A stretch of DNA of 64,000 nucleotides from an uncultured Acidobacteriota bacterium (lineage in GTDB: Bacteria > Acidobacteriota > DATKUA01). Under the pieces are notes generated by a model. It was not told where the DNA came from and made no database searches. It saw only the letters and a program-made list of their open reading frames with translations. The stretch is from positions 97,711-161,710 of the forward strand of contig CAYOXX010000002.1 in NCBI GenBank assembly GCA_964408025.1, written 5' to 3'. Position numbers and translations under genes: made by a program. Positions 1 through 64,000 of this stretch are shown piece after piece. Each line of letters begins with the position of its first letter. Position 1 is the first letter of the stretch.

Positions 1-516
1 CCGAGCGCTTGGTTGCGGCTGCGTGCGAGAACGGTATGTCGGACGCTGGACGCTCGGAAGAGGCTGGGTACGAGAACGGTACGTCGGGCGCTGAACGCTC
101 GGGCGCGGCTGAGTGCGGGAGCTGGTTGTCGGGCGCTGAACGCTCGTACGAGGCTGTGTGCGAGAAGGCGTCGTCGGGCGCTGGACGCTCGTACGAGGCT
201 GTGTGCGAGAAGGCGTCGTCGGTGGCTGGACGCTCGGACGCGGCTGAGTGCGGGAGTTGGTTGTCGGGCGCTGCGCACTGGAGCGCGAGGAGGAGTTCGA
301 GGGTTGCGAGGCGCGGCTACGGGAGGAAGCTGTGGAACTGGAGGACTGGCGCTGCGAAGACTGCGCCTGTCGGGATCGGTTCGAGTTGCCGGACCGCGAA
401 GAACTGTTCCTGTTGCGCGATTGCCGCGACCTCTCCTGGTCGTCAGCAAACGTGGCGGTTCCAACCAGCATCAGCAAGACACTGAAGACCGCCAGCAACT
501 TGATTACTCTCTTCAC
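1..516 (-). CDS. Secreted low-complexity repeat protein, partial (the 3' end runs off the window). GTG start at 516 with an AGGAGG Shine-Dalgarno. Signal peptide MKRVIKLLAVFSVLLMLVGTATFA, followed by 15-aa repeats of the form R(T/P)SVQRPT(T/Y)xSRTQP
   Basis: Manual reverse-complement translation. It is not in the ORF track because it is incomplete. The plus-strand ORFs 9..485 and 13..585 are its shadows. Confidence 0.5.
   Translation of the reverse strand, partial: MKRVIKLLAVFSVLLMLVGTATFADDQERSRQSRNRNSSSRSGNSNRSRQAQSSQRQSSSSTASSRSRASQPSNSSSRSSAQRPTTNSRTQPRPSVQPPTTPSRTQPRTSVQRPTTPSRTQPRTSVQRPTTSSRTQPRPSVQRPTYRSRTQPLPSVQRPTYRSRTQPQPSAR
35..290. repeat. 45-bp tandem repeat, about 5.5 copies (unit gtcgggcgctgRacgctcgtacgaggctgtgtgcgagaaggcgtc). 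On the minus strand it encodes 15-aa S/T/P/R/Q-rich repeats
   Basis: Direct reading of the sequence; the periodicity is exactly 45 nt and stays in frame with the minus-strand ORF. Confidence 0.7.
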
Positions 517-761
517 GGAAACCACCTCCTTTCGGATTTTGTTCCGCATCCCGATAACAGAACAAAATGCGTGCCAATATTTTGAATCGACTCGAACGCC
601 GCAAATGTTTGAAAACAAGTAGATTATTCTCGTTTCTTTTAAAGAACGGCTAAATAAAAGGTGACGAATGACCTATCGAGGGGACAGTGCAGGCATAAAC
701 AAGCCCGCGCCTCGGCAGCCGCAGCGGCCGTCTTGACCGCACCCTCGGCGAGGGCTAATCT

Positions 762-1493
762 GTGCTGTATGGTGAACGCATGATATCCTTTATACTCGCA
801 GCAGCCGCCTTATTCGTCGCGCCGCCCGGCCCCGACAGCGCTGTCACCTGGGGCCCGACGATTCACCAGATAGTTGTGGTCAAGGCCTCAACTCTGATGC
901 CCCCGTCCCTGCAGCACCAGATTCTGCATCACCGGCGCGAGATCCTGCGCGGCTGCCTCGACGTCCTGAGTGAGAACCTCCAGCCCGATCCGCAGGGCGC
1001 CGACGTGACTACGGCCTACGACGCCGTACTCGTCGAGCTCCGCTCGAGGCCGCAGTTTGAAGAGATCTGCTATGGTCTCGGGCGCCTTAGCGCCCTGGCC
1101 GGGGAATTCGCCTCCCCCTTGAGGGATCTGCCCCCTGGCAGCGACACAACAGCGTTTCGCGACTTCGCGGTAGGGGCGCTCGATACGTTCCCTCTGGTCA
1201 TTACGCACGACGGAGAGGAGCACCTGAGCGAGGGCTCCCTGAGCGCATATTTGCAATACGTCGCCAGGCGCAACAGCCTCAGGCGAGAGCTGATCGCCGG
1301 CATCCTGTGCGAGGAGTCGGATCCTGAAACCTGGCGCGATCAGCGCTCGGCCGCCTACGGCGCCGGGCTCCTCTGCTACAACGACCTGGTGCTCGACACC
1401 GCCCGCCTCTGGCTCTACCTCTGGCAGGAAGCCGGGGGTGAGATTGGCGAGGCGCCCTATTTCCGCATCCCCGTAGCCGGAGCGCAGCAGTGA
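762..1493 (+). CDS. Hypothetical protein. Possible signal peptide if translation starts at the internal MISFILAAAALFVA
   Basis: 243-aa ORF. Its TGA stop overlaps the GTG start of ispH as GTGA, suggesting translational coupling. No family recognised. Confidence 0.4.
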   Translation: MLYGERMISFILAAAALFVAPPGPDSAVTWGPTIHQIVVVKASTLMPPSLQHQILHHRREILRGCLDVLSENLQPDPQGADVTTAYDAVLVELRSRPQFEEICYGLGRLSALAGEFASPLRDLPPGSDTTAFRDFAVGALDTFPLVITHDGEEHLSEGSLSAYLQYVARRNSLRRELIAGILCEESDPETWRDQRSAAYGAGLLCYNDLVLDTARLWLYLWQEAGGEIGEAPYFRIPVAGAQQ

Positions 1494-3217
1494 AAATCAA
1501 GGTCGCCAAGACGGCGGGCTTCTGCTGGGGCGTGAGGCGGGCCATCGACCGCGTCCTCGAGCTGCGCGACAAAACCTCTGACAAGATACAAACCCTCGGC
1601 CCCCTGATCCACAATCCGCAGGCGCTGGAGATGCTCGAGCAGAAAGGGATCGACATCGCCGAAAGCCTCGATGACCTGAGCGGCGGCATGGTGGTCATCC
1701 GCACGCACGGCATCTCGCCCGCCGTGCGCAGCGAGCTGCAACATCGAAACCTAAGTATCTGCGACGGCACATGCCCGCGGGTGGCCCACATCCAGTCGCT
1801 CATCAGGCGCTGCGGACGCGTCGGCAAGCAGGTGGTCATCGCCGGCGACGCTGGCCACGCCGAGGTGGTGGGACTGATGGGCTGCGCCGGCGAAGCGGGC
1901 CACGTGGTCTCGAGCGCCGAGGACGTCGAGACCCTGCCGGAGCTGGACCGCGTAGCGCTGGTGGCGCAGACCACCTTTGGGGAGGCCGAATTCGCGGAAA
2001 TCGTCGCCGCCGTGCGCAAGCGCTTCCCCAGCGCCGAAGTGTTCGACACAATCTGCGACTCGACGCACAACCGGCAACGCGAGGTCCGCGAGCTGGCCGG
2101 GGACTGCGACGTGATAATCGTCATCGGCGGCCGGGGCTCCGCCAACACGCGGCGCCTGGCCGAGCTGGCCGGCTCGCTTGGGGCCCTCACGCGCCTCGTC
2201 GAGAGCGACGACGAGCTGCAGCCGCAAATGTTCGACGGCGCCCGCACGGTCGGCGTCACCGCCGGAGCCTCGACACCGCATTGGATGATCCAGCGGGTAG
2301 TCGAGCGGATCGAGGCGATCGGCAAGAGCCGCAAGAAGCGTTGGCTCGCTGCGGCCTGCCGATTCCTGGTGGCCAGCAACATCTTCGTAGCAGTTGGCGC
2401 CGGCCTGCTCTGCCTGCTGACGGCCGCCCTGCTGGGCATCGAGCCGCGGCTGCAATATGGCCTCATCGCCGGCTGCTACATATTCGCCATGCACCTGCTC
2501 AGCCACTTCGCCGACCCCAACGCCGTCGGTCACAACGAGCCGCTGCGGTTTCGCCTATACAGGAGATACAAGCTTCCGATGGCCGCGGCGGGGTCTATCT
2601 CGGCCGCCGTCGCCATTGGCGTAGCCTTCTCACTCGATCCGCTGGCCGGGATGCTGCTGCTGGTGGCCACCGCGACGGGACTACTCTACAGTGTGCGGGT
2701 GGTGCCGCGCCGCTGGGCCCTGACGCTGCGCTTCCGCCGCCTCAAAGACATCCCCAGCTCCAAAGACCTCTTCGTCGCGATCGCCTGGAGCGCGGTAACG
2801 GTGCTCGTGCCGGCCTTGCACCGCGGCCCACATACGCTCTCCGCCGCGGTCCTCAGCCCCCTCATCGGCGTCTTCGTCCTGGTCTACGCCCGCTCCGTTC
2901 TGTTCGACATGCGCGAGATCCGGGGAGACCGGCTGGTCGGTAAGGAGACGCTACCAACCATCCTGGGTGTCGGCAGGACGCAGCTCTGGCTGGCTTCCGT
3001 CGTCGCCGCGGCCGCCTTGCTCTACCTGGCCGCCAGCCTCTCAGGCCTGCCCTCGCCGGCGAGCCTGATGGTGGTGCCGCTGCTTATCTACATCGGGATC
3101 GCGCAGCTGCTCTTTCACTTCGAGCTGATCGGGATCGGCCTGGCAACCGAGGCGGTCGTCGACGGCAACTTCTACCTCGCCGGCCTGCTCGGCGCGGCCT
3201 GGATGGCGCTAACTTAA
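1490..3217 (+). CDS. ispH: HMBPP reductase IspH/LytB (N-terminal roughly 290 aa) fused to a C-terminal polytopic domain of roughly 285 aa that resembles UbiA-superfamily prenyltransferases
   Basis: IspH Cys motifs GFCWGV, DGTCPRV and ICDSTHNRQ are present. The C-terminal half has multiple TM helices and the motif DMREIRGDRLVGKETLP, which resembles the second Asp-rich motif of UbiA enzymes. The first Asp-rich motif is degenerate. Confidence 0.8.
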   Translation: MKIKVAKTAGFCWGVRRAIDRVLELRDKTSDKIQTLGPLIHNPQALEMLEQKGIDIAESLDDLSGGMVVIRTHGISPAVRSELQHRNLSICDGTCPRVAHIQSLIRRCGRVGKQVVIAGDAGHAEVVGLMGCAGEAGHVVSSAEDVETLPELDRVALVAQTTFGEAEFAEIVAAVRKRFPSAEVFDTICDSTHNRQREVRELAGDCDVIIVIGGRGSANTRRLAELAGSLGALTRLVESDDELQPQMFDGARTVGVTAGASTPHWMIQRVVERIEAIGKSRKKRWLAAACRFLVASNIFVAVGAGLLCLLTAALLGIEPRLQYGLIAGCYIFAMHLLSHFADPNAVGHNEPLRFRLYRRYKLPMAAAGSISAAVAIGVAFSLDPLAGMLLLVATATGLLYSVRVVPRRWALTLRFRRLKDIPSSKDLFVAIAWSAVTVLVPALHRGPHTLSAAVLSPLIGVFVLVYARSVLFDMREIRGDRLVGKETLPTILGVGRTQLWLASVVAAAALLYLAASLSGLPSPASLMVVPLLIYIGIAQLLFHFELIGIGLATEAVVDGNFYLAGLLGAAWMALT

Positions 3218-3439
3218 GCGGCGCTTATAGCAACTTTCGATAGTCATGATCATTCCAAACTCTACAGCATCTTCATCATGGCTGTCATTGCAACCACGAG
3301 TGAAAACGAGGGGAAAGCAATCCCTTACTTGCGCAGATTGCTTCAATCGCTGACGCGCTTTCGCAATGACAGTTAAAACAAGATTTTCGAAAACTACTCT
3401 AACGGAATCGCATCGGGAACCGAGGCAGTGATTCCCCGG

Positions 3440-4570
3440 TTACGGAATCGGTAGCCCATCGCCGGCGGGCCCCTCGCTTCGCGGGCTTTCTATGTCGGTA
3501 TGTTCGCCTCCCTCACCGTCGGGGCCGTAATCGCCGCGGGAGACGATTTCGCGGGTGATGTCGACAAAGTAGTCGGCAATATCGCCTGGGATGATCAGGA
3601 CAATCGAGATCTCCATCTCGTCCTGCTCGACCTGCACCGAATCGAGCATCTGGATCAGGTGCCGCTTAAGCGTTTCCACGTCCCCCGTAGAGTCCACCGA
3701 GCGGCTGATATCTTCGCTCTGAATCAGCATGTTCAGCAGCCCGACGATGGCCCGCAGGCCACGCGCGATGTTGAGCGCGTCCTCGGCAGAGCTGCACAGG
3801 GCCTTCACCCGCAGCGTGACATCGTCGGCCGCGTCCACGCCGATGTAGCCTACGCGCAAGGTGAGAAAGGTCTGCAGGAGCGGGTACTCATCGACCAAGG
3901 GGCCAATCATGCTTTCTATGCCGTCGATGCCGAGCCAGAAATCGTCGGTGGCCACCAGGAAGGGGCGGAAGGGACGTATACCCTCTCCGTCGAGAACCGA
4001 GGTGCCGCCGCCGGAGTGGAAAGCGAGGCTGTTCCGAACCATCTCCGTGGTGCCGAGAGCCACGATGTTCTCGTCGATGAAGGCGAAACCGAAATCGCTG
4101 CCGGAGAAGTAGAGGTTTGCGTCCCCGACCTCCTCGAGCTCGAAGTAGCGCCGCTTCTCGCCGATCAGCCGCAGAACCTCCTCCTCGGTGACCTCGCCGT
4201 CCAGGATCGCCAGGGTCTCGAACTCGCCATCAAGGTCTTCGGGGAAGGCAACCGCCCATGCCAGCGTGTGGAACCTCTCGATACCGATTCCGAGCTTGCT
4301 ATCCCAGAGTTTGATGTGGCGGTTGAAGCTGGCGACACGGCGGCCGAAGCCGCTGCGGGCGATACCCTCGAGATCGGCGAAACCCAGAAAACGGTACTCC
4401 CCGTCAGGGATCCAGACCAGCAGGGACTGCGACTGCTTGCCGGGACCGGCATCGCTCTGGCCGGCCTGGTCGCAGGACACGACAACCGCCAGAACCAGCG
4501 CCGCGCCCACCAGGGCCGCAACGCGGCTGCCGCCATTTCTCCTACGGCGCATCCTGCTATCGCTCCGCAT
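3440..4570 (-). CDS. Putative lipoprotein, hypothetical (lipobox VVSC after a signal peptide). The true start is probably the internal M at about 4552
   Basis: ORF track plus signal peptide and lipobox. Loosely similar to the adjacent ORF 4653..5621, so the two may be paralogs. Confidence 0.5.
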   Translation of the reverse strand: MRSDSRMRRRRNGGSRVAALVGAALVLAVVVSCDQAGQSDAGPGKQSQSLLVWIPDGEYRFLGFADLEGIARSGFGRRVASFNRHIKLWDSKLGIGIERFHTLAWAVAFPEDLDGEFETLAILDGEVTEEEVLRLIGEKRRYFELEEVGDANLYFSGSDFGFAFIDENIVALGTTEMVRNSLAFHSGGGTSVLDGEGIRPFRPFLVATDDFWLGIDGIESMIGPLVDEYPLLQTFLTLRVGYIGVDAADDVTLRVKALCSSAEDALNIARGLRAIVGLLNMLIQSEDISRSVDSTGDVETLKRHLIQMLDSVQVEQDEMEISIVLIIPGDIADYFVDITREIVSRGDYGPDGEGGEHTDIESPRSEGPAGDGLPIP

Positions 4571-4652
4571 CGACTAATGGCCACGCGGGCCGAATTGGCA
4601 TCCAGTTCCGCGTGGCTCGCCTCCACCACGTCTTCGACATCTGCCGTCGCCG

Positions 4653-5621
4653 CTACCGCTCGACTCCGCCCCTCATACCGATCATGTTGCTGAACTGCTC
4701 GAACAGCGTCACAAGAGTGGAGTCGGCTATGCTGCCGGTTATCATCAGCTTGTTGCCGGCGGTGCTATACTCCATGCCGTCGATGACCTCTCCTAAGGCG
4801 CCGGAAGCATCCATCATCCTCAGCATTGCGAACTGCTCCGCTACCTTCTCTTGGATAACCGGCAGCGCCTCAGGATCGCCCGCACCTAACACCACCCGGT
4901 AGTCGAGGGATTCCGCTTCGTGGGAGGCGCTCAGCGAGAAGTACTGCAGCTCGGCCATCTCGGGAGCCTGGCTGACCAGCATCGACCTGGCCTGCTCGGG
5001 GACGACTCCCGCGAGGAAGAAGAATCCTCCGGGATCGACGTCGACCATCGCCCCGACGAGCATCTGGTTAGCCGTCGCGTTCGCCAACTGGCCGGTCCTG
5101 ACCTGTTCGTACGTCTCGAGACCATCGCGGCTCCCGGCAACGAAGGTTCCGGAACCGATTGCGGCCAGATAGCCGTCCTCGCTCTCCGGATCGTCCTCGC
5201 CCTCCGCATCGTCCTCGCCCTCCTCATCCTCCGGATCGTAGATCCGAACGGCGGACAACGAGCCGATCTGCACCTCCTCGAACAGCTTCCCCTCGGCAGC
5301 CAGTATCGAGGTGACCTCGGCGATGCTGAAATCCCCGCTGAGAACTGCGTAGGCGTTCCGAGGATTGCGCAGATCTCCGATACCGATCAGCATCGTGTCG
5401 ACCCTGGCAGTGAAATCGAAGCCTACATTCTCGATGTTGCCCTCGCGTATCTCCTGGGCCATCTCGGCAGGGAGCAATTCCATTATTCTCGCCAGGTCGA
5501 CGCTGACTATGATCAAGGTGTCGTCGGGGAACAACTGCAGGGGCGATTCCTGCGCTGGCAGCCCGACGGCGGTAGCGGCCAAGACCGCGGCGGCCAGCGT
5601 GAGCGTACGTAGCAGCTTCAT
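4653..5621 (-). CDS. Secreted hypothetical protein with an acidic Glu/Asp-rich insert. Start trimmed to MKLLRTLTLAAAVLAATAVG; an AGAGAGGA Shine-Dalgarno sits upstream
   Basis: ORF track plus signal peptide. Similar architecture to 3440..4570. Confidence 0.5.
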   Translation of the reverse strand: MKLLRTLTLAAAVLAATAVGLPAQESPLQLFPDDTLIIVSVDLARIMELLPAEMAQEIREGNIENVGFDFTARVDTMLIGIGDLRNPRNAYAVLSGDFSIAEVTSILAAEGKLFEEVQIGSLSAVRIYDPEDEEGEDDAEGEDDPESEDGYLAAIGSGTFVAGSRDGLETYEQVRTGQLANATANQMLVGAMVDVDPGGFFFLAGVVPEQARSMLVSQAPEMAELQYFSLSASHEAESLDYRVVLGAGDPEALPVIQEKVAEQFAMLRMMDASGALGEVIDGMEYSTAGNKLMITGSIADSTLVTLFEQFSNMIGMRGGVER

Positions 5622-5791
5622 AATCCGTCCTCTCTTCGGTCTCTCTGCAGAGAAACCTCTTGTTCCCAATTGTTAAAACGAATTAGATTCCCGCAGGTTC
5701 ACGGCGACCAGCATTCTATTGACGAGAGAATGAGGTGTCAACGCTGCGGGCTCGACACTCGGCAGGGCGGGCAGAGCAGGCGGCGCCCGAA

Positions 5792-7618
5792 TCAGTCCTG
5801 CCGTTCCCCTCCCCCGTTGACTTCGAGACCCAGTTCGCTCAGCTGCTCGGGGTCCACTTTCGCGGGCGACTTGGTCATCGGGCAGAAGGCCGACGTGGTC
5901 TTGGGGAAAGCAATCACGCTGCGGATCGCGTTCTCCCCCGCCAGGAAGGCCACGATGCGGTCCCAGCCGAGCGCAATGCCCCCGTGGGGCGGCGCGCCGA
6001 AGCTGAGAGCGTCGAGCAGGAAGCCGAACTTCTCCCTCGCCTCCGCCTCGGATATACCGAGGACGGCGAAGACGCGGCGCTGCACCTCGGCGTCGTGGAT
6101 GCGGATGCTGCCGCCCCCGATCTCCTCGCCGTTGAGCACCAGGTCGTAGGCCCGCGAGCGGACCCTCAGCGGTTCGCTCTCCAGCAGCTCGAGATCGTCT
6201 GGATGCGGAGCGGTGAACGGGTGGTGCGTCGGCACCGGGCGGCCTTCTGCGTCCTCCTCGAAGAGGGGGAAATCGACAACCCAGACAAACTTCAGAAGTC
6301 CCTCGTCGCCAATCGCCATCTCCGCAGCAATGTGCAGCCGCAGTGCGCCGAGGGCGGCGCAGGCAATCTGCCAGCGGTCCGCCACCATCAGCAGCGCGGC
6401 GCCCTGATCGCATCCGCCGGCCTCGAAGAGCCGCTCGCAGAGGCTCCCGCCCAGAAGCTTTGCCCCGGGACCGGAGAAGCCGCCCTCACCCTCACCCGGC
6501 TCCCACTTGGCCCACACAAGCCCCTTGGCGCCGTGCTTGCGGGCGAACGCCTCGGCCTCGTCGAGCTGCCTGCGCGAAAGGTTGGCTCCGCCGGGCACGG
6601 CCAGGCCTTTGACTACGCCCCCGTCGCTAACGGCGTCGGCGAAGATGCGGAAATCGCAGTCCCTAACTAAATCGGTCAGCTCGACGAGCTCGAGGCCGAA
6701 GCGCAGGTCCGGTCTGTCGGAACCGAAGCGCTCCATAGCCTCTCGGTAGGAGAGGACGGGGAAGGGAGCCGTCACCTCCTCGCCCCTGCCGATGATTGCG
6801 TGGAGCCCGGCCATCAGCCGCTCGATTATCTCGAAGAGGTCGTCGGGCTCGATGAAGGCCATCTCGACGTCGATCTGGGTGAACTCGGGCTGGCGGTTGG
6901 CCCGCAAGTCCTCGTCGCGGAAGCACTTGGCTATCTGCACGTAGCGGTCGAAGCCGGAGACCATCAGAAGCTGCTTGTAGAGCTGCGGGCTCTGCGGCAG
7001 GGCGTAGAACCGGCCGCGGTGGACGCGGCTGGGCACCAGGAAGTCGCGCGCCCCCTCGGGCGTGCTTCTGGTCAGCACCGGCGTTTCCACATCTACGAAT
7101 CCCTCCTCACTGAAGAAGTTGCGCGCGGCCAGCGTGGCCACGTGGCGCAGGATGATGTTCGCCTGCAGCGAGGGGCGGCGCAGATCGAGATAGCGGTACT
7201 CGAGGCGCAGCTCCTCGCCGGCCGATGTGTCGTCCCTCGGCTCGAAGGGCGGCGTCGCCGCCTCGTTGAACAGCGCCAGCTCGGCCGCGACCACCTCGAT
7301 GTCGCCCGTCGCCATATCGGGATTTAGGTTCTCCTCGCTGCGAGGCTCGACCACGCCCCGGACGCCGACGACGTACTCGTGCCCGAGTTCCCCAACCGCC
7401 GCAGCCGCCTGCGGCCCGCGCTTCGGATCGCAGACCACCTGCGTTACGCCCGACCTGTCCCTCAGGTCAATGAAGATCAGGCCGCCGAGGTCGCGTAACC
7501 GGTTGACCCAGCCGGCGAGCACAACCTCCTGGCCGGCGTGATCCGCCCTCAGCTCTCCGCAGTTGTGTGTCCTGGCCCACTCCTTCGAGTATGGAACTCT
7601 CATAGTCCGTTCTTCCAA
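5792..7618 (-). CDS. aspS: Aspartate--tRNA ligase. The start may be the internal ATG at 7603 (MRVPY...)
   Basis: Full-length match to class II AspS, with an anticodon-binding OB fold followed by the catalytic core motifs. Confidence 0.95.
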   Translation of the reverse strand: MEERTMRVPYSKEWARTHNCGELRADHAGQEVVLAGWVNRLRDLGGLIFIDLRDRSGVTQVVCDPKRGPQAAAAVGELGHEYVVGVRGVVEPRSEENLNPDMATGDIEVVAAELALFNEAATPPFEPRDDTSAGEELRLEYRYLDLRRPSLQANIILRHVATLAARNFFSEEGFVDVETPVLTRSTPEGARDFLVPSRVHRGRFYALPQSPQLYKQLLMVSGFDRYVQIAKCFRDEDLRANRQPEFTQIDVEMAFIEPDDLFEIIERLMAGLHAIIGRGEEVTAPFPVLSYREAMERFGSDRPDLRFGLELVELTDLVRDCDFRIFADAVSDGGVVKGLAVPGGANLSRRQLDEAEAFARKHGAKGLVWAKWEPGEGEGGFSGPGAKLLGGSLCERLFEAGGCDQGAALLMVADRWQIACAALGALRLHIAAEMAIGDEGLLKFVWVVDFPLFEEDAEGRPVPTHHPFTAPHPDDLELLESEPLRVRSRAYDLVLNGEEIGGGSIRIHDAEVQRRVFAVLGISEAEAREKFGFLLDALSFGAPPHGGIALGWDRIVAFLAGENAIRSVIAFPKTTSAFCPMTKSPAKVDPEQLSELGLEVNGGGERQD

Positions 7619-7665
7619 TGGCTACGCCGACGCCGGCTAGGCCGGGCGTTGCGGGCGACGCGTTT

Positions 7666-8442
7666 TCACGCTTCGTGTTCGCGGCGCAGAACTTCCCGCG
7701 CCAGCCGCCGGTAGGCGGCCGCCCCCTTCGACGTGGGAGCGTAGTGGATCACCGGCCGACCTTCGGTCTGCGCGTTGTTGATAGCCACGTTGATCGGAAT
7801 CACCGTGTCGAACACCTTGTCGCCGAAGTAGCGCTCCAGCTCCTTGTAGACGCGGTGGCTTATACTGGTGCGCTGGTCGTAAATGCAGGCCAGCACGCCG
7901 GTCACCACTACCTTGCGCGGCAGGTAAAGGTTGTCGTTTATCACCTCGATCAGATCGAGCAGGTCGCTGACGCCCTCCAGAGAGAGGTAGGCCAGCGCGC
8001 TGGTGATCAGGACGTCGGTGCTGGCGACCAGAGCGTTTATGGTCAGGATGCCGAGGAAGGGCGGGCAGTCGACGAAGACGAAGTCGAAGTGTTCCAGCAC
8101 CGGCTCCAGTGCCCGCGCCAGGATGAACTCCTTGCCCGTGCGCGAGGCCAGCTCGACCTCCGTGGCGGCCAGGCTGGTCTCGCTGGGAACCAGCCAGAGG
8201 TTCTCCAGCCCCGTGTGCACAATCGCATCGGCCAGCTCTACCTTGCCGGTGAGGATGTGGTAGAGGGAAACGCTCGCCTGCGTCGGGTCGAAGCCGAGCG
8301 ACTTGCAGGAGTGCGCCTGGGCGTCGGAATCGACGACCAGAACCCGCTTGCCGAGTTCCGCCAACGCGGCGGACAGGTTGACCACGGTGGAGGTCTTCCC
8401 CACTCCCCCTTTCTGGTTGACCACCGCTACGATCCGGCCCAT
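7666..8442 (-). CDS. ParA/Soj/MinD-family P-loop ATPase (deviant Walker A KGGVGKTS)
   Basis: Conserved ParA motifs. No parB is adjacent, so this is an orphan. Confidence 0.85.
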   Translation of the reverse strand: MGRIVAVVNQKGGVGKTSTVVNLSAALAELGKRVLVVDSDAQAHSCKSLGFDPTQASVSLYHILTGKVELADAIVHTGLENLWLVPSETSLAATEVELASRTGKEFILARALEPVLEHFDFVFVDCPPFLGILTINALVASTDVLITSALAYLSLEGVSDLLDLIEVINDNLYLPRKVVVTGVLACIYDQRTSISHRVYKELERYFGDKVFDTVIPINVAINNAQTEGRPVIHYAPTSKGAAAYRRLAREVLRREHEA

Positions 8443-8545
8443 CTGCCCCCTTCCGGCTTTCCCGCGCCCGCGCAGGTTCCGCGCGGGCTTACAATCTAAG
8501 AGAACAGCTCAAGCTGCGCAAGGGTTCATATCGAAGGCGCCGCGG

Positions 8546-8574
8546 TTGACTGCCCGGCGCAGCTTCGTTACGAT
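8546..8574 (+). promoter_or_regulatory. Candidate sigma-70 promoter for efp: TTGACT, then 17 nt, then TACGAT
   Basis: Hexamer spacing read from the sequence, 45 nt upstream of the efp start. Confidence 0.3.
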
Positions 8575-8619
8575 GATGCTTGGTCGGCAACCAGTTCTCA
8601 TCCTTCTCGAGGTCCGAGA

Positions 8620-9183
8620 ATGCTCCTACCCGCGACCCGCCTGCGCGCGGGCATGATCATCAAGTTCACCGGCGTGGCCTGCCGCGTAACCGTCGTCCAG
8701 CACGTCACGCCGGGCAAGGGCCACGGCATGGTGCAGGCCAAGATGAAGAACCTCGACACCGGCACCAACATCGAGCACCGTTTCCGCAGCGACGAGAAGT
8801 TCGAGAAGGCCTTTCTGGAGAAGCGACGCATGCAGTACCTATACGCCGGCGACGGCGACCACGTTTTCATGGACCTCGAGTCGTTCGAGCAGACCCACAT
8901 TGACGACGAGGCGATGGGCGACAACCGCTACTACCTCGTCCCCGCGCTAGAAATCAGCATGGAGTACTACGAGAGCAAGCCGGTCGGCCTCGAGCTTCCC
9001 ACCACTGTGGAGCTCGAGATCGCCGAGACCGAGCCGCAGTTGAAGGGGGCGACCGCTTCGGCCTCCTACAAGCCGGCCACGCTCAAGACCGGCCTCGTGG
9101 TGCAGGTGCCCCCCTACCTCGACTCGGGCCAGCGCATCAAGATCGACACCCGCGACGGAACCTACATCGGCAAGGCGGACTGA
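8620..9183 (+). CDS. efp: Elongation factor P
   Basis: 187 aa. The conserved PGKG loop, where EF-P carries its modified Lys/Arg, is present; full-length similarity to EF-P. Confidence 0.9.
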   Translation: MLLPATRLRAGMIIKFTGVACRVTVVQHVTPGKGHGMVQAKMKNLDTGTNIEHRFRSDEKFEKAFLEKRRMQYLYAGDGDHVFMDLESFEQTHIDDEAMGDNRYYLVPALEISMEYYESKPVGLELPTTVELEIAETEPQLKGATASASYKPATLKTGLVVQVPPYLDSGQRIKIDTRDGTYIGKAD

Positions 9184-9297
9184 GAGGCCGGCCGAGCGAT
9201 GTCGAGGGACCCACTCTCCAGGAAGCTTGACACATGCCGTGAACCGGCGTTCACGCCCAATCGCTTACCAAGTATTTTGAACACACCACGAAAAGGG

Positions 9298-10140
9298 ATG
9301 TGTCCCGTGATCCTTAATAGACCGCTCAGTTTCGCAAGCACGCTGCCTCTCACTCTCGCATTGTTACTCGCGCAGACAGCGGCATTTCCCCCGCCGGCCG
9401 GTGCTCAGGAGGCGGAAAGCCCCGTGGAGGAGATCACCAACTCCGTGGGCATGGTCCTCAGGCTGATACCTGCCGGCACGTTCATGATGGGCTCCGTTTC
9501 CGCCTACTCTGACATGGTGGAGTGGCCGGTTCACGAGGTGACGATCTCGCGACCGTTCTACATCGGCGTCTACGAGGTGACGCAGGAGGAATACGAGAGG
9601 GTGACGGGAACCAACCCCTCCTACTTCAGCGGCCCCAGGCGGCCGGTCGAAAGGGTCTCCTGGGAGGACGCCGTCGAGTTCTGCGAGAGACTCTCCGAAA
9701 TGGAGGGGGAAACTTACCGGCTGCCCACGGAGGCGGAGTGGGAGTACGCCTGCCGCGCCGGCACCACCACCGACTACTACTGGGGCGACGAGTTCGACGG
9801 GGACTACGCCTGGTACGAGAGCAACTGCGACGAGCAGACCCACGATGTGGGCCAGAAGCTGCCCAACCCCTGGGGCCTCTACGACATGTCGGGTAACGTC
9901 TGGGAGCACTGCTCCGACTGGGCCAGCCAGCGCTACTACCTGGTCTCGGAGTCGACCGATCCCCAGGGTCCCTACCGCGCCAGGTTCCGCGTCGCGCGCG
10001 GCGGCTCGTGGTACTACGACCGCTGGGTCGCTCGCTCACCGGCCCGCAACGGCTACATGCCGGGGCTGCGCATCCACTTCCTCGGCTTCCGCGTCGTCAG
10101 GGAGATCGAGGTGCCGATACGCCTCAACATCTTCCCCTAA
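9298..10140 (+). CDS. Formylglycine-generating enzyme (SUMF1/FGE-sulfatase) family protein, secreted. Start trimmed to MCPVILN...
   Basis: FGE-domain hallmarks (RVTGTNPSYF, RGGSW, WEWC-type Cys region). The track's first start is at 9199. Confidence 0.65.
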   Translation: MCPVILNRPLSFASTLPLTLALLLAQTAAFPPPAGAQEAESPVEEITNSVGMVLRLIPAGTFMMGSVSAYSDMVEWPVHEVTISRPFYIGVYEVTQEEYERVTGTNPSYFSGPRRPVERVSWEDAVEFCERLSEMEGETYRLPTEAEWEYACRAGTTTDYYWGDEFDGDYAWYESNCDEQTHDVGQKLPNPWGLYDMSGNVWEHCSDWASQRYYLVSESTDPQGPYRARFRVARGGSWYYDRWVARSPARNGYMPGLRIHFLGFRVVREIEVPIRLNIFP

Positions 10141-10147
10141 TCTCGAG

Positions 10148-10888
10148 CTAGCGCCGCAGGGGCGTCGTGACCTCCTCGAAGTCCGCGGGAACCTCGTAGA
10201 AGCCGGGCTCGACCTCGACGACGCGGATCAGCTCGACGGTCTGCTCGATCTCGTCACTGATGCTGCCCATGCTGATCGAGGTGGAGGTCCTGATCGGGTA
10301 TCCCTCCATCGCCCTCAGCTCGCGCAGGACACTCTGGTCCAGGAACGGGTTCTGCTCGAGGCCGACGGTCGACATCAGCCGCATAAAGACGTCCAGATCG
10401 AGCTCCGCCTCGGGGCTCATCCAGTAGTCGATGGTTATCTGCAGCTGCACGAAGTCGTCGCCGCGGGTCATGCTGCCGCGCCCGTGGAAGCGCAGCAGGC
10501 GGCAGGAGTAACCCGAGATCGCCGCCTCTTCGGCGCTCCGCTCGACGCGCCAGCTCACCTGCATCCGCTGTCGCATCATCGCCGCGGCGCGCTGGAAGTC
10601 GCTGCGCACTTGGCTCAGCGGGATGACGTAGTACTGGCGCTCCTCCCTGTCGATGGTGATCAGGCGGGAGTTGACGAGGTCGGTGATGTGCACCATCTGT
10701 TGGCCCGGCTCCTCGATCCGGATCGCCTGCTCGGCGATCCACATCCTGGTGACGCCGTTCTCCTCTCCGTCCTGGCTGGATTCACCGGAGTGGCGGCTCG
10801 ACTGCTCGATGTAGATGTCGGCCGCGGCCGGGGCCGCCGCCAGAACCGCCAGTGCCAGTGCGGCCAGCATGATTTGCGCAGTTCTCAT
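10148..10888 (-). CDS. Secreted hypothetical protein
   Basis: Signal peptide MRTAQIMLAALALAVLAAAPAAA. No family assigned. Confidence 0.45.
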   Translation of the reverse strand: MRTAQIMLAALALAVLAAAPAAADIYIEQSSRHSGESSQDGEENGVTRMWIAEQAIRIEEPGQQMVHITDLVNSRLITIDREERQYYVIPLSQVRSDFQRAAAMMRQRMQVSWRVERSAEEAAISGYSCRLLRFHGRGSMTRGDDFVQLQITIDYWMSPEAELDLDVFMRLMSTVGLEQNPFLDQSVLRELRAMEGYPIRTSTSISMGSISDEIEQTVELIRVVEVEPGFYEVPADFEEVTTPLRR

Positions 10889-10910
10889 TTTCGATTCTCC
10901 TGCGTTTAGG

Positions 10911-12263
10911 TCACCTCACGAGGGCGAGCGTGACGTCCATCAGGTTCGTCCCCGTTGGTCCGGTTAGGATCAAATCGTCCAGCTGTTCAAAGAAGCGATA
11001 TGAGTCGTTCCGGTCGAGCGCCTCGCGCGCTACGAGCCCCAGATCGCGGGCCCGGGCGACCGTGTCGCCGTCGGCCAGGGCACCCGCCGCGTCTGTGGGA
11101 CCGTCGATGCCGTCGGTCGAGCCGGCCAGGACGAGGCAGTCGGGCAATCCGGCCAGCTCGATGGCCGCCGCCAGCGCCAGCTCGCAGTTGCGGCCGCCGA
11201 GGCCTTCGCCGCGCACCGTCACCGTGGTCTCGCCGCCGGCGATGTGCGCGTAGGGGCGCGCGTTCGCCGTCAGGCTGCTCGACAGATCGCTTGCCCGCCG
11301 AGCCAGGTCGCGGCCCAGCTCTCTGGCCTCGCCCTCGAACGGGTCCAGCTCCGTCATCGTCCAGTAGCCGCGTGCCCTGAGCTCCGACTCCAACGCAGCC
11401 AGCGCGTCGCGGTTGCAGCCGACGACATAATTATCGTATGCGGCCAGCGCCGCATCGCCGAGCTTAGGCGTCTCAGCCATCCGGCCCTGCAGTCCCAGCC
11501 TCAGGTGCTTGGCGACGCTCTGTGGAATCTCCCCCTCCAAGCCGTGCTTGCCGATAACCGACCAGGCGTCGCCGAAGGTGCCGGGATCGGGTACGGTCGG
11601 CCCACTGGCGATGACGGCCGGGTCGTCGCCCGGCACGTCGGAGAGGTAGAGGCCGAGGGCGGCCGCAGGGAAGATCGCCCGCAGCAGCTGCCCGCCCTTG
11701 AGCGCGCTGATGTGCTTGCGCACCGTATTGAGTTCTGAGATCGGCGCGCCGGCCAGCAGCAGCAGCCGCACCGTCTCCCGCTTGTCTTCCAGCGTTATGC
11801 CCTTCGCAGGGAGGGAGAAGATCGCCGAGCCGCCGCCGCTGACCAGGCAAATGACAAGCTCGTTCTCTCCCGCCGCCTTCGCCGTCTCCAGGGCCACCAT
11901 GGCGGCCTCGACGTTCCGGGGGGTCGGCAGCGGATGGGTGCACTCCAACGCCGCGTACTTGTCGGGGAGCGGCCTCGGGAAAGAGTTCGACAGCACCACG
12001 CCGCTCTCGATCAGCCCGCCCATAACGCCCTCGAGCCCCTCGACCATGCCCGCGGCCGCCTTGCCGAAGGCGATGACGCGGATCCGCTCGAACGATCCCA
12101 CCTCGGCGACCCCGCCCATTACTCTCAGCCTCGAGCCTTCCAAGCGCAGCCGCTCCGCGAGCAACCGGCGGGGATCGATCTCTTCCAGCGCCGAACTGTA
12201 GGCGGCCAAGGCGTCAGCGCGCAGATCGCGGTCTCGCTCCACGCTAGCCTCTTCTACCATCAC
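10911..12263 (-). CDS. Glycerate 2-kinase / hydroxypyruvate reductase-like (MOFRL family)
   Basis: Characteristic MOFRL/GckA architecture and motifs (VSGGGSA, STDGIDGPTDAAG). Confidence 0.8.
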   Translation of the reverse strand: MMVEEASVERDRDLRADALAAYSSALEEIDPRRLLAERLRLEGSRLRVMGGVAEVGSFERIRVIAFGKAAAGMVEGLEGVMGGLIESGVVLSNSFPRPLPDKYAALECTHPLPTPRNVEAAMVALETAKAAGENELVICLVSGGGSAIFSLPAKGITLEDKRETVRLLLLAGAPISELNTVRKHISALKGGQLLRAIFPAAALGLYLSDVPGDDPAVIASGPTVPDPGTFGDAWSVIGKHGLEGEIPQSVAKHLRLGLQGRMAETPKLGDAALAAYDNYVVGCNRDALAALESELRARGYWTMTELDPFEGEARELGRDLARRASDLSSSLTANARPYAHIAGGETTVTVRGEGLGGRNCELALAAAIELAGLPDCLVLAGSTDGIDGPTDAAGALADGDTVARARDLGLVAREALDRNDSYRFFEQLDDLILTGPTGTNLMDVTLALVR

Positions 12264-12560
12264 CTAGAACCATACTACCTGTCTTGAGCAAGGATCATAC
12301 CAACCCGGCAAGCGAATGTGTCAAGGAACGTATACAACTCCAACGCGACCGGCCGCCGATAACTTACGCTTTCTCAAACATTTAGCATGCGCCACCTGAG
12401 GCTGACTCCGATGTCGTCCGCTCCCGCCACCCGGCCCAATCGATACACTGTCCAAACAAAGGGACAACATCCGTCGCGTGACGGCCCGCCTCACCCGTCG
12501 AGCGGCACAATAGCAGACTAAAGTCAAGCCCGCACACCCCCGATAAACAGTGAGAAGAGA

Positions 12561-14006
12561 ATGTCTTGCCGGGCTTCAGTGATGAAAATGCGGCCGCACG
12601 CGCATGGTCGCCTCCCAGCCCTCGATACCCCTCTGCCTTCCGTTCGGACCGTCGCGAAAATCGACTTTCTCGACGACCACTGGCTGGAGTGCCGACGCGG
12701 TCTGCGTCGCGCCTACAGCCAGGCCTTCAAGTCCCCCGCCAACCCAGTGGTCAGGCCGACCGAGCAGTGGGAGGAGAATCGGATTTACCTCTTCGGCTCC
12801 GTCCTGCCCGCCGGCAACAGCGGCTACCGGATGTGGTACCAGACCTGCTCGGATCGCCTGCGGGGCCCGGACAAGGCCTTGGTCTGCGTCGCCGACTCCC
12901 ACGACCTGGTCTCGTGGCGGAAACAAATAAACGGTTTCCTCCCGTTCCGCGACCAGAAGAAGACTAATATAGTCCTCAAGTGCTCCGGCCCCGCGCCCCT
13001 CTACTCGCCGTCCATCATCTTCGATGAGCGGGAGACCGATCCCGCCAAGCGCTTCAAGATGCTCTTCTGGGACAGCGGGCGCCCGAACGAGCGGCGCGGC
13101 GGTTGTGTCGCCTTTTCGCCCAATGGCCTCCGCTGGCGGCGCCACGCTTCGAACCCGGTTTTCTGCAATCCCAACGATGTCCTAGTGACCTCACTCGATC
13201 CCGACGGCGGCTACCTGTGCTACCAGACGCTCCTCGTCGAAGACACGAGCCAGGACCACCCGCGGGACAACCTGCGGGGCCGGCGCAGGATCATCGGCCT
13301 GCGCACCAGCGGCGACTTCGTCAACTGGAGCGAGTCGAAGCCTATCCTCAGTCCCGACGACTCCGACCCCGCGGACGCGCAGTTCTACGGCATGGCGGTC
13401 CACAGGGAAGGCGACCTGTGGATCGGCCTGCTCTGGACCTACCGCGCCGGCAGCCAGACCAGCGACGTCCAGCTCGCCTGGAGCCGCGACGGCCGCCGCT
13501 GGCAGCGGCCCCGGGAGCGCCGACCGCTGATACCCCTCGGCGACCCGAGGCAATTCGACTGCGGCCTCATCTTCACCGCCTCGTCGCCGGTCGAACTCGA
13601 CGGCCGGATACACATTCTCTACGGCGGCTTCGACGGGCCCCACGACTCGCGCACGCGCTCTGCGGCCATCGGCCTCGCATCGCTGCGGCGGGACGGCTGG
13701 TGCGCGCTGGCGGCGGGGGACGAATGGGGCGAGCTGACCACCACTCCCCTTCCTTTCCCACCGCAGACGCTGCGACTCAACATCGACGCCTCCAGCGGTT
13801 GCTGCGCCGGCGAAATAATCGACGTAGAGAGCGGAGCGCCGTTGCCGGGCTGCTCGCTACACGACTCCATCCCGATACAGGATATGAACTCGCTCGCGGC
13901 GCGACTCCGCTGGCAAAGCACTCCTCACCCATCACCGGAGCCGGGCGCATGGGCACTGCGGCTTCGCTTGCGCAACGCGAATCTATACGCAGTAAAAGCG
14001 CCCTGA
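12561..14006 (+). CDS. Putative beta-propeller glycoside hydrolase-like protein (GH43/GH130-like fold). Start uncertain
   Basis: Composition and motifs reminiscent of 5-bladed propeller glycosidases. Weak call. Confidence 0.4.
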   Translation: MSCRASVMKMRPHAHGRLPALDTPLPSVRTVAKIDFLDDHWLECRRGLRRAYSQAFKSPANPVVRPTEQWEENRIYLFGSVLPAGNSGYRMWYQTCSDRLRGPDKALVCVADSHDLVSWRKQINGFLPFRDQKKTNIVLKCSGPAPLYSPSIIFDERETDPAKRFKMLFWDSGRPNERRGGCVAFSPNGLRWRRHASNPVFCNPNDVLVTSLDPDGGYLCYQTLLVEDTSQDHPRDNLRGRRRIIGLRTSGDFVNWSESKPILSPDDSDPADAQFYGMAVHREGDLWIGLLWTYRAGSQTSDVQLAWSRDGRRWQRPRERRPLIPLGDPRQFDCGLIFTASSPVELDGRIHILYGGFDGPHDSRTRSAAIGLASLRRDGWCALAAGDEWGELTTTPLPFPPQTLRLNIDASSGCCAGEIIDVESGAPLPGCSLHDSIPIQDMNSLAARLRWQSTPHPSPEPGAWALRLRLRNANLYAVKAP

Positions 14007-14352
14007 CCTACGGTAGAAATATCATCAGGTCAACAAGTTCATAACATTGCTAATTTATAAATAGTTTTTACACAAAAAGGCAAACCGATACAAAGATGAC
14101 GGACACCAGGGGGGAGACCAGGGAGTGTGACTGTAGCAGTTGAATCCTGGTTGACACTTCGGGTCCTTTGGCCAGCAGATTCTGGGGCAGGGCTTATTCT
14201 TTGCGGCCAGCCTTAAAATGTCGAGGAAGGCAAAACTAGGCTTTTCATCTACATTGCATAATGATACCAGATTAGTTATAATACTTGCATTCAACAATAG
14301 ACAGGTGCATAACCCCTGAGCAAGAAGAGGCGAGCATCTCTGGAGGTCAGCA

Positions 14353-16245
14353 ATGAGTTCAACCCATCGTTCGATGTTTACAGCCTTCATAGCGATCGCA
14401 GCGTTGACGATGATGTGTGTCTGCCAAGCGATGTCTCAAGAAAGGGAAGATCGCCCGACGGGCGATCCATTGGATTATCCGGTGCTCCTGGTTCACGGCC
14501 TCGGCGAAGGCCCCGGCGAAGAGGCCTTCGGCAGCCTCCAAGAGTTGCTCGAATCCTACTATTTCGACGTCGAAGTGATGGACTTCAACAGTTATGCCGG
14601 CAACTCCATCGCCAGACACCGCGACGCCGGCAACCTGGGAACCCTCGCAGCTATCCTCGGGATCAGAATAAGGAGCGTACTGAAGCAGTACAACACCGAC
14701 AGGCTCCACATCGTCGCCCACAGCTACGGCGGCCTCATCGTCCAGGCGTACCTGCTGGATTACGGCGAGGATTACTCCTCGAAAAAGGGCGGCTACGGCG
14801 ACAACGTAGACAAGGTGGTCTACATCCAGGTGCCGTTCTACGGCGTGGTCACCGACGATGAGGAGACGCTGCGGCAGATCGTTGAGGACACAGACTACGG
14901 CCCCTACACCGACTGGCAGGAAATCATGCGTACCCTTGAACTCGGCAGCCAGTGGATTTACGACATGGATGTCGCTCTACGTATAGAGAACCTATATCGA
15001 GACGAGATTGACGCCATCACCCTGGTCGCCGGCGACGACGAGTTCGTCCCGCCGTTGTTCGGAACCCTCAACGCCTTCATGGAGAAAGGTAGGACCCATA
15101 CTTTCCACCGCTTCCGCATCTTCGACGGCCAGCAATGGGGTAACTACACGCACTCTCAACATCCTCTCAGCAAGACCAGGCAACGCGACTCACTAGCCTA
15201 CGTACAGAGCACGACCGACCCTGTTTTCCTCTCTATTGTCAGCTTCCTCGAGGGCGGAAACATATGGCGCAAGATCGGAATGATCAACCTGCCGACCGAT
15301 GTCATCGTCATGGTCAAATACGACAAGGTCAAGGGGTATAAGAATATCGGCGAGGGAGACGTAACTCTGACCCTCAAGAAAAAAGCAAAAGGCGGTAACG
15401 GTTCCAGGTCCGACGCTGCCCGCGCAGCCGGGAGCGGCGACGTTTCCAACGGCTACTTCAACTCGCGCTCACGGATCTTCGTCTTCTCCGACCTAGCGCC
15501 GGGCAGGTACGACATAAACATCAACAATCCTAAGGGAGAGGACTTTGAGCAAGGGTTTGAATTCTATCCGACTGACTTGAAATCCTACGCATATAACCCC
15601 AAGAAGAACGAACTCCGGGAAGGCGATGTGCAGGTTTCCGACCTCGAAGGGCTCTACACGCTCGGCGGGCTGGTCTATCCGGGCAACATGCAATCCGCGC
15701 TGGTAGTGAATATCGCCGGCCGTGGCCTGAATACCAACGGCTTCGCCATCGAATTCGACATCGAGAACGCCGATCCCCAGTGGTACGACAAGGGAGTGGT
15801 GTTCTCGATGATGAACCAGAACGGCCCGCTACCTCCGGGTGGGCGCCCTCGGGATAACGGCGCACGGCTAGAGTTCGTCATTCGCGGTACTAACGTCAAA
15901 CCAGGCACCAGCACTAAGCACGCCAGCAAGATTACCTTTTACCTAGTGGTAGATAAAAATCGAGATAATGTAAAGCAGTATCCGGGCGAAGGCGTAGAAT
16001 ACAAAACCAGCGAGACCTGGAACTGGATGCTGAGACATCACGTGAGGCTCACGGTTGAAACCATCAACGGAGTCTGCTGGGTCAAGTGCTGGGTGGACGG
16101 TGAATTCGTTTTCGATCTGGACAAGAGCGCTCCCTACTACAATCCGAACCCGGTCATCTACTTCGGCGGCTCCGAGTTCAACGTCGACTACCACGCGCCC
16201 AAAGGCGCCCGGCTGTCAAACTTCAGAATCTACAACCTCCAATAG
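14353..16245 (+). CDS. Secreted class-2 lipase-like alpha/beta hydrolase (AHSYGG nucleophile elbow) with a C-terminal beta-sandwich domain of roughly 250 aa. Lower GC than the flanks
   Basis: Signal peptide. The AHSYGG motif resembles the AHSMGG of Bacillus LipA. Confidence 0.6.
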   Translation: MSSTHRSMFTAFIAIAALTMMCVCQAMSQEREDRPTGDPLDYPVLLVHGLGEGPGEEAFGSLQELLESYYFDVEVMDFNSYAGNSIARHRDAGNLGTLAAILGIRIRSVLKQYNTDRLHIVAHSYGGLIVQAYLLDYGEDYSSKKGGYGDNVDKVVYIQVPFYGVVTDDEETLRQIVEDTDYGPYTDWQEIMRTLELGSQWIYDMDVALRIENLYRDEIDAITLVAGDDEFVPPLFGTLNAFMEKGRTHTFHRFRIFDGQQWGNYTHSQHPLSKTRQRDSLAYVQSTTDPVFLSIVSFLEGGNIWRKIGMINLPTDVIVMVKYDKVKGYKNIGEGDVTLTLKKKAKGGNGSRSDAARAAGSGDVSNGYFNSRSRIFVFSDLAPGRYDININNPKGEDFEQGFEFYPTDLKSYAYNPKKNELREGDVQVSDLEGLYTLGGLVYPGNMQSALVVNIAGRGLNTNGFAIEFDIENADPQWYDKGVVFSMMNQNGPLPPGGRPRDNGARLEFVIRGTNVKPGTSTKHASKITFYLVVDKNRDNVKQYPGEGVEYKTSETWNWMLRHHVRLTVETINGVCWVKCWVDGEFVFDLDKSAPYYNPNPVIYFGGSEFNVDYHAPKGARLSNFRIYNLQ

Positions 16246-16265
16246 ACGTCAGAGGAGGCTGGCTC

Positions 16266-16297
16266 AGAACCGCCGTAGGGATCGGCGGTTCTTGTGT
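16266..16297 (+). terminator. Rho-independent terminator-like hairpin (gaaccgccg...cggcggttc followed by TTGTGT)
   Basis: Stem-loop read from the sequence, just after the lipase stop codon. Confidence 0.4.
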
Positions 16298-16521
16298 ACA
16301 TAGCCCAGTTCGAAGTGCAGAAAAGTGGATAAGCGAGGGTTCTGCAGCGTATAGAGCCCTTAGGCACTTACATCGCCCTCAAAGGATCAGGGCAGATAGG
16401 GAGAATACTCCACTAAATTCTTCGAGAGCAGAAAAAGGACATCTCTTCATCTCTGTGGTGGCCGATGTAATATAAAGTGTCTCGATTCAGGAATGGTACC
16501 CTGCCATCCCACCCCGTTCCG

Positions 16522-16590
16522 CTGCCCCGTGACAGGGGCAGCTTCGCTCCTAGATTGATAATGCCATAAGGGATCGCTTTATGGGCAGGT
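16522..16590 (+). repeat. Copy X of a dispersed intergenic element (ctgccccgtgacaggggcag cttcgctcctagattgataa...). A related TTTATGGGTGGGG motif sits at 16696-16714
   Basis: Aligns with the copies at 18965-19065 and 27718-27814. Confidence 0.5.
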
Positions 16591-16924
16591 TGCGAGAGGA
16601 GAATACCTCTTCTCTGTAGAGCATCTGAGTGGGGTGGGCAATTTCTTAAAAGATTCTTGTCCGCTTTCGATACTAGCAGAGTTTAGTTAGGTGTGTCGCA
16701 TTTATGGGTGGGGATTCAGTATCAGCAATCCTTCTGAGCCTGCCGGAAACCTAGGGATCATTGACATGGCAATTGAGCTAACAGCACAAGTTCTATCATC
16801 CTATACAGTGGCTAGCGTTAACTAAGCCATGCCAAAACTATGAAAGGAGGTCAAGGAACGGAGGCTTAAAGTAACTCTTATGGAATCTAAGATCCAATTG
16901 GTGTGCTGGAGAAAGGAGATGCAA

Positions 16925-18772
16925 ATGAAAAAGCTACTATTTGTCAGTTTCTCACTATCACTATTAGCCTGTTGTTTCGTAATCCCGATTTCAATAGCTC
17001 AGGAGGCGGAATGGGTTGATGTTAGCACACTAGGCCCTTCAGTTCGTGCAACACCCGCAATGGTCTATGACGAAGAAAATAATGTAGGAGTACTTTTTGG
17101 TGGGGGGGCTAACATAGGTGGGATTCATAATGATTATGGTGATACTTGGATATGGGATAGTAGTACTAGAACATGGACTGAGGTTACACCAACAGATCCA
17201 GAATCATCACCTTCCAAACGTAGAGTAGCTGGAATGGCTTACTATAGTAATGGAAAAGCGATTCTTTTTGGTGGAATTACCGGCACTGGTGGAACTACCG
17301 TCATTCACTATGATACTTGGATATGGGATAGTAGTACTAGAACATGGAATGATGTTACTCCAGAGGACGTTGATGATAGAGTAGCAAATGGCACATGGCC
17401 TGCTAAACGTGGTTTAACTAAATTAGCTTATGATAGTGCTAGAGATAGAGTAGTACTTTTTGGAGGATGGGATGGATATAACTATTTTGGTGATACATGG
17501 GAATGGGATGATGACAATAGAATATGGATAGATGTAACTCCTTCTGGCGATTCTCCATCTGGGAGATATAGCCATGATATGGCCTATGATGGTGTTAATG
17601 GAATTGTCCTCTTTGGTGGAAATGACCGGGTGGTACGTGGTGATACTTGGATATGGGATGGTACTAATTGGCAAGAAGTCACTCCTGAAATAGGACCATC
17701 ACCTTCTAGGCGTGAGTCGCCTGCAATGGCTTATGACAGCACGAGCAACAGAGTGATCCTCTTTGGGGGACTGCATTATGATCCAAAAGAGTTCAAAGAC
17801 GACACTTGGGAATGGGACGGTAATACGAGAACATGGACTGATATCAGCACACCAGGACCAGATGCCCGCCTATATCATGCGATGGCCTATGATAGCGAAA
17901 ATAGTGTGATGGTTCTTTTTGGAGGAGTATATGACCCATTGGTTTTTTTAGATGACACATGGGAATACGGCCCTGTTTGTATAGAAAACGAAATAACCGC
18001 CACGGATCCGGACGGCAACAGTAACTATTGTTCATCAATTCAAGAGGCTGTCGATTTAGTCGACGGTGAAGGCTGGGAGATTACCGTTGGATCTGGCGAG
18101 TATGATGAATACGTCCTGATCCGTGGGAAAGTAAACCTCGCTATCAGAACATCATGCGCTGCTGAAGTAAAAGGCTTTATGCTCCAAAAATGCAACAACA
18201 TCACAATTGACGGCTTCACAATTGATGCAGAGGGCTCAGGTGCTAACGGCGTCACGCTGATGGGCGGCAATAACGATAATAGCGACGTCACCATCACTAA
18301 CTGCGATATCCACGGAGCTGGCAACAGCTACAGCGGCATCAAAGCGGCGCGGGGCAATCCCAACACAACAATCATTGGTAACCACATCCATCACAATGGC
18401 CGCAACGGGATAGTATTTATCGATGCCGCAGGTGGGCCGCACTTCATTACAAACAACGTCATCGAAGCAAATGGTTGGAATGGATTGAAAGTCGCCCGGC
18501 AACACGAGATCACTCTGACCGGTAACACGATCACAGCCAATGGCACAAGATCAGGTACTACTGGAGGCCGCTATGGAGTTCTCCGCGAGCGAACTACCGG
18601 GACAGGCTGGCCGGAAGGGATCACGCTCATCAACAACGTAATAACTGATAACAACGGGACGGTCCAGACAGGAAAGAGCTCAATTGATCTCGGAAACTAC
18701 GACCAGATGCTGGATGAGACAGACAGCGGCAACACTACAACCTCTGGAGACGAAGGACCTGGCGTGAGCTAG
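16925..18772 (+). CDS. Secreted Kelch-repeat beta-propeller protein fused to a right-handed parallel beta-helix (pectate-lyase-like) domain. Very AT-rich
   Basis: Repeated motifs GDTWIWD and LFGG (Kelch) in the N-terminal half. NxxITxN/GNxI beta-helix repeats in the C-terminal half. Shine-Dalgarno AAAGGAG lies 6 nt before the ATG at 16925. Confidence 0.65.
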   Translation: MKKLLFVSFSLSLLACCFVIPISIAQEAEWVDVSTLGPSVRATPAMVYDEENNVGVLFGGGANIGGIHNDYGDTWIWDSSTRTWTEVTPTDPESSPSKRRVAGMAYYSNGKAILFGGITGTGGTTVIHYDTWIWDSSTRTWNDVTPEDVDDRVANGTWPAKRGLTKLAYDSARDRVVLFGGWDGYNYFGDTWEWDDDNRIWIDVTPSGDSPSGRYSHDMAYDGVNGIVLFGGNDRVVRGDTWIWDGTNWQEVTPEIGPSPSRRESPAMAYDSTSNRVILFGGLHYDPKEFKDDTWEWDGNTRTWTDISTPGPDARLYHAMAYDSENSVMVLFGGVYDPLVFLDDTWEYGPVCIENEITATDPDGNSNYCSSIQEAVDLVDGEGWEITVGSGEYDEYVLIRGKVNLAIRTSCAAEVKGFMLQKCNNITIDGFTIDAEGSGANGVTLMGGNNDNSDVTITNCDIHGAGNSYSGIKAARGNPNTTIIGNHIHHNGRNGIVFIDAAGGPHFITNNVIEANGWNGLKVARQHEITLTGNTITANGTRSGTTGGRYGVLRERTTGTGWPEGITLINNVITDNNGTVQTGKSSIDLGNYDQMLDETDSGNTTTSGDEGPGVS

Positions 18773-18799
18773 TACATCCCTTCAGTGCGAAAATATATT

Positions 18800-18831
18800 G
18801 AGGCCGCCTGAAAAACGGCGGCCTCGTTTTA
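18800..18831 (+). terminator. Rho-independent terminator (gaggccgcc, loop tgaaaaac, ggcggcctc, then GTTTT)
   Basis: Perfect 9-bp stem followed by a T-run, downstream of the stop at 18772. Confidence 0.6.
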
Positions 18832-18964
18832 ACTTCCTGATGATATTGACCAAAGGAACATGTCTTTCTTACCAAACTCTCATCTCTACAATAACTAGCG
18901 CATCCTCTGAGAACCGCTTTCTCGGTAAAGGGAACATTGTGACCATCCGTCCTTTTACAATTAG

Positions 18965-19065
18965 CTGCCCCACGACACCAGCAGCTACGCCCACAGGCTG
19001 ATAGCTGCAGTAGAGTTTGTAAGGGCGGATAACCGCGGAGGGGTGAGATTTGCGGTGGGGGGCAG
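18965..19065 (+). repeat. Copy Z of a roughly 100-bp intergenic element with 7-bp terminal inverted repeats (CTGCCCC ... GGGGCAG)
   Basis: Shares a ctgcccc head, an atagctg core and a 22-bp exact block ggggtgagatttgcggtgggg with copy Y. Confidence 0.55.
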
Positions 19066-19228
19066 AATGTTTGTTTGGTCCTGTGCTTTGGTTGTGTGAG
19101 CCTCTTCCGTCAGGGTTGGATGGAGTCTTCAGCTATGGTTTCAATTGCTTTCAAAAGCCGGGTTAGCTAGTCTGGGAACGGTAAAGAAATCAATCCCATG
19201 TCAAATTCCTAACACGAGGGGAAAAGAA

Positions 19229-20593
19229 ATGAATTTCCGCGACCTCTCTTTCGTTGATGCTCCCATGATCAAGACACAGCCCCCCGGGCCTGTATCCAGG
19301 GAATATCTTGATTCCCAGTCCACCCATGAAGGTTCGGCTGTCTCGTATCCGCGAGGGATGCCGATGGCGCTCCGCAGAGCGAAAGGTGCAACCGTTGAGG
19401 ATGTCGACGGAAATCTCTTCATCGATTTCTTTAGTGGTGCCGGGGTCATAAACGTGGGCCACTCGAATCCGGATGTGATAGAGGCGGCTCACCGACAGAT
19501 CGATGAAATCACCCACGCCCTTGACTTCCCCACCCCTGCCAGGAAATCGCTGGTGGAGAAGCTCCTATCACTTCTGCCGGCCCCTCTGAACAAAGTCTTT
19601 TTCGGAGGGCCGACCGGATCTGACGCCGTGGAAGCGGCGATGAAGCTGGCGAAATATTACACGCGGCGCATCCCGATGATCTCCTTCGAGGGCGCCTATC
19701 ACGGCATGACTGCCGGCGCGCTCTCTCTAACCAGTGGTGACTGCTTTAGGGAAGATTTTCTTCCAGGCCTTCCAGAGGTTCACTTCGTTCCCTACCCCTA
19801 CTGCTACCGCTGCGCATTCGGGATGGAACCTGAAACGTGCGACCTGCACTGCGCCAAACACATCGACCACATTCTGGAAGACCCTCATTCCGGCGTGGCG
19901 AGGCCGGCAGCGGTTATTTTCGAAGCGATTCAAGGGGAGGGTGGTTCCATTATCCCGCCGGATCAGTTCGCACGGGAACTCAGGGAGATATGCGATCGAC
20001 ACGATCTCCTTTTGATAGTAGACGAAATCCAGGCCGGATTCTGCCGCACGGGCAGGACCTTTGCCTTTGAACACTACGGGATCGTGCCCGATATCGTCAC
20101 CATGAGCAAAGCATTGGGAGGCGCCGGCTTTCCGATATCCTGCATTGCATACAGAGAGAAGCTGGACAAATGGCCGGCCGGCAAGCACATCGGCACCTTC
20201 CGCGGCAACGTTGTGGCCTACGCAGCCGGAAGCGCGGCTATCGATTTCATGATTAAGAACAGCCTGGCAGAGTACGCTGCCGAAATGGGCGAATCGATGC
20301 TCTCCTGGCTAAAGGAGATAGAAAAGGATTCCAGAATCGTAGGGGAAGCTCGCGGAAAAGGGCTTATGCTTGGCCTTGAACTGGTGAAGGACAAGGAAAC
20401 AAAAGAGCCGGCCCCCGAACTGGCAAAGAAGGTAAGAACTATCTGTCACCGCCGCGGCCTGCTGATCGAGGTCGGTGGACACTATTTCAACGTTGCGCGC
20501 TTCCTCCCGCCCCTAGTCATCACTGAAAACCTGGCAAAGAAGGGGGTCGAGATAATAGCGGATTCGCTTAGGGAGGCTGAGAAATCGTTTTAG
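19229..20593 (+). CDS. Class III PLP-dependent aminotransferase (GabT / beta-alanine-pyruvate transaminase-like). Start trimmed to MNFRDLS
   Basis: Full-length AT-III fold motifs (DEIQAGFCRTGR, TMSKALGG). Confidence 0.8.
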   Translation: MNFRDLSFVDAPMIKTQPPGPVSREYLDSQSTHEGSAVSYPRGMPMALRRAKGATVEDVDGNLFIDFFSGAGVINVGHSNPDVIEAAHRQIDEITHALDFPTPARKSLVEKLLSLLPAPLNKVFFGGPTGSDAVEAAMKLAKYYTRRIPMISFEGAYHGMTAGALSLTSGDCFREDFLPGLPEVHFVPYPYCYRCAFGMEPETCDLHCAKHIDHILEDPHSGVARPAAVIFEAIQGEGGSIIPPDQFARELREICDRHDLLLIVDEIQAGFCRTGRTFAFEHYGIVPDIVTMSKALGGAGFPISCIAYREKLDKWPAGKHIGTFRGNVVAYAAGSAAIDFMIKNSLAEYAAEMGESMLSWLKEIEKDSRIVGEARGKGLMLGLELVKDKETKEPAPELAKKVRTICHRRGLLIEVGGHYFNVARFLPPLVITENLAKKGVEIIADSLREAEKSF

Positions 20594-20619
20594 ACCAATA
20601 ATGTATTTGTTGTGAGTAG

Positions 20620-22017
20620 GTGATGTTGAAACCGAAGACAACCCTTATCAGGGGCGGAACAATAGTTATCGGGCAGACTGTTTCTCAACAAGATCTTCTA
20701 ATTCAAGGGGAAAGGATTTCAGCTTTAGGTGACATGTCTGACCGCATGGCCGATGTCGAGGTAGACGCCACCGGCCTGCTAGTGCTGCCGGGGGCCGTCG
20801 ACACCCACGTCCACTTCAACGACGAATTCATGAACACGGTCAGCGTGCACGACTACTACACCGGCACCCTGGCTGCCGCTTACGGAGGCGTCACCAGCAT
20901 AGTTGACTTCTCCAACCAGGCTCCCGGCGAGCCTCTTTTAAGTACTGTCAAGCAGAAGAACAAAGAGGCCGCAGGCAACGCCCTCGTCGATTGGGGTGTG
21001 CATCCGGTTATTACGGAGCCGACGCCCCAAACACTGGCAGAAATTCCCTCGGTGGTCGAAGCGGGGGCGCCAACCATAAAGTGCTACATGACCTATCGCG
21101 ACGAGGGCCTCATGATCGAAGACGAGGATCTGAAGCGCATTCTATTTGTGCTAAAAGAGGCCGGCGGAATGCTGATGCTGCACGCGGAGGATGACGACAC
21201 AATAGGAATAAACGTACACAGGATGATCAAGGAGGGCCTCACCAAACCAATCTATCACGCCAGAAGCAGACCGCCCGAGACAGAGGTCAAGGCAATCCGC
21301 CGTTGCCTCAAGATGGTAAGAGAAACAGGAGGCAGACTGTTCATCGTCCACATGGCTACCGACGAAGGTGTTGACATTGTACGTGAGGCCCGGCTCGAAG
21401 GCCTTGATCTCTTTGCTGAGACGTGTACTCACTATCTAGTCTTCACCGATAAAATGTTGGAGCGCGATGACGGAATCAAGTGGATCTGCTCTCCTCCCCT
21501 TCGAAGCCAAGCAATACAAGATCGGCTCTGGGAAAGCATAAAGAACAGCAACATTTCGATGGTGACCTCCGACGACGCCGCCTACTCCTGGGAGGCCAAA
21601 CTTCATGGCGCCGACCGCTTTGACAAATGCCCAAACGGCATCCCGGGCATCGAACCCCGTCTAAGCATTCTCTACTCCGAAGGAGTGGCCGGAGGACGGA
21701 TCTCCTTGCCGCGGTTTATTGAGTTGATTTCTACAGCGCCGGCTACACTATTTGGCCTGACGCCGCAAAAAGGCAGCCTCAATCCCGGAGCCGATGCCGA
21801 TATCGTACTCTTCGATCCCGACGCGCAATGGGTCATGAGCCGGGAAACGCTGCACATGGCCAGTGACTGGTCCGCCTATGACGACATCGAAGTCACGGGT
21901 AAAATTAAGAAGGTGTTTTCTCGGGGGGAGCTGATTATCGACGAAGACCGCTGCCTGGCGGAAAGGGGGAGGGGCCGTTATCTGCACCGCAAACTCGACC
22001 TGTCTGCGGGCGCGTAA
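20620..22017 (+). CDS. Hydantoinase / dihydropyrimidinase (cyclic amidohydrolase)
   Basis: Metal-binding DTHVH motif and full-length similarity to D-hydantoinase/DHPase. Confidence 0.8.
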   Translation: MMLKPKTTLIRGGTIVIGQTVSQQDLLIQGERISALGDMSDRMADVEVDATGLLVLPGAVDTHVHFNDEFMNTVSVHDYYTGTLAAAYGGVTSIVDFSNQAPGEPLLSTVKQKNKEAAGNALVDWGVHPVITEPTPQTLAEIPSVVEAGAPTIKCYMTYRDEGLMIEDEDLKRILFVLKEAGGMLMLHAEDDDTIGINVHRMIKEGLTKPIYHARSRPPETEVKAIRRCLKMVRETGGRLFIVHMATDEGVDIVREARLEGLDLFAETCTHYLVFTDKMLERDDGIKWICSPPLRSQAIQDRLWESIKNSNISMVTSDDAAYSWEAKLHGADRFDKCPNGIPGIEPRLSILYSEGVAGGRISLPRFIELISTAPATLFGLTPQKGSLNPGADADIVLFDPDAQWVMSRETLHMASDWSAYDDIEVTGKIKKVFSRGELIIDEDRCLAERGRGRYLHRKLDLSAGA

Positions 22018-22057
22018 TAAACCTCGCGAGCGGGCTAAGTTCATCCAGGAGACTTAA

Positions 22058-23443
22058 ATGAACGGCGAAGGAAAGAAAGAATTCCCTATATTTTCAGGCG
22101 CCTCTCCAGAGCAGGTGGCTGAGGATCTAGAAACACTTGTTGATTTTCCGGATCAGGGGCTCCCGCTTGAAGAACTGTCCAAATTGATAGACGAACGGCT
22201 TCTTCCTCATCTGATGCGCTATGACCAGCCCGGATTCCAGTCGATGTTTAACTCGTTCCCGGAAGAGGGAGCGGAATTCGGGGCTAAGATTGCCCTCGCC
22301 TACAATCAGGGCGTAACCAACTGGCAGGTATCGCCGGGGGGAGCGATGCTGGAAGAGCTATGCTGCAGGGCTATCTGCAGGCTCTTCGGATTCGGACCTG
22401 ATTCCGATGCCACCTTCATGTACTGCGGCACCTATGCGAATCAGCTAGCCTTGTACCTGGCGCTCCATCGGAAAGCGGAGGGTGAGGGCTTCGACTTGGC
22501 CGAGAAGGGCCTGTGGGGGTTCCCCGACCCTCCCCGCTTGAAGGTTCTGACCTCTTGCGATGCGCACTTTTCCGTCAAACATGCCGTTCGCATGTTGGGG
22601 CTGGGCGAACGGAACCTGGTAACGCTGGCCGTGGATGGAAATCGGCGCATAGATGTCGAGCTGATCGAGGAATACATTAAGAAAACTCGAGAACTCGGTG
22701 ACCTCTTTTGCCTGGTCGCCACGGCAGGCACCACTTGTGCCGGCTCCGTGGATCCGATCCTCCCGATTGCAAAAATCTGCGACCAGCACAACATCTGGCT
22801 TCACGTGGACGGGGCTTACGGCCTGGCTTACAGCCTGGTTCCCGAATGGAAGCCGTTGTTCGCCGGAATCGAGCTTGCCGATTCGGTCTCCTGGGATCCG
22901 CACAAGCAACTAGGCATCCCCATACCAAATTCCCTGCTCTTCGTCCGCCGCAGGGAAGACTTCGGCAGGATGGCCTTGCACAGTAACTATTTCAATATAG
23001 CGGAAACCATCGAGCCAAACCCGGGATTGAAATCGCCCCCTTCCACCCGCCCACTTGCTGCCCTGCCTCTAGTGACCTCTTTGCGTTATCAGGGCATGGC
23101 CAAGGTGATTGAGAGGCTGCGTGCCCCGCTTGCCGCGATTAAAGCGACGGTTGAACATCTTGAAAAGGAGCCCGACATCGAACTCATGCACCGGCCCGAT
23201 ACGGGAATCTTCTGTTTTCGTGTAATCCCCGGAGGCGTGGAAGAGGACAGGTTGGATCAGTTGCAACGATATCTCTATGATACGATCATGGCTGAGGGGA
23301 AGCGGTCTATATCAGTAGCTGAATTTGATGGCAAGACTGTATTGAGGCTGCTGGCGATCTCACCATTTGTGACAAGCCGGGACTTGCTGGAAACCGTTTC
23401 TGAAGTGCGGGCTCTGGCACGTGTATATATAGCTTCCTATTGA
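22058..23443 (+). CDS. PLP-dependent group II amino-acid decarboxylase (Asp/Glu/Tyr decarboxylase family)
   Basis: Conserved SWDPHKQL region containing the PLP-binding Lys. Confidence 0.7.
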   Translation: MNGEGKKEFPIFSGASPEQVAEDLETLVDFPDQGLPLEELSKLIDERLLPHLMRYDQPGFQSMFNSFPEEGAEFGAKIALAYNQGVTNWQVSPGGAMLEELCCRAICRLFGFGPDSDATFMYCGTYANQLALYLALHRKAEGEGFDLAEKGLWGFPDPPRLKVLTSCDAHFSVKHAVRMLGLGERNLVTLAVDGNRRIDVELIEEYIKKTRELGDLFCLVATAGTTCAGSVDPILPIAKICDQHNIWLHVDGAYGLAYSLVPEWKPLFAGIELADSVSWDPHKQLGIPIPNSLLFVRRREDFGRMALHSNYFNIAETIEPNPGLKSPPSTRPLAALPLVTSLRYQGMAKVIERLRAPLAAIKATVEHLEKEPDIELMHRPDTGIFCFRVIPGGVEEDRLDQLQRYLYDTIMAEGKRSISVAEFDGKTVLRLLAISPFVTSRDLLETVSEVRALARVYIASY

Positions 23444-23517
23444 GTAAAGTACAAACCTTGTGACCACGACTCTCGCTTCTCATACTCAATAGATAGAGCG
23501 CGGGAGGTACTTGGCGC

Positions 23518-24927
23518 TTGCTGGAAAGTGTCCTGGACGGCGCTTCATACGTAAGCGGGGCCCTCTGGGGGCCCTGGACGCTGATTTTTATCGCTGCCGT
23601 TTCCGTTTTCCTGACGGCAAGATCCGGCTTCTTCCAGATAAGAAAACCCGGACTAATCTTGAGAGAAACTCTAGGGAAAATCTTTGAGCGGGGGGAATCC
23701 GCTAACAAGGGAAGAATGTCACCGTTCCAGGCGACGTCAACAGCTCTGGCCAGCACCGTTGGAATGGGAAACATCGCCGGGGTCGCCACAGCCATCTCCA
23801 TCGGAGGGCCGGGATCCATATTCTGGATGTGGCTCCTGGCTCTACTCGGGATGATGTCAAAAACCGCGGAGATTACACTCGCCGTCCACTACAGGGATGT
23901 CGACAAGGAAGGGCGTTTCCGTGGCGGACCCATGTATTACATCAAGAAAGGTTTGGGCTGGAAGCCACTGGCCATCGTATTCAGCTCCGGAGTACTCATA
24001 AATTCGTTGTTGAGTGCTTCCCTGCTCCAACCGCACACAGTCGGCAGGGCTCTCCTGTCCAGCTATAATTTCGATCCCTACATAGTCACCGGCCTGATGG
24101 CTGTCATCACTGCGATCGTAGTTTTCGGTGGAGTCAAAAGAATCGGCCAATTCTGCGAGAAGCTCGTGCCCCTCATGTCCCTTCTGTATATTTTGGGCGC
24201 GGTAACGATATTTGTCGTAAATTACGCAAAAATGCCAGAGGTGTTCGGTTCAATATTCATGTACGCTTTTGCGCCGGCCCCGGCTGCCGGCGGGGTGGCG
24301 GGAGTGGCGGTTGCTACGGCCATCCGAGAAGGTATGGCAAAGGGGATGCTGTCCAACGAAGCCGGCTGCGGAACCGCCCCGATGGTTCACGCGACAGCAG
24401 ATACGAAGCACCCCTTTCAGCAGGGCATGTGGGGAACATTTGAAGTCTTTGTAGATACGATCGTTATCTGCACCATAACTTCCTTCGTCGTCCTCTCGAC
24501 CGGAGTATTATCCAGCGGGGAATCCGGTATAGAGTTGGTTATACTTGCTTTCTCATCTGTGTTCCCTGAGGAAGTTGCGGGCACGATGCTCTCCTCCTGC
24601 ATCCTGACTTTCTGCCTGACGACCCAAATAGGTTTTTTTATTTACTATGAAACGGCATTGGTTAATGTATTCGGTAAAAAAGCTGTGAGATATCTGAAAT
24701 GGCTTTACCTGATTCCCGGAATACTATTTGCGGGATTTGCCGACGTCGACAGGCTATGGGTTTTCGCAAACATCGCTGTAGGCGTCTGCGCCATTCCGAA
24801 CCTAGTTGCTGTTCTGGCCCTGAGCGGGGTATTCTTTAAGTTAATGAAGGACTATTTGAACGACACGAACAAATACGCGACAAGGATTGTCGATTCTTCG
24901 AAGGAATATGTGCAAATAGCACAGTAA
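23518..24927 (+). CDS. Alanine/glycine:cation symporter (AGCS family)
   Basis: Polytopic membrane protein with AGCS signature regions. Confidence 0.8.
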   Translation: MLESVLDGASYVSGALWGPWTLIFIAAVSVFLTARSGFFQIRKPGLILRETLGKIFERGESANKGRMSPFQATSTALASTVGMGNIAGVATAISIGGPGSIFWMWLLALLGMMSKTAEITLAVHYRDVDKEGRFRGGPMYYIKKGLGWKPLAIVFSSGVLINSLLSASLLQPHTVGRALLSSYNFDPYIVTGLMAVITAIVVFGGVKRIGQFCEKLVPLMSLLYILGAVTIFVVNYAKMPEVFGSIFMYAFAPAPAAGGVAGVAVATAIREGMAKGMLSNEAGCGTAPMVHATADTKHPFQQGMWGTFEVFVDTIVICTITSFVVLSTGVLSSGESGIELVILAFSSVFPEEVAGTMLSSCILTFCLTTQIGFFIYYETALVNVFGKKAVRYLKWLYLIPGILFAGFADVDRLWVFANIAVGVCAIPNLVAVLALSGVFFKLMKDYLNDTNKYATRIVDSSKEYVQIAQ

Positions 24928-24970
24928 ATAATGTTTCCCATTGGAAGACATGGAAAGGATTTGTTAGTCT

Positions 24971-25438
24971 ATGGATAACAATAGAATGAGCAAAAAAATC
25001 GACAGGATCTCATTTCAACTCGGCATGATCAATTGCTTTGCAGAGATGGTGGCCTGTGGCGTGAAGAAACTTGCTATAAGTCCGCCGATCTCTCCCGAGG
25101 ATTATGAAGTAATTGGAAAGCTATCCAATAACATAGTAAAAGGGTTCGGCATACAGTCCTATTTGGAAAGATCCCTGCTGATAACTGATCTTCAGCCTGA
25201 AGAATTCACTGCAGATAAGTGGTCCATCCTCTACTACGAAAGTGAGGAGATCCTTGAGGAATATCTGGTCTTAAAGGAGAAAAAGCGGCAGCTTGAACGG
25301 TCGGGCCGGTACAATAGGGAGGCCGGAAGAGAGATGGCCAGGGCTTTCATGAGGCTTTTAAGCTATCCCGAGGACAAAACAGAAGAAAAGCTCTCCAAGG
25401 AGACCCCGTCATCCCCCTACATGCTTACTGACGATTAG
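24971..25438 (+). CDS. Hypothetical cytoplasmic protein
   Basis: 155-aa ORF with no recognised domain. It sits within the operon. Confidence 0.4.
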   Translation: MDNNRMSKKIDRISFQLGMINCFAEMVACGVKKLAISPPISPEDYEVIGKLSNNIVKGFGIQSYLERSLLITDLQPEEFTADKWSILYYESEEILEEYLVLKEKKRQLERSGRYNREAGREMARAFMRLLSYPEDKTEEKLSKETPSSPYMLTDD

Positions 25439-25442
25439 GAGT

Positions 25443-26144
25443 TTGGTTATGAGGATATTGATCATCAATCCCAACAGCGACGAAGAGATGACTAAGGCAA
25501 TTCAAAAAGCCGCCGACAATTTCGCCGGCGGGGATTTCGAAGCCGTATGCAAACCTACACCGGGAGCGCCCGCATTCATTGAAACCTACGAGGATCAAAT
25601 CAAGGCCGCGCCCGAAATGATTCGGCTAGTGAGGGAAAACGAAAAGAAGTTTAATGCCTTCGTGGTCGCCTGCCACTGCGACCCTAATCTCGATGCAATC
25701 AAGGAGATCACCAAGAGGCCTGTGGTCGGTATTGGCGAGGCATCGATGAAGATTGCCTCCATGCTGGGGCACCGCTTTTCAGTTGTTTCAAGCAGCAAGC
25801 ATTCCATTCCCAATAAAGAGGCCCTGGCAAGCAAATACGATCTTCAGGACATGCTTGCTTCGGTCAGAGCTCCCGCGGATGAAATGTCTGAATGCGACGA
25901 AGAAGAAAAGATCATGCGGGCCGCGCAATCGGCCATCGAGGAGGATATGGCGGAAGTGATTGTGCTGGGCTGCGCCGGGATGGCGGGACTGGATAAGCAA
26001 CTTCAGAAGAAACTCGGCGTTCCTGTTCTGGATGGAGTCGCTTGCGCCCTGATAATCGCGTCCGGCCTGGTTAAATATGGAGTCTCAACCAGCAATATCC
26101 GTAGGTACAACACTGAATACAAAATCCCTCCTGTGGGCGGTTGA
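25443..26144 (+). CDS. Asp/Glu/hydantoin racemase superfamily protein (hydantoin racemase-like)
   Basis: Two catalytic-position Cys residues (ACHC at about residue 77, GCAG at about 178), matching HyuE-type racemases. Confidence 0.7.
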   Translation: MVMRILIINPNSDEEMTKAIQKAADNFAGGDFEAVCKPTPGAPAFIETYEDQIKAAPEMIRLVRENEKKFNAFVVACHCDPNLDAIKEITKRPVVGIGEASMKIASMLGHRFSVVSSSKHSIPNKEALASKYDLQDMLASVRAPADEMSECDEEEKIMRAAQSAIEEDMAEVIVLGCAGMAGLDKQLQKKLGVPVLDGVACALIIASGLVKYGVSTSNIRRYNTEYKIPPVGG

Positions 26145-26207
26145 AACTATCGGTTTTTTCTCGAAGTGCGGGATCGTGAGCGCAACATTCATGGGAGATA
26201 GCTCGCT

Positions 26208-27401
26208 ATGAGAGAAAAGATAACTTCTATCGCAACGTCAATTCACGACGATCTCATAAACTTACTCCGCGACATGATCGCCATCCCCTCCTACAGCGGT
26301 AAGGAAGGAGCCGTTATCGAGCGAATGAAGCAAGAGATGCAGAACCTCGGTTACGACCAGGTTTGGGTCGACCCACTGGGGAATCTCTTGGGACGGATCG
26401 GTTCGGGAAACAAAGTGATCGCTATTGACGGCCACTGCGATACCGTCGGTGTCGGCAATCCGGAAACCTGGAAAGTCGATCCCTTTAAGGGCGATTATCG
26501 CGATGGAGTCATCTACGGACGGGGTGCATGCGACCAGAAAAGCGGCCTGGCATCGGCAATTTACGCCGGCAAAATCCTGAAAGAGGTCGGCATGCCCGAT
26601 TGCATTTCGGTTTTCGTCGTTGCCACGGTGCTCGAAGAGGACTTCGAAGGCCTCTGCTGGCAATACATCATTAATGAAGGCAGGATCGTGCCCGAGGCGG
26701 TCCTGATCACCGAGCCGACAGGCCTGGAGATCAAGATCGGTCAGCGCGGACGGATGGAAATTGAGGTGAAGACTGAGGGAATATCCTGCCACGGCTCCGC
26801 TCCCGAGCGCGGGAAAAATGCGATCTACTTAATCGCTCCAGTAATCCAGGAAATCGAGCGCCTTAACGAACGCCTGGAAAGCAAATCCGTGCTGGGAAAG
26901 GGTACCGTTACGGTAACCGATATCCGCTCCACCGCGCCTTCTCTTTGTGCCGTTCCCGACAGTGCCACCATTCACCTGGACAGGCGTCTGTCCGCCGGAG
27001 AGAAGCTGGAGACCGCCGTCAAGGAAGTGCAAGACCTTATTTCAGTTAAGACAGCCAAAGCAAAAATTTCGGTGCCTGAATATGAAATCAAGAGCTACAC
27101 CGGTCTCGCTTACCCAGCCAGAGCTTACTACCCTATGTGGTTGATGGACGAATCGGACCCCCTAATTCACACGGCAGCAGAGGCGCATAAAAAAATGTTC
27201 GGCGAAGAAGCAGACATTGGTGTTTGGGGGTTCTCTACTAACGGCGTGGTGACGAAGGGCGTTTATGATATCCCGACCATCGGATTCGGTCCGGGGAAAG
27301 AGGAACATGCCCACACGCCCGATGACCAGGTCCGCACGGACGATCTGTTAGCAGCTATGAACTTCTACGCTGCGTTCGTCCTGGAATGGGGAGAAGGATA
27401 G
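26208..27401 (+). CDS. M20 family amidohydrolase (N-carbamoyl-amino acid / beta-ureidopropionase / YgeY-like)
   Basis: M20 metal ligand motifs (IDGHCDTV, ACDQKSG). Confidence 0.75.
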   Translation: MREKITSIATSIHDDLINLLRDMIAIPSYSGKEGAVIERMKQEMQNLGYDQVWVDPLGNLLGRIGSGNKVIAIDGHCDTVGVGNPETWKVDPFKGDYRDGVIYGRGACDQKSGLASAIYAGKILKEVGMPDCISVFVVATVLEEDFEGLCWQYIINEGRIVPEAVLITEPTGLEIKIGQRGRMEIEVKTEGISCHGSAPERGKNAIYLIAPVIQEIERLNERLESKSVLGKGTVTVTDIRSTAPSLCAVPDSATIHLDRRLSAGEKLETAVKEVQDLISVKTAKAKISVPEYEIKSYTGLAYPARAYYPMWLMDESDPLIHTAAEAHKKMFGEEADIGVWGFSTNGVVTKGVYDIPTIGFGPGKEEHAHTPDDQVRTDDLLAAMNFYAAFVLEWGEG

Positions 27402-27717
27402 TACCATTTAAGGAAGAGCGGTTGAAAAAGTGTCCCACGAGCAGCCGCCAGAGCAAAACGCTGGCATCTCGTCCGGCGACGCCGTCTACCGTGCGATTCT
27501 ATCTTTCCAGAGACATCGGATTGAAAAAGAAAGACCGCCTAATAGTCAGCGCCCAGCTGCGGGCCGTGAAGCACCGTAAGAAGAGGACTATCAGGCTAAT
27601 GACAGCATTGCCCGAAGACGTTCACCCAGCCGCTTCGGACCCTAAAATGTAGCTACCATCTACACTCCACAGAGATTGCTTGTGTTTACCGGCTTGCCCT
27701 GGAGCTTCAAGGCTCCA

Positions 27718-27814
27718 CTGCCCCGGGACAAGAGCAACTTCGCTCTAAGATCAATAGCTGTAAAAGCGCCTTTAAAAGCGGAAAGAGTTAAAGGGGTGAG
27801 ATTTGCGGTGGGGG
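27718..27814 (+). repeat. Copy Y of the roughly 100-bp intergenic element
   Basis: Aligned with copies Z and X. Contains the exact 22-mer ggggtgagatttgcggtgggg. Confidence 0.55.
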
Positions 27815-28121
27815 CAAAGCCATTTAATGAGGTCTGGAGCAGGTGAGTATCCAGATGCTTCCTACTTCCAAATCGGCCAACCTTAAGAGGTGGTTGAGCC
27901 TCACGGCGGGAGTGAGTTCATCAACACGCGGCTAGCGTCAGATGCAGGGAGACAAAAGCCCCGTGTAGGAGCGGGAAACCTGTAAAATCCGCCTGCAGAG
28001 CGGAAAAAACCGGAAGGGGCAATCGGTTGAAACGAGGAGCTAAAACGATCCTGGAGAGCTCGAAATGCCCACTCAAATGATCAATAAATTAATGGCCTCT
28101 GATAAGCCGAATCAGAAGAGC

Positions 28122-28301
28122 CTATACTTCGCCTCTCTTCAGCATGCTCGCACAGCAGCACGATTTGTAGAAGAGGCTCATGATGGCCAAAATTATGGCG
28201 GCCACGATAACAACCCATTGAACCCAGGTTGCAGGCCACCAGAATATGGCCAACACGGCGATAACAGCAGCCAAAATAAACCGGCAGAAGCATATACTCA
28301 T
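28122..28301 (-). CDS. Small hydrophobic membrane protein (59 aa, two predicted TM helices, Cys-rich C-terminus)
   Basis: Strong Shine-Dalgarno AGGGAGGAGG lies 8 nt before the ATG. The antisense plus-strand ORF 28065..28322 is probably its shadow. Confidence 0.4.
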   Translation of the reverse strand: MSICFCRFILAAVIAVLAIFWWPATWVQWVVIVAAIILAIMSLFYKSCCCASMLKRGEV

Positions 28302-28635
28302 GGCACCAACCTCCTCCCTTAGAGTGTTTGCATAATAACATAAGAACACCAAAGGTCAAATTAAATAAACTTTATCTCCGAGCCTGATCCCGACCCCAGA
28401 AAACGAGTCCAGTTTTAATGCTAGTAAATTGTCGTCTACGACACTTGTTCTCCTCGATTTTCATTGGTATCTCAGGAACCTTAGAATATGCAATGCCGCG
28501 GTTCTGGAGTGGTAACCATTCCTCCCCCGCTCCGCTGCCTTGTGACATGAGCATCTCCGCTCCAAGAGCTGAAAGCTGCATTAACAAGAGACTATTGCCC
28601 TATCTGATCACAGAGGAAAGCTGAGCCTGACCTCG

Positions 28636-29043
28636 CTACTGCACCGTGAAGAACCTCTTGCTGTTCGCTTTGCGGCCATCGGGATTCGTGATTTCTACCC
28701 TGTACTGCCCCGAGGCGCCCACAGGGGCGTTCACTACGACCTCCAGGTATTTCTCGTTGAAGTAGAATTTCCTGATCGACACCGTGCCCGCAGTGGAGGG
28801 GGAGGTGCCGACGCTGACCAGCCGCGCTACGCAGCCGGGGAGAGCAAACCTGTGAGACACACTGACGGTGGTTTCGCCGCCGGCGCTTACTATCATTGGC
28901 ATGATCTGCTTCGGCTTGGGAGTTTTCGGCCTCGCCGTTCCGAAAAGGTATAGCTTGGTGCTGATCTGATCTGCCGGAAACGGGCTGTTTCCATTGAAAA
29001 TCGCTGTGAACCGCATCCTGCCGTCGCCGACAATCCCCTGCAT
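28636..29043 (-). CDS. Hypothetical beta-sandwich-like protein
   Basis: ORF on the same strand immediately downstream of 29216..29737. Its frame stays open upstream to 29220 but has no alternative start there. Confidence 0.4.
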   Translation of the reverse strand: MQGIVGDGRMRFTAIFNGNSPFPADQISTKLYLFGTARPKTPKPKQIMPMIVSAGGETTVSVSHRFALPGCVARLVSVGTSPSTAGTVSIRKFYFNEKYLEVVVNAPVGASGQYRVEITNPDGRKANSKRFFTVQ

Positions 29044-29215
29044 ATCAGGTTCTTCTTCACCCTCACCCTCGACGCTGAAAGCGCCCGTAGCCGGGTTGTA
29101 TACTCCCGTCAGAAGGCTGGTACCTGCCTCTAAGGTTTGCGGATTAATATAAACGACGTTGACTGTGATGCGGATGCCATCGACCAGAACAGCGACAAGC
29201 AGGTTTTCGGTAACA

Positions 29216-29737
29216 TCAGGTTAAGCCCCCCCCCTGCTCGACAGACCCGAGGTACATCCCGCTGACATAACTGCCGTCTGCGTTGCAGCGGGTCAACTTG
29301 AAAATCATCTTGCCGGAATCCGTATTGAACGGTATTTTCAGCAGCTTTCCTCCCTTCGCAAACCGCGGAAGCCGTTTAATCGGCTCGTTCTGCTCCTCTT
29401 CGCTCTGAATGATCAGCTTGTTGCCGGCCCAGCTGCCGTCGTAGAGGGGCCAAGTCCTGAAGCCCAAGACCGACTGCGGCGGCGCAAACTGGTCCTCGAC
29501 ATACCCGGGCACAACCGCGCATCCGTAGACGACGCCGCCCTGCTCGACGAAATGCATATAGATCGGGAGATTGAAATCACCCTCCGGATCAGGTTCGAGC
29601 TCCACCACATCAACGGAATAGAAGCCGAGATACTGTGTGCCATCGAGTGTAACGGCTGGTGCCTTATCTTCGTTCGCATAGGCTGAGATTGGCGAAGCGA
29701 ACATCAATAACGCTAAGCTTAACAGCAATTTACGCAT
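29216..29737 (-). CDS. Secreted hypothetical protein (signal peptide MRKLLLSLALLMFASPISAYA)
   Basis: ORF track. A poly-G tract of about 8-9 nt (the C-run at about 29226-29234) lies 5 codons before the stop. Confidence 0.5.
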   Translation of the reverse strand: MRKLLLSLALLMFASPISAYANEDKAPAVTLDGTQYLGFYSVDVVELEPDPEGDFNLPIYMHFVEQGGVVYGCAVVPGYVEDQFAPPQSVLGFRTWPLYDGSWAGNKLIIQSEEEQNEPIKRLPRFAKGGKLLKIPFNTDSGKMIFKLTRCNADGSYVSGMYLGSVEQGGGLT

Positions 29738-30023
29738 GATTATCCCTCGTTCGGATGCTCAGTTATTACAACCTGTTTCTTAGTTTACCCTGAGCTCGGT
29801 TAATAATTAATTCCTTCGCAGACATTATCATGAGATGAAAAGTACAGCAAATGGTCACGTAATGCGACGCAGCTATCGCTTTGCGGTGGGGCCAGAACGG
29901 AGCGTTCTTAGTGATTAAATAGTCCTAATGCAACAAAGTTCAAGTGACACCAAGAGGTCGGCAGACTCCGCAGGTTGTTAGAATAGCGATTAATTTTCGT
30001 TGTTGCTGTGCCGGCCGACTCCG

Positions 30024-30317
30024 TTACGGCATCTTGGCAATGATTCTATACATCTCCTCTGGCGAAACGGCCTGCAGAGTTTCGGTCCTGACATTGCCCA
30101 GGGAGCCGGTGCTCAGGGCAAGGGCCGAATAGGTCTCCAGATCCGGCGCATCCCCGATGACCACCATGTCGTGGCACCCAACGGTGTAGTATAAAGCCTT
30201 GATTGTAACTCCCATTCCCTCTGCCACCTTCTTAAAGGCTTTGGCTCGCTGGACTGTGTCCCTAATGTTCGTAATGCCTTGTGAGGTGAAATCTACCAAG
30301 CTTATGTAGGTTGGCAT
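30024..30317 (-). CDS. GYD domain protein
   Basis: 97 aa with the GYD-family signature (SLGNVRT). AGGAGG Shine-Dalgarno 7 nt upstream. Confidence 0.7.
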   Translation of the reverse strand: MPTYISLVDFTSQGITNIRDTVQRAKAFKKVAEGMGVTIKALYYTVGCHDMVVIGDAPDLETYSALALSTGSLGNVRTETLQAVSPEEMYRIIAKMP

Positions 30318-30852
30318 GACCGCCCTCCTAAGTTATAGGTTTGTGTTGCGACCATCATGAGAGATCGCATGATCTATATAGCTGTTGGGAAACTGACCAG
30401 AGGATACCTTTTTGGATACCGTTTATCAATGGCGGCGAAATGCGGTAAAGAGAGACCGAGAGAGGTGTCGCTTTCTGGCAAGCCGTTTCTGTCCCGAGTT
30501 GAAGCAGCTCGAAGATTCCTTGTGTTCAGCATGTCGATGTGCTCGATGATCATCGGGATTTAGAGAACGATTAAGTCTTTAAATGTTTCGATTTAGGAGT
30601 GTCAACTTTCGTCTTGGCTTGTTAACTCCCTCCTTCAGCGCGGCCCTGGCCAACGGGAACACTACTCCACGCCCCAGATACAATGGAAACAAACCTCGAC
30701 AAACCCGTCGCGCGACCAGTTATTGAGCGGGCAGATACAGTAACGACCTCCGGGTAGCCATTCCAAAACCAGCCCCGCGAGATGCGGTATTGTGCCAACG
30801 CGGAGTCTCGTGGATCATGCATGGAATTCGGAGTTCAATGTAATTCCTCAGT

Positions 30853-32967
30853 CTATCGCTCGAGATTCTGTAAAGCTTCCTGGATCTCAGGTTGGTTGGG
30901 ATTCAGATCCAGCGAGCAACGCCAGGCCTCCTCGGCGCGGTCATGCTGCCCCAGGAGCCGGAAAGTCTCTCCGAGGAGGTTGAAAGCCTCGGTGCTGCCG
31001 GGCTCCTGTGTTACCAGCCTCTGGAGAAACCTGGCTGCCCTGTCGTAGCGCCCGAGGTTGAAGTAGCTGACGCCGATGGGGCGCAACAGTTCCGGGTTTA
31101 GGGGGTCGTCGGCCGCCAACGGCTCGAGCAAGCGCAGCGCCTCTTCGAACCTCTCTGCTTCCATGTACAGTCCGGCCAGCTCGAGACTGCATTCGTCGCA
31201 ACTGGGATCGACTTGGAGGGCGGATAGGCAGGCGGCCTCGGCTCGCACCTCATCGCCCTGGAGCCTCCACATGCGGCTCTGGGCCATTAGCACTTCGGCG
31301 GAGCCGCGTACGAGCCTCCGCCCGCCGTGTGGAGTCGGGGCCGGCAGTTGAGTCGCGCTCAGCTCGAACGCGGCTGTAGCGGTTAAGCTCTCGCCCTCGC
31401 CGCCGAAGTCGACGTTCAACTCCAGGGTATGGCTGCCCGGCTCGAGCTCTGCCGTCGGCAACCGCATGAAGAGGTGGAAGAGCCCGGTGTCGTTGAACCG
31501 GCTCTTGGCGATCGAGTTCTGTCCCGCAATCCTCTCCTCCCCCGAGGCGTCCACGACGCTGTGGCGGATCGATATCGCCCCCGGCGATTCCGAGCGCCTT
31601 TCCGGCGGCAGGTAGAGTTGGCAATAGAAGAGCATCGGCGCGCCGCGGGCGAATCGGCGTCTGGGGTTAGGCAACAGCTTCAAATCGGCGCACTGGAAGG
31701 GTCGGGCGGAAATTATATCGCGCTGCTCCAAGTCCTCGAATTCCCGCACCGGTATGATCTGCCCGACGCCTGCAACGTCCGGCGGAGAGGCCGGCACGAC
31801 TATGTCTTCGGAAAGCAGATAAATCTCGCGCGAAACCTTGTTTTTAAGCAGGATGTTTAAACGGAAGCGCCCGGGCACACAGACCGTCTGGCCCTCGAAG
31901 AGGAGAGGCTGCAAGCGGGCCTCCTCGAGCTGCCGGGGAGTGAAGCTGAATTCGAGATCTTCGGTCACGGAGTGGACTGTGCGGCCATCAAAGTCGGCCA
32001 GCCGGACGTCGACATCGAATGCGCCATATATAGAATCCTCGTATCGGCCCAGGACAATTTGATCCAGTCCAAATTCGATGGCGTAGCTTATGTATGTGTC
32101 GCCGCGCTCGACCAGGTGGGGAAGCACTACGTTGTACATGTTGGCCGAGCTGAAGCTGTATTCGGTGGTGACCTGTTCTTCCCCGACAAGAATGCTATCG
32201 GCGTAGCCGGCATCTATTCCCACGTTCCGTATCTGCTCTATCCTGCTCAGCAGAGTCAGCGACGCCAAGCTGGGTCTGTCGGGTCTGTAGCCTCCCCCCG
32301 AGGGCAAATAGTTGTATGCGGCTCGAGCCAGCTCGGTATCCAAACGCCTGAGCGCCTCGTCGGTAGTCATTTGCGGATTGACCGTCACCACTAGAGCCCC
32401 TGGGCCGTCCATGACGGGGTTGTAAAGCACGAACTCGCCGGCACCGAAGCGCTGGAAGAAGATCAGATAGAAGAAGGGCGGTACGCCCAGCACAGGATCC
32501 ACCTCGTAGAACCACAATTCCATCGGGTAGGTGCTTCCACCGCTGGGGTACGTGTGCCTGGCTCTGGGAGGACCCAGGGTAATGTAGATGCGTCCCCGGT
32601 CGGTCAGCGAACCGCGTCTGGTGGCGCCCCGACTAAATATCCTGTCGGCGTACTCCAAGCGGCGCTGGTGCTCCTCGCGATACTCGTTCCTCTCAGTGCC
32701 GGGGGTAGGGTCGCGCATCTCCCAGAACATTGCGGCGAAGCGCTCGCGCTGCTCCTCGGTCTCCAGTTGTATGAAGACTTCCCGCTCACGGTCGGAGATG
32801 ATGTGCACTACCTCCTGGTTGAGCCATCGTTCCCACCTCGAGGCGAGCCGTTCCCGATCCTGCACGGAGGCGGAAGCCGTGATGGCAAGCGAGCAGTATG
32901 AGGTAACCAGCATCGCGGCAACCGACGCCCTTAGGACCAGCTTCCTCAGGATGGCCGCACGCAGCAT
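30853..32967 (-). CDS. GWxTD-domain protein with C-terminal TPR repeats, secreted. Start trimmed to MLRAAILRK
   Basis: Motif ITLGPP...YPMELWFY, typical of GWxTD proteins. A TPR-like helical C-terminus. Confidence 0.55.
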   Translation of the reverse strand: MLRAAILRKLVLRASVAAMLVTSYCSLAITASASVQDRERLASRWERWLNQEVVHIISDREREVFIQLETEEQRERFAAMFWEMRDPTPGTERNEYREEHQRRLEYADRIFSRGATRRGSLTDRGRIYITLGPPRARHTYPSGGSTYPMELWFYEVDPVLGVPPFFYLIFFQRFGAGEFVLYNPVMDGPGALVVTVNPQMTTDEALRRLDTELARAAYNYLPSGGGYRPDRPSLASLTLLSRIEQIRNVGIDAGYADSILVGEEQVTTEYSFSSANMYNVVLPHLVERGDTYISYAIEFGLDQIVLGRYEDSIYGAFDVDVRLADFDGRTVHSVTEDLEFSFTPRQLEEARLQPLLFEGQTVCVPGRFRLNILLKNKVSREIYLLSEDIVVPASPPDVAGVGQIIPVREFEDLEQRDIISARPFQCADLKLLPNPRRRFARGAPMLFYCQLYLPPERRSESPGAISIRHSVVDASGEERIAGQNSIAKSRFNDTGLFHLFMRLPTAELEPGSHTLELNVDFGGEGESLTATAAFELSATQLPAPTPHGGRRLVRGSAEVLMAQSRMWRLQGDEVRAEAACLSALQVDPSCDECSLELAGLYMEAERFEEALRLLEPLAADDPLNPELLRPIGVSYFNLGRYDRAARFLQRLVTQEPGSTEAFNLLGETFRLLGQHDRAEEAWRCSLDLNPNQPEIQEALQNLER

Positions 32968-33121
32968 CGAAGAACAATTGGTGCATCCGGGTAAACCCGG
33001 AGGATTCGAGATCATGTTGCGATTCATCTGCATCGGCCCTTGTCGTTCAAGACCTGGAGGCAATTGCCAGGCAACAGTGTCGCCCATTCCCCGGAGCGTT
33101 TGCCGGGCGGTTAGTTTCGAG

Positions 33122-34315
33122 TCAAATGATAGCCCTCAGCAGGTTACCTATTATAACACCGAGATACGTGCCGATAACGTATCCCCAGATGCCTACCAGG
33201 AGCGCGGGCAGCACCAGGTCCTTCCAGCCCTTGGCGATGGCCATCGCCGCAGCGTTCATCGGGCCGCCCAAATTGGCACTGACGGATAGCGACAGGTCCT
33301 CGAGTTTCATCTTGGTAAGCTTGCCGATCGTAAAGGTTACGAAAAAGTTCACCGCCGCAATCACTACGCAGAAAAGGAAAAGAACGGGTGCGCGCTGGAC
33401 GATCAGCCAAATGTCGGCTGGAATGCCTATGGTGAAGAAGAATATGTAGATCAGGTAGGTGCCCAGCTCGTCGGCGCCGCTTATCTTTGCAAGCTGCTTA
33501 TGGAACAGTGTCGCGATGATGACGCAGAAGGTGGTGATCAGCAGGAATTGGTTCCCAAGGATATCCCTGACTATTCCGGGCAGCGCCGAGGCGGAGATCA
33601 GCTCCGAGAGCTTGCTGGACACAGCGGCGATGCACACCGCAATGCCGAGCGCCTTGGCGATGTCCAGCAGCGAGATCTCTTTCTTCTTCCAGAAGCTGGC
33701 GGCCTGCAGGGAACTATCACCCCCCTCGGTTTCCACCTCGAGCTGGTGCGGCATGGGGTAGTTCTTGCGAAAGAACTTGAAATTGGTCAGCGATATGAGA
33801 ATCAGGAACATCCCCGCCATGATGACGTTGTCGGCAACCAGGAGCGAATTGGTGAGCTCCTCCGGGGGCCTGAAAGTGGCCGCCAGGGAGAAGAAGTTCA
33901 CGCCGCCGCCGGTGTAGCTCCCGGTCATGATCCCGGATAGCTCGGCCACGAACGGCACTATGCCGTTGAAGATGAATGCCGCCACAATCGCTCCGATCAG
34001 CGTCCCCAGGGCGCTGACGTGGAAGGCGCCGAACATCGAGCCGCTCGTGCGCACGATGTTGAAGATGTTGGCCCTGAACAGCAGGAGGGGAATGGAAACA
34101 GGAACTATATAGCTCCAGATGAGGTCGTAGCTCGGCGACTGGATGGGGAAGATCTTCAGGTTGGACAGGGCTATGGCCGCGATCAGCACAATAACGGGGC
34201 CGGTGATCTTCGCGGCCCAGCGGAAATGCTGCTCCAGGTAAATGCTCACCGCGACGCAGGCGAGCATAATTCCCCACAGCAACCACGCATCGTCTGGATG
34301 AATCAGGGAGTCCAT
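33122..34315 (-). CDS. Polytopic membrane protein, DUF819/YjcL-like
   Basis: About 11 TM segments. Weak family recollection. Confidence 0.45.
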   Translation of the reverse strand: MDSLIHPDDAWLLWGIMLACVAVSIYLEQHFRWAAKITGPVIVLIAAIALSNLKIFPIQSPSYDLIWSYIVPVSIPLLLFRANIFNIVRTSGSMFGAFHVSALGTLIGAIVAAFIFNGIVPFVAELSGIMTGSYTGGGVNFFSLAATFRPPEELTNSLLVADNVIMAGMFLILISLTNFKFFRKNYPMPHQLEVETEGGDSSLQAASFWKKKEISLLDIAKALGIAVCIAAVSSKLSELISASALPGIVRDILGNQFLLITTFCVIIATLFHKQLAKISGADELGTYLIYIFFFTIGIPADIWLIVQRAPVLFLFCVVIAAVNFFVTFTIGKLTKMKLEDLSLSVSANLGGPMNAAAMAIAKGWKDLVLPALLVGIWGYVIGTYLGVIIGNLLRAII

Positions 34316-34564
34316 CAGGTTGTTTCCTCCTCTTTCCGTCCAATTCTGTAACGGTCCGAAGCGGACGATACCGGCAAGCCAGGTCTTTGAGGCCGTATCC
34401 AGCTCCTCGCCCGCGGCATAGTGATGAAGTTACCCACGCACGCCAACCGGCCGGTCTCTTAGAGGTTTATCGCCAGCGCGGCGAAGCTGAAGGAGTATCT
34501 AGCGGCATAGGTTTCCGAATCGTCCACCGGCAACCGCCCTCGAGCTGCATACCTTGGCTGTCGG

Positions 34565-36274
34565 TCAATTATCAATCGGTTCGAACTCGACATAGGCCAT
34601 CACTATGCTCTCGACGTTGCCCTCCTCGTCGAGGCGGAACTCGAACTGCTGGTCTTGGTACATCCCCGAAGAGGGCATGTCGAATAGCGTTTCGCTGACC
34701 GGTGTCAGCCTGTAGTCGAACTCGTTCTCCACGAAAACATAGAGATGTCCGTGCCGGATCGAGACGACTGCCGGTATGAACTCCTGTCCGTAGCTGCCGA
34801 CGTACCCCTGCCAATGGCTCGGTGGCGTCGGGATCTGGTCCGGATCGACCCTCGCAAACCCCATGTCGTTGTATCGGAACTCGGTTGCTATTCCATCCTC
34901 ACCGCGAACGAACGTAACTTGAGCGCCCTCCACCAGCTTACCGCGGGCGAAGTACTCTGTCTCGCTCAGGGGAAGCAGTTCCATCGGCTGGCCGGAGAGG
35001 TTCAGTATGAGCCTTCCATCCTCCGAATTGATCTCCGCCCAGTACATGTGCGACTCGTATTCCCCCGCGTAGTCCTCCCAGATACTGCTGTCAACCTCGA
35101 CAAATTGCGGCGGCTCCGGAGGCGCCTCGCCCAGCTTTGCCTCCAGCATCAGCTCCAGGGCTCGGTTCCTGATCCTGTAGAGTGGGCCTGTGGCGATGTC
35201 CTCGTTCACAAGTACGACAACGCCGATCTTCGCGTCCGGCAGGGCGGTGACGGCGGATGTGAATCCGAAAACCGCGCCGGTGTGGCCTACCGCCCTGTGG
35301 CCGCGGAACTCGCCTAGGACGTAGCCGAGACCGAAGCGCCTCGGATGCTCTTCGGTCGAGAATTGTGCCTGGAACATCCGCTCCAGCGTCTCGGATTCCA
35401 GGATCTGATTATCGCCGGCCCTGCCCTCGGCAAAAATGAACGACAGGAAGCACCCCATGTCTTCCACGGTCGAGTAAAGATTGCCCGCTGGCAGCGTACC
35501 CAGCTCGAAGAGGGGTGCCGCGATGTTTCGCCCGTCGGCGACCCACATGTAGCCCGTGGCCAGGTGCTCCCTGATCTCGGGAGTCGCCAGGAAGTCGCTG
35601 CTGGTCAAGCCCATCGGCTCCAGCAGGTGCTCTCGCTGGTACTGGACGAAAGGCTCACCGGATACCAGTTCCAGTATGTAACCGACGACGGTCACCGCGA
35701 TGTTCGAGTACTTGGTTCGAGTTTCCGGAGGGTATACCAGCTCGGTGTCAAAGATGCTCTCGACCGTTTCCCGGACCGTGGGCTCGGTGTCGTCGAAGTA
35801 GCTGCCGACCGGCGGCTCCCTGGGGAAGCCGGAAGTGTGGCTCATAAGCTGCCGCAGCGTCGTTGGCGTCTCCGTCTCGAAAGGCCTCCCGATGGAGAAG
35901 TCCGGATAGTAAGTGGTGATGTCGGCGTCGAGATCGATACTGCCAGCCTCCACCAGCTGCATCACGCCCATGTCGGTGAACAGTTTCGATATCGAGCCGA
36001 CCCTGTAGATAGTCTGCGCGTCGGCCGCGACCCAGTCTTCGCGGTCCGCCAGGCCAAACCCTTGCGCCCAGACGATTTCCTGGTCGTCCACCAGGGCGAT
36101 TGACAGGCCCGGGATCAGGCCGCGCTCCAACTCCTCGTTGATAAACTGCTCGAGCTGCTCGATGGCGCTCGAATAGATCGTAGCTTCTTGGGTAGGAGGA
36201 CAGCCGACGAACGCAGCCAGACCCGCCAACGCTCCCAGAACCAGAACCAGCTTCCGAATCACTCCAGGGAACAT
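34565..36274 (-). CDS. Beta-lactamase-family serine hydrolase (class C / PBP4*-like), lipoprotein, with a C-terminal extension
   Basis: SISK (SxxK) motif and a lipobox VGC. Confidence 0.7.
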   Translation of the reverse strand: MFPGVIRKLVLVLGALAGLAAFVGCPPTQEATIYSSAIEQLEQFINEELERGLIPGLSIALVDDQEIVWAQGFGLADREDWVAADAQTIYRVGSISKLFTDMGVMQLVEAGSIDLDADITTYYPDFSIGRPFETETPTTLRQLMSHTSGFPREPPVGSYFDDTEPTVRETVESIFDTELVYPPETRTKYSNIAVTVVGYILELVSGEPFVQYQREHLLEPMGLTSSDFLATPEIREHLATGYMWVADGRNIAAPLFELGTLPAGNLYSTVEDMGCFLSFIFAEGRAGDNQILESETLERMFQAQFSTEEHPRRFGLGYVLGEFRGHRAVGHTGAVFGFTSAVTALPDAKIGVVVLVNEDIATGPLYRIRNRALELMLEAKLGEAPPEPPQFVEVDSSIWEDYAGEYESHMYWAEINSEDGRLILNLSGQPMELLPLSETEYFARGKLVEGAQVTFVRGEDGIATEFRYNDMGFARVDPDQIPTPPSHWQGYVGSYGQEFIPAVVSIRHGHLYVFVENEFDYRLTPVSETLFDMPSSGMYQDQQFEFRLDEEGNVESIVMAYVEFEPIDN

Positions 36275-36496
36275 GTTACCCTCCTTGCCTGTAGTGTTAT
36301 CCGGTGAGGCTCCCCTTAAAGAAGCCGCTCCATCCGGTATCGGATCGGCGACCAGAAATCTAACATTGCAAGTACGGTACCGCGCGTCGCCCGTTTAAGT
36401 CAACCTATCGCTCGAAGGCCGCCCGCGGCTGTACGCGTTGCGAGGCGCGACGCGCCTCGGGCCACGACCGGAAAATCGGTATCGATATTACTATAG

Positions 36497-36829
36497 AATG
36501 CATCGAGATTATCGCGCTCGAAGCGGAATAGATGCGGGCGGAATTCAGGGCGCGGCTTCGGCTCGTCAACGGACGGCAGAATCAAGCACGACAGCATGGG
36601 CGCCGCTTGCATCTGGTCGTACACCTGGGGCGGCGAGTTCTTCGGCACCTCGTGCGCCACGCCGATGGCAGTCGGGCACATGGCCGTACTCAAGTCCAGC
36701 AATCCGAAGTTGCGTTCCTCCCGCCTTCGCAGGACTCTTGAGGCCAGCGCCGTGGACGCCGGGGAGGAGGGTAAGGACAACAGCTTCGGCTCCGGCCTGC
36801 TCCGCCTCCCGAAGCTGAAAAAGAAGTAA
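36497..36829 (+). pseudogene. Remnant of a subtilase (S8) peptidase. Only the catalytic-Ser region GTSCATPMAVG plus the C-terminus survive
   Basis: The Ser motif is readable in the frame of ORF 36596..36829. The upstream frame lacks the Asp and His boxes. Confidence 0.35.
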
Positions 36830-36899
36830 GGAGACGCGCCAGCGCGCTTAACAAGATACATAATTAAACTGCAATCTGATTTCCAGAGGAGCCCAGCCG

Positions 36900-37592
36900 A
36901 TGCCGGCACCTGAAGATGACATCATGCCCATCGGAGAGCGGTTTGAACTTCCCTTTCTGGTGCCATACTACTGTCAATTCTGCAGCCCCGAATTGGTGCT
37001 CGACATCATCAGCGGGCGCGTACGGGCGGAGGATGATCCCCGCTGGGCCGAGTTCGGTGCGCGAACGAAGCGTCAATACGCCTACTGGGCCTGGCGGGCT
37101 TGCGGCATCGCATGCTTGAAGATGGCAATCGAGGCTCTTGGCGGGCCCATGCGCCCGATGATGTATTGGATCGAGGCCGCGCTGGCGATCGATGGTTTTA
37201 TACAAGAGCGCCGGGCCCAAAAGGGTAAGCCGTCGGGGTGGATACACCGCTCTCTGGCGGAGCTCGGCAGACAGAATGGCCTGGTGGGTGAGTGCCGGGC
37301 GCCGGTGGATACCGAAGAAATAGCCCGCTGCCTGGATCGCCGGCAGGTGGTCATTGCCTCGGTCTCTCATGAATTGGGCGAGTGGGGACCGGTTACCCGC
37401 AACACCGGTCATATGGTCGTCGTGCACGGCTACTCGCGCCTCGACGGCCTACTCGAAGCGCTGTTGGTAAACAACCCGTCCGGACGCTATCCAGAGCTGC
37501 GGCAGAACTGCTGGATTCCCGAAAAAAGGTTTTCGGCCGCATTCAGCGGCAGAATCATTCTCTTCGCTTCAAAGAAGAACCAACGCGATTAG
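36900..37592 (+). CDS. Putative C39-like papain-fold cysteine peptidase domain protein
   Basis: Cys in ACGIACLKMA and a His in GHMVVVHGY, in an arrangement compatible with a C39_2-like fold. Confidence 0.4.
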   Translation: MPAPEDDIMPIGERFELPFLVPYYCQFCSPELVLDIISGRVRAEDDPRWAEFGARTKRQYAYWAWRACGIACLKMAIEALGGPMRPMMYWIEAALAIDGFIQERRAQKGKPSGWIHRSLAELGRQNGLVGECRAPVDTEEIARCLDRRQVVIASVSHELGEWGPVTRNTGHMVVVHGYSRLDGLLEALLVNNPSGRYPELRQNCWIPEKRFSAAFSGRIILFASKKNQRD

Positions 37593-38773
37593 GATCGGGA
37601 AGTCAAGCGACCTAGCGTCTTAATCACACGGCTTATCTGTTCCTGCGTATGCATTGCGGTGACGACCATGCGGAAGAATCCGTGCTCTGGGCCGCCGGGG
37701 TAGAAGTTGTAAGGAACCAATTGGTCACTATCCAGCAACTCCTTATGGATTTTAAGGTTGTATTCCTTATCGCCCAGCACAAACACTGAAATCGGTGTGG
37801 GGCCATCCTCGAATTCTATCCCCAACGATCTGAGTCCGGATTTCAACAATTCGGTATTCCTTCGCAGGCTGGCCCGCAAGGTGGTGTCGCTGGACACGAT
37901 ATCTATTGAAACCATAGCGGCACAGGCAATCGCGGGGGGAAGCGGCGTAGACCCGATGTAGGCATCGCTGTGCTCGCGCACTAATTCAGTCAGCGGCTTG
38001 TCGCCGGCGACAAAGCCACCAAAACAGCCAAAAGCCTTGCTCAGAGTGCCGGTCTGGTATACGCAGTCGGGCGGCAATCCCAGGTGCTCCAAGGTTCCCC
38101 TTCCGTGCTTGCCGAGCACTCCGACGCCGTGGGCGTCGTCCATCAGGATCGCCGCCTCCCACTTTCGCGCCAGCTCCTGGTACGCGCAGATAGGAGCCAA
38201 GGCGCCAGAGGCGAAGACGCCGTCGGTGCAGATCAAAGCCTTCTGTCCGAGAGAATGATGTTCCTGAAGTTTCGATCCGAGGTCATCGACATCGCAGCTA
38301 CGGAACGTCGCCATCGGCATCGCTGACCCGTTTACCGCGTCCCTTACGCTGCAGTGGGCTCCCTCGTCCAGCAGGCAGATATCAAACATGCCTTGTAGGG
38401 CCTGCAAGAGGATGAGATTGATCATGTAGCCGCTGCAGCAGGTGACGACGTTTGGACGCTGCAAGGCCTCGGCTAGTTTTTGTTCCAGCTCGAGGTGTGC
38501 GGCGGCACTGCCGGTAGTCTGGCGCGAGCCGGCGGAGTTCATGCCCCATTTGATCAGCCCTTCCTGGGCGGCGAGAATCACTTCCTGGTTGTAGCTCATC
38601 CCGAAGTAATTAGTCCCCCCAAAATAGGTGGCCGCTTTGCCGTCCAGGTTCACGACGGTTTTGGCAGCGCTGCCTAAGACGATACTCGACATATCGGTGG
38701 CCCTGCACGTCAAGATCAGGCTTTGAGAAACGAGCGCCCGATAAAGCGGCTTATCCGACCTAGTTGACTGCAA
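37589..38773 (-). CDS. Alpha-oxoamine synthase family PLP enzyme (BioF / Kbl / SPT / CqsA-like). The start may be the internal MSSIVLG at about 38692
   Basis: MDDAHGVGVLGKHGRG and the PLP-Lys motif TGTLSKAFG. Confidence 0.7.
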   Translation of the reverse strand: MQSTRSDKPLYRALVSQSLILTCRATDMSSIVLGSAAKTVVNLDGKAATYFGGTNYFGMSYNQEVILAAQEGLIKWGMNSAGSRQTTGSAAAHLELEQKLAEALQRPNVVTCCSGYMINLILLQALQGMFDICLLDEGAHCSVRDAVNGSAMPMATFRSCDVDDLGSKLQEHHSLGQKALICTDGVFASGALAPICAYQELARKWEAAILMDDAHGVGVLGKHGRGTLEHLGLPPDCVYQTGTLSKAFGCFGGFVAGDKPLTELVREHSDAYIGSTPLPPAIACAAMVSIDIVSSDTTLRASLRRNTELLKSGLRSLGIEFEDGPTPISVFVLGDKEYNLKIHKELLDSDQLVPYNFYPGGPEHGFFRMVVTAMHTQEQISRVIKTLGRLTSRS

Positions 38774-38989
38774 AACCTATACCATCATCTGGACTTCGTT
38801 GCGCCGGGCTCTCCGTCCCCGGGAACTATTAGCGCGGATTCGAGGTGCGCGCATTGTGTAGCGCCTCGATTTGTGTACAATAGAAGTTACAAAACCATCT
38901 GTTGTATACGAATCTGGAGATCTCAAGCATTGCGACTTGCGCACCCCGTACTGCGCTGCTGACCACGTATCAAGGAGATGTGAATTGGG

Positions 38990-40804
38990 ATGAAATCAGT
39001 TAAGCCACAGTCGGTAAAGGTGCCGGAGGAACGTGAAAGTACGGGCGATTCCTACCCGTTGGATAAGCCGTCAAAGCTCGCAGACATACGCCGTTTTACG
39101 CAGGAAGTAGCCCTGGCGACCGCCGCCGTCACGCGAATCGATTTCAGTATCATCGACGAGAATCTCGTACGGGTTTCGGGCTCAGGCAACTACATCGACG
39201 AGGTGGATTTCATCTTACCGGCGCATTCCATTTCCGACCAGATATTGAAGACCGGCCAAGTGTATGTCCTTGAACATCCAAGGGAAGATCCCAGATGTAA
39301 GAAATGTAGCTACATGGGCCACTGCAAGGAGCTGGCCGAAATAAGTTATCCGGTGGTGCTCAACGGCACCCCCATCGGGAATATGGTTCTCGTCGCCTTC
39401 ACCAAGGAGCAGCGGAAACTCCTGCTGGAGCACCGGAACGATTACATTGAGTTCCTTAGCAAGATAGCGAACCTGCTGGTTAACAAGATCGAGTCCAAGG
39501 AAAAGGCGAGGCAAGTATCTCTGCTCAAGCAGCAACTCGAAACCCTAATCAACAAGATAGACCAGGGAATCGTCTACGTTGACGAGAATGGGAAGGTCCA
39601 GTTCTTTAACACCATAGCGAAACAATACCTACTCGAGGAGCTCAACTACGGTCTTTTGATGGAGTACTTCTTGCCCGAGATTTCCTGGCCGGTTACCGAC
39701 CAGATAGACAAGTTAGTCAGCCGAGATAACGAGACCTACTCAGTCAGCGTCAAACCACTGGAAGGCGTTGGCGCCTTGGTCGAAATTCAGCTCATAACCA
39801 CGATTCAACGCAAAGAGCATGATATCCGCCGCCGGATGGCAACCAAAACGCACGTGGCCGAGGCCACGTTCGACGACCTCGTTGGCAACCATCCGGAATT
39901 CCTTAAGACCGTCGAGATAGCGCGCAAATACAGCGTGGTCGACGCGACGGTACTGATCACGGCGGAGACGGGAACGGGAAAGGAGCTATTCGCACAAAGC
40001 TTGCACAACATGAGCCCCCGGCGCAACGGTCCGTTTGTGGCGGTCAATTGCGCCGCCCTGCCCGAAAGCCTGCTCGAGAGCGAGTTGTTCGGCTATGTGG
40101 GCGGCGCCTTCACCGGCGCCAAGCGGAGCGGTAAGGTGGGGCTCTTCGAGCAAGCCCACCGCGGCACGATCTTCCTCGACGAGATCGCCGAGATGCCCTT
40201 CCGGCTCCAGTCCAGCCTTCTACGCGTTCTGCAGCACAAGGAGGTGATGCGCATCGGCGACGACAAGCTGATACCTGTGGACGTCAGAATAATCACGGCA
40301 ACCAACAAGGATCTCCGGGCGCTGGTCGATAAGGAGCAGTTTCGCGAAGACCTTTATTACCGCCTCAATATCCTGAGGCTCGAAATACCGCCGCTGCGCA
40401 GACGCCGCGAGGATATTCCCCTTCTCGTTCAGCACTTCGCCATTCAGGTCTGCCGGACGTACAAGAGACCTCCGATATCTTTCTCGAAGGAGTGCGGGGA
40501 GAGGCTCAGCAACCACCACTGGCCTGGTAACATCAGAGAGCTCTATAATGTGATCCAGCGCGCCGTCCTCCTCGCCGTCGAGCCGATTATCAATGTCAAT
40601 GTGATTGACGGAATCCTCGAACATACAGGAGATGAGGGCAACGTCCAGAACCAACGGTTCGACCTGGATTTAACCGGATCCTTCAAGGACATCCAGCGAC
40701 AGATCATCCAGCAGCTATTCGAAGGTAGCAAAAGCGAGGACGAGGTAGCGCGTATCCTGGGGATTTCGAAAACCACGTTGTGGCGGCGGATGAATGCAAA
40801 ATGA
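38990..40804 (+). CDS. Sigma-54-dependent transcriptional activator with GAF and PAS sensor domains (no receiver domain), AAA+ GAFTGA motif and a Fis-type HTH
   Basis: ETGTGKE Walker A, GAFTGA, ESELFGY and a C-terminal HTH. A Cys/His cluster CKKCSYMGHC lies in the GAF domain. Confidence 0.85.
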   Translation: MKSVKPQSVKVPEERESTGDSYPLDKPSKLADIRRFTQEVALATAAVTRIDFSIIDENLVRVSGSGNYIDEVDFILPAHSISDQILKTGQVYVLEHPREDPRCKKCSYMGHCKELAEISYPVVLNGTPIGNMVLVAFTKEQRKLLLEHRNDYIEFLSKIANLLVNKIESKEKARQVSLLKQQLETLINKIDQGIVYVDENGKVQFFNTIAKQYLLEELNYGLLMEYFLPEISWPVTDQIDKLVSRDNETYSVSVKPLEGVGALVEIQLITTIQRKEHDIRRRMATKTHVAEATFDDLVGNHPEFLKTVEIARKYSVVDATVLITAETGTGKELFAQSLHNMSPRRNGPFVAVNCAALPESLLESELFGYVGGAFTGAKRSGKVGLFEQAHRGTIFLDEIAEMPFRLQSSLLRVLQHKEVMRIGDDKLIPVDVRIITATNKDLRALVDKEQFREDLYYRLNILRLEIPPLRRRREDIPLLVQHFAIQVCRTYKRPPISFSKECGERLSNHHWPGNIRELYNVIQRAVLLAVEPIINVNVIDGILEHTGDEGNVQNQRFDLDLTGSFKDIQRQIIQQLFEGSKSEDEVARILGISKTTLWRRMNAK

Positions 40805-41533
40805 AAACAACGATTTCAAATTGAAATACGTTAGCACGAATACTCTCCCCGCAAGCCGATCAAAAGAGATCCCACTGAGTATGCGCAATCGGTATGGCAA
40901 GCCTCTCATCTTCGCCGACGAGATCCGACCCTGTTGACAAAGATGCATGTTATGCCACCGGTCCGAGCCCGATCCGCCCGATAGACTGTTAACAGATTTG
41001 TCTTTCAGAAGGCTCGGTGGCATTTTCGGGAGTGATAGAAAGGCGTAATCCTATCGCCGATGTGAAAGCGATCCTTCCCGGATGATAAGGTACTTCGCTT
41101 CCCGGCGCGTCCGCCGGACAGAGACCCTTGTCTCCTCTCGAGCCCTTGGGCGAGACGGGCGCATTCGAATGGTTGCTTCTAGTCTCGACAAAGTCGCGGA
41201 AGCGGCTGAAAACAGTCGCGCACAGGCTACAGGCGAGTCGCGTTGAAAACGTTTTCCCATCCCACCAGGGCGGCATATATTTTGCTAATTATCGGGCTGG
41301 AGCGAAGGTGAATAGTATTTTGCGGCAGCTTTTCTATCTCGAGTCGGGAATCACGAGTACGATTCCATCGCCCCGCTTGAAATTTTCAGCGTAAGATGAA
41401 AGGCTGGAGATACAAACCCTTTGATGAAACAAGCCCCGCCTTGCGGGAGTAGGGAGGAGGTGCCATTTGACATGAAAAGGAACATAGCTTTTCACCAGTA
41501 TCAAGAACTGCAAATCTTCCCAAGGAGTATGAT

Positions 41534-44203
41534 ATGAAGAAAAATATCATAGCAGCGGCACTGATCCTGATGTTCCTGTTCAGTGCCCAACTGCTGTACG
41601 GTCAGCGCGCAACGGCAAAGCTGGAGGGCACGATCAGGGACACCGACGGCCTGGTTGTGACCGGAGTCACGGTGACCGCCAGCAATCCCGAGACCGGCAT
41701 CACATGGACGGTCACTTCCGATGACCGCGGCCGCTACGTCTTCTACACGCTGCCGGCTGGCAGCTACGACATCAGGCTCTCCAAGCCCGACTACCAGGAA
41801 CAGCTAGTCGAAGGCATCAGGCTTTTCATCGGCCAGGAGATCAACTACGACTTCGAAATGGTGGCCGGCGTTTTCGAGGAGACTATTGTGATCACCGGCG
41901 AAGCGCCGCTGGTGGAGCTGAAGAAGTCGGACGTGGGGATGGTTATCGCCCAGGAATTCATCCAGTCGATCCCGATCGTCAACAGGACCTTCGAGAGCCT
42001 CGCCCACCTCTCCCCCGGCGTCGTTCCCAACTTCTCGGGTGCCGGCCTCGGCACCAACGTCTCCGTCAACGCCCAGCGCGGCTACAGCAACACCTTCCTG
42101 ATCGACGGAGTGAGTAACGACAACGCCCGCCTCGGCTTTAACATCAACTCCATCTCGCAGGACGCCATACAGGAGTTCGATGTCATCACCCAGATGGCGC
42201 CGGCGGAGTACGGCCAGGCCATCGGCGGGATCATCAACATCGCCACCCGCAGCGGCGGCAATGAATTCCACGGTTCGGCGTTCGGCTTCTTCCAGGACGG
42301 CAGGTTGAACACGCTGCACTACTACGCCACGGAGAAGCCGGAAACCAGCCGGATAATGGGCGGCTTCACTCTGGGCGGACCGATAATCCGCGACAAGGCC
42401 CACTTCTTCTTCAGCTACGAGGGCGACGACAACGACTACTACACCTTCGTCACGCAGCCGCGCAATCCCGGCCAGCACCCCGCGGGCTGGGTCGAGCACC
42501 TCACCATGGTCAGGATCGACTACCGGCCCAATGAGCGGGACATGTTCAACTTCCGCTTCAACGGGACCAACAACACGTGGGTAAATCTCTTCGTCGGCGA
42601 ATGGGACGACGAAACCACCGGTTGGGACGAAGTACGCTATTCCTACACATTCCAGGCCAACTATGTCCGCTGGTTTGGTACGGACATGGTCAACGAGCTG
42701 CGTTTCGCCTACACCAGGCAGAACTACAAGGGCGATCCCTACACCGAATCCGGGCCCTTCCACTGGCACTGGAACGGCAACTGGGGCAAGTGGCTCACGC
42801 TGCCCTACAACGTCAACGACTCCAACCTCCAGCTCCTAGATAACTTCACCATCATGACCGACACCCACACGTTCAAGTTCGGCGCCGACTACATCCGCGT
42901 GGGCAACTGGGGAGCTAACCGCAACTGGGGCGACGGGGCCTGGGAATTCTGGGGCAACAATCTGGAGTTCGATCCGGGCGTCCCCGCATCGTACCCCAAG
43001 TGGTACCAGAGGCGGCTCGGGCCTGACGACTACGAGGTTCCCGACAACCTGATCTCCTTCTTCGTCCAGGACCAGTGGGACATCAGCGACAACTTCACCA
43101 TCAACTACGGTCTCCGTTGGGAATACGAGGACTTCTTCACCAGGATCCCGTCGAAGGCGGTGCTTTTTGACGGGGAAGTCTCGCCCGACCTGAACAACTT
43201 CATGCCTCGTATCGGCTTCACCTGGCGGCCATGGGAGGACGGAAACACGGTCATCCGCGGCGGCTACGGCAGGTTCTACAACCAGGTGCCGGGCAACCAG
43301 GCCGTGTTCATCATGATCAACACCGTCAACACCCTGGGGTGGATAACCATATGGGAGGACAACGGCATCATGTCTTATCCCAACCCGCCGGTCATCGACG
43401 TTCTTGATCCCTCCGTGTTCTGGGGCAAGGACGTCATGGACTCGGAAGCCGAGCTTCCCAAGCTGGACCAGTTTACCATCGGCATCTCGCACCAACTCAC
43501 GCGCAGCACCGCCGTCCACGCCGACTTCACTTACAACAGGGGCTCCCAACTCTGGGGAATGGTCAACCGCAACGCGCGCGATCCTGTTACAGGTCTGCGG
43601 CCGGATCCTAACTGGAGGTGTCTCGCCACCCAGTCGGCCATTCTCAGCTCCGAATACAAGGGTTTGCTCACACGCCTGGAGCATCGTTTCCCGCGCGGCG
43701 TTCTCAACGTCTCCTACACTTATGCCTACGCCTACGACAACAATCGCGGCGACCCGAATTCCGCCGGCGTAACCGACCAGTTCGACCTCGACGTCGACTG
43801 GGGTCCGTCTCCGAACGACATCCGCCACCGCCTGGTCATCAGCGGCTTCGTGGGGCTGCCGTTTGGGTTCAACGTCTCCGGCGTCTTGAATTACCGCACG
43901 GCGTCTCCCTACAGCCAGCGAGAGGGATGGGACATCAACGGAGATGATTTCACCAACGACCGCCCGCCCGGGGTGCCCAAGAACTCGGAACGCGGCGACG
44001 ACTGGTCCACACTCGACTTGCGATTCACCAAGTTCTTCTCACTCGACCGCTACCGCGTGGAGTTCTTTGCCGAAGTCTTCAATCTCTTCAACACCGTGAA
44101 CTTCAGCAGCTACAGAAACAACATCTACGACGAAAACTTCGGCGAACCGACCTGGGCTGCCGATGCCAGGACGTGGCAACTGGGCTTCCGCTTCGACTTC
44201 TGA
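41534..44203 (+). CDS. TonB-dependent receptor-like outer-membrane beta-barrel with an N-terminal carboxypeptidase-regulatory-like domain
   Basis: Signal peptide, CarbopepD_reg-like N-terminus, plug-like region, and a C-terminal aromatic residue (…FRFDF). Confidence 0.75.
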   Translation: MKKNIIAAALILMFLFSAQLLYGQRATAKLEGTIRDTDGLVVTGVTVTASNPETGITWTVTSDDRGRYVFYTLPAGSYDIRLSKPDYQEQLVEGIRLFIGQEINYDFEMVAGVFEETIVITGEAPLVELKKSDVGMVIAQEFIQSIPIVNRTFESLAHLSPGVVPNFSGAGLGTNVSVNAQRGYSNTFLIDGVSNDNARLGFNINSISQDAIQEFDVITQMAPAEYGQAIGGIINIATRSGGNEFHGSAFGFFQDGRLNTLHYYATEKPETSRIMGGFTLGGPIIRDKAHFFFSYEGDDNDYYTFVTQPRNPGQHPAGWVEHLTMVRIDYRPNERDMFNFRFNGTNNTWVNLFVGEWDDETTGWDEVRYSYTFQANYVRWFGTDMVNELRFAYTRQNYKGDPYTESGPFHWHWNGNWGKWLTLPYNVNDSNLQLLDNFTIMTDTHTFKFGADYIRVGNWGANRNWGDGAWEFWGNNLEFDPGVPASYPKWYQRRLGPDDYEVPDNLISFFVQDQWDISDNFTINYGLRWEYEDFFTRIPSKAVLFDGEVSPDLNNFMPRIGFTWRPWEDGNTVIRGGYGRFYNQVPGNQAVFIMINTVNTLGWITIWEDNGIMSYPNPPVIDVLDPSVFWGKDVMDSEAELPKLDQFTIGISHQLTRSTAVHADFTYNRGSQLWGMVNRNARDPVTGLRPDPNWRCLATQSAILSSEYKGLLTRLEHRFPRGVLNVSYTYAYAYDNNRGDPNSAGVTDQFDLDVDWGPSPNDIRHRLVISGFVGLPFGFNVSGVLNYRTASPYSQREGWDINGDDFTNDRPPGVPKNSERGDDWSTLDLRFTKFFSLDRYRVEFFAEVFNLFNTVNFSSYRNNIYDENFGEPTWAADARTWQLGFRFDF

Positions 44204-44230
44204 CGGCAACTACCAGCCGCTATCGCGGAA

Positions 44231-44266
44231 AAGGAGTTGGGGGAAAACCCCAACTCCTTTTTTTCC
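44231..44266. terminator. Bidirectional rho-independent terminator (aaggagttgggg, loop gaaaa, ccccaactcctt, flanked by T and A runs)
   Basis: 12-bp perfect stem between convergent genes. Confidence 0.6.
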
Positions 44267-44333
44267 AATCACTGCGGATCACACAGAAGAAACTGACAAC
44301 TAACCACTCGTCAGCTCACGCGGAGAATATGTT

Positions 44334-45356
44334 CTATTCATCCTGCCGATAAGTGTCCGCGAAGTAATCGTAGGCCATGCGGGATATCCGTCCCACAGCG
44401 ATCTCGAATTCATACCATTCAGATCTCAGGTCGTTGGCGAATACGCAGACGACCACGTGGCCCGCGCCGTTAGGTAGGAAGATGATCCCGGAGTCGCAGA
44501 GTACCGTCTGCCTCCAGTCCCTGCCGAGGCTGCCCCCCTTGCGGGCGACGGTGGTGCCGAAGGGAAGGTAACGGGTTATCAGCCGCGCGCCGGTGTGGTG
44601 ACGCAAAGTGTTGATGATCGAGTCGCTGGTTTCCCGGTCCACGATTTCGCCCTTCACCAGCTTCTCCAGCAGGATGCCGATCTCGCGTGGAGTGGACATG
44701 TTGTGTACCTCGGCGTCCCACCGCGCCATGCGCTCCCGGCGCTCCTCGCTCGCCCAGTATTCGGCGGGAATCCTCCAGAGTTGCGGGATGGTCAGCCGCT
44801 CGTTCATGTCCAGCCCGAGGTAGCCGAGGATAAGCTGGTTTGTGTTGAGGTCGATCACCGTCCGCTCCAGGCCCAGCTCCCGCATGTAGGCGTCGATCCT
44901 CTCGGCGCCGACAACGTCGAAGAGTATGTCTGTGGCGGTGTTGTCGCTGACGGCCATCATCAGCAATTGCAGGTCGTTGAGCGAGAGATTCAGGCCGGGC
45001 CTCATGGCCGGTAGCAATCCGCTGCCGTAGGTCTTCATCGCCTCGGTCAGGACGATGCGGTCTTCGAGGGAGTAGTAACCCTCGTCGATGAGCCTGAACA
45101 GGGTCACCAGCACGGGGATCTTGAAGACGCTGGCGATCTGGTACTGCTCGTCCTCGTTTATGCCTACCGATTCCCCCGATTCCACGTGCAGGACGTATAC
45201 GCCAACATCGCCCTCGATGCCGCTCGCCACGACCTCGATCCGGTTCTGAAGTTCTTCCAGGGACTCGATTTCCGGGAACTCCAGCGATTCCTGAGCCGCG
45301 AGCGGGGCGGCAAGTAGAAAGAATGACGATAACATCGCATATATGCTTCGCTTCAT
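44334..45356 (-). CDS. Secreted class A beta-lactamase-like serine hydrolase
   Basis: SVFK (SxxK), SDN and a KGG-variant of the KTG box. Confidence 0.6.
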   Translation of the reverse strand: MKRSIYAMLSSFFLLAAPLAAQESLEFPEIESLEELQNRIEVVASGIEGDVGVYVLHVESGESVGINEDEQYQIASVFKIPVLVTLFRLIDEGYYSLEDRIVLTEAMKTYGSGLLPAMRPGLNLSLNDLQLLMMAVSDNTATDILFDVVGAERIDAYMRELGLERTVIDLNTNQLILGYLGLDMNERLTIPQLWRIPAEYWASEERRERMARWDAEVHNMSTPREIGILLEKLVKGEIVDRETSDSIINTLRHHTGARLITRYLPFGTTVARKGGSLGRDWRQTVLCDSGIIFLPNGAGHVVVCVFANDLRSEWYEFEIAVGRISRMAYDYFADTYRQDE

Positions 45357-45585
45357 AACGGCCTCCGCGCTAAAGGTTAGGTTACGTAACTGGGAGTGTC
45401 TTCAGACGGCTCTGCTCCTCGGATTCCCTGCGGTTCTGCAGTTACCACATGAGATCATTATTGCAAATATCATGCCCCGGTCTTCTGTTCCTCGGACGGC
45501 GTAGGTGATGTCCTTATCGCGGCTTAAGAATGAAGGGGTGTAGGTTACCTTCGGTCTGTAAAACCGAGTGTTCGATCCTTATGCA

Positions 45586-45752
45586 AGGCCGCCACAGCGG
45601 CCGACGTGACATGGGAGCACAGGCGCTGTGCCGTCGGTATGGAACCCAAACCAGCCTTTCCTGCGAGTGACATGTGGAGCTGGACTACCGCACCGAAGGG
45701 CGGCTACGCGTAATGGGACCGCCAGCCTTGCGGTGGCGTAGAGGGTGGGTTT
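45586..45752. repeat. Diverged duplicate of the segment immediately 3' of tRNA-Ser. It comprises a hairpin aggccgccacagcggccg, the block catgggagcacaggcgctgtgc, and a degenerate copy of the tRNA-Ser 3' end tggcgtagagggtgggtttc
   Basis: Compared with 46729-46840; 18 of 20 nt of the tRNA 3' end match. Confidence 0.4.
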
Positions 45753-45911
45753 CTTTCTCGGAGTGGATCAGGAAATAACCCGAGAAAATACTCTACTTGG
45801 CTAAGCATGTTCGGCCATGTACAATCGGCCTGTTCATTAAGGATCGGCTAGAGCTACAGATCTCGGATTGTCCGGGGCGGCTGATTGCCAATGCGTTTGG
45901 GAGAGATGAAA

Positions 45912-46298
45912 ATGAAGATTCTAACGTCTGTGATGCTCGCTTGTGCTTTGGGGATATTCGTTCTCCTAGTGTCCCTTAACACGGCATGTACTCAGGAAGA
46001 TGCTGTAGGCACTGAAGATGTAGCTGAATATCAAGAGACTGAGGTGACTCTGGACCAGGTTCCAACGGCAGTCAGAGAGACGATGCTTAGTGAGGCTGGC
46101 GAGAACGTGATTACGGAGGTTGAAAGAGTTACCAGGGGAGATCGCGAGATATTCGAAGCAGAATGGATCGAAAATGAACAGGAAGTCGAAATCAGGGTGG
46201 CTGCAGACGGCACTCTCCTCAGCAAGTGTTTTGAGTTCGTTGACGACGACGATGACGACGATGACGACAATTACAACGATGATGACGATGAGTACTGA
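45912..46298 (+). CDS. Small secreted protein with a PepSY-like core and a poly-Asp acidic tail (DDDDDDDDDNYNDDDDEY)
   Basis: Shine-Dalgarno GGGAGAG 6 nt before the ATG at 45912. Low-GC gene. Confidence 0.4.
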   Translation: MKILTSVMLACALGIFVLLVSLNTACTQEDAVGTEDVAEYQETEVTLDQVPTAVRETMLSEAGENVITEVERVTRGDREIFEAEWIENEQEVEIRVAADGTLLSKCFEFVDDDDDDDDDNYNDDDDEY

Positions 46299-46816
46299 CA
46301 CCTGGAGAGGATACCGATCACTAATCCGCTAAAATCCTGATTTATGAGCAATTACCTGTCTATGAGGTGGATACCTAATTTTCACTCCTGAATCAGAGAG
46401 ATCGTATGTGAATTGCTGTCCTAACCTGTTCGCACAAATGGCTAGAGTGGAATGTTGTGAAGATTTTAAACCTTCTGGCGGAAAGGTTGGGATCAATGAC
46501 GGCCTTTCTCGCGAGTGACGGGTGGAGGTAGATGAGTGCACCGGTCGGCCGCTACGCGGATTGTTGCTTACTTGTAAAGTAAGTGGCGGAGAGGGTGGGA
46601 TTTCCGCCTCCGTCCGCACTCGCTATGCTTCGGCGTACTACGGCGGACTAGCTCACCTGGGCGTGGGTTCTCATCCCATAAAATTCGGAAGTATCTAGTG
46701 AATGTTTGTCACGCGCGTTAGGCCCGCTGAGGCCGCCACGGCGGCCGATAAGGGCCGTCAAGCCTATAGGAATCGCGCGAGTGTTGCTTCGCGACCATGA
46801 GAGCACAGGCACTGTG

Positions 46817-46909
<93 letters not shown>

Positions 46910-47052
46910 GAGGGGAACGAATTCTACACCGCAGGCCCGCCCGTCGCAATCGCCCCGCCAGGTTTCCACTCTCCGACCCGAGCCCGCGGCCGCGCGCTAC
47001 GGCTCGTTGTCCAGCCACGCGGGCTCGGTTAAGATGAGCGCCGGAGGGAACT

Positions 47053-47640
47053 GTGGAATCGATCCTCGGCCTCGTAGACAGCATGCCCACCTTCTTCATC
47101 TTCATGTCGATCGCGACTTCGTTCGTCCCGATTCCCGATTTCCCGGTGATCCTCAACCTGGCCGGCTCGGGGGCCCACCCAGCCTGGCTGATCGCGCTGG
47201 TCGGCGGCCTAGGCACCTGCGTCGCCGGCCTCATTGATTACTGGGTGGTTACCCAGTTCCGGCGCCTCAAGAGTATCGAGCGGTTGCTCGAGCATCGCCG
47301 CTACCGGATCGCCGAGCACTACTTCCGGAAGGTTGCCTTCCTCAGCATCGTCGCCAGCGGCTTCCTCGTCTTTATCCCCTTCGACCCGTTCAAGCTGCTG
47401 GCCGCGACGGCCCGCTACGACAAGTATAAGTATGTTGCCGCAATCTTCATCGGCAGGGCGCCGCGCTACTATCTGACCGCGGTCCTGGGAGAGGCTGTGC
47501 GCTTCCAACCGGCGTTGCTCGGCGCTACGTTCCTGATACTGCTGGCCATTCCGATCGCTCAATATCTTCACCGGAGGACTCGCCAGAAGGGCCGCGCCGC
47601 CACTGCTGGCGATTCCGACACATTTCCGCACCTACAATAA
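47053..47640 (+). CDS. Small polytopic membrane protein (YqaA/DedA-like, tentative)
   Basis: Hydrophobicity pattern only. Confidence 0.3.
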   Translation: MESILGLVDSMPTFFIFMSIATSFVPIPDFPVILNLAGSGAHPAWLIALVGGLGTCVAGLIDYWVVTQFRRLKSIERLLEHRRYRIAEHYFRKVAFLSIVASGFLVFIPFDPFKLLAATARYDKYKYVAAIFIGRAPRYYLTAVLGEAVRFQPALLGATFLILLAIPIAQYLHRRTRQKGRAATAGDSDTFPHLQ

Positions 47641-47818
47641 TTATTAAATTCCATTCGCTGTCGTCTACCCTTGCCACAACGATGTTGCTTGAAATAGTAG
47701 AGAATATTTTAAGGTAAAACTATAAAACTAAATATCGCAATTACACTACCCAGTTGCAATATCAAAATGAACATAAATTGATTGATTTTGGATAAACCAT
47801 TGATAAATCAGCAGGTCG

Positions 47819-47847
47819 TTGACAAAGTGCATTCAAATCCCTTATAA
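47819..47847 (+). promoter_or_regulatory. Near-consensus sigma-70 promoter: TTGACA, then 17 nt, then TATAAT, in an AT-rich spacer
   Basis: Exact hexamers with 17-nt spacing, about 12 nt upstream of the GTG of ORF 47859. Confidence 0.45.
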
Positions 47848-47858
47848 TACAAGTTGTA

Positions 47859-49370
47859 GTGGAGGGAAGTGCTGTACGTAACAACATTCAGGCTCGCCCC
47901 ATGGGCTTCCGCAGATGTCGATATGTACTGGCAGCAACGCTGTTAGCTACCTTCGCTGCCGGCGCGGCGGGACCAGCCGACAGCGACGACATGCCGCCAG
48001 CCGGGTTACCCGACTCGCTGATTGAGCTGGGCACCGGCGGCAGCTCCTACGCCATCGTCGTCGACAAGAGTCAGTCCTCTCTCGATATCTACCACAAGCT
48101 CGATGACGGGGCCGTGGTCAGGGTGCGCAGTTTTCAGGCCTCGACGGGTCTCAACGGCGGCGACAAGCGGCACGAGGGCGACCAGCGAACCCCCGAGGGC
48201 ATCTACTACTTCATTCGCATTCGGGAAGACGATGAGCTGCTGAGCGAGTACGGAATCCGCGCCTTCGACCTCAACTACCCCAACGAGCTGGACCGCATCC
48301 TGGGCAAAGAGGGAAGCGGCATCTGGCTGCACGCCACCGACGAGCCGGAGCGGCTGCTGGAACCCCGCTCCAGCCGCGGCTGCGTGGTGGTGAGCAACGA
48401 TGACATCCGCGAGATCTCCCGCTACATCACCCTCTACCGCACCCCCATCGTGATCACCGACCGATCGTCTTACAATAGCCCGGCGGAGCTGGGCGCCGCC
48501 CGTGAGAGGATACAGCTGTTCGTCCGGAGCTGGCTCGATTCCTGGGCGTCTCAGGACTTCGAACGCTACAGCCGCTGCTACAGCGACGGCTTCCGCGGCG
48601 GCGGCGAGAGACTGCGTGCCTGGATGCGACGTAAGCGTGCTGTATTCCAAGCGACCACCTGGGCCGGAATCGACGTCGCCGACATCAAAATCATGCGCTG
48701 CGGCAACTACTACGCCATCAGCTTCTACCAGCGCTACCGCTCTAACCTGATGGACGACACCGGTATTAAAAGCATCTACGTCGTCGAGGAAGCCGACTGT
48801 CCAGGGATCGTGGGCGAAGAGTGGCACCCCGTCGGCTACGCGCGCTCCGGCAGCAGCTGGCACCAAGGCCCGCCCCGTCTCAGCGCCGTCGTCAGCGACC
48901 TGGCGGAGGTCGAATTAGACGCTGCCGGGAGGCTCGCCCTGGCGAGCCCACAGATGCGGCTGCCGCTGTCGGATGCGGGCGGTAGGCGCAGGGGCGCAGC
49001 GCGGACCGCAGCACCGGTGGTGGCCGCGGAAGCGTTTCAGATCACCGGCGCGCAGGGCGACCGCATCGCTTTCAGCATGCGCCTGAGCAAGGTGAGCCGG
49101 GATGCCTCGATCCGGCGAGGCTGGATGTTCCTGGTGGCGCGCTGGGGTGGGCAGCACGGCTACACAGTCTTCCCCGACGCACCTCTGCGGGACGGCCGCC
49201 CGGTCGCCTATGCTGCGGGCGACAGATACGGCATCCGGTGGTTCAAGATAGTCGAGGGCACCATCGAGCGACCTGCTCACGACGCCACGCTGCAGGAGAT
49301 CCGCTGCCTCGTCTTCTCCGCCGAGGGAGAGCTGCTCGTCGACTCCGTCCTTGCAACCGGAGTGTCATAA
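47859..49370 (+). CDS. Secreted L,D-transpeptidase (YkuD domain) with a C-terminal NTF2/SnoaL-like domain and a C-terminal extension. GTG start; the true start may be the ATG at 47901
   Basis: Catalytic His/Cys motifs (GIWLHAT ... SRGCVVV). Confidence 0.7.
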   Translation: MEGSAVRNNIQARPMGFRRCRYVLAATLLATFAAGAAGPADSDDMPPAGLPDSLIELGTGGSSYAIVVDKSQSSLDIYHKLDDGAVVRVRSFQASTGLNGGDKRHEGDQRTPEGIYYFIRIREDDELLSEYGIRAFDLNYPNELDRILGKEGSGIWLHATDEPERLLEPRSSRGCVVVSNDDIREISRYITLYRTPIVITDRSSYNSPAELGAARERIQLFVRSWLDSWASQDFERYSRCYSDGFRGGGERLRAWMRRKRAVFQATTWAGIDVADIKIMRCGNYYAISFYQRYRSNLMDDTGIKSIYVVEEADCPGIVGEEWHPVGYARSGSSWHQGPPRLSAVVSDLAEVELDAAGRLALASPQMRLPLSDAGGRRRGAARTAAPVVAAEAFQITGAQGDRIAFSMRLSKVSRDASIRRGWMFLVARWGGQHGYTVFPDAPLRDGRPVAYAAGDRYGIRWFKIVEGTIERPAHDATLQEIRCLVFSAEGELLVDSVLATGVS

Positions 49371-49379
49371 GGAGGCTAT

Positions 49380-50111
49380 ATGAGATCGCTAAAGGTAATT
49401 ATCTTCCGCGATACCGACAAGCCTTACACCCTCATTCTCTCCCCAGCGCTCATGATCGCACTCTCGTTCTCGCTGGTTGCCATAACCTCGCTGCTGACCT
49501 TCTCCGTGATCAGCAACGTCCTGCTTCTCTCCGAGGACACGGCGGCCGGTAGCGACCGGTCCGCTGCCTCTGCGGACCGAACAGGTCGGGATGAGGCCGC
49601 CGTCGCTGAGGGAGCCGAGGTAAGCGGCACCGCGGAACCCGACGCCGCCCCGGCCGAAACTCGCGAGGGCGTCGCGGAGCCCGAGGAGGGCGCGTTGGAG
49701 CTGCCGGCTGTCGAAAACAACCTCGAACCGTGGATCGCCGACGACAGCATGTTCAGCGTGCAGGTGATAGGTGGGCCGGATTTCGAGGCCGGCGAAGTCA
49801 GCCTCGACACTCGCATCTCCAAAGAGGTCGACCGCGGTAGGGTCGGCAGCGGCCGCTACGTCGCCGCCCTGGTCACCAGCGACGGCCTCCTCGAACCGGT
49901 TTTCCCCGCCGAGGGCATGGTCAGGGCGGAAGGCAGCCGCATCGTCAACCCCGAAGACGGTGAGCTGTTCAGAATCGCCTACAGCAGGGATATCTCCTTC
50001 AGCTTTGCTGCCGGCGACGCCGAGCAGCACGCCGCGCTGGCCATCTTCCTATTCGACGCAGAGACCCGACGGTTACTGTGCAGAACTATTGTAGAGTTGT
50101 CCGCGAGATAA
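49380..50111 (+). CDS. Membrane-anchored hypothetical protein (one N-terminal TM helix, acidic linker)
   Basis: ORF track. It overlaps the next gene by 34 nt. Confidence 0.4.
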   Translation: MRSLKVIIFRDTDKPYTLILSPALMIALSFSLVAITSLLTFSVISNVLLLSEDTAAGSDRSAASADRTGRDEAAVAEGAEVSGTAEPDAAPAETREGVAEPEEGALELPAVENNLEPWIADDSMFSVQVIGGPDFEAGEVSLDTRISKEVDRGRVGSGRYVAALVTSDGLLEPVFPAEGMVRAEGSRIVNPEDGELFRIAYSRDISFSFAAGDAEQHAALAIFLFDAETRRLLCRTIVELSAR

Positions 50112-51943
50112 CGCCCCGCCCGAGGGGCCGACGCCGGCCGAGGCTTGCGGCGATCTCCATCGTGCTCCTGCTCGCCGCCGGCGCGGTCGCCCAGGACGGT
50201 TCTCCCACCCCCAACACCAGCACCGCTCCCAACACCGAACACATAGTATATCTCCCTCATACCGATCACGAGCTGCACGTCTACCGCATCTTTGGCAGGG
50301 AGCCAGGGAACACGGTAATCATCATCGGCGGCATCCACGGCAACGAACCCGGCGGCTACCTGGCGGCGGACAAGTACGTCGACCTCAACCTGCGCCGCGG
50401 TAACCTAATCGTGGTTCCCAGGGCAAACCTGCTGTCGATTCTCAGCAACGACCGCGGAGTGGGCGGCGACTACAATCGCCGCTTCGACAGCCCCCTGAGC
50501 GCGGACAGCAACGACGACCAGGTAATCATGGTGCTGCAGCAGCTGATCGAGGAAAGCGACGTTCTGCTCAACCTGCACGACGGCAGCGGCTTCTACCGCG
50601 ACACCTACATCGACCGGCTGCACAATCCCTACCGCTTCGGCCAGTCGATCATCGTCGACTGCGAGAGCTACCGCTCCGAGCGCAGCGGCGAGGTGCTTCC
50701 CCTCGGCGAGATCGCCCGCAGTGTCGTGTCCAGAGTCAACGAACAGATCGAGAACGCGAGCTACCACTTCCACTTCAGCAACCACGATTCCCTCGCCGCC
50801 GACACGCGCTACCCGGAGATGCGCAGGACGGCCACCTACTTCGCCCTTACCCGCTTCGGCATCCCGGCGTTCGGCATCGAGACCTCGAAGCTGCTCCCGA
50901 GCACGGAGATGAAGGTCGCCCACCAGCTCCTGGCCATCAACGCCATCCTCGACGAGTTCGGCATCGAGGTAGACGTGCCGGGCCTCCGGGTGGACCCGCC
51001 GCGCTTCGATTACGCCGTCGTCTCGGTAAACGACCGTGAGGACCTGGTCGTGCGCGACGGCGGCACGCTTCGGGTGCGCGAGAGCGACACAGTCAGGATC
51101 GACCACATCGTCGGCAACTACGAGCGCCACATGTATGCCGACTTCCAGGGAATCGGCGGGCGCAACGACAATGGTCGCCAGGTTCCCGTGACGCGGCCGC
51201 TGCGGGTGCGTGTACGCAAGGACGCGGATATCTGCGGCGGCTTTCAGATAGTACCTCGTCCCGAAACCGAGGCCCCGGCGCGGGTGGCCGGCACGCCCTC
51301 GTCGGCCAATTTCATCATCGAGGTCAACGGCCACAGGGAGCTGGTGCCGGGGGGTGGCGAGCTCGAGGTGATCCGCGGCGACCTGCTGCGGGTTCTCGAC
51401 TACCTAGCTCCTGGCCTCCCCGCGGGCATCAACGTGAACTTTCTGGGCTACGTCAGCAACCCCCAGAACAACAGGGGCGAGGACCGCGGCTCCCTGATCT
51501 ACACAGCTGACGATCTGCTGGTCAACTGGTCGGTGGACGGGCGCGGCGAGCGCTATGCCATCGCAGTCAAGCTTGGCAGTCGCGAGCTAACCAGGATGAC
51601 CGTGCGCCTCCTGGAGCCGCAGCTCGACTACGTCGTCGTCCGACGCAACCAAGATCGGCCAGTGGTCCTGCAAGCTGGGGAGCGCTGGCACCTGCACGTC
51701 GGCGACCGCCTGACCGTCCTCGGCGCGGCCACCAGCGCCCCCGACGAGCGCTCGTTGAGCTACCGCCTCTGCAATGCCGACGGGCGGGAACTGCAGCTGC
51801 GGGAAAGCAGTTTCGTCGCCGGCCGGGGCGGACCGGGCAGTGCACTGACCCTCTCGGTCCTGCGCGGCGAGCAGACGATGGGATCCGTAACCTTCTTACT
51901 TACCGAAGCCGCGGACGGCGCCATAGGCAGGGGGCGCCGCTGA
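50078..51943 (+). CDS. M14-family zinc carboxypeptidase (succinylglutamate desuccinylase / aspartoacylase-like subfamily) with a large C-terminal extension, secreted
   Basis: IIGGIHGNEPGG and a HDGSG region. GTG start. Confidence 0.65.
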   Translation: MQNYCRVVREITPRPRGRRRPRLAAISIVLLLAAGAVAQDGSPTPNTSTAPNTEHIVYLPHTDHELHVYRIFGREPGNTVIIIGGIHGNEPGGYLAADKYVDLNLRRGNLIVVPRANLLSILSNDRGVGGDYNRRFDSPLSADSNDDQVIMVLQQLIEESDVLLNLHDGSGFYRDTYIDRLHNPYRFGQSIIVDCESYRSERSGEVLPLGEIARSVVSRVNEQIENASYHFHFSNHDSLAADTRYPEMRRTATYFALTRFGIPAFGIETSKLLPSTEMKVAHQLLAINAILDEFGIEVDVPGLRVDPPRFDYAVVSVNDREDLVVRDGGTLRVRESDTVRIDHIVGNYERHMYADFQGIGGRNDNGRQVPVTRPLRVRVRKDADICGGFQIVPRPETEAPARVAGTPSSANFIIEVNGHRELVPGGGELEVIRGDLLRVLDYLAPGLPAGINVNFLGYVSNPQNNRGEDRGSLIYTADDLLVNWSVDGRGERYAIAVKLGSRELTRMTVRLLEPQLDYVVVRRNQDRPVVLQAGERWHLHVGDRLTVLGAATSAPDERSLSYRLCNADGRELQLRESSFVAGRGGPGSALTLSVLRGEQTMGSVTFLLTEAADGAIGRGRR

Positions 51944-51988
51944 CCACTATCCTGTATTGGCTCTCTTCCGGAACGCTTCGAGAACGGT

Positions 51989-53221
51989 TCAATCGGCGGC
52001 CCGCCGCGGTGCCGGTGTAACCAGGTCGCCGACCCTGAGCGAATCAACCGCGTAGGTTATCCGCCCAGTGGCGGTTGTAGAGAAGACGCGGAAAACGATG
52101 AGCTCGGCGACGACGCGGTGGATTTCCGCCTGGACCCTATCCCCTCGGCGCAGCTGCATGTTGCGCGTCGAGAGAGACCGACTGCGGAACGCCTGCACGC
52201 GGTCGCCGATCCTCAGGCCGTGTTCCGAACCCAGATTGATAGCGACGACGTCCCCCGTGCCCACACCGAGGCTCTCGTAATTGGTGTAGACGATGGCCCC
52301 GACCGGTCCGTGCCCCAGTTCGATGTACTGCGCCTCGGTGTCGAAGACACGCCTTGTCCACACCACCGGGTTGGGGCGGGGCTCGTAAGGCGTCAGGATC
52401 GCCCCCTCCGTGAGACCGTCGCAGCCCATGACGACCTCCGCGACCACGTGATCCTCGCCCGCCAGGATCACCCTGACGAGCCCGACCTCTTGGAACGCGG
52501 TGCCGACCTGGGAGTCGCTAAGCGGATCGGAAACCGGCCCCACCAGGTTCGCAGTCACGAACATGTCGCCCACGGCGACCCTGTCCCTACCGTGATTCAT
52601 GTAGACGATGTCGTAGGTGCTGGCCTCTATCTGCCCCGCCTCCTCCTTGCCGATCACCCAGAGGTCGGTGTCCGGCAGGACGGGATAGACGACGCAACTG
52701 CAGTAGAGATCCAACTCGCTCAAGGCCAGCCTGTATTCGGGGCTCTGCCTCGGCTCGGTGGCGAAGACCGTCCTCGCTTCCGGGACAAACTCCTCCTCGA
52801 GAGCTTCCGGTTCGGGCTCCGCCGCCGCGGGCCGCTCCCGAGGCTGTTCTTCCGGCTTGCCCTCCTCGCCCACAGCGCCCGCCTCGGCAACCACCCTGCC
52901 GGGCTCGGCGATCGCCAGGCCGGGTAGCACTAGGGGGTCGCCGGGGTAGATCCAGTGCGGATCGGCAATGTAGGGATTGGCGCTGTGGATGTTGGGCCAC
53001 ACCAGCGGGTTGTCGTAATGGCGCTCGGCGATGTCCCAGAGGGTGTCGCCGCGCACGATGATATAGACCCTGGCGCCCGCAGGGAACGTAGTCGGATAGG
53101 TGTAGCGCGACCAGTGGTCCGTGACCAGCCGTGTAGGCTGCTCGCGCTCCTCCTCCTGCGCCGCGGCGGCCGCCGCCAGGACCAGCGCCGCAAGCATCGC
53201 CAGCGTCAGGGCTTGCCTCAT
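51989..53221 (-). CDS. Secreted LysM-domain peptidoglycan-binding protein with a C-terminal beta-rich domain
   Basis: LysM consensus YIIVRGDTLWDIAERHY... Confidence 0.65.
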   Translation of the reverse strand: MRQALTLAMLAALVLAAAAAAQEEEREQPTRLVTDHWSRYTYPTTFPAGARVYIIVRGDTLWDIAERHYDNPLVWPNIHSANPYIADPHWIYPGDPLVLPGLAIAEPGRVVAEAGAVGEEGKPEEQPRERPAAAEPEPEALEEEFVPEARTVFATEPRQSPEYRLALSELDLYCSCVVYPVLPDTDLWVIGKEEAGQIEASTYDIVYMNHGRDRVAVGDMFVTANLVGPVSDPLSDSQVGTAFQEVGLVRVILAGEDHVVAEVVMGCDGLTEGAILTPYEPRPNPVVWTRRVFDTEAQYIELGHGPVGAIVYTNYESLGVGTGDVVAINLGSEHGLRIGDRVQAFRSRSLSTRNMQLRRGDRVQAEIHRVVAELIVFRVFSTTATGRITYAVDSLRVGDLVTPAPRRAAD

Positions 53222-53490
53222 GGTCTCGCCTCACTCTGTGGTTTGCGAAATGAGCTAAATGACTGATCGCATAATCGTACACTAGATTGCCGGCGTAGTC
53301 AACCATAAATGCCGCCCTGTCAGTAAATTGCGCGCGATCGGCAAAAAAGATCGTCCGTAGCGAAGTCGCACGGCTGCCGCTCCCACGGGCGCGGCAGCGC
53401 CGTGTCGAGGGGCGAGGGATTAAAATCGGGCGCAGCAAAGAGATTCGAGAAAAGGGTCTGCCGGACGGCTAATCTTGTGGAAAGTGCGGG

Positions 53491-54606
53491 CTAGTCGGGC
53501 CAGACGTCATCGCGGGCAAGTCGCGGCAGCGTCAAGTCGTAGAAGAGCCGTGTCGGTTTCTTCCCGCAGTGTTGCAGAAAATCGTTGTCCCGCAGCGACT
53601 CCAGGAAAGCCTCCACCATCTCCTTGTCGTAGGCGGTCCCCGCCAGGCGCCGAAGCTCGCCGATTGCCTCGGCGGTGTCCAAGGCGGGGCGCCAGGGGCG
53701 AGCGTGGATCATGGCGTCAAAGCTGTCGCAGATGGCCACCAGACGGGCGCAGGCGGGTATCTCGTCGCCCCTCAGGCCATCGGGGTAGCCGCTCCCATCC
53801 AGCCTCTCGTGGTGCAGCCTGATGACCGGAATCACGGGGCTGAAATCTGCCAGGTTGCCCACTATCCGCGCCCCCTCCTGCGCGTGGCTGCGCAGCAGCG
53901 CCCTCTCCTCGGCAGTAAGCGGTCCGGTTTTATACAGTACCGCTTCCGGCAGCGCCAGCTTGCCGATATCGGAAATCGGCGCCCCGAGCAGGATCTGGGA
54001 GAGGCGCTTGCTTCCCCAGCCGAGAGCAGTCGCAGTGTCGAGCGCCATGATCGTTATCCGCTCCGTGCGCCCGTAGAGGTAAGTTTCGCGGCTCTCAAGA
54101 GCGTTGCCGAAGATGTGTACGGTCTTGTAGAAGGTCTCCCCGAGCCGGTAGTCGGCCAGCCGAATCCCTTCCGCCCTCTGCTTGACCTTCCGCCTGAGCT
54201 CCGCCCTGTAAGCAATGTTCTCGGTCTCGAGGCGCCTCTTTTCCAATATCTTGCGGACTGAATGGTCCAGCGACTGCAGGGTGAAGGGCTTTAACAGGTA
54301 ATCGTCGGCGCCGAAACGAATCGCCTCCAGCGCGCTGGGGATGTTGCCGTAGGCCGTGATGACGACGATGCTGGAGTCCGCCGCAGTCTTCTTGACACGC
54401 TTCGAGAATTCGATGCCGTCGATCCCGGGCAGCTTCATGTCGGTGACGATCAGAGCGTAGCTGCTCCGTTGCAGCTTCTCGAGTGCCTCCTCGGCGCTCT
54501 CGCAGTCCTCGGTGGCGTAGCCCTGAGAACCGAGAAACTGCGAGATGGCTTCCCTGATGCCCTCCTCGTCGTCGACTACCAGGATTGTTGGCGATTCTTC
54601 ACTCAT
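53491..54606 (-). CDS. Response regulator with an HD-GYP c-di-GMP phosphodiesterase domain (RpfG-like). Start trimmed to MSEESPT
   Basis: Receiver domain motifs (DD, a phospho-acceptor D, K) plus HD ... HHERLDGSGYP. Confidence 0.8.
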   Translation of the reverse strand: MSEESPTILVVDDEEGIREAISQFLGSQGYATEDCESAEEALEKLQRSSYALIVTDMKLPGIDGIEFSKRVKKTAADSSIVVITAYGNIPSALEAIRFGADDYLLKPFTLQSLDHSVRKILEKRRLETENIAYRAELRRKVKQRAEGIRLADYRLGETFYKTVHIFGNALESRETYLYGRTERITIMALDTATALGWGSKRLSQILLGAPISDIGKLALPEAVLYKTGPLTAEERALLRSHAQEGARIVGNLADFSPVIPVIRLHHERLDGSGYPDGLRGDEIPACARLVAICDSFDAMIHARPWRPALDTAEAIGELRRLAGTAYDKEMVEAFLESLRDNDFLQHCGKKPTRLFYDLTLPRLARDDVWPD

Positions 54607-54737
54607 AACCAGCCGCCGCTGGTGGAATCTCGCAACCGATTCTCGCTTCCCCGAGCGGGCGAGCAGGCCCACGCCCTCCGCCGATCCGGCAGCAGCGATC
54701 TCGGCTCGCTACCCTCGCCGTACTGCCGGCGGGCCGG

Positions 54738-55733
54738 CTAGCCCGCCATCTTCTTCATAAGGTCGACCAAGCGGCAGGAGTATCCCCACTCGTTGTCGTA
54801 CCAGGAGACCGCCTTCACCAGGTTGCCGTTGACCTTGGTGGAGAGGCTGTCGAACACGGACGAGTGGGAGTTGCCGATTATGTCGGCGCTGACTATCGGA
54901 TCGACCGCGTATTCGAGGATGCCGCTCATCGGCCCCTGCGCAGCGGCGCTCATGAAGCCGTTGACCTCCTCGACGGACGTCTCGCGCCCGACGACACAGA
55001 CCAGGTCGGTAATCGAGCCGTTGAGCACCGGCACCCGCATCGCCATGCCGTCCAGCCTGCCGTCCAGGTGGGGAAGCACCTTGCAGACGGCCTTGGCGGC
55101 GCCGGTAGTGGTGGGGACAATGTTGGCCGCCGCTGCGCGGCCGCGCCTGGCGCGCCACTTCTTGCTCGGCCCGTCGATCAGAGTCTGCCCGCCGGTGTAT
55201 GCGTGCACCGTGGTCATGAAGCCGTGCTCGAGGCCGAGGTTGTCGTCGAGCACCTTTACCAGCGGCGCCAGGCAGTTGGTGGTGCAGGAGGCGTTGGAGA
55301 CGATGGTGTCGTCCGCCGTCAGCGTCTCATCGTTTACGCCGATCACCACCATCTTGACGTCGCCCTTCGGCGGGGCCGAGAGCGCCACCTTCCTGGCGCC
55401 GGCTTGCAGGTGGAGCCCGGCGGTGTCGGGAGCGAGGAATATACCCGTGCTATCGAGCACGACGTCGACGCCAAGATCACGCCAGGGGAGCGCGGCCGGG
55501 TCGGGCTCGCCCAGGACCTTGACCGCCTTGCCGTCGACTACCAGCGAGTCGCCCCTGATCTCCAGGTCGGCCCCCAGCACTCCGCAAACAGTGTCGTAGC
55601 GCAGTAGGTAGGCAAGCTGCTCAATCTCGAGAAGATCGTTGACGGCGACGAAGTTGATGTCGGGATCGTTGTAGGACACCCGGAAGGCCGAGCGACCGAT
55701 GCGGCCGAAGCCGTTGATAGCGACGTTAATCAT
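54738..55733 (-). CDS. gap: Glyceraldehyde-3-phosphate dehydrogenase
   Basis: NGFGRIGR and the active site ASCTTNCLAP. Confidence 0.95.
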   Translation of the reverse strand: MINVAINGFGRIGRSAFRVSYNDPDINFVAVNDLLEIEQLAYLLRYDTVCGVLGADLEIRGDSLVVDGKAVKVLGEPDPAALPWRDLGVDVVLDSTGIFLAPDTAGLHLQAGARKVALSAPPKGDVKMVVIGVNDETLTADDTIVSNASCTTNCLAPLVKVLDDNLGLEHGFMTTVHAYTGGQTLIDGPSKKWRARRGRAAAANIVPTTTGAAKAVCKVLPHLDGRLDGMAMRVPVLNGSITDLVCVVGRETSVEEVNGFMSAAAQGPMSGILEYAVDPIVSADIIGNSHSSVFDSLSTKVNGNLVKAVSWYDNEWGYSCRLVDLMKKMAG

Positions 55734-55959
55734 CAGTTTAACCTCATAAAAAAATGAAGACCCGTTATACTTCCCGGACTCCTGAATCTCGTCTTAGCCA
55801 GGTGACGATTATACGGGTCGCCAAACCGGACGGCAAGCAAACGGTGGCAGAAAACTGGAAAGCTATCCCCGACTTTCTCCCGCCCCCATAGACTGCTGCG
55901 CGCCTTTGGACTCGCCGCCAGCGCGCAGTGGAATCGCTTTCTGTCCTTTTAGATCGTTA

Positions 55960-56994
55960 TCAGCGCTGCCTGATGTCGAGGTCGCCGGAGCCGGTGTCAA
56001 CGCGAACGCGAGTACGCCCGTCGCCGAGGCGAAATCCGATCAACTCGCCGTCGTCGTAGTGCTGCCGCACCGGATCTTCGCGCAGGTGATGGTTCAGCCT
56101 ACCGCTTCCGGCGTCGAATTCGACATCGAGAGAAGCGCCCATCGGCACCTCCAGAGTCACGTCGCCGCTACCTGTGTCGACGATTATCCGGTCGCAATCG
56201 GCGTTGTCCAGGTCGACATGAACATCGCCGCTTCCTGTGTCCACCAATACACGGCTCGCGTTAATACCGAATAGTTGCACGTCGCCGCTGCCCGTATCGG
56301 CACTGATGGAGCCCTCCAGGCCGCGAAACGTCACATCGCCGCTACCGGTGTCGACCGATACATCTCCCCTGACGTCGGCTAGCTCCACATCGCCGGAGCC
56401 GGTATCGACGGACAGGGAGCCGACATGCTCGGATCCGGTTACATCGCCGGAGCCGGTGTCGACACTCAAGTCGGCCTCGAGTCCGGAGAAATCAACCGGG
56501 CCGACGCACGAATCGGCCAGCAGCGAGGAGCCCGCCGGCACGCCCAGCCTGACATCGGCCCAGAGCGCGAGGCCCCGGCCTCTGCGGCTGGTGATCCGCA
56601 CCCGCGTGCCATCGAACTCGGTGTTGCTGTCACCACTATAGGGCCTGTCTCCCGTACCCGGGTAGAAATAAGTGCGGTGCCGGTCCAGCGGCAGGCTGGC
56701 GATCACGATCAGGCGGCCACCGCGGGTTCGCGTCTCGAAGCCCATCATCTCGCCGATCCGCGCCGCCTCCTCGGCCGTCTCACCGATGCTGTGGATCGTC
56801 GCCTCGAGTGTGAACTCGCTGCCCCCGTTCGGCTCTATGGTGATCGCGCCAGCAAGGAGTACCAGCGCGAACTCATCGGCCGCGCCGAGGGAAAAGGATC
56901 GCGTAATCGTTCGCGTCGCGTGCTCGTCGGCGACGGCCGCCGCTGTGAGGAACGCTAGCAATAGGATCGCTATTGACGCATGCTTAAGCCTCAT
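55960..56994 (-). CDS. Secreted DUF4097-like putative adhesin with about 9 tandem VDTGSGDV repeats
   Basis: Signal peptide and a repeated 18-20-aa unit. The underlying DNA is repetitive at about 55975-56520. Confidence 0.6.
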   Translation of the reverse strand: MRLKHASIAILLLAFLTAAAVADEHATRTITRSFSLGAADEFALVLLAGAITIEPNGGSEFTLEATIHSIGETAEEAARIGEMMGFETRTRGGRLIVIASLPLDRHRTYFYPGTGDRPYSGDSNTEFDGTRVRITSRRGRGLALWADVRLGVPAGSSLLADSCVGPVDFSGLEADLSVDTGSGDVTGSEHVGSLSVDTGSGDVELADVRGDVSVDTGSGDVTFRGLEGSISADTGSGDVQLFGINASRVLVDTGSGDVHVDLDNADCDRIIVDTGSGDVTLEVPMGASLDVEFDAGSGRLNHHLREDPVRQHYDDGELIGFRLGDGRTRVRVDTGSGDLDIRQR

Positions 56995-57186
56995 CTGAAT
57001 CCTCCTTGTCGTATACTCTCCCTGTTAACCATATAGACGGAAAAAACCGTTCGGGGGTTGCCCTGTTGCGCGGAGCTTGATAGTAACGGACCGATTCCTT
57101 AGAATCTGGCTTGGCAAGCAGCCTCGCGCCGGCGACCGGGGCGGGCATTTCGTGTTCTGGGTTTTCTTTTCGGAAGGGGGAATCGT

Positions 57187-58494
57187 GTGAATATCAGCGT
57201 TGTCGGCAGCGGATACGTGGGTCTGGTCACCGGGACCTGCTTCGCCGAGTTCGGGCTCACGGTGACCTGTGCCGACAAGGTCAAGGGCAAGATCAGGATG
57301 CTCCAGAAGGGCGAGCTGCCGATCTACGAGCCGGGGCTCGAGGAGCTGGTGAAGAAGAACATGCGCGAGGGGCGCCTGATCTTCACCTCCGACATCGCCG
57401 AGGCGGTTCGGGGCGCGCTGGCGATCTTCATCGCCGTGGGCACGCCGTCGCGCGAGGACGGCACGGCCGACCTCAGCTACGTCGACGAGGTGGCGCGTGA
57501 GATCGCCCACAACATGAACGGCTACAAGGTCATCGTCACCAAGAGCACCGTGCCCGTGGGCACCGGCGAGCACATCCGCTCCATCATCCGCGCTGAGCAG
57601 AAGGCGAAGGTGAACTTCGACGTCGTCTCCAACCCGGAGTTCCTGCGCGAGGGCTCGGCGGTCAACGACTTCATGCGCCCCGACCGCGTCGTCATCGGCG
57701 CCAACTCCGATCAGGCGATCGCCATCATGAAGGACCTCTACCAGCCGCTCTACCTGCTCGAGACCCCGTTCGTGATCACCAACGTCGAGACCTCCGAGAT
57801 GATCAAGTACGCCTCCAACGCCTTCCTGGCCACCAAGATCAGCTTCATCAACGAGATCGCCGACCTCTGCGAGCTGACCGGCGCCGACGTGCATCAGGTC
57901 GCCCGCGGCATGGGCCTGGACGGCCGCATCGGCCCGAAATTCCTCCACCCCGGCCCCGGCTACGGCGGCAGCTGCTTCCCCAAGGACACCCTGGCCATCA
58001 CCAGCATCGCCCGCAAGCACGAGCACGAGCTGGAGATCGTCGAGGCCACCATACGGGTCAACGACAAGCGCAAGCAACAGATGGCCGACAAGATCGTCGC
58101 CTTCCTCGACGGCAAGGTCGAGGGGCTGACCATCGGCATCCTCGGCCTCGCCTTCAAGCCCAACACCGACGACATGCGGCACGCGCCCACGCTGACCATC
58201 GTCCCCGCCCTGCAGCGCCTCGGCGCCAGGATCAGGGCCTACGATCCGGCTGCCATGGAGGAGGCGGCCAAGATGCTCGAGGAGGTCGAGTACTGCGAGG
58301 ACCCGTACGAGGTTGCCGACGGCAGCGACGCGGTGGTGATCCTCACCGAGTGGCCGCAGTTCCGCAACCTCAACCTCGAGGAACTCAAGAAGCGCCTCAA
58401 GTCGCCCAACGTCATCGACCTGAGGAATATCTATGAGCCGGCCAGGATGATGGAGATGGGTTTCAACTACGCATGCGTCGGCCGCCCTGTTTGA
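57187..58494 (+). CDS. ugd: UDP-glucose 6-dehydrogenase
   Basis: GSGYVG Rossmann motif, catalytic Cys (GGSCFPKD). GTG start with a GGAAGGGGG Shine-Dalgarno. Confidence 0.9.
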   Translation: MNISVVGSGYVGLVTGTCFAEFGLTVTCADKVKGKIRMLQKGELPIYEPGLEELVKKNMREGRLIFTSDIAEAVRGALAIFIAVGTPSREDGTADLSYVDEVAREIAHNMNGYKVIVTKSTVPVGTGEHIRSIIRAEQKAKVNFDVVSNPEFLREGSAVNDFMRPDRVVIGANSDQAIAIMKDLYQPLYLLETPFVITNVETSEMIKYASNAFLATKISFINEIADLCELTGADVHQVARGMGLDGRIGPKFLHPGPGYGGSCFPKDTLAITSIARKHEHELEIVEATIRVNDKRKQQMADKIVAFLDGKVEGLTIGILGLAFKPNTDDMRHAPTLTIVPALQRLGARIRAYDPAAMEEAAKMLEEVEYCEDPYEVADGSDAVVILTEWPQFRNLNLEELKKRLKSPNVIDLRNIYEPARMMEMGFNYACVGRPV

Positions 58495-58513
58495 ACAAAC
58501 CCGGGAGGGCGTA

Positions 58514-59926
58514 TTGAGCGAGCGTATCGTTGACGAACAGTTTGTCGCGGAGCTGGAGGCCGATAGTCGGCGCCGCCGCGCGCTCGACGAGCGCTTCGCC
58601 CGCCTCGAGCAGCTCCTGGAGCGCAGCGACGAGGAGATCGTCGGCGGCGGCCGCCTGAAAAGGGTCCTGTTCCGCTTCCTGAGGTCCGCCCTGATCCCCA
58701 CCCCCCTGCTCGAACACCAGCGTGAGATCCGGGCCGGGCAGCTGCGCCTGCTGCGCGAGCTCTGGTCGCAGGCATCCGAGCGACTCGATTCCGCCGAGGA
58801 CCGGCTGCTGCAGCTCTACGTCAAGGTCGGCGAATCACTATCCGCCCTGCGAGCGGATATCCTGGGCGGCGTCGAGGAGCGCATCGGCGGCCTCGCCGAA
58901 GAGGTGAGCGGCCGGGCCCTGCGCGAGGCCCGCGAAGAAAGCGAAAAGCGCCACCGCGAGGTGACCCTCGAGATGCGCCGCCTCGCCGCCGACCTGGTCA
59001 GCCGCACCGACCTGCTGACCGGCCACCTCGAGCAAGAGGTGGCGGCGCTGAGCCACGACCTCGAGCGGCACGTAAGCTTCGCCGGCGAGAGGCTTGACGG
59101 CTGCCGCACCGATGTCGACGAGATGCGGGATCGGCTGGTCTCGGTGCGCGAACGGGTCCGCATGCTGACACTCGAGCTGCCCCCCCCCGCCCCCTCCTTC
59201 GGGAAGCCGGCCGAGGGCGAGGCGGGCACGCCGCCTACCGACGCCGAGTACGCGGCGCACCTGGACCGCTTCCGCGGCAGCCCGGATGAGATCGCCCGCC
59301 GACAACGGCTTTACATCGATTACTTCCGCGAGAGCGCTCCCGTCCTCGATGTCGGCTGCGGCCGCGGCGAATTCCTCGAGTTGCTGGCCGCCGATGGAAT
59401 CGAGGCCTACGGAATCGACGTCAACTCAGAGATCGTCAAGGCCAACAAAGAACGCGGCCTCAAGGTGATCAGGGCGGACCTGCTCGAGCACCTCAGGAAA
59501 GCGAAGGAAGGATCCCTGGGCGGCATTCTCGCGGCACAGGTGGTTGAGCACCTGGACGAGCCGCAGTTGCGCTCCTTCCTCACACAGTCCCATCGTGTGC
59601 TGAGGGATGGCGGTGTGCTCATCGCGGAGACGCTGAATCCGGAATCGATCTACGCGATGACCCGTTACTTCTACCAGGATTACACCCACCACGCTCCCCT
59701 GCCGCCCGAGCTGCTGCGCTTCTACGCCGAGCTAGCGGGGTTCGCCGAAGTGGAGGTCAAGATGCTCTCCGAGGTGCCGGAGGCGGAGCGCCTGCAGCCG
59801 GTCGAACTGGAAGCGGCCGCTCCGGCGGCGATCGAGTCGGCCTTCCGGCGGCTGAACCGGGATATCGAGCGGCTGAACGATTTCCTCTACGGTCACCTCG
59901 AATATGCGGTCATGGCCACGAAATGA
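58514..59926 (+). CDS. Class I SAM-dependent methyltransferase with a long N-terminal coiled-coil domain
   Basis: Motif I VLDVGCGRGEF. ATGA overlap with the downstream GT4. Confidence 0.65.
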   Translation: MSERIVDEQFVAELEADSRRRRALDERFARLEQLLERSDEEIVGGGRLKRVLFRFLRSALIPTPLLEHQREIRAGQLRLLRELWSQASERLDSAEDRLLQLYVKVGESLSALRADILGGVEERIGGLAEEVSGRALREAREESEKRHREVTLEMRRLAADLVSRTDLLTGHLEQEVAALSHDLERHVSFAGERLDGCRTDVDEMRDRLVSVRERVRMLTLELPPPAPSFGKPAEGEAGTPPTDAEYAAHLDRFRGSPDEIARRQRLYIDYFRESAPVLDVGCGRGEFLELLAADGIEAYGIDVNSEIVKANKERGLKVIRADLLEHLRKAKEGSLGGILAAQVVEHLDEPQLRSFLTQSHRVLRDGGVLIAETLNPESIYAMTRYFYQDYTHHAPLPPELLRFYAELAGFAEVEVKMLSEVPEAERLQPVELEAAAPAAIESAFRRLNRDIERLNDFLYGHLEYAVMATK

Positions 59927-60954
59927 GCCGCTCGCCCACTGTTTTGATACTTCTGCCGCAGGTGCCGCTGGTGCGCGGTGGCGCCGAGCGCCAGGCGGAG
60001 GCTCTATGCGGGAAGCTGCTGGAACGTGGCATACGAGCCGATGTGGTGACTGTGCCCTTCCACTGGGAGCCGAAGGAGACGGTTGTCAGGGAAGCGCTCG
60101 CCTGGCGGCTGCTCGACCTGGAGGCCGATCTCGTCGTGCCGCTGAAGTTCCCCGCATACCTGGTTCGCCACCCGCGCAAGGTCACCTGGCTCTGTCACCA
60201 GTTCCGCCAGCTATACGAGTTCCACGGCACGCCGCTGTCCGGCTTCGCCAACACGCCTCCCGACCACGAGCTGCGCGAGCGGATCGTCGAGCTGGACACC
60301 CGCTGCCTGCGTGAGAGCCTGGCCATCTACACCAACAGCCGCAACACGGCAGCGCGGCTGCGCAAATACAACGGCCTCGACGGCGAGCCGCTCTACCCTC
60401 CCCCGCCCCACGCCGAGAGGCTGCGCTGCGACGGCTACGGCGACTTCGTCCTCGCCGTCGGCCGGCTCGAGGTGGACAAGCGCTTCGACCTCCTGCTCAG
60501 GGCCGCCGCAAAGGCCTCGCCCAAGGTCAGGATCAAGATCGCCGGCACGGGCTCGCAACAGGAGAACCTGCTCTCACTGGCCGAAGAGCTGGGGGTCGCG
60601 GAGCGGGTCGAACTACTCGGCTGGGTAGACGAGGACAAGCTGATCAGCCTCTACGCCGGCTGCCGCGCCGTCCACTTCGCGCCGGCCGACGAGGACTTCG
60701 GCCTCATCGCCATCGAGGCGATGCTCTCGGCCAAACCAGTCGTCACGGCGACCGATTCCGGCGGCCCGCTCGAGCACGTGCGCGACGGCGAGAACGGTTA
60801 CGTATTACCGCCCGACCCGGAGGTGCACGCCGAGGCCCTCGACCGGCTCTGGGCCGACGCCGACCTATGCCGCAGCCTTGGCGAGCGCGGCGCCCGCGAC
60901 GCCGTCGGCATCACCTGGGACGCAGTGCTCGACCGCCTCCTGCAGTGGGTGTAG
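59923..60954 (+). CDS. Glycosyltransferase family 4
   Basis: EDFGLIAIEAM motif, GT-B fold. Confidence 0.75.
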   Translation: MSRSPTVLILLPQVPLVRGGAERQAEALCGKLLERGIRADVVTVPFHWEPKETVVREALAWRLLDLEADLVVPLKFPAYLVRHPRKVTWLCHQFRQLYEFHGTPLSGFANTPPDHELRERIVELDTRCLRESLAIYTNSRNTAARLRKYNGLDGEPLYPPPPHAERLRCDGYGDFVLAVGRLEVDKRFDLLLRAAAKASPKVRIKIAGTGSQQENLLSLAEELGVAERVELLGWVDEDKLISLYAGCRAVHFAPADEDFGLIAIEAMLSAKPVVTATDSGGPLEHVRDGENGYVLPPDPEVHAEALDRLWADADLCRSLGERGARDAVGITWDAVLDRLLQWV

Positions 60955-60956
60955 CC

Positions 60957-61751
60957 GTGCGCGCCGCCGTCATGCTCTGGGGCCGCGACGCCGCCTCGAA
61001 ATACCGGCAAGCGCTGCAGCAGCTTCCAGATCGGATGGACGGCTTTACTATCTTCAGCGACCTTCCGCAGCAGGGGGCGAGAGAGCTGCATTACCTACGC
61101 TTCGCCGAATTAGATGGCGCGGACCCGTTCGACCTGGTCGTTCACAACCTCGACGACGCGCCCGAGTTCGCTTCGAGCTTCCCATACGTCGTGCGCCGAC
61201 CCGGCGTCCTCTTCCTCGGCGACATCTACATGCACCGCTACGCCCGCGCCACCAGCCACAGCGCCCTGGACGGCTGGGGCTACCGCTGGATAGTGGGCGC
61301 CGCCTGTCCCGAACGGGCAGACGCCCTCGCCCGCCTCGCCGAGGCCGGGATTCCGCCCGGGGCGCTCGCGCGGAAGCTCCCGTTAGCGCCGGCGCTCGCC
61401 CGCCGCTCCGCAGCCGTGGTCGTGCCCGACTACGATTCCTGGCTCTTATTCGACGCGGAAGAGTACATGCCTCCAATCGCGGTCATCGCGCCGCCGGATA
61501 TCTCGGCGCCCGAGGGTGAAGTCTCCCCTTCCTCGGAATTCGAGGCCTTCGCCGACGCTTTCGAACGAATGCTGCCCTCGTGGATCGAGAGGGCGAAAGA
61601 GGCCGCAAGCACCATCCCGCCGCTCGAGCATCCCCACCGTGACCTGCTCGGCCTCGAGAGGCGGCGGGTATTTGAGCGCTTCGACGAAGAAGACCGCGCG
61701 CTGGCCGAGCTCGTAGCGAAACCGCTGGTAGAATTGCTTGGGGCGCCTTGA
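60957..61751 (+). CDS. Hypothetical protein within the glycosylation cluster (GTG start abutting the GT4 stop)
   Basis: The ORF track lists an over-extended 60867 start that overlaps the GT4 gene. Trimmed to the first in-frame start after the GT4 stop. Confidence 0.4.
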   Translation: MRAAVMLWGRDAASKYRQALQQLPDRMDGFTIFSDLPQQGARELHYLRFAELDGADPFDLVVHNLDDAPEFASSFPYVVRRPGVLFLGDIYMHRYARATSHSALDGWGYRWIVGAACPERADALARLAEAGIPPGALARKLPLAPALARRSAAVVVPDYDSWLLFDAEEYMPPIAVIAPPDISAPEGEVSPSSEFEAFADAFERMLPSWIERAKEAASTIPPLEHPHRDLLGLERRRVFERFDEEDRALAELVAKPLVELLGAP

Positions 61752-61794
61752 GAGGGCTTGCATCCCTCAGATTTAACAGTAGAATCGGTTCGCC

Positions 61795-62784
61795 ATGACG
61801 AAGAAAGATAACAAAGGCAAATTCGACGCGCTGGCCGAGGCCCGCCGCGTGCTCGGCGAGGAGGCGGATTCCGTGCGCCAGCTCGCCGAGGGTCTCGACG
61901 CCGACTTCGCCGGCGCCGTGGAAGCGATCTTCAACTGCCCCGGCCGCGTAATCGTCTGCGGCATGGGCAAGTCGGGATTGGTAGGCAAGAAGATCTCGTC
62001 CACTCTCGCCTCCACCGGCACGCCAGCCGTCTTCCTACACCCCGCCGAGGGGCTCCACGGCGACCTGGGAGTGACCACCGACAAGGACCTCGCCATCGCC
62101 ATCAGTTATAGTGGCGAGACCGAGGAGCTGTTGGCGATTCTGCCCTTCTTCAAGCGCTTCGGCGTCAAGATCATCGCCGTCTGCGGCGTCAGGGACTCGA
62201 CGCTCGGCCGCGCCGCAGACTTCTTTCTCAACGTACACGTGGAGAGGGAAGCCTGCCCGCTGGGGATCACGCCAACCTCCAGCTCGGCGGCGACCATGGC
62301 GATGGGCGACGCCCTGGCGATGGCGCTCCTGCGCCGGCGCGGCTTCGACCGCGACGACTTCGCACTACGCCATCCCCGCGGCAGCCTCGGGCGCCAGCTA
62401 CTCCTGCGCGTGGCCGATCTGCAGCACTCCGGCGACGAGCTCCCCGTAGTCGGCGAGGAGCGCACGCTGCGCGAGGCGATAGTCGAGATGAGCCGCAAGC
62501 GCCTCGGCATGACCGCTGTCGTCGACGGCAACGGCCGGCTTACCGGCATCATCACCGACGGCGACCTGCGCCGCATCCTCGAGCGCGACGTTGAGCCACT
62601 CGGCGACCTTGTGCGCGACGTCATGTCGGCCAGCCCGAAGACGATCGCCGAAGATGCCCTGGCCACTGAAGCCCTGCGGGTGATGGAACTCAGCGCCATC
62701 ACTTCGCTGCTTACTGTTAAACTCGACGGCTCACCCAGGGGCGTCATACATATCCACGATATACTCAAGGCCGGCATACGTTGA
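61795..62784 (+). CDS. kdsD: Arabinose-5-phosphate isomerase (SIS plus tandem CBS domains)
   Basis: VCGMGKSG SIS motif and a C-terminal CBS pair. KpsF/GutQ family. Confidence 0.85.
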   Translation: MTKKDNKGKFDALAEARRVLGEEADSVRQLAEGLDADFAGAVEAIFNCPGRVIVCGMGKSGLVGKKISSTLASTGTPAVFLHPAEGLHGDLGVTTDKDLAIAISYSGETEELLAILPFFKRFGVKIIAVCGVRDSTLGRAADFFLNVHVEREACPLGITPTSSSAATMAMGDALAMALLRRRGFDRDDFALRHPRGSLGRQLLLRVADLQHSGDELPVVGEERTLREAIVEMSRKRLGMTAVVDGNGRLTGIITDGDLRRILERDVEPLGDLVRDVMSASPKTIAEDALATEALRVMELSAITSLLTVKLDGSPRGVIHIHDILKAGIR

Positions 62785-63171
62785 TCCGCCAAGGCGGACG
62801 GCGGAGCCCATACATTGGGCCGGATCCTCCAAAGGCGGACGAGTTCAGCCTGCCCCTACTGTTGCTTGGATGCATCGCGGGCGGCATCCGCCTACTCTCC
62901 AACTACGCTGAAGCTTCATCGGACAAGCAGGCTCCGGCAAACATGTTCAGGCCGCCCCTACCGTTGCTTTCGTAAGCGCGTCCATTCAGGGCGCGCGTTT
63001 GTACATCCAAGCATGGGTACTTCAGTACACCACGGCGGGCGTCTGTCGCGCTGATGCGCGATCAGTCGGGCTCCGCCTTCGTCCGCCGCGGCGGACTTCA
63101 GCGGATAAATTCAGCCCGACGCTACATCGAGTTCAATAACAGTCGAATATAGTTTTATAACGAATAGAGTT

Positions 63172-64000
63172 TCAGTCGCGCTGGACGACTTTAATTTTCT
63201 TCCAGGCGACTTTCGAGCCGAGGTTTTTAAACCAGTCCATGCCCTCGGATACCATGTCGAATTCGATCAGGTATTCACCCGGCTGCTCTATAGGCGGGAT
63301 CTCGATTCCCATCTCGAACGACCTGCCCGAAGGTGTGTCGCGGGGGATGAATTCGCGTGCGAAGTCGCGGTCGATGACGTTCTTGTTCCGGTCGCAAAGC
63401 TGCCCCCCCAGGCGGACAGTGCGTAACCAGCCGAGGGCCGCGCGCTGCCACTGTGAAGAGCCGACATTCTTGGCCCGTACTTTAATCTTGAGTGGTTTGC
63501 CTGCCTCGACGTCTATCCTCTTTGTCAGCACTTTGATTTTGGCGCGGTATCTCCTGCTCTTTATCGCGCTGGCGAAGTGGCTGGTATCCCATATCTCGTG
63601 ATAGATCTTTTCCCAGGCGGGCGTGCCGATCTGGTACTTCTCGGACTTGGCCTCCTCCGGGTGGTCGGTGATCTCCCAAACGAGCTTGTCGACACCGATC
63701 TTCCTGGCCAGGCGCCTCGCCTTGTTCATCTGGGTTTCGGAGTCGTTCCACTTGAAGAGGATATAGCGCCAGTTGATGAGGGGGTACTCCTTGCCGAGGC
63801 GGTTTCGTTTCTTCACGAAGATTCTCATGATATCGAAAACTTTATCGAAATCACCTTTCTGGCGGTACTTGACGTAGGTCTCCTGGTCGGGGCCGTCGAC
63901 GGAGAAGGTGATCTCGTCGACACCAGCATCGATGAGCCTGCGCATTTTGTCCTCAGTGATGAGGAGTCCGTTGGTGCTGACGTAGATGTACACATGGGGA
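63172..64000 (-). CDS. Radical SAM domain protein, partial (the N-terminal CxxxCxxC region lies beyond the window). Low-GC gene
   Basis: Radical-SAM core strands IYVSTNGLL ... ITFSVDG. Confidence 0.55.
   Translation of the reverse strand, partial: PHVYIYVSTNGLLITEDKMRRLIDAGVDEITFSVDGPDQETYVKYRQKGDFDKVFDIMRIFVKKRNRLGKEYPLINWRYILFKWNDSETQMNKARRLARKIGVDKLVWEITDHPEEAKSEKYQIGTPAWEKIYHEIWDTSHFASAIKSRRYRAKIKVLTKRIDVEAGKPLKIKVRAKNVGSSQWQRAALGWLRTVRLGGQLCDRNKNVIDRDFAREFIPRDTPSGRSFEMGIEIPPIEQPGEYLIEFDMVSEGMDWFKNLGSKVAWKKIKVVQRD

Follow-up and report, generated by a model that had tools for sequence, protein, structure and literature searches.

Does an alpha-oxoamine synthase (AOS) gene lying beside a sigma-54 activator gene and a TonB-dependent receptor (TBDR) gene in an uncultured Acidobacteriota bacterium belong with them in one functional unit, and what would such a unit do? 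In the window (the whole 64,000-nt stretch of DNA analysed here) the AOS-family gene lies on the minus strand, divergent from the gene of a 604-aa sigma-54 activator (the enhancer-binding protein, EBP), which is followed after a 729-bp gap by that of an 889-aa receptor (Table 1). A preliminary description had singled out these three genes, and all are present; its start for the AOS gene, its single 730-nt leader before the receptor and its impression that a convincing -24/-12 promoter is absent do not stand. Its remark that the AOS gene is not in a biotin operon is borne out in so far as Pfam scans of the window's larger ORFs gave no biotin-synthesis family.

Table 1. Features of the locus, in window coordinates.
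Feature	Position	Strand	Basis
GWxTD-TPR protein, last gene of putative S12-DUF819 operon	30853..33087	-	Pfam; synteny in L001, L004, L010
DUF819 membrane protein, putative inner-membrane transporter, CPA/AT superfamily	33122..34315	-	Pfam
S12-family (class-C/DD-peptidase-like) serine hydrolase lipoprotein, DUF3471 C-terminal domain	34565..36274	-	Pfam; motifs
P_S12, GGTACCGTACTTGCA	36367..36381	-	pattern match; kept in L001, L003, L004
Decayed sigma-54 promoter, CGGTATCGATATTACT	36477..36492	+	read from sequence; compared with L001, L003
S8 (subtilisin-like) protease gene remnant	36536..36796	+	tblastn
Cytoplasmic C39-like (papain-fold) cysteine peptidase	36900..37592	+	Pfam Peptidase_C39_2
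AOS-family PLP enzyme, 367 aa, cytoplasmic	37589..38692	-	Pfam Aminotran_1_2; identical to P0001
P_AOS, GGTATAGGTTTTGCA	38769..38783	-	pattern match
EBP: GAF (~29-147), helix, PAS (~193-285), AAA+ with GAFTGA, Fis-type HTH	38990..40804	+	Pfam, NCBIfam
Palindrome TTTCAAATTGAAA, directly 3' of EBP stop codon	40814..40826		
P_TBDR, GGCATATATTTTGCT	41272..41286	+	pattern match; kept in L001, L003, L004, L007, L017
Inferred TBDR mRNA 5'UTR, ~237 nt	41297..41533	+	start inferred from promoter position
Oar-subclass TonB-dependent transporter: signal peptide, CarboxypepD_reg N-terminal extension, Plug, barrel	41534..44203	+	Pfam
Periplasmic class-A/PBP-A-like serine hydrolase	44334..45356	-	Pfam Beta-lactamase2
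P_blaA, GGCATGATATTTGCA	45462..45476	-	pattern match

Contrary to the earlier impression that no convincing -24/-12 element is present, the pattern GGYAY-N5-TTGCW reveals four in the locus. It occurs five times in the 64-kb window (0.53 expected; five reached in none of 100 shuffles), and four of the five matches fall into intergenic DNA of the locus, each in the orientation of a gene that begins 75-250 nt further on. Besides P_TBDR, these are P_AOS, with its -12 GC about 75 nt upstream of the AOS ATG, P_blaA, about 105 nt upstream of the class-A-like hydrolase ATG, and P_S12, about 93 nt before the gene of the S12 hydrolase, which is followed by the DUF819 and GWxTD genes of the same putative operon. 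These promoters are found at the same positions in L001, L003, L004, L007, L016 and L017 despite diverged flanking DNA, which amounts to as many as five further lineages with 46-75% protein identity. The P_AOS core GGTAT.GG..TTGCA is unchanged across all five aligned lineages and is also present in L017. In the decayed promoter the -12 GC has become AC, the L001 equivalent being CGGTATCGATATTGCT.

The set kept at 46-75% protein identity comprises the EBP, AOS, C39-like peptidase, TBDR, class-A-like hydrolase, S12 hydrolase, DUF819 and GWxTD proteins. S12 hydrolase orthologues occur in L001, L003, L004 and L018, with conserved order of the DUF819 gene downstream; for the GWxTD-TPR gene, public calls place the start at 32967 (704 aa). 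The C39-like peptidase gene is convergent with the AOS gene, whose end it overlaps, and this convergence is seen in all related loci long enough to show it. Just downstream, the window has genes for an M99 carboxypeptidase, a LysM protein and an L,D-transpeptidase of the YkuD type. AOS, EBP and TBDR occur together in every related locus recovered, and the TBDR gene adjoins the EBP gene in L003, L004, L007 and L017 as well. Because sigma-54 promoters need an EBP, the conserved promoters of the AOS and TBDR genes count toward a unit with it, which bears out the proposal that the three genes function together. The EBP carries GAFTGA and Walker A motifs and is the only sigma-54 activator among the window's annotated ORFs. 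The DNA preceding the promoters yielded no upstream activator sequence common to them, so that the EBP is linked to each one by proximity and co-conservation. Presumably made from its own promoter, the EBP would sense a cue through its GAF-PAS region and activate sigma-54 RNA polymerase at the four window promoters.

Sister genomes extend this set. They have a sigma-54 promoter for an S8 protease (subtilisin-like, with signal peptide), followed on that strand by a C39-like peptidase gene, and another for a dipeptide epimerase, a second AOS paralogue and a GNAT protein; in L003 and L004 the P_blaA counterparts stand back-to-back with the promoter of this epimerase operon. The sister-locus MR_MLE protein belongs among the dipeptide epimerases (3q45, 3e-83; 1jpm, the L-Ala-D/L-Glu epimerase of B. 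subtilis, 2e-72). The S8 remnant of the window matches only residues 461-548 of the 561-aa L004 orthologue, L010 has a 77-aa Peptidase_S8 fragment at this position, and L001 and L003 lack S8 within the sequence recovered.

The gap between the EBP and receptor genes had been taken for one long leader that might hold a regulatory RNA. The conserved P_TBDR lies inside it and splits it into about 466 bp of upstream DNA and the 5'UTR. We consider it quite improbable that the gap holds a cis-regulatory RNA controlling the receptor, whether a riboswitch for cobalamin or another ligand or an attenuator or leader-peptide device. The 5'UTR has a conserved length (~240-250 nt between -12 element and ATG) in the lineages with a known receptor start (L003, L004, L007, L017), and a Shine-Dalgarno-like box, AGGAGGTG-N5-TGACATGAA at 41455-41476, is conserved in it, being kept as AGGAGGTG-N5-TGACRTRAA about 75 nt before the ATG; in four of five loci it consists of a strong Shine-Dalgarno sequence followed by ATG-ACR-stop. 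This mini-ORF is absent in the window, however, where ATT replaces ATG, and in a metagenome scan the box was seen only in this locus type, plus chance matches. Likewise, no Rfam family was matched at E<=10, either on a 20-kb region or on the gap alone, and no conserved fold was found in the gap (RNAalifold consensus -2.2 kcal/mol; single-sequence fold z-score -1.46). The string reported to resemble a cobalamin-riboswitch core (41029-41052) lies upstream of P_TBDR, and the riboswitch version is close to refuted. The palindrome behind the EBP gene has a single copy in the window and occurs at the same place in six of six orthologous loci, versus four copies in 1.18 Mb of unrelated loci.

The AOS gene starts at ATG 38692 and not at TTG 38773, which would be placed upstream of the gene's own sigma-54 promoter; the resulting protein exactly matches P0001 of a public collection. 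Its catalytic His, its Asp-x-His, its PLP Lys and its C-terminal Arg have counterparts in SPT and Kbl structures, and every catalytic residue checked is kept. It does not reach any of the NCBIfam equivalog cut-offs, those of BioF, Kbl, SPT, ALAS and CqsA included. The best model is BioF (TIGR00858, 266 bits against a cut-off of 426), and JGI annotates its relatives as 8-amino-7-oxononanoate synthase, so a housekeeping BioF or Kbl located here by chance has to be considered. This is highly improbable, given the BioF score, the similar shortfall with Kbl (236 against 460 bits) and a nearly equal resemblance to PDB structures of SPT, Kbl and a bifunctional BioF/Kbl enzyme. Moreover, the protein lacks about 25 N-terminal residues relative to the matched structures and has FA-SGALAP in place of their FSM(D/E)GD, its gene comes with a conserved sigma-54 promoter of its own and with constant partners, and the window ORFs scanned gave neither a bio nor a tdh gene. 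The earlier view that it is not a BioF is thus upheld.

A second suggestion, that of a CqsA/LqsA-type signal synthase, fares differently. An autoinducer circuit would have the AOS make a diffusible amino- or hydroxy-ketone, sensed by the GAF domain of the EBP, which would in turn drive the AOS gene in positive feedback, with secreted hydrolases and the receptor as group-behaviour outputs. A gene with a sigma-54 promoter, divergent from that of the EBP, has the layout of such a loop, CqsA and LqsA share fold and family with the AOS (PLP enzymes; model NF005526 matches at 124 bits), and quorum-sensing outputs typically include secreted proteases. Yet this score is the third-weakest of the 11 AOS-family models that matched, against a cut-off of 428 and far behind those of BioF, Kbl and SPT; the PDB matches at E<=1e-20 include no CqsA structure, and none of the annotated genes was seen to encode a CqsS/LqsS-type kinase, the partner here being an EBP in a metabolic context. 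Two AOS paralogues in the sister-genome regulon also argue against this circuit, which we regard as very unlikely, as does the neighbourhood of AOS relatives in other phyla, which lack this EBP nearby. In Calditrichota, Spirochaetes and Methylomirabilis loci these relatives directly adjoin dipeptide-epimerase genes on the same strand. Another 10 loci, eight of them with Planctomycetota or Planctomycetaceae in the title and the other two being L014 and its counterpart, have them between the gene of an Ord-like dehydrogenase and one scoring as lysA in L014. Some relatives of the second paralogue adjoin an Ala_racemase_N-domain gene, which by its size we read as YggS-like, and have no peptide-related neighbours, a point against the peptide-related role proposed below.

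The alternative offered alongside, a specialised amino-ketone pathway, is compatible with the evidence. The AOS may be an output enzyme which makes or breaks a C-C bond beside the amino group of some amino acid, similar to Kbl, a catabolic enzyme of the family that works with threonine dehydrogenase and splits a 2-amino-3-keto acid with CoA. In this analogy the Ord-like dehydrogenase of the Planctomycetota-type loci would be the partner; differences from Kbl are the low score, the missing tdh neighbour, the shorter N-terminus and the altered FSMDGD loop.

The description of the EBP as a receiver-less GAF-PAS protein is confirmed by its AlphaFold model (pLDDT 91.4), in which the N-terminus forms a GAF domain, a long helix and a PAS domain, with no receiver domain. 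The best whole-model structural match of the sensor is DhaR(N) GAF-PAS (4lrz, 4lry; E 1.4e-8), and E. coli DhaR has the same GAF-PAS-AAA+-HTH order. Sequence identity is 14-16%, however, the structure titles name complexes with DhaK and DhaL proteins, of which no gene resembling either was seen here, and DhaR is not known to use sigma-54. In its regulatory layout the locus resembles the regulons of PrdR, OrdR, LeuR and CdsR of Clostridiales and RocR and AcoR of Bacillus, in which an EBP that has an N-terminal ligand-type sensor and no receiver lies beside the genes it controls, with transport and catabolic genes driven from local -24/-12 promoters. Such GAF/PAS EBP/sigma-54 control of amino-acid catabolism is well precedented, and operons for amino-acid catabolism are numerous in the sigma-54 regulons reconstructed for Clostridiales (PMC6615313). 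PrdR is also the best NCBIfam match (379 bits, against a cut-off of 795). In contrast to these regulons, the host belongs to a Gram-negative Acidobacteriota lineage, the EBP would act on an outer-membrane transporter, on serine hydrolases of the periplasmic and lipoprotein kinds and on an AOS, its sensor has a Cys103-x2-Cys106-x5-Cys112 motif kept in 39 of 40 homologues, and an upstream activator sequence was not found.

Both serine hydrolases have a beta-lactamase fold and conserved sigma-54 promoters, and match Pfam Beta-lactamase2 and Beta-lactamase. The motifs are SVFK, SDN and KGG (for KTG) in the class-A-like protein and SISK, YSN and HTG in the S12 protein, which has a lipoprotein signal (...FVGC). 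One could therefore think of two true beta-lactamases, induced through the EBP by antibiotic or cell-wall damage. We consider such inducible resistance improbable, since the proteins fall far short of the NCBIfam cut-offs (class A 128 against 200 bits, class C 76.5 against 415), and the class-A-like enzyme has, besides KGG, an insertion of about 45 aa in place of the would-be omega loop, the region that bears Glu166. Its nearest structures are 4ewf and that of Tll2115, a PBP-A DD-peptidase. A resistance role would also leave the TBDR, AOS, DUF819, dipeptide epimerase, S8 and C39-like peptidases without a function.

The receptor shares its architecture (CarboxypepD_reg extension, Plug, barrel) with Myxococcus xanthus Oar, a transporter type which can export a protease instead of importing a nutrient (PMC6434023). 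Together with the sigma-54-driven S8 protease of sister loci, this raises the possibility that the transporter exports that protease, and perhaps other hydrolases, across the outer membrane as Oar does with PopC, so that the regulon would serve extracellular attack or predation and not import. Here too we think the case unlikely: the likeness is one of architecture in a class that is abundant and mostly of obscure role, the S8 gene is lost in the window genome while the TBDR is intact and its promoter kept, L001 and L003 show no S8 gene either in the sequence recovered, and co-regulation includes cytoplasmic catabolic enzymes.

Co-regulation of secreted or periplasmic serine hydrolases with a transporter, joined in sister genomes by the dipeptide epimerase and the S8 protease, points instead to an acquisition and catabolism set. 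The S12 motifs, the resemblance of the class-A-like hydrolase to 4ewf and Tll2115, the dipeptide-epimerase neighbours of AOS relatives and the YkuD, M99 and LysM genes downstream speak for a peptide-related function as well. A comparison can be made with sets for the recycling of murein peptides, such as ykfABCD of B. subtilis and mpaA-ycjG of E. coli, which combine a dipeptide (L-Ala-D/L-Glu) epimerase, a cysteine or metallo-peptidase (papain-like or other), a carboxypeptidase and a transporter; the sister-locus epimerase is close to YkfB. Unlike these sets, the locus has S12 and class-A/PBP-A serine enzymes as hydrolases, presumed uptake through a TonB-dependent transporter and sigma-54 control. 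It also contains an AOS, which is absent from the known pathways, and AOS chemistry is not known to take part in murein-peptide recycling.

The regulon architecture is well supported, and the region is probably the control centre of a conserved EBP/sigma-54 regulon of uncultured Acidobacteriota for acquiring D-amino-acid-containing, peptidoglycan-type peptides; this substrate class is suggested by family resemblances, with every hydrolase below curated family cut-offs. The targets would be the Oar-type transporter, the periplasmic PBP-A/class-A-like hydrolase, the S12 DD-peptidase-like lipoprotein with the DUF819 protein, a putative transporter of the CPA/AT superfamily (PMC8396727), and the GWxTD-TPR protein, and the cytoplasmic AOS. 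Together they may serve the capture, trimming, import and cytoplasmic breakdown of such peptides, probably derived from peptidoglycan. As the window genome has lost the S8 gene and is without the epimerase operon, the pathway here would be a reduced version of that in its sister genomes.

The alpha-oxoamine synthase (AOS) gene, the gene of a sigma-54 enhancer-binding protein (EBP) and the gene of a TonB-dependent receptor (TBDR) were recovered in the ORF listing and by Pfam and NCBIfam scans, as the preliminary description had proposed; its statement that no -24/-12 promoter could be found was wrong. Alignment of the EBP-TBDR intergenic gap with the gaps of related loci from other genomes exposed a near-invariant block, GCGGCA(T/C)-N5-TTGC(T/A), and a scan for GG-N10-GC sites set in a sigma-54-like context (YTGGCACG-N4-TTGCW or similar) then recovered four sites in the locus, one of which (P_TBDR) lies within the gap. 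All four fit the pattern GGYAY-N5-TTGCW, which has five matches in the window against 0.53 expected, a number reached in none of 100 shuffles. The four predicted promoters are intergenic, are found on the coding strand 75-250 nt from the start codon of their own gene, and have counterparts at the same positions in the related loci L001, L003, L004, L007, L016 and L017. The proteins of the loci sharing these promoters are only 46-75% identical, and the flanking DNA is barely alignable. The fifth pattern match, GGTATGATCCTTGCT, may either have arisen by chance or mark one more sigma-54 target, whose start codon would then be mis-set.

Sister loci possess two extra sigma-54 promoters, each placed back-to-back with one of the four known from the window. 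The first stands before an S8 protease gene, behind which the same strand also encodes a C39-like peptidase; the second precedes the genes of a dipeptide epimerase, another AOS paralogue and a GNAT, in this order. The -24 elements of the divergent pairs in L003 and L004 are only about 30 bp apart, so that any activator sites of one promoter would have to be in the leader that is transcribed from its partner. We interpret this conserved arrangement as that of a multi-promoter sigma-54 regulon, and hold this reading of the architecture with considerable confidence.

Positions of promoters, genes and other elements (window coordinates unless a related locus is named)
Feature	Position	Strand	Remark
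AOS gene	37589-38692	-	
EBP gene	38990-40804	+	
TBDR gene	41534-44203	+	
P_TBDR	41272-41286	+	fronts TonB-dependent receptor
P_AOS	38783-38769	-	fronts AOS
P_S12	36381-36367	-	fronts S12-type beta-lactamase-fold lipoprotein
P_blaA	45476-45462	-	fronts class-A-like hydrolase
Fifth pattern match	12287-12301	-	~25 nt upstream of GTG start of DUF4147/MOFRL ORF
DUF4147/MOFRL ORF	10911-12263	-	
Decayed promoter	36477-36492	+	-12 GC now AC
S8 gene remnant	36536-36796	+	residues 461-548 of 561
GAF cysteine motif	39296-39346		EBP residues 103-119
Palindrome TTTCAAATTGAAA	40814-40826		directly after EBP stop codon
Cobalamin-like string	41029-41052		upstream of P_TBDR
Shine-Dalgarno-like box	41455-41476		~75 nt before TBDR ATG
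21-codon uORF	41472-41537		runs into TBDR start codon
Low-G+C block	14000-48000		G+C 0.46-0.61; flanks 0.63-0.67
tRNA-Ser(GGA)	46818-46907	-	near end of low-G+C block
Aminotransferase to M20 peptidase cluster	19145-27401	+	co-directional
YkuD, M99 and LysM genes	47859-53221		high-G+C flank
Divergent promoter pair, L003	3430-3490		back-to-back
Divergent promoter pair, L004	2621-2680		back-to-back
Divergent promoter pair, L004	13979-14041		back-to-back
Ord-like, AOS relative, LysA-like, gap, 412-aa Beta-lactamase2, L014	6974-11607		co-directional

The 604-aa EBP carries the Pfam domains Sigma54_activat (3e-68), AAA_lid_14 and HTH_8, and its translation contains GETGTGKE (Walker A) and GAFTGA; on these domains and motifs it is predicted to be a bacterial enhancer-binding protein. 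In an AlphaFold model (40 homologues, pLDDT 91.4) the sensor consists of a GAF domain (residues 29-147), a long helix and a PAS domain (193-285), and the GAF-PAS module of E. coli DhaR is the best whole-model match, which confirms the earlier call of a receiver-less GAF-PAS activator. An exhaustive protein search found 689 representative members of this sensor family, mostly EBPs of ~590 aa. Of 40 homologous sensors, 39 retain a Cys-x2-Cys-x5-Cys motif seen in the GAF domain, and 21 have a fourth Cys, in place of which the EBP of the window has Ser. The motif hints at a metal or Fe-S site, not at the ketone sensing suggested in the preliminary description.

From the central position of the EBP in the locus we infer that it activates the four promoters, to which no shared binding motif could be assigned. 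The window does not include rpoN. Upstream of 21 promoters neither a shared dyad (half-sites of 4-5 nt, gaps of 0-15) nor a shared 7-8-mer was detected, no near-perfect palindrome common to the window's four promoters was found upstream of them, and footprint alignments likewise revealed no activator site common to the promoters. The palindrome TTTCAAATTGAAA (TTTCA-N3-TGAAA) occurs once per locus in all six of six orthologous loci and is rare elsewhere; as a common activator site it was rejected because of this single copy and its absence at the other promoters. An NtrC-type regulator near the Calditrichota AOS gene of L021 was also dismissed, because it lies ~7 kb from that gene and is an unrelated response regulator.

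The promoter within the gap alters the picture of a 730-nt untranslated leader before the receptor gene. The gap does measure 729 bp, and with a transcription start expected near 41297 it would comprise ~466 bp of upstream DNA and a 5'UTR of ~237 nt. The distance from the -12 element to the TBDR ATG is conserved at about 240-250 nt. A cis-regulatory RNA with a possible cobalamin-riboswitch core had been proposed for this leader. Rfam scans of the 30-50 kb region and of 40780-41560 alone yielded no riboswitch or bacterial cis-regulatory family at E<=10, and the matches at this threshold on the 20 kb or the gap were eukaryotic or irrelevant noise only. RNAalifold found no conserved structure among five orthologous leaders (-2.2 kcal/mol), and with z = -1.46 the fold of the single sequence does not stand out either. 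The cobalamin riboswitch in particular fails because its covariance model is unmatched and the candidate string precedes the promoter. Control of the receptor by a riboswitch in the gap is thus essentially refuted.

The 5'UTR also contains a Shine-Dalgarno-like box, AGGAGGTG-N5-TGACRTRAA, with counterparts in L003, L004, L007 and L017. In four of five lineages it reads as a strong ribosome-binding site ahead of a mini-ORF of two codons (ATG-ACR-stop); the window, with ATT for the ATG of this mini-ORF, instead has a 21-codon uORF. A metagenome-wide scan for the box returned one further copy of the same locus type and chance hits only. Given the conserved length of the 5'UTR, some translational role of the box is possible.

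The reading frame of the AOS opens at TTG 38773. We set the start at ATG 38692 (367 aa), since an identical protein is public (P0001) and the TTG extension would take in P_AOS, the promoter of the gene itself. His113, Asp186/His188, Ser218-Lys219 and Arg341 align with the corresponding residues of SPT 3a2b, of the bifunctional BioF/Kbl enzyme 7poa and of Kbl 3tqx; the catalytic residues are invariant in 12 relatives. With these conserved residues the protein is predicted to be a fold-type-I PLP enzyme of the alpha-oxoamine synthase family. Placement into a subfamily relied on scores against curated NCBIfam HMMs, and no equivalog cut-off was reached: 266 bits against 426 for BioF (TIGR00858), 236 against 460 (NF005394) and 196 against 493 (TIGR01822) for Kbl, 233 against 500 for SPT, 178 against 339 for ALAS and 124 against 428 for CqsA/LqsA (NF005526). 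Similarity to PDB structures of SPT, bifunctional BioF/Kbl and Kbl is nearly equal (E 2e-50 to 1e-45). The N-terminus is ~25 residues shorter than in the matched structures, and FA-SGALAP stands in place of their FSM(D/E)GD.

Pfam detected no biotin-synthesis family among the larger ORFs of the window, and the related loci have no bio genes. The locus showed neither a threonine dehydrogenase gene nor a histidine kinase. On score and context together BioF was rejected for want of bio genes, which upholds the original placement of the gene outside a biotin operon, and Kbl for want of a tdh partner, so that a housekeeping enzyme of either kind is unlikely. CqsA/LqsA was rejected on its score and the missing CqsS/LqsS-type kinase.

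Close relatives of the AOS (58-69% identity) were recovered from uncultured Acidobacteriota only and always occur in the same locus type. More remote relatives share 34-48% identity; some of these, in loci of Calditrichota, Spirochaetes and Methylomirabilis, directly adjoin a dipeptide-epimerase gene on the same strand, as does the second AOS paralogue of the acidobacterial sister loci. The MR_MLE protein of L004 matches the PDB entries 3q45 (3e-83), 3jva (2e-72) and 1jpm (2e-72), a similarity that would place it in the dipeptide-epimerase group, although its score of 222 falls short of the NCBIfam equivalog cut-off of 500. In ten further loci the AOS gene has an Ord-like (2,4-diaminopentanoate-dehydrogenase-like) gene and/or a LysA-like gene as direct neighbour, and in most cases it lies between the two. 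Eight of these are titled Planctomycetota or Planctomycetaceae, and most also carry a Beta-lactamase2 gene. The LysA-like gene of L014 scores as lysA (349.5 bits, cut-off 297.9), and the cluster to which it belongs recurs in L029, L031, L033, L037, L038, L047, L052, L081 and L086. We know of no described pathway with this set of Ord-like, AOS, LysA-like and Beta-lactamase2 genes. One Planctomycetota locus has an AOS relative next to DUF819 and S12 hydrolase genes; the contexts of four distant AOS relatives (P0016, P0012, P0050 and P0060) are uninformative or show an adjacent Ala_racemase_N-domain gene.

By their gene content these neighbourhoods form a metabolic signature connected with D-amino-acid, dipeptide and diaminopimelate chemistry, not that of an autoinducer synthase. 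The preliminary description had considered a module of signal synthase and sensor, and the layout of the locus is compatible with such a quorum-sensing loop; both the family scores and the metabolic contexts of the AOS relatives disfavour it. No biochemistry is known that would explain why AOS and dipeptide-epimerase genes are paired time and again, and a literature search on AOS with dipeptide epimerase or peptidoglycan returned nothing relevant. A bolder and rather improbable proposal is that the short AOS clade (~360-370 aa, altered FSMDGD loop) would be an unrecognised enzyme in the metabolism of D-amino acids, diaminopimelate or cell-wall peptides, turned on in Acidobacteriota by the EBP, and that the three or four Cys of the GAF motif would hold a metal or Fe-S cluster. 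If true, this would mean a new catabolic reaction and a new kind of EBP sensor.

The remaining genes of the regulon bear on its possible substrate. The receptor (889 aa) combines a signal peptide with a CarboxypepD_reg extension, Plug and barrel (PF13620, PF07715, PF25183, PF00593), and on this architecture it is assigned to the Oar subclass of TonB-dependent transporters, for which an N-terminal extension, Plug and barrel have been described (PMC6434023). DUF819 figures among the families treated in an account of the CPA/AT transporter superfamily (PMC8396727). The S12 hydrolase has SISK, YSN and HTG motifs and a lipoprotein signal. The class-A-like hydrolase keeps SVFK and SDN; KGG replaces KTG, and ~45 inserted residues occupy the site of the omega loop. 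Among solved structures the protein is closest to 4ewf and Tll2115, the latter a PBP-A DD-peptidase. Both hydrolases score far below the NCBIfam beta-lactamase cut-offs, and a class A beta-lactamase was rejected at 128 bits against 200 together with the two motif changes. A beta-lactam resistance regulon is disfavoured by these changes and by the nature of the co-regulated genes.

The C39-like peptidase, a cytoplasmic papain-fold protein for which no solved relative was found by sequence, is convergent with the AOS gene in every locus that is long enough. Of the S8 gene the window retains only the C-terminal part, and a decayed sigma-54 promoter is recognisable. The counterpart of this promoter in L001 is intact and fronts the C39-like gene, and the S8 gene of L004 is likewise intact. 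This arm is decaying in the genome of the window. It is possible that the Oar-type transporter exports the protease in related genomes; here, where the S8 gene is lost, this cannot be its sole role.

The most economical reading of the regulon is the acquisition and catabolism of D-amino-acid-containing peptides that probably derive from peptidoglycan. In this model the EBP would sense a cue and switch on the outer-membrane transporter, the periplasmic and lipoprotein DD-peptidase-like hydrolases, an inner-membrane carrier and cytoplasmic enzymes, namely the AOS and, in relatives, the epimerase, second AOS, GNAT and C39-like peptidase. We put forward the substrate class, D-amino-acid-containing peptides of probable peptidoglycan origin, only tentatively. 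The regulon would work in the manner of the amino-acid regulons under EBP/sigma-54 control that have been reconstructed for Clostridiales (PMC6615313); a literature search on sigma-54 TBDT regulons of Acidobacteria found nothing relevant. The set is an uncharacterised system of a known type. The original interpretation is partly supported: the AOS is not BioF and the AOS-EBP-TBDR module is real, but neither the signal synthase nor the riboswitch found support.

The locus is situated in a block of lower G+C content that could be an island or merely DNA of different composition, and flanking gene content differs among related loci (e.g., L004 and L005). Within the block, a class-III aminotransferase, an amidohydrolase, a PLP decarboxylase, an Na:alanine symporter, a hypothetical protein, an Asp/Glu/hydantoin racemase and an M20 peptidase form a cluster that looks like a set for hydantoin or N-carbamoyl / D-amino-acid utilisation; the sigma-54 pattern has no match in front of it. 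Cell-wall-peptide enzymes are encoded just downstream, outside the regulon: a YkuD L,D-transpeptidase that also carries a Cds6_C domain, an M99 carboxypeptidase and a LysM protein.

For annotation, the lesson is that the names BioF and beta-lactamase are to be avoided for genes of this locus. Most Acidobacteriota, a group abundant in soils and sediments, are uncultured, and their sensing and uptake of organic nitrogen is poorly known. The locus offers a compact, testable system in which a single activator is accompanied by four to six distinct sigma-54 promoters, an Oar-type TonB transporter and DD-peptidase-like hydrolases. If the peptide-scavenging reading is true, it would point to a regulated route by which bacterial cell-wall debris is recycled.
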